Counted from the first letter of the stretch, positions 1 to 64,000 are shown. The stretch is 64,000 bases of DNA from Chlorokybus atmophyticus (GCA_009103225.1 RHPI01002910.1:442759-506758), one strand, 5' to 3'. Numbers and translations are program-made. Notes: generated by a model from the sequence alone, not told the origin.

Positions 1-17
1 GTGTGCGGCCTATCAAT

Positions 18-71
18 TATAGGCGGGCTCATAAACTGCACTGAGCAGTGCGGCCTATGAGCCCGCCTATA
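18..71. repeat. 16-bp perfect inverted repeat (hairpin), possibly a transposon subterminal structure
   Basis: tataggcgggctcata (18-33) and its exact reverse complement tatgagcccgcctata (56-71); gtgcggcctat also occurs twice (3-13, 48-58). Confidence 0.7.
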
Positions 72-1309
72 GCAACTCTTTCATAGGCGGTGCTGGTCAG
101 TGAGGCCTGAGACTTCGACGTCCATACTATGCATGTGAACGGGTATGCCCCCCCTCCTTCTCCTTGAATGACACGCACATGTAAGCATGCGTGCATGCGC
201 CTGCTCCATAACTCACATTTGCCCGGCACGTACAGGATCATGCATGATGGTGCTGGACGGCACGTTGGTGTGTGCGTTATGTATGTGATGGCTGCATTGC
301 GCACAGCTCTGTTCGTACTATACATGTGTACCACGTATGTGCAGACATGTGCCTGCTCAAGTGCAAGCCAGTTGGAAGTTGTGCGCAGCCCAGGTTCGCA
401 AGCTCATGCTCCACTTCCATGCATATCATGTAGCACGTGCTCAGTCACACATACCAAAACACACGCATATGTATGCACACCGTGCAACAGCATATTTCAC
501 TGTCCAACACCCACGCACACATGCGCACCGAGTGAACATGCTTACATGCGCGATCACCGTCGCTGGCAGGCCGCACACGCAGGAGGCGCAGCACTCAGTG
601 AAGATAGCACAAGGCTGAGGCAGCAGGTAAAAAATTAGTGTGATTGCGCGCATGCGTGCTCAACAGCATGTGCTAGTCGCACTGATTCTGCTAGTATCAT
701 TGGCATATTTAAGGGCTAATTGCAATTGCAGCTTATGTTACAAAGAGTTAACGCTATAGTAATGTCGTACTTTTGGTTTACTTGTCAAATCAACGCTGTA
801 CCCTCTTTATTTTACTGTTATTTTTACGTGCATGCGTGGTTGTTGCTTGCTGTTAGCGTTGGGTGATTCACGGCCTGATGGTGTGTATGTGTGGCTTGGG
901 CGTCAGCAGGCCAGCATGCAGGGCCTTGGGAGATTGCATGTGCTTGTGTCCAGGTGCATGCTGTTGATTAAGCTTGCAACTGCGACGGCGGCGTTGGTAG
1001 AAGTTCACGGCCATGCCTACGGGCAAGCGACCGCCAAGCCCTTGGTCATGCTGGCCTGGTCGCTACCAAGCCAGCATGACCAGGCCAGCGGCGTGGCCTG
1101 GCGCTCTTGGTATGCAGCGCCATGCCGCCCGCCAGGCCACCAGCAGCGGCGGCCTAACGGCGGTCAGCTGCTGCGTAATTGCTGCATCTGACCGCAGTTA
1201 GCCGCAAAAGTCTAATTAAAGTTAAATTGTCAACCGCCGGCCAGTCTCTCATGCTGGTCCGGCTGTAGCCGACCAAGAAAGCTGAAAGACCGGTTAGCGC
1301 ACCACACAT

Positions 1310-1610
1310 GGTCCCTACAAACTCATGAAACATTGTAACCAGGCATGGTCCGTACCTACATTGATCATCCAAACGAATTTTACCCAAGGGACCAGTCCTG
1401 GTCCCACTTATATCGGTTTTTGACCGGGACCAGCCCTGGCCCGGTTTTTCGGGGGACCGTGGGACAATTACGTACTGTTGAACCAGCCCTGGTCCCCGCG
1501 TGCAGACCAAGGCGGGGCAGCCCTGGTCCGGACCCCAAGCCGCCCTGGCGTTTTGGCCCTAGTCCGTACGTGAGAACCAGGGCTGGTCCGTGGAAAAAAT
1601 TCCGTGTGTA
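1310..1610. repeat. Array of palindromic ggaccagNNctggtcc-type motifs; MITE-like or non-autonomous DNA transposon subterminal repeats
   Basis: gggaccagtcctggtccc at 1388-1405, with variants near 1424 (cgggaccagccctggcccgg), 1480 (gaaccagccctggtcccc), 1515 (gggcagccctggtccgg) and 1575 (gaaccagggctggtcc); abuts the broken end of a copia protease. Confidence 0.6.
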
Positions 1611-1616
1611 GCACAT

Positions 1617-2870
1617 GCACCTGGCACATATAGTACATCCCTAAGCACAACCTCCTTCACCATACAATCAACCTTGCACCTCAAATTGGCATCTCCCTTT
1701 GCAACAGCTTCCAGCATCTGCCGGTTCCGAAATCCACCATAACTGGCTCACGTAAAGGAGTGAGGTTGGTAAGCTTGCTCCTGTCGCTCGTAAGGTGTCT
1801 GTTTGCTCCCGTATCCAGCACCCACCCAAGATATTCCGCTCCCTCATCCGATGCATGGAAAGCAACCGCTCGCTGCTCACCATCAGCCTTCTTCAACTTG
1901 GGACACTTCATCTTTATGTGACCACGCTCCCCGCAATGCCAACACTCCACGTTGATGCCTTGAATGCCCTTCCTCACATGATGCTTCGATGATGACGCGA
2001 AGGCCACAGCACCTCCAGGTGCTCCCTCTCCATCATCGTCCTCCTTCCTCAAGCGCTGCTCTTCTTGAAGAAGCATTGGTGTTACCCCATCCATTGACAA
2101 GTCCTCCTTCCCAGACTCCAAGATAGTGACAACATCCCAAGATAGTGACAACAACCCTGTACTCTTTGGGCAAACCTGAGAGCACAGCCCACACCACCTT
2201 AACTTCCTTGAGCTCGTGGCCAACACCCAGCAAGTCCTTCCACAACGCCTTCGCTCGCGCCATGAACTTGACAATGGGCTCCCCGCTCTCCTTGTGTAAT
2301 GAGTTGAGCTCCTGCCTCAGCTGCAATCTCCTCGCCATGTTGCGCGACTTGAAGTGGCTATCCAACTTCGTCCAAAGCTGCTATGCACTCTTGCACTCCT
2401 TCACCAGCACCAGGTGATGATCAGCCATATGCAATCCTATCAAAGATAAAGCTTTGCTCCCTTGTGTTGCCCAGACACTCGCTTCGCCTACAGGGACTGC
2501 CTCCGCCGGATCCACATACTTCCACAGCTCCTTCTGGGCCAGTAGTAGCTCCATCTTCACGCTCCATATGTTGTAGTTGTCAACGTTCAGTGGTTGTGAA
2601 CTTCAAGCCGTCCATGCTTGTGGCCGTGGTTGCCCTCTACTACTTGCAGACCTTACAACCTACTCCACACCAAGCAATTACAGCTACTCACACAATCGTA
2701 ACACACTCCATCAACCTACACAAGCATGTGTGGGCCCATAACCTGTTGACATACACACGTGCAAGTGACACGCCAACAACATCAACACAAGAGCATGACT
2801 GCTACTGCCATTAATGCCATGCAAGTCCAGGGGGGTTTTTATACCCCGCCAGTTTCTACACACGTCTACA
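1617..2870 (-). mobile_element. Ty1/copia LTR retrotransposon remnant (5-prime LTR, PBS, gag-protease), truncated
   Basis: Minus strand: LTR end ...tgtcaaca directly followed by PBS ggttatgggccca (2743-2731), typical of copia. ATG at 2615, then LNVDNYNIWSVKMELLLAQKELWKYVDP, UBN2-like gag (LRQELNSLHKESGEPIVKFMARAK), CCHC knuckle CWHCGERGHIKMKC, protease WVLDTGANRHLT and LRDVLYVPG ending at about 1617. Frameshifts present. Outer LTR edge approximate. Confidence 0.9.
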
Positions 2871-3019
2871 TTTGCAAGCACCGCGTGCACAATACTCAGC
2901 CTTTTGACGCGCTCTAAGTTGCGCTGTTTAGCTCACGACCAGAGCTTTCCAACAAGCTAAGCCACGCCTGCTAAGCTTACGTATCCATAAAGCTACACGG
3001 TTTCTCTCAACGCTCTACT

Positions 3020-4191
3020 CAGCATCTGGTCCGGAGTCCGTCTTGGCTCGACCGTCTTGCTAAGTCCGGAGTCCACGTGCTCAGCCCATACCTTCGACTC
3101 CCGACTCCTGTGTGGAGGGCAAGCTGACCGGATACAAGCATCACCCATGTGATACCTTCAACACCTTTTGTCTCCACAACCTCAGGAAACTCTTGCGCCC
3201 GTGCGTTGTTGTCCTCAGGGTAGAAGCCAACTTTCAGATGTGATGAACCCTCATGGAACACCACCTCTCTGCCAGGAGTGGAATCAATCAACGCGGGAGT
3301 TTGCTCGGAGTGGAAGGAACGCGACAACGCAGACGCATCCCAGCTGCTTATGAGCAGCATGTTCAACAGCCACAGATTTACCTCACTGTGCGGGCACGAG
3401 CAACAATGGTGCTAAAAGTGGGGGTGGTCGATGGCAGATGGGATGACCAACATGGCAGGGATCTTAAGGGTTCCTACCATCACCCACGACATAAGAGCGC
3501 GGCTCCTGTGCGCAGTGTATCTCCAGCCCATGCCTCAGAACCATCGCTGGAGTGACGTGGTCAACAATCCAACAGCCACATAGGGAGGTACACTGGTCAA
3601 GGAGGCAGCTCATGCTGTATGCTGGACTTATGTGGAAGAAAAGGCTGCACGGGATGCGGGCCCACAAACACCCGGTCCTCCGAACTTTCCCCAACAGCCA
3701 CTAGCTACGCCGCCAGGTACGACCCCTGCCACACAGAGGCGCAATCCCCCTGCGCCACAACCAGGGCAGCCATAGGCAATACCGCCAGCACCCAGGTCGC
3801 AGCGGATACACCGACAGTCAAGACAAGGACGGTTCGGGCCAGGGCGCAAACAAGGAGGTTTTGAAGACCCAGCCGGTCGAGGGGCGCTTGCCGCACTGCG
3901 CTCAACGCCATCGGAGGAGACTGCAGCAGCAGTCACCCCCCGCAGACGCTACCGATAATTCAAGCGTCTGCGCATCAACGCCAATGCAGCCATGATCGCC
4001 AACAAAGGCATGTCTCTATCATCGGTCGAGCACCCAAGCGTATGATGCTAGACTGTGGAGCCCAGCCTGTCATCATTGGACGTTACCTCGCACGCAACCT
4101 TGGCATCACCAGCGCTAAGCTGATGCCATGCCTACTACGTATTAAGGAATGTCGTCCAGTTAGCTCGACTCCGACAGACAAAGGCATCGAG
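3020..4191 (+). mobile_element. Decayed Ty3/gypsy-like gag-aspartic protease remnant, interrupted by a copia LTR
   Basis: Frame reading HVSIIGRAPKRMMLDCGAQPVIIGRYLARNLGI at about 4005-4110 resembles the retroviral protease LD[ST]GA motif; upstream stop-ridden Pro/Gln-rich gag-like sequence; possible PBS tggtccg near 3028; cut at 4192 by the next LTR. Confidence 0.5.
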
Positions 4192-4564
4192 TGTTAAAAA
4201 ATGGTTAAGTCCTTGTGCACGTTGCAGTTGCAGTAAGAGGACTAATATCGAGCAATTGTGCGACTAGAGCTTGATATCTGCATAGTCCAATGAAGGACGC
4301 TTGAAGACTCTGGACTTGGAGCTCTGGAACAGTCTGGCGAGCAGTCCAGAGCTCTGGTAGAAGTAGCAGAATTTTCTGACTACTTAATTGCTAGAGACAT
4401 TACATAGCTTGTTGGAGAAGCTCTTGAAGTTAGCTACGCGGTGCAACTTAAAGCATCCGATATAGACGCGTGTAGAAGGAAAAGGACCTTCTAGAGTGGA
4501 AGTGTGCAATCTGGTAGAGTATAAAGGCACACGGACTTTGCATGTGTGCACTAGCTTTTGAACA
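4192..4564 (+). repeat. 5-prime LTR of the plus-strand copia element
   Basis: Starts TGTTAAAA and ends TTTTGAACA (terminal inverted repeat); internal TATA-like gtataaa near 4519; followed by PBS-like ggttgtgggcccg (4568-4580). Confidence 0.7.
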
Positions 4565-6160
4565 ATAGGTTGTGGGCCCGCTACACGCGTGAAGAGTGTG
4601 AGTTAGTGAAAGCGTGGTACACTGGTAGCTGTGTTTATAGCATAGTTCTGAGTGTTGACTGGCTGGAGAGACGCGTTCAACCAAGATGGAGACTAGCTAC
4701 GGCAAGGGGCAAATTGCAAAGCTGGACACCGACAACTACAGTACCTGGTGTGTGGAGATGAAGGCGTTGCTGATACACAAGAAACTGTGGAAGTATGTGG
4801 ATCCGAAGGCGACAGCACCACAACTAGGGGAGCACTCTGTTTGGCTTGGGAGTTCATTACAAGCGCATGCCTTGATAGTGTTGAACTGCAAGCCGCATCA
4901 CTTTCCCATGCTGTCTGCATGTGAGCATGGTAAGCAAGCTTGGGAGAAGCTTGCATCCTTGTACCAGGCTAAAACAACGCAAGGAAGGTGACCCTGAAGA
5001 AGCAGCTGAACTCCATTAAAAAAGAGGCAGGAGAACCGGTCACAAAATATGTGGCACGTGCAAGGGATCTCTTGGCGGACCTCACGGCTGTTGATAACAA
5101 AGTGGAGGAGGAGGACGTTGTACTGGCTGTACTTGCAGGACTACCATCTGAGTTTGAAGTGGTCTCTATTCTACTGGAGACGTCGTCATTGATCTCGACC
5201 CTGGACGATGTGCTGCCCAGCTACTCACCGTAAAGCAGAAGACAACAAGGAAGGAGGATCGCGCAGATGCAATGGCTTTCTACAACAAAGGAAAGCCAGG
5301 AGCATACAACAAGCAGGGGAGAACTGGCAATTACAACAAGACCACAAGTCGTGGTGGGAATCCACATAGCAAGCTGACTTGTCATACCTATGTGGAGTGG
5401 TTGGGCATATCAGCAGAAACTGTACCAAGCGGTATCGGGAAGGAGGCGCAAGCACCAGCAATGGGGGCGACAAGGAGAAGTTGGTCGCATTTGCTGCAGC
5501 ATTGAGACGACATCATGCACATGAAGGCTGGGTGATCGACTCTGGCTGCAACAGACACATTACCCCTCATGCGGAGTTGCTGGAGGGCTAAACAAAGCTG
5601 ACTCATCCAATCATGGTGGAAGGCTTTGATGGTCAGGTGCAAGAGGGCGTTGGCATTGGCATAGTCAGATTGCAGTGCCATGTTGGTGACGGTTTGAGGA
5701 AAGTCTTGTTGCGAGAGGTGTTGTACGTTCCTGGGGCTGCTGAAAGTCTGTTAGTGTGTCAACCGCTGAGCGCGTGGGAGCTAGAATTGTGTTCGAGAAG
5801 GGACACTGTGAGGTTTGGCTGGGGTCGTTTGCATGGACGGCACCAAGCACGGGAACTTCTACCTGGTGAACCAACCTCGTCATGCGCAAGCCTATGCGAT
5901 GAAAGAGAAGGAGCCTGCGGAGCTATGGCATCGCCGATTTGGGCACCTGAGGTACGGCAATCTCTCTCGCCTAATCTCTGAAGGCATGGTCGATGGCATA
6001 AAACTAAAAAAGGCGGATTTCGAAACTACATCAGGTGTGCACTGTGAATCATGTGTGATGGCGAAGCAGCATCGCATGCCTTTCCCGTCATCTGCCTCGC
6101 ATAGTCAGCATCCTGATGATTTGGTGCACACGGATGTTCGCGGGCCTATGCGCTCGGAAT
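4192..6160 (+). mobile_element. Ty1/copia LTR retrotransposon, pseudogenised and 3-prime truncated in the integrase
   Basis: ATG 4686 METSYGKGQIAKLDTDNYSTWCVEMKALLIHKKLWKYVDP; gag LKKQLNSIKKEAGEPVTKYV; knuckle CGVVGHISRNC; protease WVIDSGCNRHIT and LREVLYVPG; pre-integrase LWHRRFGHL...CESC; integrase start LVHTDVRGPM at about 6121-6150. Several frameshifts; no RT, RNase H or 3-prime LTR seen. Confidence 0.92.
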
Positions 6161-6969
6161 GGCCTCTTGAGCTCCTTTCAAGGTGTCAATGGCTGCCAAG
6201 GTAACCTTGTCATAGGCTTGCCGTAAAGAGCAAAGGAAGGCGTCCAACTATAACAATATAGTGCTAAATGCGAACAGAGGGACTGCGGGGTAATTAGTGA
6301 CTAGCCAAGTCACTAGGCTTGCTCGCGCTGCATTGCCACCTTCTCGCATCCCCAACATCCGTCTCAGGCCGAGGCCTTCTTATCGATGTAGCATGGTTGC
6401 TTGTCGCAATAGGGCAATGCGAACTTGCTGTTCTCCAACTGAGCCTGCTCCATCCCGTTGTGTACACCCTTGTGGTGTAAGGTAGCTTCTCCCTGGATCT
6501 CGTTGATTATCAGGCAAGTCTTCCACCAAAGCGGGTAGCAACGGGGCGATCACCCCCTGGTTTGTTGGACCAGCGCCCTCGCTTGGTCAATGTCGGGCGC
6601 AACGGCGAGAGGTGTCGCGCTGGACAATGGGCCAGCGATTGTTGGTTGAGGAAGGGAAGCGCGAGCAGCAGCAAGGGCTTGCGCTCTTGCGTTAATGGCT
6701 GCAATTTGGTCCTGTCGCCAGGTGAGCACTTATTTTAGAGCAGTGTAGCGCTCGTGAAACCGAATGGTACCGAGGGGTCTCAGTGCTTCGCCGTCACCCA
6801 AAGGCATGTCGGCTACATCATCGATGTGCTGCTGCACATTGGGTTGCCGGTCTCAATACGTGTCTAGTGGACTTGGCTCGAAAGGCTCGTATCGGACTGC
6901 CAGTGGTGTCGACCAGTGGCGCGGTCTGCATGTTGTTATGCAGAGTTCAAAACAGCTGTAAGGCCAACT

Positions 6970-9063
6970 TTAATACAACAGGTGTTCTAACCACAAAACG
7001 CGGTCTCGCATGGGAGGCGCCGTGCCGGCGAGGATCTCATCGTTCAGTTGCCGCTGAGTCTGCTCTGGCAGGGTGTGATATCCAGGCAATGGGAAGACGT
7101 AATTACTGCATTCAACGCGCGTTGTGCGCTCTCCTCCTCGCCCCAAAGCAATGGTAGTGGAATCTGCTCCACGCATGATGGTCTCCCATGCGCGCTCAGC
7201 TTGCTGACCTCGCGGGACAGCCTGAGTGACGTCGAGGACGGGCAATATAGCTGCGCGTGTCGCTGCAGTGGCAGCGGACTCGACGATGGCACTGGCAGTG
7301 GTGGCGATAGTGCCGCTCAGTGGCGCGAGAGTGGTCTTAACGCTCGCTGACAGAAGTGGTCCTACAGCTGGAGCGGGATCGGTGCGATCTACTGCTGCAG
7401 AGTTGGTGACAATAGTGGCTGCCGCCATTGTGCTCACTAGTGTTGGCGTCACTGTGCCCACTGATGTACCAACTCCTGGTGCAACTTGAGTACTTGCTGC
7501 TGACGTTGACGGAGTCGATGTCGTAGCCGGTGTGGCTGTTGCTGCTGACGCAGCACCACAAATGGCTTCAGAGGATGTAGCTGCTGATGATGTTGCGGCT
7601 TTCCCTTGATGAGCTTGTCGGGATGGTTGAACGCGTGACGGAATACTCGTGTCTCTCGTGCGCTTCGGAGTCATTAGTGCCCATCGGGCAGAGTAGCAGG
7701 CGCGATAGTCCTGCTCCTTGTTCCCCTAAGCGTGCCATACGCGCCATAAAAGCAACAATATGGTCATCAGCTGGCGGGTTGGCTGGAGCCTTGGCGGCAA
7801 CAGCCGCAGCGCGCGGACGTCCTTTCAGTTCATTGCGCTGAGGAGGACGATTCTTCCCCCTGTAGACTTGCATTGCCCTGCAAGCGTTGGCGTAGTTGTT
7901 GTTGTTATTATGGCCTCCGGTGTGGTTGCTATTGTAGCCACCAGAGTTGTTGCCGTTGTGGCCTCCAGTGTTGTTGATGTTGAAGTCACCAGAGTTGTTG
8001 CCGTTGTAGCTGTTAGCAGGTCTCTCAACTCAGGGAACTTGAGCCAGCAGACTGACTCCAAGTGGCCCGTCTTGTGACAGTAGTTGCAGACTAGGGTTGA
8101 GTACTCTTTGGTGCACTCCTTGTGGTAGTGCCCATGCCGTCCACAGCGATGACACAGCACAGGGGCAGGCAAAGCAGTATGAGCTGACCGTTTCCCTTTG
8201 TCGTGCGCTGGTGGAGCGTCCCGGCCGTTCGCGGCGAGGAAGCTCAGTAGTTGTGCTGGCCACAGGCAGTGAGGCACTGCGGTTGGTGTCCAGCATTGCC
8301 TTCTTGTACACCAGGCGCTTATGGATGGCCTGTGCAATCTCAAAAGCTTCCTTGAGCGTGTAGCCAAGGGGCCTGCTGTTGTACAGGGTCAGGCGCGTCG
8401 ACTCGCTCGGGGTGGCATCCAACTCGTTGACATACACCACTGCAGCAGCCTCATCACTGACGATCTTGTAGTCAGTGTTCTTCAACAGCCCTTCTTGTCT
8501 GGAGTACAGGCGTAGAGGGTCCTCGTTGGGCTTGCGTCGGAACCGTCTCAGCTCCTCCACTTTGCTGGTGGTTTGAGGTGGAAGGTGCAACGCAGTGCAA
8601 CGTATAGGTCCTTAAGTGGAGAGTCAGAGATGGCAGCACCTACAGTAATGGCTGGTGCGCGCAGTGCAACTGACCCGAGGGTGAAAGCACTGCCTCCCGC
8701 ACGAAAGCCAGGTGTTGCCAAAGGTAGAGGTGTGCCCACACCAACGACTGCAGCTCGTTGTTCTTCAAGGATAGCAGCAGAACGATCTAGGATCCGGGCC
8801 CATCGTGCGGCCGTCTTGGTCTCAATCTCTGCGGCGGTCAAGTTGACAATCACCAACTTAGGCTCCTCCTCCCCTGCCCTATCGATGGCTGCAACTATGG
8901 ACAAGCCGGTGACTGCAGCGGGAGTGGCAGGTGGAAAGACGGCTGCTGGACTGTGCAGTGATGCAGGTGCTATGGTGCTGGCGAGCTCACCATAGCCATC
9001 AACTCGATGCAATTCAGCAACAGACATCGTGCGCTTCATGGTCCAGATACTAAGCAACAACAT
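6970..9063 (-). mobile_element. Retroelement gag-like pseudogene with two CCHC zinc knuckles and a Thr/Ala-rich tail
   Basis: Capsid-like EELRRFRRKPNEDPLRLYSRQEGLL...YTLKEAFEIAQAI (8590-8300), followed after a frameshift by CHRCGRHGHYHKEC and CNYCHKTGHLESVC (about 8155-8065); low-complexity T/A/S-rich continuation to the stop at 6970; no pol motif recognised. Confidence 0.7.
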
Positions 9064-12000
9064 AAAAAATTATCTCATCTGACCAGTCTTTGTTCTTTAG
9101 AGCCTGCTGTTGCATCTTGGAATGGAACTTGCTGATAAATTCGTCCAGCAAGGTAGTGCCAGCACGTCCGGAGAAGCGCAGGGACGTGGTTGAGCTGAAA
9201 GACTCCATCTCGTAGTCGTCACTGTCGGACGAGAGTGGGGATGCTCGATGCCGTGGAGTGGACAGGTACGGAGTGAAGTCAGAGACAGCACGTGAGCCTC
9301 TGCTGCTACGATCGTTGCTCTCATCGCTGGTCCGCTCGTAGGTGAGGTTGGAGGTTGGGCTCTAGCTGTTGAGGTCACCCTCGTCTATTGGAGAGAACGG
9401 AGTGGGCATGTTCATACAGCTAGTCCAAAGGTGAAAGTGTATGCAGGGTAGAGTGTTTGTGCTCTACCGCCTGTCTCGATGCCGCTACCACTCACCATAC
9501 TAGTGCTTATGTGCGCGCTATGCAATGACAGTGATAACAAATGCCCAGGGATGTGTCCCCAGATACTGACGGCACTATCAAATGCAGAATGCAACGCACT
9601 CACTTGAGCAAAGAGGGTGACACTGTGAGTCAACAAGCCACTACTATAGGTAGTGCTGTTTTTACAGTTCTTTGCATGAGCGGAAAATGTGTTACACTGT
9701 TAAGTGAGGTGAATGAGCAAGCAACACGTGGATACTATGCCCTGACCAATGCCAACAAGCACACTGCAACCAGGCACACCAGGCTCACAGCGATGACAAG
9801 CACGATGCACACACGAGCATGCACAGGCCCTCACACAGTGAGGGGGTTCTTGGTAACCGGGATGGCGTGTTCGTAGTTCAAGTCGTTTCACAAGCTCTTA
9901 GCTTTCTCACTCACAGTGTCACCAGCTGATCCGGTGAACGCTATGACTACTTATACAAGTCAAATCATGATTATTAAGAACATAAGCTAACGGTCATATC
10001 GAGACTATTTCCACAGCGATTGTCACTCGATACGGAACACAACTTATAACTGAACTCACAACTGAACAGCTACGCGCGGTGCCTATGTAGGCTATGATCG
10101 TGAGCTACCCTGAAGTCATGACCTAGCTACTGGTCAGGGACACGCGCGCATTGGTATGTTAGTAGGCCGGGCGACGGTTTTGATGTAGCCATGCCCAATG
10201 AAGGCTGGTATGTGTGGGCACTAGGCATGACAATGCAAGGAACTGCAAAAGCAGCACTACCTCTGATAGTGGCTTGTTGACTTGCTCTCGTTGACATTGT
10301 CAGCAACGCATATCAGTGTGAAGGGCACACGACACCAGAGCGTATTAATTGTTGACATGCTTGCAAGTGATTGTAAGTCGTAGTTGACATGCTTGCAACT
10401 CTTGTGTGTTATGATGATTTGCCCGCCTTGGGCAGCATTTCACAACGATTGTTGATTAGTCTGCTGCAATGTGTAAAATGTGATGCGTTGCGCTATTCGT
10501 ACCTTGGATGTGGCGTGGTTCTTGCTCTTCAATTGCCTATTGTAATATATGCTCGATTTGCTAGTGTGAGTTAAGCATTAGCTCACTTAACAGAGTTGTT
10601 GATGTGCTATTCAATGCTGCACTTCTCAGTGATGCGATTATCTATCACGCATGTGGCATCTCACACATGTGGCAGCTTGAATGTGCTGTGATGGAACAAA
10701 ACAAGTGTACAAAAGGAATATGGTATTGTTCTGCTAAAGCTATCACATGCATGGGTGTGACACATGCGTGCAGCAGCAAGCACACGCTCCACACATCAAC
10801 ACTTACACTTTTGCCAGTGTACAACCACCGAGTTTATGCACATTACCACCTTCACTACACTACCACTATTTCGCCTACCCTGTTACAGATGCATGCACAC
10901 GTGTTAGTTTGTATTTACCTGCCCACAAGGGTCTGTATCAATGGAGTCTTGCATCCATAATATTGCGCCCATTGCGCGCGCACCTGTGCGTGCTTAAAGT
11001 TATGTGCATGATGTGATTTGCAATTTTCTTGTCTCGGCACTAGCGCGCAGGCTGCGCCACTTAGAATACAATTATACACAATCTGACAATTTCAAGTTGC
11101 GCAGCATGCCGCTACTACTTTCACCAGCCGCTGCATGGACATCATGAACGGATAAACATTACAACGTTGTAGTATCAGCGTGTGAGCTTCACGTCGCACA
11201 TGGCAACGAGGCTCAAGGACGAAATGCTGGAGGCATACGGCCCAAACTCATGCCATGTGTGTGGCAAACAAGTACAGCTTGGAAAATTGTGCGCAAAATG
11301 TTGAGCGCTTGACATTTAATCCAAGCATCTACAGCTAGTAATTATCTTGTGTACACAAAGTGAATTTGCTCTTGGGTTGATGTTGGGTCCAATGATAACA
11401 ACGTACTTGCGCACAGGTCGTATATGCATGGGGCCAAGGCACCTAAAGCCTTTAACTGAGTTAAATCACAGTTGATAATGTGCAAACCCATGCCGAACAC
11501 AAACATTGCAAAGAAGGAAAAGTATGAAAGGTTCTTCAAGTTAATGTAAAATCCTATGTCATCCAATGACCTTGCAAGGGTTACATAATCATTTGCCCCT
11601 TGATCGGATGCGTTTCCGGTTTTGTGTAGTAAAGGAACCAACTTTATTATTGCTTTTGTTACTGAAATTTAGATTGAGATGCACACAACTATTGCGTAAT
11701 CAAGACCCGCTACTCACATGAAACATAACATTGCAACTATATATAAACCATAATTAATGAAAATTGTATTTGCTTAACACATGAAGACCTACTGGGCAGC
11801 TGGTGGACACATAACTTTCCCTGCAGCACGCCATTTTTCCAGGCAGCTTTCATTGGGGAAATAAGGGTCGACACGCAGAGCGGCCAAGTAAGCATGGTTA
11901 TGGTATCATTCAATATTGAAATTGTGATTTGCATACCATTAACCAACTTTTCACCACGCCGTTTTTCATGCCCCAACCTTCACTTTTTCCCTTTACCTGG

Positions 12001-13609
12001 AATCTTATATGTCCCCAAATCAGCTGTTGGTCTTCATGTGTGAAACTGTGAACACACATAAATTGACCGCTTGTGTCAAGCGAGCATGCTTACGCAACTA
12101 AACTTGGGTGATATGACACTTGTACTAGGTTTCTAAACATTCCAAATGATGAAGAATGCAACACATGCATGCAATTTTAATCACACCCGATAGAGCGACA
12201 ATTTACACAACCACAATTGTGGCTTAATATTTACCACCAGGGGGTGCCATGCCGCGCGCAATAAGACAATCGTACATCTTCACAATGACATAGCCCTTAG
12301 CAAGTCCGTTGACCACAATTCAACTTAAAGTACTATTTCACATAATGTGAGCTCAACTCTATATAGCTGATGACCAAGTAGGTAACAATGCCTTCGGAGC
12401 AACGCCATACGCATAATGCGTGTCGATACGTGAGGGCTACGTCGGGGCCCCCACATGGGTGTTTGTGGGTGTGGGGGTGGGGGGGTGGGGGGGGGAGGGC
12501 CCCTCCCCTGGCCGGAGGGGGCAGCTGGCAGGTGTGGTGTGTAAATGAGCTGGACACGTTAAGTGTGCATGCTCTTGGTAAACCAAACATGCTACTGTAA
12601 TAAACTTGGCACTGACCAAATTTAAGGGCAAATGTGCCCTTAAAGTGCATGACATAATACTGGTAGCAACATGTTAGCATGCATATAAACAAAAGCATCA
12701 TTATAAACTATGGATTGTAAGCATACATGCTTGAAAAAGGGAGAAAACCATTTAATGGGATGAAATGTTGCAATATGTATAAAACACCACAAACTTATGT
12801 GAAACATACATGCATATCTTTCATGATTTATACTTTGAATGTTTCTTGCAGGAAAAGCTTGTTATCATGCTGCTAAATGACTTGGTGCATAACTGATCTA
12901 ACATGGCAGAAGCAATCATCCAAATAACCATCAGCTGCAACTGTGTAACATTTATAAAAGCTTGGAGCTCAAGGTTGCATACACAGGCGGGCCGCACTTT
13001 ATATCCCGCACCAGCAACTAAAATTTGCGGTGCTATGTTTGAGTGATTATGAGATTGGGGGTACATTCTATGCAACACAGAAGTTCAAACGTGCATGCAT
13101 AATACATACATACAACTGTTACAAGCATACATACACAATCATTAACCCTCACCGGGCTATATGCATACACAAATACTACCTACCTTTACTACCACCCTAC
13201 ACCCCATTAGACATGCATGAACATTTACGTGCCCACATGGGCTGATGTTTGTATTCTTTGGGTTGGTGTGGCAAGCATGCTTCTTAACCATTTATAAGGG
13301 TGAGGGTAAAGGAAGGCCCCGGGGTGGGTGAGGGGTAACCACAACAGGGGTGGGGTAACCACAACATCCTACAGATTGAGACCAGCCCCACTGCTTCGAC
13401 CTAGCAATACCTTGTCGTGCGCATGCTATGTAGCACAAGCAGTGGGTGGGGCACTCGAAAAGAGGATGGCGAGTCAAATATCTCTCATGTTAGCGCAAGC
13501 AAACTTCCATGTTTAGTATACAAAACTACCTTGATCACTTCTACAGCTGAAGCACTTTATGGCAACTCTAGCTGTGACATGCTATCACAACGTCCAACCA
13601 CGATGGCGT

Positions 13610-15825
13610 TCACCGCCTCGACTTGATGCCCGGGAAGTCAGGGCGCAACTGCACCAGGATCTGGCCAAACTCTACAGGGTCTGCCAGCATCACCCGTGTC
13701 AACAGCCAACCTCCAATCTAGAAATGAATTTCTTACCGGACACTTTTATTGTTGCAGAAGCAGGTATGGGCCAAAGCACAAACTCAAACGCCAGCACATA
13801 CCTGCATCCTCAACAGGAAAGTTGACAACTTCTCCCGCCAAAGGGGACTGCAAGGAAGTCATGCATGTCAGCATGTGCTCCTTGTGCACACACGAAGGTT
13901 GCAGCGCCGTACAGCTGCTGTGCTACAAACCACCCTGACATAGCAAACCAAATGGTACACAACGGTCAACACTGAATTGATCAAAGATTGGAATCACCTC
14001 TACTGGCATGTGGGTGCCAAGCTGCTCAATAAAGCAAATCGTCTGACCCTTCTTCACAGTGTCACCCTGATCGCGACAATTGTTCAAGGGAAATAACCGT
14101 TGGGTGGTTGCAAAGTGTATTAGATACACACCAGCTGGATGAAAGAGAAATGCGCTACTCACCACGTTGACCACTGGCTTGCCAGCTTTACCCTTGAAGA
14201 CCCGCCCGCGCCGCACTACACCCACCTGGTCATGTTACTCACATGAATGTCAATGACACTGGCAAGCAGTTTGCTGCAACTAATGCACAGACTTCATGAC
14301 GATGCGACAGAAAGCATGACACACAGTCCATTACCCTGCCAGCGGTGACTGGAACCAAGCCTTCATCCCCAAACTCATCCTGATAGTCTTCGTCCTCCTG
14401 CGTGGGTGCCGATGTAGGTGCTGGCACAGGTGCTGCCGCTACGGGTGGTGCAGAGGGTGCTGCAAGAGCGGCAACAGCTTCAGTGGCAGCTGTTGCGGCA
14501 CTGCTTTTTCTCTTCACAAACATCTTAAAAGCGCCAATCTGCGTCAATTTGCAAAATTATTCTGATATCAACACCCACCGCCACTCTGAGGGACCACCTT
14601 CGTGATACATTGCGTGTGATAGGCCAACATGGCCACCATTGTTCAAAAACAGAAGTTACCTTGATGTTGGCTTCCATAAACTCTGTTTCTTGGCATATTG
14701 TTGTGAGAAGAGAATGAACCTGCCAAGCACACAGAGTGCTTTGCTTCATGCATTGTGCGACGTTTGTGTCTTCCAAACTGGTGCATGCATGGGATTACTG
14801 TCATCAGTCCAGCGTCGACGTCGCTGGCTCGCACGAGCATGCTGACACATACCTGTGCCGGACTCAGACCACCCTTAGCAGACTTCTCTGTAACAGCTTC
14901 CACTACCGGCTCCACATCATTGATTTTGACATCATTGAGGGGAATCTTGTTCTTCGACTCAGCATTGTCTGTTCGCGAAGGTGCAGGCACTGTTACAGAA
15001 AACGAGCCTTACAACTATAAACTTAGCTGACATGCATCGGCACACACGGATCCACCTAACTCTGCACGAACAACACAGTGTGCTGCGCAACACACCTGCG
15101 CACAAACACACTCCCCATGCAATGCTATGGCTGACAAATGGTGTTTGCGCTGGTACACACACGCGCACACAAACACGTACACACACAATGCACTGCTTGG
15201 TCTTACAGATGGTGTCGACAGTGGCTTGGCAGATGAGTCGCAGAGGTCGATTCCGCGGGAGCTGTGCAGGCTGCGGCTGTGATAGCGCAGCCCTGTCTCT
15301 ACCAGATAGCTGTGCGTTGCGCCTGGCAGGCGCTGTAGCAGCGCAGCGACCGCCAGCTGGAGGACATGAGGCCAACGGAAAGACATGATCAGCCTTGCAC
15401 CTTGCAACGACAACTCTCCATTCATTTTCCATGCACAGCGCCTAGGCATAGCAACGCAACTTCCAGCGTGGTAGCATACACAGCAACGTCTGTGTCAAGG
15501 TCTATGTCGTTAGCAATGACAGCAAGCCGAATAGATCCATCATCCAGTTCAAATTGGAAGTATACTGCTGTGCAACATACCAAGCAGAACGCGCTAAAAG
15601 CAGCGGTCGTAAGTGGTGACACGACGCCGGAATGGGCTAGCAGTCATACTGCCTGTGGCTACAATGCATGCACAGTGACCTCAGCTTCGAGACATTTAAC
15701 ACACTACGTGTTCAGCAGCTTAGACGTGCTGGCAAGGAGGAGAACACGCCAGAACTGCACCCCCAGACCAAACCAGAATGCTAAATCACCTACTCACCAG
15801 AAACAGAGGACAGCGCTGAAGCCAT
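13610..15825 (-). CDS. BADC: Plastid BADC / biotin-lipoyl-domain protein (BCCP-like, non-biotinylated ACCase partner)
   Basis: Nine phase-consistent exons (15825-15798, 15356-15207, 14989-14853, 14719-14660, 14538-14335, 14225-14163, 14066-13998, 13847-13802, 13680-13610; 828 nt, 275 aa). Transit-peptide-like N-terminus; VHSLLTTICQETEFMEANIKIGAFKMFVKR; VGVVRRGRVFKGK; GDTVKKGQTICFIEQLGTHMPVESPLAGEVV...PVEFGQILVQLRPDF. EQLG replaces the EAMK biotinylation motif. Confidence 0.88.
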
Positions 15826-16370
15826 TCTCCCCTTCCCACTGACACACCCAGCCTCAGTCCACGCTGCAGCTCAGAATGCAGGCACAATAGCAGCCGCGCA
15901 GCTCCCCGAGACCAATGTCAGTACGGACGCAAATGGCCACTACCTCCACTAGCAGGCAGAGCCACGCAGCTCGCCGCCACCACCACCGCCGCCGCTACCG
16001 CCACCGCTACCGCCCACTACATGCCCACGACGATAGGCACAATACCACAAACCCTAGCACTACGTTAGTGCAGCCTTGGGAAAACGTTATAACTGTGGCT
16101 GTACGCTGTACTGATTGCCTGCTGCATAACGTAAGGCTTGACAAGTGGAACATACCGTAGGATTAATTTGAGCCAACGATTGCGGGCCGCTTGCCAGCAC
16201 ACAGCCAAGTTGGGCGGCTCGCAGCCGGCCATACATGAAGCTACAAAACAGGTCTCCAGGGCCGATTGATGACATACAATTTGCGGCAGATAAAATTGCA
16301 ACTCACTGTGTGCACTGCAGACACTGCTTGTGCGCATAGTGCACAAGAAGTGCAATACACAAACGCATAA

Positions 16371-17947
16371 ATGCTGTGCGGTGAGTGCGGCGTCACGTGA
16401 CCTGTCCTACTCCTCCGCTAAGCTGCTCTCAGCCACCTCCGCAACTACCTCGCCGCCCCAGTCCTGGCGCACAACCCTACGGAGGAGCAGGAGTACGACA
16501 ACCTCGTCGGCGTCGCCAGTCAGGCAGGGTGAACGGTGGTGGTTGCGGAACGGTGGGAGAGGTGGTGACTGTACCAATCCAAATACACCCCCACACCCAC
16601 ATACCCACAGCTATGGCGTGCACGAATACGCCGGCGGTGCAGCTGGCGGCAGAGCGGTCACGGAGTACGCAAAACCTGAGGAGGGTGCTAGAAATTGGCG
16701 TTACTGAAAGAGAGAGTGAGTATCTATAGTGTAGCAGAGACACGTGTAGTGTGGTTGTGTCAAGGACACAACATGGTTGTTGTGTACTTGCAGGATTAAG
16801 GGTTGTGGACTCGGCCATAGCGGACGGAGTGCTGCGGTGCGCCAGGACAGAAGCGACCTCTTTCAACGACAAGACTGAAGGCGCACAGGAGAAAGGTGAC
16901 ACGATATTGTCAACACTTGCCTTTGCAACATTCCCTCCCTGATTGGGTTGTGTGTTTGTTCTCATTGTCTGTATCGTTGTTGTGTTGGTTGTTCCAGCTG
17001 CGCAGGTGTCAGCGCTGAACTTGGCATCGGAAGTGATCAGAAACTGTGAAGAGACTCGCGCAGCATGGGTATAATCCACGCGTTGGGTTACCAATTTGTG
17101 TTACTATTTTGTCGGCCTACATGACCAATTTGCAGCGATGAGTTATTATTATTCAATTAATGGTCGACAAAGTCATGACTCGCTTTCCTTTCTGTGTCCA
17201 CTCAGAATGAGCGCACGCGAGCTGCTTTGGATGCGTCCATCACGCTGTTCGGCAAGAGCGGGAGGCTCAAGGCAAGTGTGCAATGTGTATATATATCTCA
17301 AACATATTGTTGCAAGACAGGGGTAGTGTTTTGGGGGGGGGGGNNNNNNNNNNNNNNNNNNNNNNNNNNNNNNNNNNNNNNNNNNNNNNNNNNNNNNNNN
17401 NNNNNNNNNNNNNNNNNNNNNNNNNNNNNNNNNNNNNNNNNNNNNNNNNNNNNNNNNNNNNNNNNNNNNNNNNNNNNNNNNNNNNNNNNNNNNNNNNNNN
17501 NNNNNNNNNNNNNNNNNNNNNNNNNNNNNNNNNNNNNNNNNNNNNNNNNNNNNNNNNNNNNNNNNNNNNNNNNNNNNNNNNNNNNNNNNNNNNNNNNNNN
17601 NNNNNNNNNNNNNNNNNNNNNNNNNNNNNNNNNNNNNNNNNNNNNNNNNNNNNNNNNNNNNNNNNNNNNNNNNNNNNNNNNNNNNNNNNNNNNNNNNNNN
17701 GGGGGATGGGTAACTTGTGAAAACAGCTGTTGAAATTAAGATTGATTGCATGCAGATGCCAAAGACGGGGCCGGGGTTCACTCCAGATGTGATAAACAAG
17801 TACAAGACTCGCTGGCAGCCGCGCTGGCCCGGAGACACCGGTGACCAATTTGAACCCTACCAGGTGCATGCGTGTGCACATGCGTGTATACATGCACGCG
17901 GGCCTATACTTGGATGTGTTTCATAGCAGTGCCACCGTATGATGTAG
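16371..17947 (+). CDS. Hypothetical protein, multi-exon, function unknown (extra exons may lie in the N gap)
   Basis: Phase-consistent exon chain 16371-16380, 16433-16528, 16611-16715, 16794-16895, 16998-17068, 17206-17271 (GC donor gcaagt), 17756-17863, 17927-17947, giving MLCATSATTSPPQSWR...LDASITLFGKSGRLKMPKTGPGFTPDVINKYKTRWQPRWPGDTGDQFEPYQQCHRMM*; no family recognised. Confidence 0.5.
17344..17700. other. Assembly gap (run of N) flanked by G homopolymers
   Basis: About 357 consecutive n, with poly-G on both sides. Confidence 0.99.
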
Positions 17948-18317
17948 ACGTTGGTGACTCTGCGAATGCTGACTTGTGCTTTGGCGACTTGTGTGCACTA
18001 CAGCAACTACTCGTGCAATATCTTCACTCAGCCGTTGAGTATCACGCAAAGTGAGTGGCTAACAGCAAGCATGAGAACAAAACACATAGTGAGGCAACAG
18101 TTCTTGTCATGCTTGCAACTTACGCAAATAGTTCCCCAGGGCCTTGCAAGACCTGTCTGGTGCGTACGCCAAGCTTTCAGGTAAAACACTCGTAAGCCGT
18201 TGGGGTATTGCGAATCACAGCTGAACACACCATAGTCTGGACAACGCATGTACATACACGCACATGTACACGCGCACCCTCACGCATGCACAAATACGCA
18301 CACACACAGGTGCGGCT

Positions 18318-18936
18318 ATGGCGGCACGTGATGCGGACTACCTGCGCGCGCTGGCAGCGAAGGCGGGCATCACGGTGGAGGAGTACCGCCAACTCCTGCA
18401 TATCTTCCAGGAGATTGACCAGGGCAACGACGGGTACACATTGCTGCTGGTGTTGCTGGTGTTCGTGCTGCTATCCTTGTTGTTGACGTTGTTGTTGTTG
18501 TGTTGATGGTGGTGGGTCTTGTTGTTGTCACTCATGTGTGTTGGCGTGCGTGCAGGTTGATTAATAAGAAGGAGCTCTTAGCGGCAGTCAGGAAGGACAA
18601 GGACGTGAGTGGTGCCCATGCATGTTGTTGTTGGGCACACCAACTCTGGGGATTGTTGGAGTAACACAGCATTGTTTTCCCGCAGATTGCTGCTTTTATG
18701 CAGCTGAGCCGGCGCGCCAACAAGGACGGGAAGCGCGAGAGCTTTGAATCTGTCTTCGACCGCATCTCAAAAAGTGGTGAGAGCTTCAGAAATGGTTGTT
18801 CTCCTGTCTTCTGTTGTTGTATGGGGTAAAGCACCCACCAACATTGTATGCAGGTGGCAAAGAGATCAGCTGGGACGAGTTCCTTGCCTTCTTCTCCGAC
18901 AGGCGTGCACTACCTGGCGCCAATGGAGTGCACTGA
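18318..18936 (+). CDS. Small EF-hand protein (two EF-hands, the second degenerate)
   Basis: Four spliced exons give MAARDADYLRALAAKAGITVEEYRQLLHIFQEIDQGNDGLINKKELLAAVRKDKDIAAFMQLSRRANKDGKRESFESVFDRISKSGGKEISWDEFLAFFSDRRALPGANGVH*; loops DQGNDGLINKKE and SKSGGKEISWDE. Confidence 0.8.
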
Positions 18937-19533
18937 TAGCTTTACGCAAGTTAGCATGCCTTGCATGCGGGTTTAGGTAAAACAAAAAGTTGAAATGCTT
19001 AAATTCTAAGTGTCATGAGATGCCAAGGCAACGACCTCCACAACTTATTGCACACCATCCGTTTCTACCAGACGACGCAGTGGCAAGCATAACGAGTGTC
19101 TGAAGAGCTGATGGCACAAACTTACCTATCGTTCATGTACGCTGCGTACACCTCAACTATGCCCCTTGCATACTTTATACGAGTAAATCTCAACTATAAT
19201 CAAGTAGTTGAACACCCAATCATGCAGATCGAGAACAGAATGGAGCAGATGACAACCCACAAGAGGAGTGGCTTCACGGCTGTGCTGAGCACAGCCATGA
19301 GATTCGTTACCATTTACACGACATGTGACACGTTGCACCTGGCTGACGCCCGGCCGACCACGACACACCCTAAATACCATACGTAAGCAGCTATCTGTTC
19401 CTGAGCTATGCCATATAATAACCGTCACTCTCGCAAAAAAAAGTGATCAGGACTGTTGCTGTTCTCACCCACCAGGGGTAGAACAAGTGCACCAATTACC
19501 TGTGCGTGTGCTTGCATCAAACTCAAGTGTCTA

Positions 19534-20744
19534 TCAGCTCTGTGCTCCAGATACGAGGAACGTAAGGTCTGCGCTGGAGCCGATGCGGTGGGGCTCAAAC
19601 GAATACGAGCGGCTCATGTCGACCTCATATTCGCCGAGAACTTTCTTGCCGTTCTGGTCTATGCGTGCTGATGCCTTGAGCATTTTATTGGGATGCTCAA
19701 AGCTGCGAATGCCGTGATTGCTAACATAGAAGCAGCCTGCCACATAGGTAAGTCTCAGCAAACTATACTGCACACCTCCTCAGACTGGGACAACAATTCT
19801 GCCAGACTTGCATTTACTTGAGCAATGCACAGCTCTTACCTCTCGGGAAGGGGGCTGTTAAGGTGCCACACAGGCCAGCAGCTGCATCGTCTGAAGCTAG
19901 AATCATGGCGCCATCAGCACCTACTCCCCAATGCAGGGACGCGCATCCTTTGGCATCCTGTTGACTATTGGTGAAGCAGAGTCCTTGTACCATGAACACA
20001 TGCAAAATAGGCACACAGAGCAGTTGAAATGTGGTCGTACCCGTGCCGCAAATACGACGTTGGTTGATGCATCGTATAGCGCAAATGCAAAGGAGCCGTG
20101 CAGTTGTCTGAGGCAGTGGTCGGTGGGGAAGGGTGCGCGGTCCTTCAGCGTCTTGTACATCTCAATGATCAAAACATGGTCGCTGATGCTCTCTGATCTC
20201 CTATAGCTGCAGCATAAAGACAGTACCACATCAACACACGCAGTTCTCCATGACCCCAACAGCTGCACAGGCAGTGTCTCACCCATAAGCCTCACGAATA
20301 TCTCCTGCGTTGGTGAGCTCGCCACGGAACAGAATAAAGATGCCCTGGTCAGCGCCAAATGAGATGCGCTCGGATGCCGCTGCTTGGTACGCCAGACCTC
20401 CGTTTTGACCAAACAACACGGTGGCTGTGGGTGATGGAAAAGCATCCACAGGTTTTCTGCGACCAGTTGATACTCAGAAGGGGGCTTCAAGTGTCGACAT
20501 GGTGTTTTCTCACTGCATCATCGCAAACAGCAATGCTGCCTATGCACACATGTATGAAGCGCTGTGTTGAGGGGTAAGCGTGCAGAAGCTTCAGGTTTAC
20601 AAAGCTGTTTGCCAGAAGGTCTCACCTCAGCTTCTCCAAATACTCCAGAGTGGAGCCACCAGCGCTGGGAGTTGCGTTTGACTGGAAAGCATCTTGCAGC
20701 TCTTGAGGCGGAGGCGCTACCGCGTTGGCAAACACAGCCAGCAT
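19534..20744 (-). CDS. TSJT1 / Wali7 / DUF3700 family protein (Ntn-hydrolase-like, aluminium-induced family)
   Basis: MLAVFANAVAPPPQEL N-terminus; GGLAYQ...IFILFRGELTN; MYKTLKDRAPFPTDHCLRQLHGSFAFALYD...FAAR; LHWGVGADGAMILASDD; APFPRG; SFEHP. All match the plant family pattern; canonical introns. Confidence 0.88.
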
Positions 20745-23326
20745 TGTGCCTTTACTGCAAACAGTCGCCAAGCCGGGCAGTGCAGCACCTCACAAGTAAG
20801 CACTCAAAACAAACGCCTCAAAGCGTCAGCGCTCCCCCTGTTATTGAGAACTGCCCTACGACCAACACCTTCACATGTGCCAAGTAACCTCCTGCACACC
20901 AACGTAGAGCAGTATCACACCTCGAGCATGCAGGAGGATGCCAAGAACGCCGCCGCCGCTGTCGCCAGGCCAATACTTACTACACGCTTGCAGGTATGCA
21001 CGCCTTGCTTTTACCCAAGTCTCATCACATGAGGACCATAGACCCCTAACGTTAGTAACCCGATGAGCGTGATTTGCCCTTGGATGTCAGGCCATTTCAA
21101 CATCACGTTATGTTCGTCAGGTCATGTTGTCACATGACACACCACAGTCATGTGTGTTATTCGTGATTATCCATTCGGGGGCGCGTGCTGACGCTGGCAT
21201 GCTCGTCCTTGGTGAGATGCCCGGTCGCGGTTGTCAGCGGCATCGCTGCAGCGCGCGACATCCGCTGCCATCTCAGCCGAGCGTCAGCAGAAGGGTACGG
21301 ATTCAAAGGGAATGCGGATATCGGTGTCGACGCAGCCAAGCTGTACGTGCTGTACGCCACCCAAAGCAGTGCAAGACGCTTAGGCCAATGCAACACGTGG
21401 CGTGTGGCACATGTGACATGCTGACTTCAATGTTGAGCTGCAACCGTTGCACAAATCTATGCATCAATGACACCATAGAGACACGTACATTACATCCCAC
21501 ACTCACTTTTGCAAACTGTTTTTCATTCTAACCTTTTGCTATGATGATACAAAGTCAATGGCAAATACATCTAATGCATTGATATTATAATAAGCAAGGC
21601 CTGTAATATCTTAAATATAAATTACAATCCAACGCATATGTTAATTGTTTTGGGGTTGTAGTGTACGTGTCTCTGTAGTGATATGCCTCGTTTTTTAAGG
21701 AGAACTTATGGCTCACCTACCTTCTGAAGTTTTGTGGTTGGATTAATAAAGATGACTTGAGCATAACGAAACATAACGTCTGAGACTTTATGTTACACTT
21801 CAGGCACAACGCTCAAAATAAAACAATATCACAGCACACTTTTCACATTACATTTTACCATCACCACCACCTCCGGTAGCCTACATGAGCACTACCACTA
21901 ATTCACATGATGCAAATGCAAATGCATGATCAATGATACGACTGAAAGAAGCATCAGGGGGGATATCCCATGTGTCCCTTGTATCGATTTGCAATATCCC
22001 TTATATCGAATTGCAGACAGCAATTCACAATGTCGAAATGGCTACACGACGAATCTAAGATAACCATAATTAAGCCGAATAAAAGACACGGTTTTTATAC
22101 ATGTTCTGCTTTGACACAATGTGTACACAACTGATTAACACTCCCAAAACCTATACATATGCACATGTTATGCAATTGCAGCTCGCGCGTATATATAACA
22201 GAGGCACTGATGTAGCATCACACTCGATTCAAATGAGAATTATACTTGATTTGCTAAGAGATTGCACTTCAGGCGGGTATGTTAACAATAGCAAATTGTT
22301 CACAACGTTGTAATAACAGAATATTCACAATAGATGCAAGGTTTGAAAAGGTAAGAAAGGTCATTATCTATGCGGTTTGTTTCACATTCAATTCATAATA
22401 CAATGTTCAACGAGCAAATTTCACCTACAACACCCTTTCACAAACATTATCGTTGATGTGTTTGAAAATGCTATTAGTCATCACATCAGTTAATATATGT
22501 GCATGGATTGCAATCGCAATGAGTGTGCTATGAACAAGTGGCATGTGCCACAAGGCAGTTGAGCATGCTTACGTATGCACATATACAATTCGCGCAACTA
22601 TATGTGATAAACACATCAATTTAAAACATGAGTATTCTCACACAATATTACTAACGAGGTGTTATGGGAATGATACAATAAGCATGTATGCTTGCATAAA
22701 AACCGGTCTACACAACATGTATTGCTTATATCACTGCATATAATTGCATGGAACTTTTTTATATGTATAATACGCCAAGTATACATGCCTAACTTTACAT
22801 TACACGTTCATCACATCAATATCTATTGAAGGTTAATCTAATAAATGTGTAATGATAATCATGTTGTTGTACCAATGCCTTATGCACATGTAATATAATG
22901 TAGACAAATGTATCCGATTATATATTGTAGTATATAAGATCAACCTCGAACCTTATAAGGCATTGGCAATGCCATACCAAATCCAGCTACAAATTGTGCA
23001 TATGCAATTGCGTATACTTGTAAACGCATATGGTGGAACAAAGGGGCTAACATACAAGATTGCAGTGATTAACCCAACAATCACATCTACATTAGCACGC
23101 CACAAGTAAGACCACTATAAGCTAGCTTAAACCATGGGGGCTAGACCTCTGTGCGTGAAGGCATGGCAGCAGGGCATGTATGGTACACAACAAATAGCAT
23201 ATGCAACTATGCACATGACAATTTGATAACCGTTTCATGCATAATGTTATGGGTTTGCACATAAAACAGCTATAAACATGGTAACATACTACAAGACTAT
23301 TCGTAAGTTTTTTCTTCTTCTAAGCT

Positions 23327-23394
23327 CCCCCCCCCCCCCCTTGCTGAGGTGACCGCTNCCCCCCCCCCCCTCTTTGCTGAGGTGACCGCTAATA
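23327..23394. other. Probable contig-overlap artefact (duplicated poly-C + ttgctgaggtgaccgct around a single n)
   Basis: Poly-C plus ttgctgaggtgaccgct occurs twice, separated by one n near 23359. Confidence 0.75.
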
Positions 23395-25239
23395 GAGTAA
23401 AAACTCGCCCGTACGTCAGTATGCCAATCGAAACCGCTCATCGTTTGTAGCTGTGGTCGAAGAGGGCTTTATTGCGAGGATAAGTAGGAAAACGAAGTGT
23501 ATATATGCCCCGGCTGCTTTTATGAGCAGGTATGCAACGATCATGTGCCTATTTAGGGCTATGCATGTAGGTTCCAGCTATAGCAACCACAGCTGGGTTG
23601 AGGCAAGTGTCAGGTGAGTACATGCGGGAAGCAGGATTCCTGCCCGCATGTAGGTCCCAAGGGCCGATTGGTTGTCCATCTTGCTATGCTGTACTGTGCT
23701 GCTGATGCTGGCTCTCTGTGTGCTTGCATTAGGCTATGCATTAGCTGTGTATCTGCCATTTGTTGACTGCGTGACTAACGGATACTAACGGCCATTCAAC
23801 AGCCAAGTTTGCTGCTCTAACAGCACCGTCGCCGGTGATGCCCCTTTAATCTTCTACCCCAACACCCACACCACCGGAGATAAGCCGTATAACATCGCCG
23901 GCAGCATGGCGCTGCAAGGGGTAGAAAGCTGATTGAGGTCCCATTAACTGATGGGGCCTCTTATATCAAGAGTATATCACATTGATGTCTATTAATATTG
24001 AATTCACAAGTAGATATCATTCCTACACATGGGGTTGCTGTTAGAGATCTCGCGTGAGCCTATCAAAGCTCAAGTATCAAACGATATGATACCACGCGAC
24101 GAGGTACCTAACTTAACATCTAACTATGGTGATCGCATATATGAAAAGCGATATCAAATAAACTTGATAGGCGGTTGTACACCTATTAAGACTTAGCAAA
24201 GCTATAATAAAGTATTAACAGCTTTAATAAGCGAGGAACCGTAGAAATGAGGTATAAATAAAGATGTACGGATTTGATATACTTATTCATACAAATCATG
24301 CTATTTACGTAACAATAATACCCCTATTATTATTGCTCCCATTACAGCTGCAATCCTTTTGGGTGTCGTGCTAGATACAACGCTAGCGGCTCAATGAGGT
24401 GGCGGCGGGGCCAAATCACGTTCAGCGTCGTCGTTATCGAAGTCTTGCGTGTAGATGCTGCGTGGGTGCTAGACACGGCTTGACACCCACGCCTCTGCTG
24501 CGCAGGTGGTTCCCACTTTGCCTGCTCAACTAACCGCCCTGCCTACTGCTCATTGCATGTTGTCCGCATGTTGGCCGTCGTGTAGACTCTTCTAGCTTAT
24601 GCTGTGCGCTGGTCTGGCCCCCCCCCCCAAACTTGTTTACTGCAATTGCTGTTGTGCGTGCTGGCATTGTGACTGCATAATATCATTGCATCTAATTGCT
24701 TTATGTAGAGGGTAGCTAGACTGTGTACGTAGCAAACTTTACATGGTGACTGACTAAGGATCTAGGGACTGACGGGTGCCTGAGTCTGCCTGAGCCTGCC
24801 TGCCGCTGCCTAAAAAATTACTTTTTGACTATTGGGTTTGCCGTTGGCTTATGTGGACTGACGCAAACGGCCGCGGGCCGAAAGTGGTTGTCAGTGGCAC
24901 TGACCGGCCGAGAGTTGTCAACCAGTGACCCTTTGGTCGATGCGCACAGACAGCCGTCAGCCGGTAGTCACGGACGACTGACAGCAATAGCCGGCAATTT
25001 CCTTGCCGTTACACTGCTGTTAATATGTGACCCTTACTGTTTGACAAAAGTTGGCAATTCTTGCCGTAAGCCAACACTAACATGCCATGCAGCTTGTACA
25101 AACCTTGGACTGATTGTTTGGTCTTGCAGCTATAAGCCCACAATATATCTAACGTATCGGCAGTGATGAGAGTATGTCCACTTGCAAGTGAGCAGCCGAC
25201 TTGCGCATGAAACTACCTACAACATTGAGTCTAGCTGTC

Positions 25240-26286
25240 GCACTCATTCGCAGCTTGTCAACCCGTGGTGCCTGCCTCAGAACTCCTCCTCAACCCCCTC
25301 CTCTTGTTCCTCCTCCAACAAGTCTTTTGCTTCAATATCGGAGTCATCTTCATCTGCTGCCTCGCTCGCTGATAATACAGCAGCTACTTCGTCCTTTAGC
25401 TCATGTCAGCACCTCGCCGTGCACGCGAATGCGCTTGATGGTCGCATTGAGAGTGACCACATGCATTTGGTAATGCTGTAAGAGTGGCGTGCTGCAAGAG
25501 GACTAGCCCATCAGCATACACATGCTTACCTTGTCTTCCGCTCTGTTGCACTCCGCCTGGCAGAAAGTCAGCCTGCCGCGCTACTCTTGGTTCACTCCGA
25601 CCAACATGGCAATCCGCAAGCATACTGCTTTTTTGCCGCTGAAAACATTAAACTAGGTCATGAATCACCTATTCGTAGTACTCTACAGCTTCTCTTTTGC
25701 GACTTGTAAGCTCCCGCAAGTAGAAATACGCTGTGAATTGGCGAGATTGGTCATGCTGTTCATGTGCATGACACTGGAGGGTGTGCATGAGGGTGTGCAT
25801 GTGGTATTGACAGTGTAGGTCGTGTGCAACATACTTGAGGCTATGCATGTGCAAGATAAAAGAATTTTAGCATTGACAGTGCATCGTAACCCACCTTGGT
25901 TATGCCAGTCTTGTTTGGTCCCTTCAATCACGCCGCAGTGGTCGCAGCTGCTGGTAGGTCGGATGTTCTTAGAGGCAGTATTGTGGTGTGCCTTTGCCCA
26001 CTCGGAGGGGGAGCCCTGTAAGATATCGTCAAAGTCACTGTCGTCATTGGCTGTGCCCTTGGTAGGCATGGTGGGGTTTGACACCAAGGACACCCCACCG
26101 TCACCTTGCCCGCCCTTTGCAAACATGGGCTACATCCCGGACCTCGACCACAATGCCCACTACGCCCCTGGCATCGCCACCGATCCACCAAACACCACAT
26201 ACCCTCGGCATCACCGCCATGCGAGGGCATAGCTTGGCGGCGCCATTAATGGTGTTTTCATGCGCAGGGACTGGCATTGCAAGCAC
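25240..26286 (-). pseudogene. Unknown spliced gene divergent from the transposase (CxxC motif, acidic C-terminus)
   Basis: Fragments SEWAKAHHNTASKNIRPTSSCDHCGVIEG, YFYLRELTSRKREAVEYY, VVTLNATIKRIRVHGEV and the acidic end EAADEDDSDIEAKDLLEEEQEEGVEEEF*; gtaagc/cag intron near 25530-25495; frameshifts. Confidence 0.4.
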
Positions 26287-26320
26287 TTGTCAATGGTACG
26301 AACTGCCATTGCCACTGTAT

Positions 26321-26454
26321 AAAGGTACCATTTCAATGGTACCTTTTGGCAAAGGCATCTTCATACCATTGAAACAGTTCAATTAGGATATTCATGCAGA
26401 CTCACCTTACCCTGGACGTGCAATGGCTCAATCGTACCATAATAATGGTACGAT
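26321..26454. promoter_or_regulatory. Two GTACCAT-N4-ATGGTAC palindromes between the divergent gene and the transposase
   Basis: aaaggtaccat-ttca-atggtaccttt (26321-26346, 11-bp arms) and atcgtaccat-aata-atggtacgat (26431-26454, 10-bp arms); an additional ATGGTAC at 26293. Confidence 0.6.
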
Positions 26455-26529
26455 GGAGCCGTCACGCCAGCGAATGGCAGCCAAGTTTCCCGCCTCTGGC
26501 ATGCAAGGGTAGCGGCGGCGGCGGCGGCT

Positions 26530-29500
26530 GTGTGTGTTGCTGGATATGATGATGCAAGTTACGTTGACGTTGGCGACACCTGTGTCAACGTCAGTAGTGA
26601 GCTATGGGAGTCTTTTGTTCGTATTGCCATAGGCGCTTCGCCATACGCAGCTCGGTTTACATGCACATTGTTGGCAGCAGGGTGTGCAAGCAAATCAAGA
26701 TGTATGTCGGCCAGCGCCCATTACAGTACGATGCGGGTCATGTTGAACCAGGGAGTTCGATCTAGGATGCGCACATGCTTAATGCTAAAGGACCCTCCAA
26801 GAGACACACGCACAGCAGCGACAGGAGGAGGAGGAAGTGAACGAGGGCTTTCGATGTGTGCGTGTGCCTAAGAAACCTGTGGCACGCCAACATGGAAGTG
26901 GAGGCGTCCCTTCGCACGCGTTGGAATCCAGGTGGTATGGCTCGGAGCATGCTCTTGCAGTGGCATTCGTGCAGTGCAACAATGGCCAAGGCCTGTCGGC
27001 CTCCGACATGGGGCAGATCATCAAGTGCATCCGAAATGCACACTTCATAACGGCAGAGCTCCAGTGGGAGACCAGTGTGCATGTGGCCAGCTACCTTTTG
27101 ACCACAATTGCTTTCTCTCAGTCTAAGGTGTGTTCACGGTGTGCGGTGCATGTGCTTCAACCGTCAGAGCCATGTCACATATGCACATGCGAGTGTGCTG
27201 CCGTATCAGAACTACGACGACTGACCTGCGCAAGCCTGGAGACCCTGAGGACCAGGACATCAGAGCGCTGTCACATATATGCCAACCAAGGTCAGTGAAA
27301 TGCAGTATCCAATGCACTATCTATGCAGTATCTAATCTGAAGCTAGCACGCCTGTTAATGCTCTTGGTCGGAGCAAGTATGGCTCGCGCGGTTGTATGGC
27401 AATCCACATGCCGCTAATGGCTTCAATCTCCAGTACAGTGGTGACGAGCACAGCTTTGGCCATCCTTCCACGGGCGATTTGTGGAAGGATGTGGAAGGAT
27501 GTTGCACGCGTCGGAATCCAGGTGGTATGGCTCGGAGCATGCTCTTGCGGTGGCATTTGTGCAGTGCAACAACGGCAAAGGCCTGTCGGCCTCCGACATG
27601 GGGCGGATCATCAAATGCATCCAAAATGCACACTTCCTGACGGAAGAGCTCCAGTGGGAGACCGGTGTGCATGTGGCCAGCTACCTTTGAACCACAATTG
27701 CTTTCTCTCAGTCTGAGGTGTGTTCACGGTGTGCGGTGCATGTGCTTCAACCATCAGAGCCATGTCACATATGCACATGCGAGTGTGCTGCCGTATCAAA
27801 ACTACGTGACGGCTAACCTGCGCAAGCCTGGAGACCCTGAGGATCAGGACATCAGCGTCACATATATGCCGGCCAAGGTCTGTCAAATGCAGTACATAAT
27901 GCAGTATCGATGCAGTATCTATTCTGAGGCCAGCATAGTAAGTAATGCTCTTAATCGGAGCAGGTATGGCTCGCGCGGTTGTATGGCAATCCACATGCCG
28001 CCAATGGCTTCAATATTCAGTACAGTGGTGACGAGCACAGCTTTGGCCATCCTTCCACGGGCGATTGGTGGAAGGATGTGGAGGTGGATTTGAGGAGAGA
28101 GGTGGGGGAAGCGTCCTACTTGGCGCCTGCCATTCTGTACAGTGACAAGACCACGCTGGACAACGCGGGCAAGCGCTCTGGCTACCCTTTGATGGCATCG
28201 CTTGCCAACCACAATTGGGACATGTAGGCTAGCAACATAGGGGTTATTATGATAGCGCTTCTGCCGGTGGTTCACGCAGTGGCTGGGCATCCCACGTGGG
28301 CGCAGGGCAAAGGATCATTCTCAATTCGGACGTGAGATTTTTCATGACGCTTTGAATGTAGTGTTAGGGGATGTGAAGCGGGCGAGCTGGGATGGTCTGC
28401 AGCTCATCGACCCGAATGGCATCGAGCGTCGTGTGTTTCGCGCGCTTGCCAACTACATCAGCGACTTGCAGGTAGTGGGCATGCATGGTTGTAACCGGAT
28501 GCAGCCTGCCGGCAAATAGTGCATGGAGGATGTTGTCAGTGGAGCATCTGAGTTTGTCGTGTTGTAGGAGACTGCCACACACGCACGCACTGTGTCGGGC
28601 AACCAGACACACGACATCCTTGCAATATTTGTCTCGTCACCAAATTAGATCTGTTGGAGATGGATGAGAACCGAGGCTTTCTACGCAGTTGCAATACGAC
28701 AGCTGCGGGCGGACTTGCATAGCGGTGTTAGGAATGCACACCAAAAAAAGCCAAGGCTTTCAACGAGCAGCACTCCATGCAGGTCGAGGAGGTAATGGTT
28801 ACATTACCGACATTTGTGAAGATAAATGGCTTTCCGTGTAACCAGGCAATGTCATTTGGCAACAGAATGCACTGTGGGGTTGGTAACAATTGCGGGTGCT
28901 GGGAGCTGACTGCTACTGCTATTGTCTCGTCTTGCCCCTGACGCAATGCATGTGCTGGGAGGCATCATTGACCACCTGCTTGCTGCTGTGTACGACCCTG
29001 CGAAAGAACGCATGCGTTCATCCACGAGACAGATTCTGCAAGCCAGGCACGTCTTTGGTGTTGCTTTTGTGTTGGACACAAAAGCCAACGACACGTGCTC
29101 ACAAACAGATGTGCACAGGCTGAATGCATCAAAGGCGACTTCACGGGTTTCGCACTTCAAGGCACCCACAAGCACAGTAGATTTTTTCCTGTCCGATCAC
29201 TTCTTTCAGGTGGTGGAGAAAGTGGCGGTGCTGCAGCTGCCGGTCCTTGCAGCCGGTTTGCTGCTCGACAATGAGGGCAACGATTTCTTCACCATTGCTG
29301 CCGCATCGCTTGCCCAGTGGAACAAAATTTTGCTCGAGACGCATGAACACACAACAGAGACCCTGACCACAGCCGACATTGAGGTGGTTGCCTTCAAATC
29401 TGCAATGTTGAATGCGCTACTGTCGTGCTATTCGGCACAGCAGTCAAGTTGGAAGATCGGAAAGATGCATCAGCTCACTCATTTTGGGCCGGCAATTGTC

Positions 29501-30323
29501 AAAAATGGACACTTAAATTGGTTCAATGCCAACCGCATGGAGCAGACGCACGCCCAAAATATTAAACAGTGGGCGCGTGGTGGCAATAATTGGGACTAAC
29601 AGGCGCGTACCCTGAAGGCATTGAGCTGTGCGGAATATGTGAGAGAGGATGGCATGGTCGTGGATCCCGAGATGCGCTCGGTCATGACGCAGGCGCGGCA
29701 GCAGTGCTGTAATGTCATGGAAAAGACGGACAAGTTGCTATGGATGGATGTGTTGACAAGGAGGGAGTCCAGCCCGTACTGAAGCGGTTCTGCGCGTAGC
29801 CGCCAAGTCGCCCTGAGGACTCCATTTGCCGACAAGCTGCCTGCCACCCTAGCCAGCTGGTTGAGAAGGGAACAACTGGAGTTGGCCGACGGGTGGTGTG
29901 CTATTTACGTGGTGAACGGAGGCGCAGCGGTGTACATGACATCAGGAATCAACATGGCGCGTGCAATTGGGATTCATGAAGCGGCCTTGGTTCTCTACAC
30001 TTGAGTTGGAAGGTGATGAGGACGGTGTGAACGTGACGTGGTAGGCTCAAGCACTCCTTTTTTTGCGCGTCGTGGTGTGGGGTGGTAGCGGCGAGCGCGT
30101 GTGGAAGGAGGTCGTGTTTGGCTGGTACACAAAGCTGGATGTGACAAGTGATACAAAGTGCATCGCTCTGGAATGGGAAAAGCGTCGAGGGGGTCCACAT
30201 CTCGATGTCGTGACTCTGGAGCAAGTAAATGGCATTGTCCAGCTGCTCCCCATGTATAACAAGAACAGCGCCCGTGTACAAGAGGCCAAGTATTGGGTGA
30301 ACGCTCACTGCACTGCCACGTGA
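26530..30323 (+). pseudogene. Plavaka-family transposase pseudogene
   Basis: HPSTGDWWKDVE...LAPAILYSDKTTLDNAGKRSGYPLMASLAN (about 28045-28215); IFHDALNVVLGDVKRASWDG...RRVFRALANYISDL; HPCNICLV; PDAMHVLGGIIDHLL; KMHQLTHFGPAIVKNGHLNWFNANRMEQTH...IKQW; C-terminal DVVTLEQVNGIVQLLP...YWVN. These follow the Plavaka motif order; premature stops, frameshifts and at least one intron (about 28472-28568). Confidence 0.85.
26915..28082 (+). repeat. 590-bp tandem duplication inside the transposase 5-prime region
   Basis: Copy 1 starts cacgcgttggaatcc at 26915 and copy 2 starts cacgcgtcggaatcc at 27505; about 15 differences in the first 225 nt aligned by eye; junction rich in tggaaggatg. Confidence 0.95.
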
Positions 30324-30526
30324 CACATGTACTTGTCTCACTACTCTGAGTTTATAGCATATCAGTCAGTTAGGCATTGCTAATCGTATGCTAAGACTTT
30401 TGCATGTGAACAGGTACAATACCGGGCAGCTGTCACTGCACAACTGTCACCACAATCAAATGTCGAATGCAACATTTAACAATCAGTTAGATGTGTGCCA
30501 TTAAGCATCAATATAGTGCATCACAC

Positions 30527-32227
30527 TCAAGTCTCATACTTCCATGACACAGGAGGGTAGTCACAACGCATATCCATTGTTTCAATCATGAGACGCTCTA
30601 TGCACTCCGCCATTGCGGGAGGAACTGCATTTGTTATGGTAACGGCCGAGGTCATCCATTGCACTCCCAGCGCTGGTTGCCATGCAGCAATGCCGCCCCT
30701 GGTGCTTGGAAGGCCATAGACTTGGTACATTAGCTGTGGCGCATTGAATGTCACGATTGTCTTCTTCGCGCTAGCGGACAGGTGCGGCGAGCAGTCCAAC
30801 CGCCTTGCCCGCGTGTGAGTAGCGTGCTGGTGGGGTAGCTACCACTGGCTGCGTCTCAAACAGACGGTATCAGAAGGTTGATTGGCCAAACATTGTGCCA
30901 CAAAGGGACAGATTGGGTTTGAATGAGGAAGCTGCTCCTGGCACACTCTCAATCACAAACTTGACCTGGCTTGAATGCAGCAGATGTCGGACGAGCAGTA
31001 TCATATCCTGGTGTCTTCAGGATGTGCCATGTGCCACCCGTTGAGGTACCGGGATAGCACCTGAACAGGCCTGGCATGGTGGACTGGCCCATATGAGCTC
31101 GTACTCGCTCAGCTCTCCTGCACTCAGGGTGCATACATCGCAGTGTATGAAGGGCAGTGGGTACTCATAGGAGGGGCTTATGTCCATCTCGGTCACGTCA
31201 AAGCCTGCGTGATATAAACCGACACTGGCACCACCATCGCCGCAGTATAGGTCGAATGCCCTTGGTCTACGTGTGCGTCGTATGTGGTTCAGGCTAGCCG
31301 TGGTGCTGGCTAGGGACCAACAATGATGCCGTTCGGGCTTACTTTGCGATTGACATTCTCCCCTTCGGCGCGCAGAACATGGCGTGCCCCGTCAACCGAT
31401 GTGTACGCGAATACGCTATGCCCTTTGAAGTTGATAGTTTGTGGTCGATCACCTTCATCGAATACTATACGGTGCTGCCTTGTAAAGCCATTTTTTATTG
31501 CACCATACATATGTGATGCGTCCTCAATCCCGCACGCCAAGAAGCTATTCTAACCTGACGCTTGCTTAAATGCTTCTACAACGCCCGCATACCATTCCCC
31601 ATCCAGCGGCTAATGCACCATGACACACCGATCAGCTGCTCGCATCCCAACTTAACTGCGTTCCGCAGCCGATGCAGTGCGCTGTCTAGCGGTCGATGGT
31701 CTGCCTCCTTTGCAGCGGCCAGGGGGTGGAACTGCCCACGCCCACACCGTGAAAGACTGCTCTGAATGCGACAACCGCTTCAACATGCATGAAATAAGCA
31801 TACGCCCAACGTAACATGCAGTGCTACGTCACTGTCCACTCTGCCGAATTACCTCCACAGCATCCACCACCTGTCCACTAAGCACATGTCCCAATGTTGT
31901 CCATATGAAGAAGCGCATGGGTTCCCCTCGCCGCTCAAAGCACGAGCGCAAGCACGATTCGCAAACGCACTGCACGCAATGGAAAAACTCGGGTTCCTTG
32001 CATAGCACCTTGCCAAAGCGGCAGCCAAACACGTCGACATATTGTGTGGTGTGATGCCAGCAAGCAGTATGAAAACCGTGGCACACTGTCTGCACTTGCT
32101 GGCATTCGGTCAAGTGTGCTCGCATTTGCTGCCTATGGCCATTGGCACATACGTACGCATTACATTGTGGGCACACCAAGCATGGTCTCTTAAGTGAGGG
32201 GGATTCAACTGCTGCCGCCAACATCAT
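30527..32227 (-). pseudogene. Zn-finger + Tudor + phage-type C5 DNA cytosine methyltransferase, pseudogenised
   Basis: Motif I AFDLYCGDGG (31253-31230); EYPLPFIHCD; motif IV IWASPPCQ (SPPCQ 31085-31071); motif VI-like VIESVPGA; LCGTMFG...*YRLFE; C-terminal AWQPALGVQWMT...NAVPPAMAECI. Upstream: Tudor VMVH*PLDGEWYAGVVEAF (31624-31568)...HRIVFDEGD, and Cys-rich N-terminus CPQC-x14-HLTEC. Stops and frameshifts throughout. Confidence 0.85.
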
Positions 32228-32344
32228 GCAAAATATGAATCGGCACGGCTGCCCACAAACTGAGCGAGATATCAGGGTATGGGCATCAATTCAAGGTTGC
32301 CAGCTTACGAACCTCAAATGAGTCACACTTTAAGAAGCACGACT

Positions 32345-32418
32345 GTACCATGGACGGTATTACAGTACCATGCATGGTACTCCATTAACATCAATGGTAC
32401 TCCATGCATGAATGGTAC
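32345..32418. promoter_or_regulatory. Cluster of five ATGGTAC/GTACCAT motifs upstream of the methyltransferase gene
   Basis: GTACCAT at 32345 and 32365; ATGGTAC at 32374, 32394 and 32412; lies in the gap between the OTU-RING stop and the Zn-finger-Tudor-MTase start. Confidence 0.6.
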
Positions 32419-32755
32419 TACATTATAAGGGTACTCGCATACCACCACGATCGTAGAATAATACTGTCATTTCATGGAACCCAGAGCGTTGTCCGAGTTT
32501 GCTGTCAACCACGCTCTGAACCTGCAAGGTATGCAAGCCATGCGCTGACTCATGCGCCGGATAGTCATCATACACATGTACAGCCAATGCTTCTGACAAC
32601 AGAAGATCTTGGGTGCACCATGCACCATGCTGCAATCATACAAGTACCTACATGGTTCACAGGAAGCAAACACAAAACTACAGTACATGCATAATTGTCA
32701 TCGAGGCGGGGGCCAAATTACTGCCGACACGTTGGCGTCTTGAAGCAGGCGTGGC

Positions 32756-35700
32756 GACTAAAACGGGTGAGGTTGCTTGCAGAAGGGACACGCTTGTAGC
32801 TTCTTTTATTTATTTGCCACATGCTTCTGCTGATATATGATGTAGACATGGCACATCGTATGCTTGCAATAGGGCGTCTCCCCATCCGCTGGGGGGTTGG
32901 GCTCTTCAATGCGACAATTCACCACGCATGGTGCACGCGGGTTTGCAAGCTACCTCTGCCACCAAACTCTGTCATTGCGTTGCAGGTGCAGCAACTCCCA
33001 TCTGAATGGCGCAGCATAACGCTCCACTGCCTGCTCAAACACCTGACGCCCATCTGCCGCCATACACCACCTGCTGATTTTGGTGGTCTCGTCCAGCATG
33101 CGTTCATCCAGGCCCTCGACATGGCTGTCGTCACTCGTGTACTTCCCCGCATTGTCATTTTCTTTGAGCTTCCACAGAATCAGCTCGACGTGCCGTATGA
33201 CATACAGCCAGTGCCAGCCAATTGGCATGCTTTGCAAAGCATGCCAAGTACAGCTCGAATGGTTTTACTTGCCACCCAGTATGTTTGCTCTGGTAGTGGC
33301 ACACATCTCGACCCGCATCAGTCGACATCGACAGGTACATCTGCTGCAGGAGGTCGAATTTTTGCTCCGCGGATAGCTCTTGCACATTGCCGGGTTGCTG
33401 CGGCAGCAACAACACCACCATATCAAGGACGGCGAGGGGCAACAATATACTACGGATGGCCATATCGTGTATGGGTTCCAAACACGGCTAATCCCCAGAG
33501 GTCTGTTTAGACCGCACTCTCCGCGTTTGCTCCCACTTATTGCATACTTTCGTCACCCACCTTGAGGCATGCCGCATGCGGTGATGCAGCGCGTCTTTGG
33601 CGTATTGTAGGGCGATCAACTCCTTTGCACTACGAGTCAGCCCCTCAAGGTGTCTGCGCGTCGGCACTCTTACTCAAAGGAGGTAAGGCGTTATCTCCTT
33701 GCTCCACAGCCTTGCGCTTGTTGGTTGCCTTCCGCTTCTCCACGACCTCATGTTGCTTCATGAGGTCAAGCATAAAGCCTTTGTCTTTCAGCGCAGCTTT
33801 CAAGACACCTCGATCAATCTCTTTACCAACAAGACAGGCTGGGATCAATGTGGCAAGCTTGGAGGGGGAGGGCGAGCTACCGATGCTTCTTGATGGAGAT
33901 GCCTCCAGATGGTCAGAATGCGGTGGCAAGTGAGTCTCCGTAGCAAGAAGGGAGGGTGCTGAATTGTTATTGCGAGCATGTGGCTGTAATTGAGGGGAGG
34001 CAGGATGTGCAGAACAGTGGGCTACTTCTTGCATAGCACACGAAGGTGAGGCCTGAGGCATTAGCACAGCACCTGGGGTCGCAGCCGGTGGTAGCGGGGA
34101 AATGGCAACGCCATTCCGCCACTCTCCGATCAGGTCTGTTACCTCCAGTGGCACTTCATGCATAGGCCACGACCATTGTTCGGTGCTTGCAGGCTCGAGG
34201 AGCCAAAGTGTGCTTCTGGCTCATCAGGAGCAGTGTTGCCCACCACCAGGATTGAGTTGGGGGCTTCTTTATTTCCAACCCAAACTGCGCTGCCGGGTCG
34301 TGGCACCCACTCCCCATGCTCGCGCTGAACGGTCACGCAGCCAATCAATAAGCCCAGCTTGTTGGCAAACATGGTCATCTGCAGGTGCTCCACGTACACA
34401 TCTTTTCACCGCATGATTTGTCGCACCTTGGCCATGGCTATGTCAATGTTGCAATTGACACCAGTCAACATGGTCGCAGGCAGTTTGTCGTATACTGCGC
34501 CATCTCCCCCGTGGCACCAATGGCTATGCAGAAGTCTATGATTCTACTTACCATGCCTGCATCGACAGCCTTGGCGGTGTTTTTACGGAGAGTGTTCCCC
34601 CTGCCGTCGTCGTCCATGGTGTCCAGCATGGCCCAAAATGTTCGAGCTGGGGCATTTGTGATCATCCATGACACTTTGCGCTATGGATGGCCTGGCGCGA
34701 AACACACAATGGTAGAAGCAATTACCATCCGCTGGCGCATTAAAGTGGTCCATGAGCCGAGCTGGCCACCTAACATGACTGATGGCCGTATGTGGGTTGC
34801 GGCCAGCTTCTTTGATGACACGCTGGCAAGTGGTGACCCCTGGTGCATGCGCATACAGCTCAAATGGTGTGTTCATCTGCCGACGGCAAGAGTCACAGTG
34901 ACCCAAAAAAGAAACTGAGCTTTGGGCAGACTGCCGCCTTCAACTTGCAGCGGGTGGGGTAAGGTAGGTGCAGAAGCCACATCGATTGTTGCATTGTGCT
35001 GTGGTCTCGCCGGTTGCGGCTACAAGGATAGTTGCCCCGCAATCATCGGGGCTGCTCGTGGAGGAAACAGCAGTGCATGAAGGACTGGTGCCGGAAGGTG
35101 GATGCGCTCTGGCTGCGAGGGGAGTAGGCGGCAGGTGAGACCACTTGTGCATGCAGCAAGGGGGGCTGTATATAGGATTCAGGATAAAATGGCTCACAAT
35201 GTTGCAAAGAACGAATATAAGCTTATGCAGTGCCTGACGCATTCACCAAGGCACAAGCATAAAAGACAGCGACTTTCCTCAATGGCCCGTGGGCTGCATG
35301 GAGCAGAGGAAGCTATGGGGGCTGACAAGGTGGTATTGGGTGCACTCTCCCCGCCACCCTCAATCGCAGACTCGTCACGGAGCTCGTGAGCCACAGGATG
35401 CGTCAATGCCCCAATAGACATGTTGGGCTTCAACAGGCCAACATGCATGTTAAACTGATGCCGCATTGCCGCCGCGCCCATCAGCAAGTGGGATTGAAGG
35501 ACCAGTTGATGGGCTTGAATCCAGGCTTGCATGCAGCTCCAATAGGACCTAATGAACTGTGGTGCTGTCAACCAATCACAATTGGGTAAGCTGCATGCTT
35601 GCGACACTGTCATTGTCAACCGCGTCACATCGTCATCAGTTGGTTGCTTCGAACAGTCACCTGCGGCATTGCTGGTTGATGCACAAATGATTGCATGGAT
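32756..35700 (-). pseudogene. Large apparently intronless gene: Cys-rich region + OTU-like cysteine protease + linker + C-terminal RING finger, pseudogenised
   Basis: OTU Cys box FNAPADGNCFYHC (DGNC 34729-34718), then LRKNTA, DVYVEHLQMTMFA and His box AHF (His 34210-34208); RING-like CVVNC-x15-CKHTMCHVY-x16-CPFC (32928-32779); upstream CNNRCGFC, HCDSC and CLLCLCLGEC motifs; several stops and frameshifts; 5-prime end approximate. Confidence 0.7.
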
Positions 35701-36714
35701 TGCGTCATTGCTGGTTGATGCACTACTGATTGAGTGCCGGACAAATGGCCACGCGCTCCTGTGCTTAAACCCAGCCTACTTCGTTCCGCGCGCGCGCGAA
35801 ACTTCGCTCGCTTACGCACATTTTAGCATGCAAAGGTAGGCATGCATGGAGGTGCATGCAGTCAACATGTACAGCGAGATTGGCAACAACATACCGCCGC
35901 CCAGCTCTGTCTATCTGCTCTGGCTTCCGCAATGTTGGCTTAACTGTGGGGTGGGTATAGTTGAATAGTGGAGGCCTGCAGCCACGCTACATGTATCACA
36001 TGGACTGCGCAAAAAAAAAATTGCTCTTGCAAGGTAATGCAACTGTTGAGCGTACCTCTGCATTCCTTTGTGCTTGTTCTCACAGTCGCAATTGGTCCCG
36101 CATGGTTCTAACAAAGGGCTCCAACAACTGCAGCTCCTGATCCACTCCTTGTTGCAGAAAGCGAGTCACCAAGCAGCTCTCTGTGTGAAGATGGTCGTTA
36201 ATAACTTGCCTGATGGTTGTCCAATGTTGGTAATGCATGTTGAACAGCCCTATTGCTGACGCCTGCCATGATCCATGATGTGGCGCCCGGTATTAGCTGG
36301 CTTCGCTGCTTGAACTCTTACGACCACAACTTCTTGCAAGATGTGCCACGCCGCCACCACCGCCGCCGCCCCCTCCTACTCCTGATCCTCCGCCTCCTAG
36401 TCGAACCCAGGTCCACTATGCCTGACATTCAAGCCGTTATTAACTTGATGCCCCTGCGTGCCATCATCCGGCCATCAATGAAGATGTTTGGGTGAGTGCA
36501 CGCTAACTCCCATTAGGGCTGGTCGAGCAATGCCTCTGTCGTAGTATAAATGTTGCGCCTAAGCCATTATCACCCTTGGTTGTACGAAGCATGGATGGTA
36601 GGAATGCATAAGTTGTACCATCAACCATAGGAGAGCAGGACGCACTACCAGTGTGACTCTAGTGCGGGACTAGACGTTCAAAACCGCCTCATTTTCGTTT
36701 TCGCGCCTCGTACA

Positions 36715-38640
36715 TTGAGGCGGGCCACCTGGTGGGCGTCAGCATTTAATGCAGCAGCGCCACCATCCGCTAAGCAGGCGGCACCCGACTATCAGTTAGA
36801 GAGATGCCTCGAGGTCCATCTGCAGGTGCACCTTGTCGTGGAAGTGGGCGCCTCAAGTTCACATTGCCCCCAGTGTTTAACCAGGCAACCGTCGCCAACC
36901 AGCAGCAGCCACTCTTGGCCAACCAATCGCAGCAAGACCCCGCGCCAACGCCCAGCGCATCACAACAACTCCACCTGACACCGTAGTCAGAGGGGCAAGC
37001 TAGAATGCATGCGTTCTTGATGCACTGTGCACGTTGCTTCTTGCTCAACTTAAAACTTTGATGCTTGCTTCTTTCATAACTGGTATAGTAACTCACTGCA
37101 TGCGTTCTGCATATACTGTGCACGTTGTTCTTCTTGCTGAATTGTGAGGTTGCATCTTTCATGGCTGGCAGCATGACTCACGTGGTTGTGCTTGCCGAGG
37201 GTCGATTGGAACCCCCAACCCAAACGCATTTGGCCGTGACGTAGCAACCTCAGCCGTCATCAACCCTTCCCCAAGCAACTGGAAGATTGGCAACGAGGTA
37301 AGCACTGTGTGACACTGTGACACCGTGACACCGTATGTAACGGATTGTTCTGTGGACAGCATTTGCGAGATGCCGTCGTTAAAAGCATAAACGGCCACTG
37401 GGTAGAGAGCCACGTTTATCCCAAGGAGGACACTATTTCTAACGCCATGTGTCGGGTGCTGTGAATGCTTCATGACTTCACTGCACCGTGACACAGACCA
37501 ACCTGCCCGTGACAGGTAGTTGGCTTCCACCATGACGATGAGGCTGATGCGGCCAAGTTCTAAAAAGTGTACTGGACGCCCAAGGAGTGTCGCTTCCACT
37601 GGAGTGTCGCCTTGAAGAACGCTACGGTCCGGTCTGAGAACGTCACCAAGATCAAGCATGTCACTGAGAAGGAGTACAAGTGGACATTGTTTGACAGCAA
37701 CAAGCGCAAGTGAGTTGGGTCCCTCACCACCATGTCTGCTATGCAACATTGCCTTCTTACTCAGCCTCCACACACACGTACGCATCTCGCCTATTGTAAC
37801 CGATTCAATCAGGCACGTCGACGCCCTAATGGACCCCGAGCCCCAAAAAGCGCAGATGCGCAACGCGCTCCAAAGTCACAGGCAATACTTCTAGCATGTG
37901 CAGGCTCAACTTAAACTATTTATATCGTGACCAATGCCTTGTTGGTATGACTCTCGCAGACAAGTTATGGCGGGAATTTGAGGTGACCGACAATGCAGAC
38001 CCAGAGCGAAGGGGATACATCCATGAATGGGGCAATCCCATAATCTGGCAGATGATCGTGCAATGCTGTCGCACGCCGTCACCACACCTGATCGCCGGCA
38101 GCTGGCAGTCAACCACCCCGCATACCTGTTGCTTACAATGAGCACACTGAACTCAATCACTAGTAATTCAGAAATGCTGTAGCCCCAAATTACAAGCTTG
38201 CAGCCGCGCTGCAATGAATAGTGGCTTTCAATGCCACTAAAACATGCTTGTAAACCACACAGGTGGAGCGCATCCTTAAGGGCAAGGATGGAGACCCTCT
38301 CATAGCTGCCAGCATCGACACACACGTAGAGTACCTCAGCAAAATTAACACCATGATCATGTTAATAAAGCGGGAGATGAGGCAACGGTACGCAGCCCTC
38401 CAGCCATTCACCCTTGTGAAACGCCGCACTGTGTCAAGTACCTGAAAGATCCCAATCGGCGCCGGCCGCAAGAGACGTCTGCTCAAGACCCTCTCGCTAA
38501 GGCAGAAGCGGCATTTGATTGGCTGGCGCAACCGTTTGAGGAGGAGGAAGAGCAAGCTCCGGCGTCTCCTCTACAGGTTCCAGCGCGTGGTGCTTTATTT
38601 CATAATGACGAGCAAGGCGATTATGGAGAGGAGCTGTAGC
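36715..38640 (+). pseudogene. Unknown spliced gene within the accessory block
   Basis: Exons with gtaagc/gtgagt donors encode HLRDAVVKSINGHWVESHVYPKED...KVYWTPKECRFHWSVALKN...WTLFDSNKR, DKLWREFEV...IHEWGNPIIWQM and an acidic end AFDWLAQPFEEEEEQ...YGEEL*; in-frame TGA/TAA stops. Confidence 0.5.
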
Positions 38641-39054
38641 GCAGCTGGTAGTCCGTTTAATTGGTACTGTACACAGCTCCAAGTCTCTTGTGACTTAGTG
38701 TTGTGCATCTTAAACCAGCTCAATCAATCGTCATTATGCTCATGCATGTCAAAACTTGCATCCCTATGGTATACAACAGAACTGCAGGCATTCAAATCAC
38801 ATAATCGAACTACAAGCCTTGGCAAGTGGCTTAGAGACACTGTAAACATTTTAGTACCTGTACGCAGCACACAGGCACATAACGATGCTGGCGATCAGTG
38901 ACAGTCGCGTGTAGTCATGCTTTGCAAATACATATAACGACAGTTGCATCAGTCACCTTCAGTTGCTTGAAAAATGCCTTATCTTGTCGACAACTTCCTA
39001 ATTGATGCTTGTGAATTAGGCTCAGTCGCCTGCGCTGGACTGGTGTGTAATCTG

Positions 39055-39308
39055 CAGGTGCCTGTTACATAGGCTGAGTCACCTGTTAAGGCCTAAGTAA
39101 GACTGTTGTATAATTTGCAAATGCCTGCTAATTGGGTATAGTCACCTGTTAAGGCCTGATGTGCAACTTACACATGCCCCTTAATTGGTTATAGTCATCT
39201 GTTAAGGCTTGATAAGTAACTGACAGGTGCCTGTTGATTAGGCATGGTCATCTATTAAGGCCTGGTAAATATAAATAACTAACAGGTGCCTGTTAATTAG
39301 GCATAGTC
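39055..39308. repeat. Tandem array of about 5 units (53-63 bp) with agtcacctgttaaggcct cores
   Basis: Cores start at 39077, 39140, 39193, 39246 and a truncated one at 39305; units contain the near-palindrome tgcctgttaattaggca. Confidence 0.85.
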
Positions 39309-39309
39309 C

Positions 39310-41210
39310 AACCATACCACCGCAGTTGCGACGCGCTTGGATGGATCATATAGTGACTTGGAAATACTCGGAGACTTTGGGCACGGTAGTCATCATAATC
39401 AACCGCACAAATCTCGTCATGAGAACCACCGTGCAAGCACGTGGAGTGTTGCAAGAACATGCTTGTGAATGTGCTGAGCCCCCTTATGCACCTTTCATGC
39501 ATGCAGAAACTACCACATGTGCTCACTTGTGACTATTTAATTACGGGCTCAGACTCTTTGCGGGAGTTCTTTGCTTGTGGAACCAAATGTTGGGCACCAG
39601 CCATTGTTGCAGTGCAGGAGACACTGGTGGCCATTAACAAAGGCATTTGCAACTTTGTGGAAGCATTTGAGGCCTGTCGAAACCACACTGGGGTGCTGGC
39701 ACCGTGGACAACCATGCTGATGGCACAAGTCCGCGAGCATGCAGTTGCACTGCATGAACAAGCTGTGCAACACCCGTTGCCCTATGACAGACACTGACAG
39801 GAATTTGTTGAAGGCCATACACCAATGCATGGTGGTCACACAAGTTTATATATGTGCTGGTACCTTGATGTTGCTGTGCAAGTCCTTTTACTTACAATGC
39901 TTGCGTGCAGAGCTGCACACGCCTACGTATAATTTGCCACGACAATGTGCAGGACATACTGAATCAGCGCATGGTTTTGCCTCAAATAAACCAAGAGTGC
40001 CAGTGTCCTTGCCGCATTTGTACACAACTGTCAATTTTGCACAAGAGTTCAACTTGGGCGAAGTTCGCCCAAGCCTCGTATTCATTGCTGCATATGCCAC
40101 CACTTAAGCAGATGCCTCCATCTGTCTCACAGGGTCATATAAGGGCATGAAAGATTTCGTTCATGTGGTGTGGAGTGAAGCACTGGGAAATCAGCTTTAC
40201 TCGGCTGCACCTCAACATGACAAGAACACTACAGCAGAGGCGTGAGCACTTGTTGTTGCAGTTATTTGACTTTAACACATTGTACACTAACTTGGCACAT
40301 TCTGACTTGTTGGTGCGCATATAATGCATGCGGTCATTAATTAACAGAGTGTTTGATTGTGTGCTACGTCCACACCGCAAGACGCACATGCACATCAACA
40401 TATAGGACGGTGATGTCACACATACTTTGGTGAGGGGTACAATAGTGACGAGAGAGGGCATCACAAGAGTGTTCACGGTAGCTGACTTGCATGCGTTGCT
40501 AGAGTACGTGGTTGCTAACCTGTATGTCCAGATTGTCGATGAGTTGCACCGCCAAGTCAATGGTATCCCATGGACAATAATGCGGGGGTATACATTGCCA
40601 ATATGACCTTCCAACATACGAGTTGGACTTTGTACACAGGCTAGTTGCAGCAGGCCAAAGACCTCTCGCTTTGAGGTTTGCATGCAGTGTGTTGCGTTAT
40701 GTTGACAACTTGTTGGAGGTTTGCATGAGATGACTGCTTGCATGTATCCGGACCCAGTCGCACCGTGTGCACCACGGTGGCATTTACCCCAGGCACATGC
40801 TACCACTATTTAAAACTGCTTGTGGCATTATCATTCCTTTCTGGAATTTACTTGTATCTCAATCGCGAGATGTAGAGTTGTGCACCCGTGTGTATAACAA
40901 GCTCAACTCTACACCATTCCGGTTTATTTTAAGACGCAGGGCGCCATACTTAGCCAATAACTCCAACAAGCTAAGTTTGGTCGTGTCACAATTTTTGCGG
41001 ATTGCATGCATATGCACTTTGCGTGAGCATTTCGCGAGTAAAATGGTGCAATTGCAAGACATGCAATCATATGGTTATGCCATGGATCCTTTGCTGGCTG
41101 AGCTCCGTGACAAGATGTGTAGGATACAGGGAGAGCAGGATCGCGTGTCCTACCAACGCTTCTATATGTTGGTAGCCAGGAGGCGTACAGCATCAACGAA
41201 TTGATAAGTG
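39310..41210 (+). mobile_element. Penelope-like element reverse transcriptase, 5-prime truncated and decayed
   Basis: PLE-type motifs in order: HACEC...HVLTCDYLITGSDSLREFFACGTK; LPHLY...FIAA; FDFNTLYTNLAH (40265-40291); LLEYVVANLYV...QVNGIP (40553-40570); LRYVDNLL (YVDN 40698-40709); IYP...TRVYNK...F...PYLANN...VVSQFLRIACIC...YGY. No GIY-YIG endonuclease seen. Confidence 0.8.
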
Positions 41211-42950
41211 TAGGTAAGTGCGGTACCCCACATTTGGGGAGTAGCTTGCTGCCAGCATACCCTGTGCAGTGCGTCCTTGCTTGCCATGCGCTGCTTGTTG
41301 ATAAACTAAATTAGATTGCATGCACGCGTTATATAGATCGCTAACTGAGTAGTTTGCTATTGCATGAGCTATTTTTTTGGCGTAATTACGCAATAGAGCC
41401 GTTGCTGCAAAAGCAGCTCCCGTAGCCACTTACCAGCGCCAGAAAGAAGCCATACCCAAGCATGTGCAGGAGCGGCGCAGCTGATGAAGGCGCCTACGCC
41501 GTCTGCCACTACAGCACAGCACAGCGCAGCAGCAACATCACCGCCCCACCCCGCCCTGCCCAACCTTGCTGATGTGCTGCGACCTGTGCATAGGGTATGC
41601 ATCGTAATCATCCCACAAACATGCTCATGTGCCAGTAGTGAACACACAAGAATATACCACCAGCACAAACACAATTATTACACCCGGGGCCTTCACACCT
41701 ATTCTACATCACATTGAGTGCCTTATGTGCAATGCAATGCAAGTTGAGCAGCAGGAGGCAGCATAGGCAATCCACGCGTTAACCAACCTGTGTAGCACAG
41801 ACAGTAGGGGAAGGTGAGAAGCTATGAGGTCGCGCGGGAAGGAAGAAACGAACGGCCACACGAGTGCAGTGATGTGCTGCGTGCTCTGCCGCCCACGCTA
41901 TATGCCGCCCGCCCCACGCTCCGAGCCTCATCGCGTTCTAACGGCTGTTGTGGTTAGGGTTGATGTTGCGCGCTGAGCCAATTGCCTCACGGCAGTCGTG
42001 AGGCAGTCGTCAACGTAAATCACGAGCACAGAGTACAGCACGCGACACATCAACGCAGAACAAATGACAACCTCAATAACACTGCATGTCTTGCTGCTGC
42101 CGCAGTCTACGACTACCTCTGCTAACCAGCGGCTGTGGGCAACAGGTTGATTGGTTGCTGTCGTTGCTTGCTGCGCCTCCTGCTCCGCCTCAACTCCTCC
42201 ACACTCATGCACTTAGCTAGGGCACGTAGTTGCAAGCTCCAGGTTGCCCATGCCTTTGCCGTAAGTTGTGCTTCCTCCTCTGCTTGATTGGCTGTGCTTG
42301 TTGCGTGCGTTACATTGCATTGGACCTACTGGACATCCTATACAATGAGCATGCAACAACGCTTACACCAATTCCGACTCGTTGGATGCCTCATTTCATA
42401 TTTCAACTCCGACATTATATGTGTGCTACTCTTTGCAATGCACGAGTCAAACAATTGCATGACGCAATCTGATGCATAATATATAAATTTGAAAGAGTGC
42501 AGGCACATGTGCAGACAAGTGAGAAAGACTCAGTTCAAAGGCGTCAACCATGTGCAACAACAACCGCTAAAATTGAGCCTCAAACCGTCAACTTCATCAA
42601 TCATCAAGCACTCTACAGATGATTTACGCTATCTTGTAATCCTTCAAGCATCGCAATGCACACTGTGCTCGTGCAACATGCCTCAATGTGTAACACCACG
42701 ACCAAGGTTTTGCAACAAAGTACTCATTACTCCAATCGTGTTTCAATGAAGCTAACCCAACGCAGCACGACCTTGTTGCACAATCCATGCAACTCATGAT
42801 GACATGCCTAACGACATGCCACCAGCCATGACAAGGCCAGTCAATTACACAGCGCACCCTCGCTGTGCATGGCAATGCGACAGCTCATGTATCAGTGTGT
42901 AGAACTTGTATGTCAGGTAGCCACTAAGATTACATACACAGCTTCGCAAT

Positions 42951-43894
42951 TTACAACATCCGGCCATTGTCCCGAGGGTCAGGCCGAAGGTTCATGAATG
43001 GTGAGAAGAGAAGCATCCTGGCCAGTGAAGGGAATCATGTTAGAAGCAAGAAGTAACTGAGACAGGCACACGGCATGTAGAACTCATGGCGCCACACTAG
43101 ACAATGTGCGGCACAACGCATACCCTGGGAAGAAGAAGAACACGCAGAAGAACATAAATCCTGTCTCAAACTTGCTCTTTTTCAGGTACCGCTTGCGGAC
43201 AAACTGGTATGTAGCGAGCTGCAACAGGCGGAATGTCAGTCAAGCATGCGCCGTCGAGCAGACATATGCTGTAATTCTTGCATGACATGGAGCACACGTG
43301 ATCACAGGGTGATACAGTGACGCGCAACCTGTGCGACACAAGCAGGTCAATGCCCACAGCCTTGTGTGTGCACTTACCGGGCCAATCACAAGGTAAAAGC
43401 CGAACACAGCTACATAGTCCGCAAGCACTCTTATCAATGGGAACTCAGCCGTCTCAAGTCCAACAATTTCTGCCAGTGCGGGCGCTGCGACTGCAAAAGC
43501 CTGGGACGCAAGCACTCGTCAGCTTGGATTATACTTGAACGCTGCAATGCTGCTACAGATGAGTTGAAACCAAACTGCTGCAGCCTCGCACGCATCCCTG
43601 TACATTCACCAGTGCAGGAAACCAAGCGTCGTGACACCAGACACAAGAACTCACCTGCAAAGCTGTTGCGGCCGCTCCTGCTCCAACGGCCAAAGCTGGC
43701 AGCTCGGACGCTTGCCTAGGCTCACCAGCAGCTCTGCGGGCATCGCCGCCAGCAGCAGCAACGACGGGTAACCTCAGTCTGGCCGAGATAGGCCGACTGC
43801 GGCGCAGGCGCAGGGGCGGAAGCGCAGGCTGACGGAGAAGATCTGCGCAAGCAGGCGACACGGACACCCCGGCCAAGGCCGCCGCCGCCGCCAT
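42951..43894 (-). CDS. ndhL: Plastid NDH-1 complex subunit L
   Basis: Spliced product: transit peptide MAAAAALAGVSVSPAC...; AVAAPALAEIV; VAVFGFYLVIGP|LATYQFVRKRYLKKSKFETGFMFFCVFFFFPG|MLLFSPFMNLRPDPRDNGRML*. The VFFFFPG-LL-SPF-N-RP signature of NdhL is present. Confidence 0.88.
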
Positions 43895-44094
43895 CGCCGC
43901 CGTCTTCGTCTCCTGCAGCCCCTGCCAACTTTTGGGTGGCGAAACCCTAATGCCAAATCACTGCAGGCTCGCGCAGCTTGAACGCCACTGAAATCTGCAT
44001 CCGGGCATCCGTCCGCACAGTTGCAGCTAGCTAGTGTTTACCTGAAGCAGGTGCCAGGCGCAAAAATTGCCTTTGAGGTGGCAGTTTCTAGCGC

Positions 44095-45478
44095 ATGATC
44101 AGCTCTGAGGAGCTCCTGGAGGCGTGTGGACAGGTTGTGAAGTTTACAGTGACGGTTGTTGGAGCGGGGGCCCGCCGCCACAAGCACGTCGCAGGGGTCT
44201 TGTACGCTGTGGATCCCGAGCTGGGGCACGTCTTCCTGCTACAGGTGCTTGCCATTTTTTAGTTGTGCATGCTAGTGTTGATCAGCAATGTGTTTTCTGC
44301 AACTGCAAGCAAGATTGGTCTCTGCTTGGGGTATGTTGTTGTATAACATGCACGCTCAAGCGCATGCGCATGTCGTCCTGTGGCTCTGTCTGGGCGCATA
44401 TACCGTGCTTTTTTGCGGCATTGAACGCTTGGCTCACGTTGTTTGCTGCCTGCAGCCACCGCAGGGATGCACGTTGGGAGGAGACGACCTTCTTGGAATT
44501 GATGTGAAGTGGTCGCTGTGTGTACTTATTGCGGATGCGCTTGAGTCATATCAAGGTGAGATGCTGGTTTGTTATGGTGCCTGCATTTGGCATGTGTTCA
44601 CGTGCGTAGGGAAGTAAGGCACGCAAGAATGAGGATGTCTCATCTAGCATGGCTTTAGAGTTAGTGCAGCGTACAATACAGCACCATGAAAACTCTGTGT
44701 ATGCAGCATGGCATTTGCAAGGGAATGCATGATGGTCACGTGATTGTCAGGCAATATTGAGCTTGCGACTATAACTTCACGAATGAGTTGCAATAAGAGT
44801 TGCAACGTTGTTTGTAACACCAGTACCAACTTGGGACTTGAACACGCAGTATGCCCTGATGTCCTAGACAGCATCAAACTTAGGTAGCGCTGCTGATTTC
44901 AGTCCACTCGGTCGACTGCAGCCTGGATTAGGGTTGGCGGTTTTTCACATGAGCTGCTGTGCACAGTGGCAAGGCTAGCAATGCATAGCAGCAAGCGCGC
45001 ATGGCAGCTCACCTAGCTAATGCTGCTCGCTGGTATGCACAGTCCTGGATGCCGATCGAGTAGACGTACACGAGCTACGACCGTTTGACACGCCCACAGA
45101 GACAAGGGAGGGTACTGTGCAGGTATCAAAGCGCCTGGCGCAAGTGCGAGACATTCTGGATAAGGTACGAGTGCCATTGGGTTGCGAAAAGTCATGCACA
45201 CTGTCAGACACAGCATGCATCATGTTTGCGCTCTGGCCATGTCAACTTTAAGGCTCTGTAGCGCTGCTGCTGCATCGCTGCGTCGTGTCTAACAAAAGTT
45301 TTTCCAGCACCGGTTGAAGTTTACAGAAGAGGCAGAAGCAGGCGACGCGGAAAGGCCCATGTTGCGCGTGCTTGGATGCTTAGATGTAAGGTGGCCATAC
45401 ACAGCAGATTCGTGTGTCTGCACCAATGAGATCATGTTGTCCCGGGTTCAGGCGCTGCTTGCACGCGACGTTGTATAA
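44095..45478 (+). CDS. GEMIN6: Gem-associated protein 6 (SMN complex, Sm-like fold)
   Basis: Exon 1 MISSEELLEACGQVVKFTVT...AGVLYAVDPELGHVFLLQ; last exon LRVLGCLDVRWPYTADSCVCTNEIMLSRVQALL* matches the Gemin6 C-terminal PY-x4-C-x2-NEI-L-RV pattern; middle exons uncertain. Confidence 0.75.
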
Positions 45479-46827
45479 GGGGCGGCTCTGCATTGTCGCC
45501 CAGCGAATGGCCGTACGAGTGACAGGTTTATACTTTTCATTTATACTTTTCCGTGTCATGGTCCTAACAGAACTTGGGTTCTGCTGATCGGCCTCCAGCC
45601 TCAAGTTATGCATACGATATCATAGACATGCATCAAGCCATAGCTAGACAAGTAGGCCAACACAACCTCACAAGACAAATCAAGATCTGGCCAGGGGGTG
45701 CAGCTGGCCACTGCCTAACTCAACCACTAGATACACCACCACTACACCACACATTGTGCGTGCATATGCGAGCAAGTGCGTGCAGTAGCAGAAATGGCAG
45801 CACCAACGGACAACAACCTGCAGCAGCCGAGCAGGGGAGAAAGACAGAGCGCTGGTGAGTTTACGGGCTTGGCAAGTGTGGGGGTGCTGTGCGATGGGTG
45901 TGCAACGTGTGGTGCGTGCGTTCTGGTGAAGCGCAACAACCCCCCGCGCCCCCTTACGCAACACCGCCGCCAACCACTGTCACAGCAGCGACAACCACGC
46001 ACTGCATAGTGGCCAGTTATCGTATTAGGGTTCACAGGCGTTAGCTTGGGTCAGTTCGTAAGCATGCACCAGGACATGCAAGAATGCACAATTAGGGCAG
46101 AAGACCAACAGCCAGCATATGTACATACAATGCGCGAGGGATATGTAAATGAGACATCTGGTGTGAGCATGTGAGCATGCCCGGCAGTGGGGCGAATTGA
46201 TGTGTGCAAGCACGACCTGGCTCTGCATGTGTGGGCACAGCATGCTCCCCGCACAATGTCATCACGCATGTATATTTAGTTGGTTATTGAAGTTCATAGG
46301 GTTACTAAACCCTATATATTGACCTCGCTGTTTCAAAGCCATTGAATTAATATGGTTATAACAGAAGAGAGAGTGGTTTATATTCACAATCTTTTTATGT
46401 TATGAATAGCATAAAAGATTATATAATGAAATAGTAATCAGTTGTGACATCGAGAGTACTGACAATGATGCACTGGCTTGTGTGGGTTGCGTTTGGTTGT
46501 TGAAGCTGTCTTGGCAGCTGTGATCCTAAGCAGGAAAACATGTAAGTGGGTGTGTTGCTGATGGCTTTGCAATAATGCTAACCGTGCAGTTGAAGTAGTT
46601 GCAAGGTGTCCTTGCAAGGACCTTTGGAACCCTCAGCATTATCTCAGCGGTGACATGTCTCTATCTTGCCACGGGAAGGTGCTGCTTTGCATCTTGCAAT
46701 GCAGCCATCATCTCGTTTGCCCCTGCTTACTGCTCTACAAGAAACACTGCAACACTTTTGACAAATAGTCGCAACCTATGATGTACAGTTAAAACGTGGC
46801 TAACAACACTGCGACTATCGCGACTCA

Positions 46828-49800
46828 CTACTTGGCAGGAACGCTAGGGTACAGTGGCACTGGCCCGTTACTACTACTCGGAGGTGGCACTGATAATGCC
46901 GGCGCGGTGTACGGGGGAAGCGCGGGTGTTGCTGGCGTCCTCGGTGGGGGAGGCGCCGCATACGTGGGCTGGGCTGGATACACTTGCTGCGGGGAGGCCA
47001 GTGGGTACGCCGTTGCAGGCTGCGGGGGATACACGGCGGGGTACTGAGCGTAGCCGGGAGGGTAGGGTGAGGCATAGCTTGACCGCTGGCCTTCAGTCTG
47101 CAGCCTCACCATGGTTTCCGACTGCAGCGAGGGGTGAACTGTGGGGATCATGTCCGCCTGCCACCGGCCGGTGCGGGCCTTGTTGCGCCGTCGGCAGCAC
47201 CAGCGCAGGAACGCGAGCGTGATGCAGATCAGCAGGGACACGCCCACGCCGATCAGCACGAAGAACACGATGGGATTGAGACCCAGCCTCCACCACTGCT
47301 GCTTCGTCGGCTGACCCGTGCACTGGCGGCTGTCACTCTCTGACTGACTGCTGAACTGCAGGTTGCTTGAGCTGCAGTCCAGCCTCCCACCGCAAGCCTT
47401 GTTGTACGAGTCGCACGCGGATTTGCACGTTCTTAGCCTGCTGACACCATCACTATCGCAGCGCTGCAATGACAGCTGCCACCACAGAGTATACTATCAA
47501 TAGCCATGGACAGCACGTTGAGGCTCGAAGTATGGCAGATGCAAACTAATACACGTATGCAAGGAGCATTGTTACTACCAGCAGCGACCTGTGTGCAAGT
47601 GCGAACAGAACATACCCAGCACGCAAGGTTCTTGGCTGCTTTCTTGCAGTCTCCCCCGTTGATGAAAGAGATTCCTGTCGGTAGGAGAGTGTCGTAGTTT
47701 GTTTGTATTGTGGTTGTCTCCAGCTGCTCAAGAACGCTTGGGTCCGATGGTGCGCAGTAGGTCGCCGAGTTGTTGAGGGCAATGGTGTCTGCGCAGAAGC
47801 TAAGTGAAGACTCCAGGCTGGTGGCGTTCGTGCAGGTGTAGCCTTGATACGAGGAGCAGCGGAATTTGCAGACGCCGTCCACACATGTGCCACCGTTGAT
47901 CGCACAGTTGGAATCACAAACCTCTGCATAAAACATGCCACTTGTTCAGAACAACATGATGATGCTTTCTCAATCGCAGCTAACGCGCAAAACAGTCTCA
48001 TCTAACAGTGCAATAACTTGACAACACAACAGGTGTCACATCAAGCAAGAGTTGTGTTTGCTGCTGCACAGTGGACTCACTTGTCGAGCAATCAATGCCA
48101 GTGTAGCCGCTCCTACAAACGCAGCTACCAGATGAGGAGCAGTCGCCATTGCCACTGCACCCGTTTGGACAATTGCCTGAACATATTACGTTTGAGACAC
48201 GGATCAAGATAAGCGACATATAACACAAACAAAAAACATGGACATGCACAACCCACCGTAGCTGCAGTCAGCGCCCTGGAAGCCATCATAACAGATACAC
48301 GTGTTATTCACGCAATTGCCCTGCTGGCTGCAGCTGTTGGGACAACCACCCAGAGCGTCATACACAGTGCAAATAGATACTGCGGGTGGGCAGGTGACAG
48401 ACCCTGCACGCAAACGGGCCCGACGGTTTACATGAGCGCTGAGGGCTTTAACACTGTACAACAGTTCACAAGACAACGTGAGGAAACCCATGGTATAACA
48501 AAAGTTCACGCACAGCAAGCACTGTTTTTTAACATACTCGCATAACACACTTAAGGGAACTACTCAATGCAAGCAAGATGACAGATGATAGAGGCAGCAG
48601 CTGCGTCTCAGTTTTGATATGCACTGCGTGTGCTGACCCGAGAACCCTGTGAAGGTGACTGTGCCGCCTTCTGTAGGACACTGGGCCCAGTTGCCACCAG
48701 CTGATACCTGCAGGAACGACGGGCACAACATCAGACAGCTCCTCATGGCATGATACCTGCAAGACAGCCACTCACAAAGACTCACCTGCAGGGTGCTGTT
48801 GTCAAGGCAGCGGGTCTGATAGCATCCCAGCGAGGGGGTTCCCGAACCACGCGACACACCGCTCTTAGCCAAAGTGCTTCCAAAGCACCTGAAGTGACAC
48901 AGGGCATACCAGTCATGACATGCGGTGAAAAGTGTGCATACCATGACATTGTTATGCTGGTGCTAATAAGCTAACCGGCAGTTGGGACACGTCAGCTCCC
49001 CAAGATTGGGATCCCCACCACTGCCACCACTCAGGCAAGTATCGCCGTTGCCGGATTCAACATAAGGGCAGTAGTCTGCGTAGGGATCACGGCCGCCTGC
49101 AAACCCAATGCGCGACATGTTATGGCTCTGAGACATGCTGCACAGATTGTGGAGACAAGTGACCCATGCTTCTCACCCACGTCCGGCTGCGAGAAATACT
49201 GCGAGTTGCGAGGTAGGTCTCCGTTATATGTCACAATGTCACAATACCCGAGACCAGACCTGAAACAAACCACATGTGTTGCAATATTGAACACAGGTCA
49301 AGTTGATCACCAGGCTGATCGCGCTTGCATGGAAAAGTGTCATTATTACCTGTCTGCTGTGCATTGAGGGCTGTTGTTGGATGTGCAGAAGTACGCAGCA
49401 CCCCACTTGTTGCAGCGCTGCGTGACAAAAGTCGCCCCCTGCCCGGCGCCCCACAGCAAGTAGTCCGCTTGGCTGCCAGAAGTACCCATTGTTGCACTGC
49501 AAAGTGGCTCTACACAACAGCAAACGCTTGTAAGAACAAGCCATGTGTACCTGAAGTTGGCAGTGTACCAGCCGCTGTCTTGCAGCAGTGCTAGCGTCAA
49601 AACAGATGTCACGGAGTCGTCGGAGATGGTGCCTGTCATGAGCTCATTGTGCAGCAGGCGTTTCTCCCAATGCGAGCCTGCAAACAGCACCAAATGAGCC
49701 CCAGGCAATGCAAAAGCGAAGCAGCAAGCCCTAAGCAATGAACAAATTATAAACCTGCAGTGCCTGAGCCGCCTCCATCCTCCAACTCTATGCCAGGAAA

Positions 49801-51437
49801 TGATGCCGTATCCATCTGAAGTACGCAGGCCCATCAGTGATGCCTTATGAAAAGCTTCAGCTGGTTACATCTACCAATGACGGATGGACTTCCATATGCC
49901 TGGAGCGCATACAGCAAGTCAATGGCAACTGACTGTACCGCAAAGTGTTGAGCTCCGCGCGCCATCACGTTCGGAGTCACCACGCGCGTCACTTGCTTGC
50001 CAAGGTTGCTGTCATATATACTTACTGTAACCTGGGTGAGACACACATGCTGTGGGTTAGCAGCGCTGCGGCATAGAGCAGAACATGCTAGGCAACATGC
50101 ACCTGTGGTTGCAGCTGCTTGGTTGAGCCGACTCGGTAAGAATCGAATGCGCTCGGGTCAAAACCCAAGACATGTGTGATCTGCGATGCAGAAAGAAGAA
50201 TGAGTCGCACATGCCATCCAACATTGCACAATGCAGGTGTCGTTGACAGCTGACGCTTGACTCACTTCATGCCGCAATGTCTTTAGGAGAAGGTTGTTTG
50301 CCGATGAGTCGCCAACATATTGCGGCCCAACATTGACTTGACCTGCAGAACGTACACAACAACCCAGAATGAGCCCCGACAACTCACTCGCACCAACAGG
50401 CTAACAGAGTGTGTTACAAGCGAACCTGCAACGGCGCGGCCCCACTGATCGCGCTCACAGCCGACAGCCCAAGCCAATGTGCTTCCAGTTGTCGGCCGAG
50501 CAGTAACAAACAGAACTAGATCGGCATTCGCAACGCCAGCTGGCCAACCCATGGTTGTGTCAGCAGCCACCAACATGCATGCATATCAAGCGAGTATGGC
50601 AAATACACTGATAAGAGGACATAGTCACTTACTGCTGGAGAATGAGCTCGGCACGTTCACACCACCATCCAACCCGCACGCACTATTGCTGCTCAGCTTA
50701 AGGTTGCCGGTGATGGGGTTGACTAGGAGCGTCCTCTCCCACCAAGTCACAACGGTACTCATTGCCTGTGTCAGCAAACAGTTATACATAAAGCAAAAGA
50801 CGTAAAGTGCTGCTGAAACTGATACTGCGGGTTTCCTGCATACAAGAGCGGACTGCACCTGCTGCAAAGCCGTCCTCTTCGCGCTGTTCATAACATCAGC
50901 AGCCAAACAGGTGTAATAGCAGTCCTGATACACCTGCTGGCTGTCTGAACAGACAGCCGATGGCGAGCTTGGGTTATCAACCTGCAGTACAACAAACATG
51001 AGTAAGGTATACATTTCGCGAACAATGCTTGAATGGCATGCTATCTACACGCGCTAAGTCATGTAGTGATGACGCAAGTCAACAATCAAAAGTGAAACAA
51101 AGTCTACCCAACATACCGCGACAACATCTCCGGCGTTCAAACAATCGCGGCCTGCCAGGGTCCCCAGCTGGTCATAATTTATGACAATTCGGAGTTGCGC
51201 CCATGTATTTGGATCGCTGCCTTGCTGCAAGCGCCGTCCGGTTGACAACACGCTCGTGTTGGAGCTCCAGCTGTCGCTATACTGCTGGTGCGCTACACTG
51301 TACAACGGTAGCCCGCGCTCGCGTCTTGTCTGTACAATGCGATCATGTATGCATGAATGCGAATGTGCATCCACGCAAGTCAATAACAATAGGGAGACGA
51401 GTACAAGGACGCCAGCCGCGTAGTCCTGCGCAGCCAT
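46828..51437 (-). CDS. LMLN: Leishmanolysin-like (peptidase M8) membrane metalloprotease with EGF-like repeats, TM helix and Pro/Tyr-rich tail
   Basis: Signal peptide followed by HSCIHD; [34 protein letters not shown]; spliced HEITHVLGF (HEXXH); VVTPNV; [16 protein letters not shown]; [10 protein letters not shown]; EGF-like [11 protein letters not shown]; [24 protein letters not shown]; many canonical introns. Confidence 0.93.
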
Positions 51438-52262
51438 ACGACGCATGCATAAGCTTCTTATACCCAGTCTGAGTGTGTGTGTGCAGTTATTCCTCTCCCC
51501 CCCCCCCCTCTTACCAGTGGAAACCAAAACAATAACCCTCCAAAACACACACGTGCACGCGCGCACACGAGGGGGGGTGGGGGGATAACTAGTTGGGCTA
51601 CGTGCAAGTCATACACACCACCAAGAGTGCAGCTCAAGCCTTGCGCGCATACGCATGCAGCTGTATGTGTGCTCACCATGAGATGAGGCAACCGTATATC
51701 GAGGCCAGTCGACCTCCAACACCGACCAAAAGTATAAACCACCACGTTTGGTGCAGGCCTAAGTACCTCACCTGCAAGGAGGGACATCACAGCGGGTCAA
51801 TAAACAAGTTCGCTCAGAGTAACACTCATGGCTTTGTTTTCACACCAGCAGCACGAATGATGTGGATAATATGGATGTGGATAATTACACGATGAGGCCG
51901 TCATACGCAGGCCAAAAAGGCTTGCATGCCGGAGCTGAAAACTACGTCAACCCGCTGTGGTCAATGCAACACTGTCTAACACAGCATGAACCACTAATGC
52001 ATTTTCCAAAGACAGCAAGACAGATTGCGGGTAATCTTGTGTATAATTGTACCACCTCGTCTTGTGTGTCACTAGGTCAAAGACCAGAGCTAGATCACAC
52101 CTTGTAGCTTACAGCTGATAGCTGACAGCTGGCAACCTAACAGGCGCAAGCTTCTCCACAGCAGCAGCGAATGTAAGGCAGGGGCTAGGAATCAAGGCGA
52201 CGGAGCTTCAACTTCCAGACGTATGTCCACAAATAAAAGCCCAACATGGATACCGGTGACCT

Positions 52263-52325
52263 CGCCGCCGCCGCCGCCGCCTCCACCACCACCGCCGCCG
52301 CCGCCGCCACCGCCGTCGCCGCCGC
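52263..52325. repeat. (CCG/CCA)n trinucleotide run (poly-Pro or poly-Gly if coding)
   Basis: About 20 CCN triplets between the leishmanolysin and TAPT1 starts; coding status unclear. Confidence 0.85.
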
Positions 52326-52906
52326 TTGGACTGCTGTGCGCTGAGTGTGTTACGTGCCGCTGTTTGACAGCGCCAACAGCAACATTCGACTTTAGGGTAC
52401 CACACTTGGACGCAATTAGGCGTCGGATGAAGCCAAGCAAATGCCACACCAAGTCGAGAAAGGTGACAGGCTTCGGCTACAAGCATGTGACCAGTTGAAT
52501 TACGACTGAGTGTCACTGACATGACTTATCACCCCTTCGACCAGTGATAGATAGCCACTTCGTCATCGGTGAAATAATCATGAACGCTGTCATTATTATG
52601 TCACGTTGTCTGCGCGGACCGATTGGGCACGTCGGTAGTCGGCGACCACATGAGAGGCGGTCGCCGACAGTCGAGTTGTGTACTGCCGACAGATCAGGTG
52701 TCGGCGCATAACCGGTTACAGTGTAAGGTTGTGGAACAGAATGCATAAGCTGGGTGATTGAGGCTGGCGGTGGCGGTGGTGGCGGAGGAGCAGGAAGAGG
52801 AGGAGGTGGAGGTGACCACAAGCAGGAGGGTACGGTGCCACATACCAACCAGACAACGATGCGGTTTGATACCTTGCCGGCATGGTGGTAGCCAAACCGG
52901 GCAAGC

Positions 52907-55900
52907 ATGGCGGTGGCCATGGGAAGGGTAAGGGCAGAGGAGGCAGAGGAGCGGCGGCGGCAGCTCATCGGTAAGTTGGCTTTGCAAAATTGTGTGCCAC
53001 TCAGTAATCTTGTACGCGATGCAGTGTTCATGCTTCACAGCACTGCCATGCATGTGTCTCGGTCCGTTGTTAACCGCTGCGCACTGGCACTGGGTTGACT
53101 GGCTGCCTTCACTGCTGATCACAGTAAGCAACCGAGAGTGCTTGCATTTGCTCCGACAACTTATAATGCTACGGTGAAATGGCTCGGAAAGTTTGTTGCA
53201 GATTGTGTATTGAAGCCTTGCAACTTCTTCTGTTATTGTAGTAAGAGAGAGTTGGGATATGCAAGCACGCATTGCAACAGAATGATGGCACGCACTGCTG
53301 TACAGTCAATAGCGCCATACAGCATTGACCTCACTGTGATTTGCAATGCAGTGACAGCGATAGCAGCGCTGGGCCGTCACAGCAACTTGCAGCACAAGCG
53401 CCTGAACAGCTGCCGCCGCTGCAGCGGCCAGTGCGATCGGCAGTCTCTTTCTCGGAGCATAGCTCCTTTGCTGCGATTGGCGCATCCTTAGCTGGCCTGG
53501 TTACAGCTACGAAGCCGTTGTCTGCACCAGCAGTCAAAGCCATGTCTAACGAAGCACAAGCCTTCAGTAAACTGGGCCGACCGACAGCATTACTGTTTCC
53601 AGCTCTTCCAGCTGTCGATAACAGCCATGTGGTACACCACGCATGGGTTGGGTGCATGCAAGCAACCACTGTTTGATGTTGCAGTTATGTAACACATGTG
53701 TTGTATATGTGGTCCAGAGCCCGACAGAGGTTTCTTCCTCCCTTGTAACGCCTCCTGCGAAGGGTAAACCACCAAGGCCGGGCCCCCTCATGCGTCAGAA
53801 TGGCACGCTGAGAGATGAAGTGGATCGCATCAATGAGCCGGTGTTTCCTTGTTCACCGAGGTCTCCAAGAGCAGTGCGTCCAGGTACCCTCCCATATCAA
53901 ACTATGGGCATCAACAACATGTGCAACACAAATTTCGGTATGTCGCTGAGGTTGTTGAGGTTTTGCATTGTTGTGGTAAGGAAGCATCCATTACGCTGCA
54001 GAAAGACCACTGCCAGAGCCTGTTTCGTGGCGAGATTACATCGGCAAAGAGCTTACCAGTGGCACGCTGACGCATGTTGAACAACGACCCCGCGGTCCAT
54101 CTGCACGCCATCGGGTGTACAACACCATTCTCCATGTGCCCAGACGTGTTGAACAGGTTTTAACTTCAACCTTCCACCTTACAACTGTCACCTCTTAATG
54201 TCTACCTTCGGCTTGCTAGCTGATTCTGTGAGGCCTGCTGACATGTGACATGTGGCTACACAGTTTCTGCTGATGGCCGCGATGCTCAATTACGACGCTT
54301 GTACAGCCTTGTTTACCATTTTGCCCATCAAAGTTTGCCTTCACCTTTTCCAACTGCCTTCACAGATATTGTACGCAACCTTTGCTCTTTGCTCGGTGGT
54401 GCTGACAGATGCCTTGAGCTTATCTGAGTGCTGACAGATCACGCAAGCGCCCGAGTGCGGATCAGATCAGTGACTTGCTATGCTTCTTCATTGTTGTCTT
54501 CGTTTCCATATCTCTGCAACGCCTTGGTATGACATTTGCTTGCTGCAATAGTTAACTGCGCGTATGTTCTATTACATCTGTATATCACACTGTAGCAGCT
54601 GCGTCCTTATTTTACTTTTGTTTAATGACAGAGATTAGTTTTCTCTACCATTGGATCAAAGGCCAAGAGTATATAAAGCTGTACGTCATTTACAACATGT
54701 TTGAGGTGGGTGTTCTTCATGATAAGTGCAAGTGGCATGAAGGATGTACAAGCTGTGGATATATTCCATGGTTAACCTGGCTTTTGTGGCATGGCAGATA
54801 GTGGACAAGCTGTGCTGCTCCTTCAACACGGCTGTCCTCGAGGCCATGCTCATCAGTGCCTCCAACGCAGCATCCCCTTACCTAACGTCAGCAACAGATG
54901 CATCCATAAAGCTTGCGCTGGATTCTGCTGTGGCAACAGCGGCAGTCTTTATCCACTCAACAACCATTCTAATGCAGGTGTGCGACTGGCGCTTTGCAGA
55001 TGGTAGTCATCAACAAGATCTGATGAAACCCAGCAACATGTGTTTTGCAGGCTATAACCCTCAACGTCGCCATCAACAGCCACAGCAACGCTCTGCTGAC
55101 TGTGCTGATCAGCAACAACTTTGTTGAAATCAAGGGCAATGTATTTAAGAAGATGTCGCGCGAGAACCTGCACAAAGTTGCTTGCATGGATGCCGTGGAG
55201 CGCTTCCACTTGAGCGTCTGCCTCTTGTTTGTTCTCGTGCAAAACATATTGAGGTATGCATTAGTGCTGGTGCGTTGTGCGTAGTTTGCTGCTGTTGCAC
55301 GTCCATTCTTATAAGAATGCATGCGTGGATGGTGACTGCCTTGTGGATTGTGGTTTACAATTTGTTTTCTGAAGCTGGTTCCTTTTGGTGGTTTCAGCGT
55401 TGCACCAGGCGATCTAACGACGTGGGGTGAGACAATACCATGGGTGTTGCAGCTATGTGGCAATGCTTGCCTGGTCATCGGTGCAGAAGTGCTGGTGGAC
55501 ATTGTCAAGCACGCTTTCCTCGCCAACTTCAATGACATTGAGCCGGGCACGTACAGCGAGTACCTGCAGGAGCTTTGTTACCGGGTTGCAACCTCGCAGT
55601 CACATCATGTTCACCGGACTCTCAACTTTGTGCCTTTGGCACCTGCGTGTGTGGTAAACAGCGGCTTTGCCTCAACCCATCGCTATTCCCAAGGCCTTAC
55701 TACGACTGAAGCTAACTGCTTTTGTGTGCAGGTTATTCGGATACTGATGCGTTTGTTCAGGGCAGTGAAGTGGAAAAAGTCCTCCCTTTTCCAAAACTGC
55801 CTGTATGTGTCCACTTGGCTTGCAGGATGGCTATTGCTATTCTGTAGTAAGCTAGTGGTGGGCTTTTTACTGCAGCTGTACGCAAGGGCGTATTTGAGAC

Positions 55901-55935
55901 GGCATCAGACATCAGAGAAAGCACATCATCTGTAG
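52907..55935 (+). CDS. TAPT1: TAPT1 / POD1 / EMP65 (DUF747) ER membrane protein
   Basis: RVYNTILHVPRRVEQ; LSINVAINSHSNALLTVLISNNFVEIKGNVFKKMSRENLHKVACMDAVERFHL; AEVLVDIVKHAFLANFNDI; LNFVPLAPACV. Start at 52907 (first exon ends at gtaagt) is tentative. Confidence 0.88.
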
Positions 55936-58087
55936 CATCTATAAAGTCAGCATTCCAAAGGCATGCAAACCGTGCTCTGTACATTGTCGTGCTCATCTCG
56001 AGCACTTAGCGTAGTCAGTACATTTGCATGTTATGAAATACATTCTATGTGATGCAAACTTATTGTGATTGGTTTGTAAAGGTAACTTGTCGCGATGGGT
56101 TTGTTTTGTCCTTATGCTTAGTGCTTTGGACTTTTGTACACATCAGGATCTTTGTATGCATTGGATTGGTTCCTCTTCTATGCTGGCAGACGGATAGGCT
56201 AGTTGCATCATGCGGCATATGTGCATTTATGGGCTGTGCCACACATGCTCAATCATGCAATGCCACGCCCAAAGCAAGCCAAGCAAGCAAACACACCAAT
56301 AATTAGCTATATACATTAGAGGGTTGGTTAGGGGCCTGACTCAACCAATGCCACTAAGTGCAAGCAGCGGCATTAGCGAGGGTGGACTGAATGACGAGGG
56401 AAACGACACAGCAGGTGCACACGCAGTAGACATTGGCACTACCTGCATGCTTGTCAGTTGTTGTATGCCAATTTACGCGGATAACATAGTACCTTGAATA
56501 AGGTCATTCGAGAAGAAAATTGCAGATTCTATAAATGTACACATGTTTGTGAGTGGTTGTTGTGCATGGCATGTTCACATAGATTTGCATGTGGTTTGTC
56601 CTGGTGTTGTTTTGGAGTGTGGAAGTCTAGGTTGTAAGCTTTGCTTGGGCCCCCCGCCAAATTGATTGTTGCTTGCCTGTTGTGCTTGTCTTGTAATTGC
56701 TTGCTACATCATATGTGCACGCACATTTACCCATCAAGTGTACATGATATGCGCAATGTTGTCATGAACGGACATCACCCGGAGCATACCAACCAACTGT
56801 CAAGCACACTCGAACACCACCATCGGGCTATATACACCGCTAGTGCTTTGCGCATTTCGAATGTTTGCTATGTGTGAGTTCCTTGCGTCTTGTACTCCAC
56901 TGTATGCATATATTATGCATCAATTTGCATATCATGTACAGATCATGCAATGCAAGCATAATGTGCCAGCAACAACAGCGGGCGCAGCAAGCAAAGGCAG
57001 GTAAAGCACAAAGAGTTAACCCCCAAAAGCCATATGCTGTAACTTCACTACGTATTGTTTGTGTATGCAGCGCTGTGTGATAAGACAGCATGGACTGTGT
57101 GACTGACCCAATGAGCATACAGAATGCATTGTGGGCAATTATTAATGTTATATACTTGAATATTTATAGTATTGATGTATAAAAGTTATAAACTACGTGT
57201 TTTGTGCAGGTCATGTTTTAACAATGAGATACGTGGTATTTGTTACCTATGATTAGTAATAACTTGCAATATTAAAAACACATGTACATGTCAACTATGC
57301 AAATGTAAATATCAATTACACTTGGACAACCATTGTATTATGCACACATCATTTGCAACCTAAAGCCGTTATCATCAAGACCATGGCAATGTGCTTTGCC
57401 TTTAATTTAGCACTTATACACATGCATTCCAATGTCGCAAATGCAACAGTTTATATACACATGCATCGCACCCAACCGCAAGGCAAAGCACTCAGCAATT
57501 CGTTACATGTCGGTATTGAACGTCTATATATAATAATTACGTAGTTGCGCAATTTCGTGAGAGTTTGCAATAATGTATGCATCTTGTGCTATCAACAAGA
57601 TGCATGGCAAATGTAAAAGAATGGAGAGAATAAAAAGAGGTTTTCAGCAAAGACACTTATGTACCAACGTTTGTATAACATGCAGCCTTACTTGGAACAT
57701 TGCATTGATTGATTATGAGTTGACGTTGATTGCTATAAGCATTGGCTTTCAGGCCTTCTTGCATCTTGCAATTGGGCACAGCCAGGAAAGGGGGAATGTT
57801 GCTTTTGATCTCCGTGAACGTGCACTACAGTTGCTCAATGCTTATAACACCCGAGATCCTCACTCTCACATCGCGGGAGACGCGTGCACGTCGCGACACG
57901 CATAGCACGTGCATCTGGAAAGATGTCGAAGACGACAACGCCAACGACGATGGCTGCAGCCTGCAGCCCAGCATAGCACGGCCGCAGACCCGGCTCCGTG
58001 ATTGACCGATGCATCAAACCCACAACCCCAATCATCCCATCCCACCGCTTCCCAACCAATTGACCGCATTGACGCCAGCCTTCATCC

Positions 58088-58283
58088 GATTCACTTACTT
58101 GAATCACAGGTTGTGAATCACAGGTTGTCACGCACTGGAACCAAGTGAATCATCACATGCCCGTTTCTCTGTGTCTGACCGTCGCTCTTCCGCTTCCTTC
58201 TCTTTCGCGCCTGCGTCGCCCCGAATCTTCCCTGCCAGACATACGTGGCCAACCGCCTGCGAATCAGTGCAGAAACTGGAATC
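58088..58283. promoter_or_regulatory. Dense GAATC/GATTC cluster upstream of the NIGT1/HHO gene
   Basis: Motif at 58088, 58101, 58115, 58147, 58223, 58261 and 58279 (7 in 196 bp), including the direct repeat gaatcacaggttgt x2; four more at 58450, 58639, 58659 and 58789. Confidence 0.6.
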
Positions 58284-58806
58284 TCTCTCGCAACCGTCAG
58301 CCTAACCGCTCACAGTGAACTGCCGACCGGCATTTTGCTCGATGTCATTGTATTTTGCTTGTAGAAGCGGCGGGAAGGTAGGTGGATATCTGTATTGTTT
58401 CCAGTCAGCGAACTGAGGCTGTCAGCCAACGTGAAGGTGCAGCACGGAGGATTCCCCCGCGGCTTCTCGTCGCGCGGTGCGAGGTCGCCCGCTTGGTCAG
58501 CGCCCGGGCACCGCGAGGGGGCCCATGTAAAACGCGTTAGTTTATTCAAAGGCAAACAAGCAAGGCAGGCTGAGCTTGGCCCCCCAAAGCTGATAACATA
58601 GCTGATAAGACGTGAGCGCGAATTGTTGCGTTTTCAAGGATTCCCCGATATTCCCTCAGAATCCTGCTTGACAGACAAGTGTGGAACCTATTGACTGTGT
58701 GACAGGTCAAGCGACCGGTTGGGCGCTGATGGAAAGCACCGGTCGCACCAACTGCGGCTGCCAGCTCCAAGACCGACCGTGCCGGCCGGAATCCTTGGCC
58801 TGGTCT

Positions 58807-61750
58807 ATGGCGCAGGCAGCGGCGGCGGCAGCGGTGGTGGGGGAGGCGGCGGCGGTGTCATTGTCGTTGAGCTGCGTGCTGGGGACGCCTGGATCTGCTG
58901 TGGGAAGTAGCGCGTCGCTGGTTGTACGTAGCGTGCTGGAGAGGTGGACCGTTGGTTACCGCCTTGCTGCGGTGCGTGGCTGGATCAACTTGCCCTTAGC
59001 TAAGCCTGCGTGGGTTTGTTGTCGTAGGATCAGCTGGCGGACTGCTGTTTTGCATGGGTGATGCATAAGCTTGCAGCGTCTGTGCTTCAATGTACATGCT
59101 GCTTGTTGGAAAGCTGGCCACTCTGCTGCGGCACTGGTTTGCTTGTGTGTGCGTATGAGCAGAGTTTGCCACGGCGCCCGCTTCAGTATCTATGCCTGAA
59201 AGCGCTTCCCGTTGCTAGCATGCAGGGAGTTTTTTGATCAGCTGAGACACGTAGACGGCGGAGTGGCTGTGGAGCATGCGAAGCGTAGCATATGGTGCTG
59301 AAGCCTCGAGCACAACCAGCACAAGCAACTTCTCCCACGGCACTATTCTAGAGTATAGTCATAGACTTAGGTTGGGCAGCTATTGCCGCAGCTTTTGGTA
59401 TGGGGTAGTGAGCACCTGTTGTGGAAGTGCGGATGTTGGGTTCCTGGGCGGAGCGGTTGTTCTATTCTGCGAGTGTTCGTGCTGCACAAGGGGCAGGAGC
59501 AGGAGCTGGAGCTGGGGACGGAGGAGGAGGAGGTGGTGGTAGTGCAGGAGGGCATGACCATGCAGGAGGTGGGCCGGTTTCCCGAACACCCCCACCTCCA
59601 TTGACGCCCGCCGAATTGGAGCAGTACCTCACTGCCCTTACAGCGGAGCGCAGCAAAGTTGAGGTCTTCAAGCGGGAGTTGCCCTGCTGCACACAGTTGC
59701 TTGATGGAGGTAGGCCCTTAAGCTGCATGCATAGTGTCCGGTCCATGCTGGTGCTAGCATACAGCACCCATGTGCATAAGACCAGCATCATGCGGCTATT
59801 TGTGTAGGGTCGTTGCTATGTGCTGATGCTGCGGCCAGCATTGTCTGTCTACCACATCTCTCGCTGCTATGTTCCGGCTTGATATGCTCATGGTATTGTC
59901 GAATGTTGACCATCATCCGGCTTGAGATGCTCATGGCATTGTTGAATGTTGACCATCAATACGGTCAGCTGGAGCACTGCTTACGTTTGCTGCTGCTCTA
60001 GCCCTAAGTTGGCATGTGTGCTTTGCGGCATCTTGGGTGTGCGTGGAATGCTTCCACAAAGTTGCATGGCTGGTCGGCACGTTGTTGCCTTTTCTGTAGT
60101 GGTTTGTTGCTTGATGCCACGCCAATATACGTCTTATGTTGTGCAGCCATTGCTTACATCCAAACAGTTGTTGCGAGTCAGCCACAGCAGGCTGAGGCGC
60201 CAAGCACTCAGGAGGCTGATGCCGATCAGCCATCATCATCAACCCCGTCTGTAGAGACAACATCGCCACCAGTAGCTCCCCTTCCCCCACCTCCCTTGTT
60301 TTCACCTCCCTGGCCGCACCTGCCATGGCCAGGAGCACAGCCATGGGCACCAAATGCACAGATGTGGGGAGCCAGCAAGGATGGTATGGCGATTGCAAAA
60401 GGACAGCAGGTACCCTTCTCGGCACCGGTGGCGATACCAGCGGTGGCGATGAAGACAGAACAAACCTCACCTGTGCATGTCTCTCAATCGTACTCCCCTC
60501 CACGGATGCCATCCCCTGTACATGCCTCTCCACCTGTTGTAGTGCCGCAGCCGCATCGCCCTGCCGTGGTTTTGGCTTCTCACGGCGGTGCCTTCACGCC
60601 TTTTCTCCCAGCACGCGAGCCTGATCCCAACAGGTCTCCACCACGGTCGCAGTCACAAGAGCACGCCAGCACCTCTCGGCCATCAGCAGAGGCGTGTCGC
60701 ACAAGCCATTCGAAAGAAACTCGCTCCGATTCGGATGGTGACAAGGGTGCACCTCGCAAAGCACGGCGCTGCTGGAATACAGAGCTTCACAGGCGCTTTG
60801 TCGATGCACTTGAACAGTTGGGCGGCTGCCATAGTAAGTGTCAACGTCATAACATAGCAATGCTGGCATGCATGCGACCAAAATACAGCGCACTGACCAT
60901 GTGTCAATGGCAGCGGCAACACCAAAGCAGATACGGGAGTTGATGCTTGTGCCTGGCCTCACAAATGATGAAGTGAAGAGTCACTTACAGGTATGCAATG
61001 CCATCCAAGGAGCTGCTTGCATGGCATTGAGCAGAAGTAAAGCCCCATTGTCCAATGCAGAAATACCGACTGCACTTGCGGCGGCCGCAGTCTTCTCCTC
61101 AGCCACGCGGACCACCTGAGCCTTGGCAAATGCCTTCTGGTGCCATGCCTCCGATGATGCACCCTGGCATGCTGCCGGGGATGATCCCCGCAATGACAGC
61201 GCACATGCAGGACCCGCAGAGCTACCAGGCTGCCGTAGAGGCATGGTATGCTGCCATGGCTGTCAGGTCTGCTTACCACAACATGCACCCGCACTCTGGC
61301 AACTCGCAGTACCTGAAGCTTTTTATGTGCACACGTCGTTGTTCTTAGTGTTGTGCATGAGGACTCGCATGTAGCAGCATGTTGCTCGGCAGGTGTTTGC
61401 ATGCATAGTAGGAACGATGTTGATGCAAGCGCAGTATGAGTGCTTAAACGTTGCTGTCATTGAACGTGACCACCGATAACCACCACCAACAACAAATCTG
61501 TCCTCTTAACAGGCACGATCCTAGTGGTGTCACAACTCTATCGCTTGGCAGAGGGCAAGCGCCTCCCCAGCCAACATCCTCCGCGCCTCTGATGCAAGAA
61601 ACCAACCCCGAGTACTCCGGTGACGCTTCCGCTCAAGCTGCGGCGCCAGCAAGCGCACCTGGCGCGCCCTGGCCAACCCCTTCTGGTTCCCACCCGATGG
61701 ATGGATCCACAAGCGGCAGTTCAATGTCTGATGCTGCGGGATCCGGCTGA
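58807..61750 (+). CDS. HHO: GARP/G2-like MYB transcription factor of the NIGT1/HRS1/HHO subfamily
   Basis: N-terminal coiled coil [29 protein letters not shown]; spliced [57 protein letters not shown]; last exon ends ...DAAGSG* at 61750. Start codon ([23 protein letters not shown]) is tentative. Confidence 0.9.
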
Positions 61751-62685
61751 TACTTATCACGCAAGGACAGCAGCGTCAACATCTCAACCTAGTTAGCAGT
61801 CAATGGTGGCTACGACCAGGTACTCGTCGTCGCTCCACAAACTGTATGTTTCAACTTATTGGCTTGTTTAGCTGATCTTGAGTGGTGCGGTTTCTGCAGG
61901 TATGACTACAGTCGCCAAGGGAACGGAAGCAGGTATTTAAGAACACAGGCATGACAAGGCAGGCACCGCGGTGGAGCTTTCAACTCGTGAACTCCAGGGT
62001 GTCGTATGCACAAATAAGTGTAGATTCACACGGATATGATGAACTGCCATAATGATACAACAGCAACAGTGGCCAGCATATCCAACACATAAGCCCGTGT
62101 AGCCGTAGAGCAGCTACATCAGCAGCACACAGCGATATTGCTACTGGTCAGAGCAGTGATAAGCTCTACAGTACAGCTTAAAGTACTCAATGTGATGCAT
62201 GCTAGTATGCATGTTGCCTGCTGCTTTGCATACTGCTTGCCTGTGCATGTCAAGTTGCTTTTGCAAGCTTTGACGGGGGCGGTGCCAGCACTGCAGCATT
62301 GGTGCCCGGTCACCTGGCCATAAATGCTGATGTACCATGATTGGTTGGACCTGCCTTTTACCCTCTAGTAACTAAACTTCACCTCTCCCGATGGCCGAGT
62401 ATTACCGCAGCTTTCCAATGGCCGATGCAGCAGCGCACTCAGACGACAGAATCATATTGCATATTTTTGCCTTCTGCGTGCTGCACATTAAATATATCTG
62501 GCTATACTGCCCTCCCAATCAATCTTTTGTTCAGTTGAGTTGTTTAAGCATCCATGGTTGTTTAAAGTCCATGGTGTGTGCTGTCCTTGTCTAGGCGTTC
62601 ACTGTATACCCTGTTTGCAACGCGCAAAAAAACTCACAAGCAGCAACAGGGACTGGTGGCAATCATATGCATCGCGTATGCGATG

Positions 62686-63961
62686 TCAAGAAGAAAAGCG
62701 GCTTGCGAGCTGCCCGGTCAAAGCCTTCACTTGCTTAAGCTGCTGCGAGGTGACCTCAAAGTCCTTCACCAGGAAGTAGTCTGGCATGCCTGCATTGTCA
62801 GAACAGAGTCACAAGCATACATGGACACAGGCATATACACACAACGACAATCTGATGCAATTGCATGCGTGTCCACAGCGATAGCGTGTACACTACCTTC
62901 CGACGTGTTTATCTGGATGCCACCGAGTAACGCAATGGGACCACTGAAATCCGAAGCACGGATTATGTCCAGCAGTTCCTACAACACCACATGAGAGGCT
63001 TGTCAACATTACCAACGAGTGCGAGTATACACCAATATGTGAAGTGTACAACATATGTGTCAATGATCATGCTACTTCCCACCCCTGACCTGTCGTATCT
63101 TCTCGTACACCACGTACGGCAGCTCCGCCATCGGGCTGTCCACCTCCTTCAGCCTTGGCAGGCTGCTCTTGACGGTCTCATACACCACTCTGACAAAACA
63201 TTAACAAACCCACGAGTTGAACGCCCATCACACCTCGAGTACACGCTACCTTCACATCACACACTGTGAACACAATGGACGCAAACTGTCTGGCAAAATA
63301 GTGGCCCCAATAATGTTGTGAGCAGACTCATCACACACGCATAACATCTCCTCTCCTCGCTCTCCTCACTCCACCCCTTTTCTCACACCCTCCTAGGTAC
63401 CCTCTATTCACGTTTTTGGATGAAGCGCATGTGCGCGCATGCAGGCACTTGAACATGGAGAAACAGCGCAAGCACGCGCGCGTATGTGGTGTGTGTGTGT
63501 GGAGCCTGCACATGCGCGCGCGTGCGCGCGTGCGCGTAAGCGCACATGCGCGTGTGTGGTGAAGTGTGTGCACCGCGCACTCGTGCTCTCACATGCACAC
63601 TCGTGCCCGTACACACGCGTGCGCGCGCATGTGTCTACGTACACAACAACAAGCACACAACACCAACAACAGAACGCCCAAAGCCACTCACTTCTGTTGG
63701 TAGTCCCCCTCGCCCTCAAACCCCTTCCCCGCAACGCAGCTCCCGTACGCCGCGATGGCCGACCCGCACGCCGCACTCACTCCACTCTGCCCGTGCCTTA
63801 GCAACTTCCCGACACGGCCATCTCTATCAATCCCGACGTGCGGCGAGTACAACACAAGCAATCTCCCGTCGTCGCAGGCGTGGTGAGAGAACGCGCCGAA
63901 ACCGGTGCGGCCGACGAAGGGGAGGCCGGTCAAACCGCCGAGAGAGAAGTTCTCGTGCAAC
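62686..63961 (-). CDS. LCIB: LCIB/LCIC-family (theta-type carbonic anhydrase-like) CCM protein; 5-prime part lies outside the window
   Basis: FSLGGLTGLPFVGRTGFGAFSHH; YSPHVG; RHGQ...AACG; DYQQ; SPMAELPYVVYEKI; LLGGIQINT; DYF; four exons with canonical splice sites; stop at 62686. Confidence 0.9.
63430..63635. repeat. Alternating purine-pyrimidine (CG/TG/CA)n tract in the LCIB intron
   Basis: For example gcacatgcgcgcgcgtgcgcgcgtgcgcgtaagcgcacatgcgcgtgtgtg. Confidence 0.8.
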
Positions 63962-64000
63962 CTGAGGGTGATTTTGGGTAGGTGTTGGGGTGTTAAGTTG

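Follow-up and report, generated by a model that had tools for sequence, protein, structure and literature searches.

A candidate giant Plavaka transposon in Chlorokybus atmophyticus with a phage-type C5 methyltransferase and a putative OTU-RING gene as cargo

Do a Plavaka transposase gene, a DNA methyltransferase gene and three further decayed genes of Chlorokybus atmophyticus belong to one mobile element, and what might such an element do with its cargo? The genes lie in a 64,000-nt stretch of DNA (GCA_009103225.1 RHPI01002910.1:442759-506758), hereafter the window. An initial annotation had proposed that they moved together as one element of about 14 kb beginning at 25240, equipped for 5mC writing, methyl-chromatin reading and ubiquitin editing. 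We find it quite probable that they form one giant cargo-bearing Plavaka element of at least 15.5 kb, with the transposase and four accessory genes (Table 1).

Table 1. Features of the repeat unit, in window coordinates
Feature	Position	Strand	Basis or remark
Repeat unit, minimum extent (at least 15.5 kb)	23824..39308		high-depth contigs to 39299; flanks near zero
Left non-coding region, short GACTGAC-type repeats, more diverged from main subfamily	23824..25270		patchy contig matches
Acidic CxxC gene, decayed; CDHC at 25946-25935, acidic C-terminus	25277..26230 (start not fixed)	-	translation
ATGGTAC/GTACCAT cluster 1, inverted pairs (12-bp and 10-bp arms)	26291..26454		between CxxC gene and transposase
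Plavaka (CMCT-clade) DDE transposase pseudogene with introns	26500..30323 (start approximate)	+	Pfam PF18759 and motifs
590-nt tandem duplication within transposase	26914..28093	+	copies 94% identical
Small phage-type C5 cytosine methyltransferase domain	30527..31280	-	homologues, PHROG, fold, motifs
Tudor domain, putative, plant PDS5C/MSH6 type	31430..31640	-	PDB 7DE9 match, E 0.37
Cys/His-rich region, 5' end of methyltransferase gene	31832..32250	-	translation, read by eye
ATGGTAC/GTACCAT cluster 2, 18-nt perfect palindrome	32345..32434		upstream of methyltransferase gene
OTU-RING gene, putative, decayed, multi-exon	about 32758-36300	-	motifs, sub-significant matches
RING finger, putative, 3' end of OTU gene	32760..32930	-	Pfam PF24921, PDB, spacing
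OTU cysteine-protease domain, putative	34205..34760	-	ADGNC 34732-34718; His in EAHF 34216-34205
Weak third ATGGTAC site	36590..36621		one exact and one 1-mismatch copy; between divergent OTU-RING and spliced genes
Spliced gene, about 6 exons by eye, adjoins array	37160..38639	+	translation
Tandem array, 53-63-nt units, short inverted repeats (7-bp arms 39280-39295)	38990..39308		broken within unit at 39308

Extent and repetition of the unit

Contigs of the family were found in runs X1, X2 and X3, which cover two independent samples from two studies, while runs X4 and X5 had no contig matching the element. The listing of runs with the element included none from RNA. The depth was high in all 22 bins (of 30) across 24492-39099, at 124-270 in X1, 29-167 in X2 and 2.5-61 in X3, and near zero in the six outermost bins (0-1.6, 0-4.0 and 0-0.3, respectively). 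For calibration, contigs with no differences from the unique flank of the window had a depth of 2.0-3.7 in the same runs; long family contigs had depths of about 120-140 (X1), 85-110 (X2) and 6-9 (X3). Since the host DUF3700 exons (19.8-20.5 kb) had a depth of 0, the deep contigs do not come from an abundant related genome. Summed contig depth is no copy number, and the element is likely to be present in tens of copies.

High-depth matches begin at the left with 23824-23872, 23949-23979 and 24222-24346 and are continuous from 24726 to 39299, so that the unit starts at or before 23824, about 1.4 kb further left than had been drawn. Within it, single contigs physically link the transposase to the methyltransferase, and the methyltransferase gene to the RING region. 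Contig 19 of X3 spans 29369-31842, with the catalytic H3H-E motifs and the end of the transposase, the methyltransferase and the Tudor region, and contig 13 of X2 (depth 87) spans 31876-33184, with the Cys-rich region, a motif cluster and the RING region. Taken together, the single depth plateau and the bridging contigs indicate that the genes form one repeated unit. Among the contigs listed, none spans the whole unit, and none bridges 25924-26598, 33664-34597 or 36241-36516.

To the left of 23824 and beyond 39299, family contigs no longer agree with the window, and the element ends and empty sites lie outside view. Because other copies run on in array sequence past 39299, this copy must have been cut inside the right array; the units of about 53 nt at 38990-39308 are there as first described, with no sign that the array is terminal. 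A study of fungal Plavaka elements gives the termini of the CMCT clade as TGT..ACA (PlavakaA) and CATCA..TGATG (PlavakaB) (PMC12730594). Between 23001-25300 and 38601-40000 there were no such termini, TIR or TSD (2-3 bp in Plavaka), only chance-level 8-10-mers, and both true ends appear to be lost or diverged in this copy. A motif from the left loose end of the family was absent from the window (allowing up to 3 mismatches), from metagenome contigs and from viral contigs, and Rfam gave 0 matches in 21000-43000.

Genes and motif boxes of the unit

The Plavaka identity of the transposase was borne out by two Pfam matches to PF18759 above the cut-off of 26.3 bits, one at 27940-28329 (E 7.6e-12, 45.5 bits) and a second at 28301-28480 (E 4.9e-7, 29.7 bits). 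The CMCT-clade motif order is D..D..C(2)C..H(3-4)H..E (PMC12730594). The motifs found here, assigned by eye from the translation across introns and frameshifts, match this set: D at 28138-52 (YSDKT), D at 28454-71 (YISDLQ), C2C at 28615-32, H3H at 29468-82 and E at 29534-51. The 590-nt duplication is missing from the contig of another copy (X3, joint 27033 to 27624). Among longer proteins, 3970 candidates yielded no relative of the transposase pieces, nor did viral contigs, and none of 165 pattern matches in metagenome contigs was confirmed.

Tail-to-tail with the transposase lies the methyltransferase, whose domain carries motifs I (DLYCGDGG), IV (SPPCQ), VI (ESV), VIII and X (AVPP). Searches gave 36 relatives among 990 candidates (best E 6.6e-27), a match to phrog_363 (E 6.6e-17) and one match in viral contigs, at 51% identity; 12 invariant columns are common to 33 aligned relatives. 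The structure model (pLDDT 80.8) had DNMT3, DNMT1, DNMT2 and HaeIII as its top Foldseek matches, and a complete domain with the DNMT fold is a solid prediction. The present copy has two stops and one frameshift, with ESV where ENV is expected in motif VI and a stop in motif VIII (RxR). In intact copies the enzyme is reasonably likely to be active as a 5mC writer.

Since the methyltransferase domain lacks its own Met, it is likely fused to upstream exons, the predicted partners being the Tudor-like and Cys-rich ones. Two pieces of the Tudor region match contiguous residues 16-38 and 39-51 of 7DE9, although at E 0.37 this is not significant; they are split by a 26-codon stop-containing insert, probably an intron, and one expected Trp position is a stop. 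The Cys/His-rich region is probably zinc-binding and had no Pfam, PHROG or usable Atlas match. Thus, of the Zn-finger-Tudor-C5 gene in the initial annotation, the C5 part and the orientation stand, whereas the Tudor match is weak and the Cys-rich part is read by eye.

The gene that had been called OTU-RING has the motifs of a putative OTU domain and a RING-like pattern. The OTU region had 24 PDB matches, and the best 13 (E 0.03-0.31) carry the D-x-x-C motif; two of these are named OTU or ubiquitin thioesterase, and the remaining motif-bearing ones are presumably viral L-protein OTU domains. An Atlas lead scored 0.76. There was no Pfam match, no hit among 1.84 billion representative proteins and none in viral contigs; the second half of the region had no PDB match, and the single-sequence fold model reached a pLDDT of 32. 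For the RING region, the match to PF24921 (E 0.006, 17 bits) is far below the cut-off of 50, and PDB gave only TRIM30 (E 0.055) and BRCA1 (E 8.6). In the C3HC4-type spacing, 7 of 8 ligand positions are readable by eye, with Tyr at one Cys position. Motifs and sub-significant matches, none past a significance threshold, thus weakly suggest the Tudor, OTU and RING assignments. The activities first attributed to the unit are predictions at the domain level, strong for the methyltransferase and weak for the other three.

The acidic CxxC gene had been placed after the OTU-RING gene; it sits left of the transposase, from which it is indeed divergent in a by-eye translation. Neither this gene nor the spliced gene had a Pfam or PHROG match. 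The reported ATGGTAC clusters upstream of the transposase and of the methyltransferase each hold five exact copies (26293-26451 and 32345-32418). The window contains 16 copies against 7.8 expected, a count reached in 0 of 100 shuffles, and the five per 200 nt compare with a maximum of 2 in 60/60 order-3 Markov simulations. An X3 contig has extra letters bearing the motif near 36516-36543. Folded array units showed no real covariation (1/10 pairs).

Decay of this copy and rival explanations

The present copy is decayed and right-truncated. At 501 sites a T or A here stands against a C or G in the family, and at 197 the reverse holds (X1). Six of the 12 indel rows listed change the frame. With the family length, four of these six sites yield the longest open frame (about 0.10 by chance, at 1/3 each), restoring the transposase tail, the methyltransferase, the OTU gene and the spliced gene; the sites at 25402 and 35244 do not. 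Two tblastn segments, one in frame -3 and one in frame -1, back the methyltransferase join independently. It is highly probable that the transposase mobilises the whole unit and that most copies stem from a younger subfamily whose near-identical members have more intact frames. That these genes moved as one element is therefore well supported by the flat depth, the bridging contigs and the restored frames, short of proof while the ends, TIR and TSD are unseen.

A single giant element could nevertheless carry its accessory genes passively, or the genes could act genome-wide and not in cis. Such passive cargo is possible, but three cargo genes regain their frames in the high-depth subfamily at the indel sites tested, the methyltransferase keeps its motif I-X core outside the phage-type context, behind a putative eukaryotic reader and introns, and the common ATGGTAC promoter boxes suggest co-regulation.

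It is improbable that the unit arose from nested or adjacent independent repeats (for example, a plain Plavaka and a methyltransferase-OTU element) that were fixed together and amplified later, or from segmental or tandem amplification. Giant algal transposons often contain fixed nested insertions (PMC12477816), and the unseen ends, the three junctions unbridged among the contigs listed and the patchily matched left 0.9 kb would fit this origin. However, one depth level extends over all five genes in three runs, identical ATGGTAC boxes flank the transposase-methyltransferase pair on both sides, and the span contains no internal TIR, LTR, second transposase or RT. Less probable still is a decayed endogenous DNA virus or Polinton-like segment holding a Plavaka insertion: the methyltransferase is of a phage family with its one viral contig match, and large viruses often encode OTU and RING domains, but, in line with the initial annotation, Pfam showed no viral core family such as capsid, polB or packaging ATPase in 220 of 260 stop-to-stop ORFs of at least 85 aa, the flanks consist of copia remnants, a Penelope-like remnant and host genes, the element genes have GT-AG introns, the transposase and OTU pieces match nothing in viral contigs, and the family contigs range over 80-100% identity and include numerous deletion variants, as dispersed copies in decay would.

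Known systems and a possible role for the cargo

Returning to the reading as one giant Plavaka element, we found no paper in the literature describing a Plavaka with C5 methyltransferase and OTU-RING cargo. The kind is already published, so the novelty is smaller than initially claimed. Giant Plavaka elements of the red alga Bostrychia moritziana are 17.4-19.1 kb long and have inverted-repeat arrays and three accessory genes: an N6-adenine methylase with SET, a ParB with 2OG oxygenase, and a third, uncharacterised gene (bioRxiv 10.1101/2025.02.11.637652). The similarity extends to size, DNA methyltransferase cargo, inverted-repeat arrays beside an accessory gene, mostly degenerate copies and a proposed self-modification; the present element differs in its C5 methyltransferase with a likely Tudor and in its likely OTU-RING gene, and it had no match to SET, ParB or oxygenase. 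Some fungal PlavakaB elements carry TET/JBP (Kojima 2025, PMC12730594). In PlavakaA and PlavakaB, as in our element, the transposase is of the CMCT clade, its C2C and H3-4H motifs lying after the second D and before the E, and PlavakaB shares a cytosine-modifying cargo as well, but TET oxidises 5mC (an eraser) whereas the present cargo is a predicted writer, and the defining termini and TSDs are unseen here.

C5 methyltransferases are encoded by other mobile elements as well. Retrotransposons of Symbiodinium and Klebsormidium carry DNMT, with de novo CG methylation by the enzymes shown and self-methylation proposed (PMC5890265), and the viral Mariner-1_OLpv encodes a C5 methyltransferase with an endonuclease partner (PMC3627910). 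Those are retroelements (Dnmt3-derived or LINE-borne) or a virus-borne Mariner, whereas here a minimal phage-type enzyme, together with a likely chromatin reader, is carried by a nuclear cut-and-paste element. The enzyme resembles small phage and bacterial C5 methyltransferases (PHROG 363; P0003-P0037) in its core (44-45% identity) and short variable region. However, 35 of the 36 relatives have 183-293 aa and one has 324 aa, an N-terminal extension occurs in 0/33 aligned, and the domain in the window follows Tudor-like and Cys-rich exons.

Deubiquitinase-type cargo is likewise known from DNA transposons. In OTU- and VTD-bearing Helitrons and Helentrons it is proposed to shield transposition proteins from degradation, with OTU activity untested there (PMC9741609); those elements are rolling-circle and have the domain inside the RepHel ORF, unlike the separate gene with a C-terminal RING-like motif seen here. 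For the ATGGTAC boxes, an analogy (no homology is claimed) can be drawn with VANC of the Arabidopsis VANDAL, a Mutator-like element, which acts on short motifs in the non-coding regions of the element and causes demethylation (PMC5735166).

By analogy with VANDAL/VANC and the accessory genes of red algal Plavaka, our tentatively preferred mechanism is that the element uses its cargo to regulate itself. One of its proteins would recognise the ATGGTAC boxes or the array; the methyltransferase and the OTU/RING protein together would determine how the element's own chromatin is methylated and ubiquitinated, or would stabilise element proteins, such that copies stay transposition-competent against host silencing. 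Enzymes of this methyltransferase family have no more than a short variable region between motifs VIII and IX, so chromatin targeting would fall to the zinc-binding and Tudor modules. The sequence bears no trace of CpG self-methylation: the CpG o/e is 0.73 inside the element and 0.72 outside, GTAC, with 58 copies where 54 are expected, shows no depletion, and only 3 of 23 C-to-T differences listed, from the selected top 40 rows, fall in CG (CA 12, CC 5, CT 3). A RIP-like bias is not claimed from the 12/23 in CA, which is the commonest C context here, among selected rows.

A bolder and rather doubtful version is that a minimal phage C5 methyltransferase was made a chromatin-guided writer by fusion to a histone-methyl-lysine Tudor reader and works alongside an OTU-RING ubiquitin editor, with ATGGTAC promoter boxes common to both. 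This would give a self-contained epigenetic module marking its own copies, and a route for new 'orphan' DNMTs into algal genomes.

Hosts usually fight transposons with 5mC. A family of DNA transposons retaining a 5mC writer of its own, seemingly linked to a chromatin reader, would add a new enzyme source and a new element class to the cases known from red algae (adenine methylase, SET), fungi (TET) and retrotransposons (DNMT). The enzyme is small and amenable to testing, a candidate cis-motif is at hand, and the element points to a possible path from phage methyltransferases to lineage-specific eukaryotic DNMTs.

A repeated unit with a Plavaka transposase

The stretch from 23824 to at least 39308 behaves as one repeat. 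Part of it is present in three sequencing runs (X1-X3; two samples, two studies), whose contigs were compared with the window at 80% identity. Depth forms a plateau across all 22 bins of 24492-39099 (124-270 in X1, 29-167 in X2 and 2.5-61 in X3), with nearly no depth in the 6 outermost bins; run X4 had no matching contigs on the left stretch and run X5 none at all. In the same runs, contigs that match the window's unique flank without a difference reach depths of 2.0-3.7, and the conserved host exons at 19.8-20.5 kb are covered by none. The organism is therefore only thinly present, and the simplest view of the deep contigs is that they are further copies of a repeat: roughly 25-40 by depth ratio, which is probably a lower bound and only indicative, since contig depth cannot be read as a copy number.

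One X3 contig (29369-31842) joins the catalytic end of the transposase to the methyltransferase and Tudor pieces, and one X2 contig (31876-33184) joins the 5' part of the methyltransferase gene to the RING; three junctions of the unit had no bridging contig among the rows listed. With the plateau, these bridges support the initial annotation's proposal that the genes moved as one element, very probably a giant Plavaka element; a set of nested repeats is less likely. The transposase scores above the Pfam cut-off for Plavaka in two pieces, and its translation, read across introns and frameshifts, has the motif order D, D, C2C, H3H, E of CMCT, the clade containing Plavaka (as defined in an excerpt of PMC12730594), in agreement with its original assignment.

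The deep contigs are ~5-12% divergent from the window, mostly with T or A in the window and C or G in the family (501 versus 197 the reverse way in X1), and one of them lacks a 590-nt duplication of the window. When the family's length change was applied to the window with placeholders at 6 frame-changing indel sites, from 12 rows listed, it gave the longest open frame at four sites and not at two. Because of this T/A bias, the duplication and the restored frames, we regard the window copy as one decayed member of its family, which also includes a subfamily that is younger and more intact.

Ends and surroundings

Deep matches begin at 23824, patchy until 24725, and left of 23824 the family's letters differ from the window's; the start first proposed, 25240, was thus ~1.4 kb too far right. 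On the right, the tandem array (38990-39308; units of ~53 nt with short inverted repeats) stops inside a unit at 39308. It is real, but may be either terminal, as had been claimed, or internal: in other copies array sequence continues past 39299, where the window copy is broken off and changes to an apparent Penelope-like remnant. The remnant contains what we take to be Penelope-like reverse-transcriptase motifs, and three frames of 40480-40802 had no Pfam match. Because it adjoins the broken array, the element's right end was probably removed by a deletion or insertion; no TIR or TSD was found at the ends of the window copy.

The right array unit has an 8-mer core (39057, 39226, 39285) that is found again in the left non-coding region (24775-24782, 25267-25274), identically oriented. 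Directly left of the element lies a short low-depth repeat (23494-23650) with a hairpin near 23620-23650, and several contigs leave the window sequence at 23650. A 357 N assembly gap (17344-17700) and a single N at 23358 are both outside the element.

A Pfam scan of 220 of the window's 260 stop-to-stop ORFs of at least 85 aa identified host genes, and copia remnants in the element's flanks; this content suggests that the host is an alga, likely a green one. Several decayed LTR retrotransposon pieces, copia-type and other, occupy both strands of 1680-8400 (gag, zinc knuckle, protease, GAG-pre-integrase). None of the matches in the scan was to a viral core family, as the initial annotation had noted by inspection, which makes origin as a viral remnant less likely.

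Features in and around the element (window coordinates)
Feature	Position	Strand	Basis
DUF3700 (aluminium-induced-protein) host gene	19817-20517	-	Pfam
ATGGTAC cluster	26291-26454		
ATGGTAC cluster	32345-32434		
Weak third ATGGTAC site	36590-36621		
Decayed reverse-transcriptase remnant, Penelope-like by eye	39310-41300	+	RQVNGIP ~40570, RYVD ~40700
Leishmanolysin with EGF repeats, host gene	48001-50585	-	Pfam
DUF747 host gene	54741-55932	+	Pfam
LCIB/C carbonic anhydrase host gene	63691-63999	-	Pfam

Cargo genes and motifs

The C5 methyltransferase domain described beside the transposase, tail-to-tail with it, is well supported. Of 990 candidates, 36 are relatives (best E 6.6e-27, 44-45% identity); the family that they form part of (PHROG family phrog_363) is one of small enzymes from phages or bacteria. 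A model built on their alignment (pLDDT 80.8) most closely matches DNMT3, DNMT1, DNMT2 and M.HaeIII. Aligned with them, the window copy still has motif I, the catalytic SPPCQ, part of motif VIII and, in place of ENV, ESV; the C-terminal motif is located downstream in another frame. A further relative (P0001) occurs as a C-terminal fusion to a 1025-aa primase-like protein, and viral contig L001 (3253-6907) has a small C5 enzyme close to a D12 adenine methylase.

Since the translated domain lacks its own Met, it is likely joined to upstream exons; no clean in-frame splice onto it was found in this decayed copy. Of the Zn-finger and Tudor parts claimed for this gene, the possible Tudor is a lead: two upstream pieces align to contiguous residues of PDB 7DE9 (E 0.37, not significant), the H3K4me1-binding Tudor of Arabidopsis PDS5C according to an excerpted preprint. 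The preceding Cys-rich region had no match in Pfam or the Atlas.

The OTU and RING domains claimed are candidates. An ADGNC motif with a His downstream of it is the basis of the OTU call; of 24 PDB matches of the region, the top 13 carry ADGNC (E 0.03-0.31, sub-threshold), and OTU clusters of the Atlas rank second and third (0.76), while Pfam, 1.84 billion proteins searched and a fold from the single sequence were negative for OTU. The RING has a Pfam E of 0.006, far below cut-off, and a TRIM30 match at E 0.055. No database match was found for the acidic CxxC gene, left of the transposase and divergent from it, or for the spliced gene adjoining the array. One low-depth X1 copy lacks the whole spliced gene (joint 37050 to 38751), replaced by 27 letters with a telomere-like repeat at their end, and other low-depth copies have internal deletions.

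The ATGGTAC clusters reported earlier are confirmed: the window has 16 copies against 7.8 expected, 10 of them in two clusters with inverted pairs, and none of 60 simulations exceeded 2 per 200 nt. Between the OTU-RING gene and the spliced gene there is the third, weaker site.

Precedents and the possible role of the cargo

Cargo-bearing Plavaka elements are already known. Excerpts describe Bostrychia Plavaka elements of 17.4-19.1 kb that carry an adenine methylase-SET gene and a ParB-oxygenase gene as well as arrays of inverted repeats (bioRxiv 10.1101/2025.02.11.637652), TET as possible cargo of fungal PlavakaB (PMC12730594), giant repeats flanked by Plavaka in Amoebidium, and Plavaka in chlorophytes and streptophytes. 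Similarly excerpted sources report an Ectocarpus Sola element with a ParB-methylase gene, C5 methyltransferases in dinoflagellate and charophyte retrotransposons (PMC5890265) and in a viral Mariner (PMC3627910), and Helitrons with OTU domains (PMC9741609). In the literature searched, which covered few subscription papers, we found neither a C5 methyltransferase nor OTU-RING described as cargo of a Plavaka or CACTA element. The unit is thus a real, multi-copy, cargo-bearing Plavaka-type element, and what remains of the suggested novelty is the cargo set itself, not found described in that literature.

Our preferred, tentative reading is that the cargo is a self-regulation module. Three results count against it: CpG o/e is 0.73 inside the element versus 0.72 outside, GTAC is not depleted in the element, and 3 of the 23 C-to-T differences listed are in CG context. 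Nearly as likely, these are accessory genes carried passively, without a role for the element. In intact copies the cargo likely includes an active 5mC writer. As a self-regulation module, the reader-fused methyltransferase and the OTU-RING protein would target the chromatin or the proteins of the element itself, and the ATGGTAC boxes or the array may serve as the address for their action.
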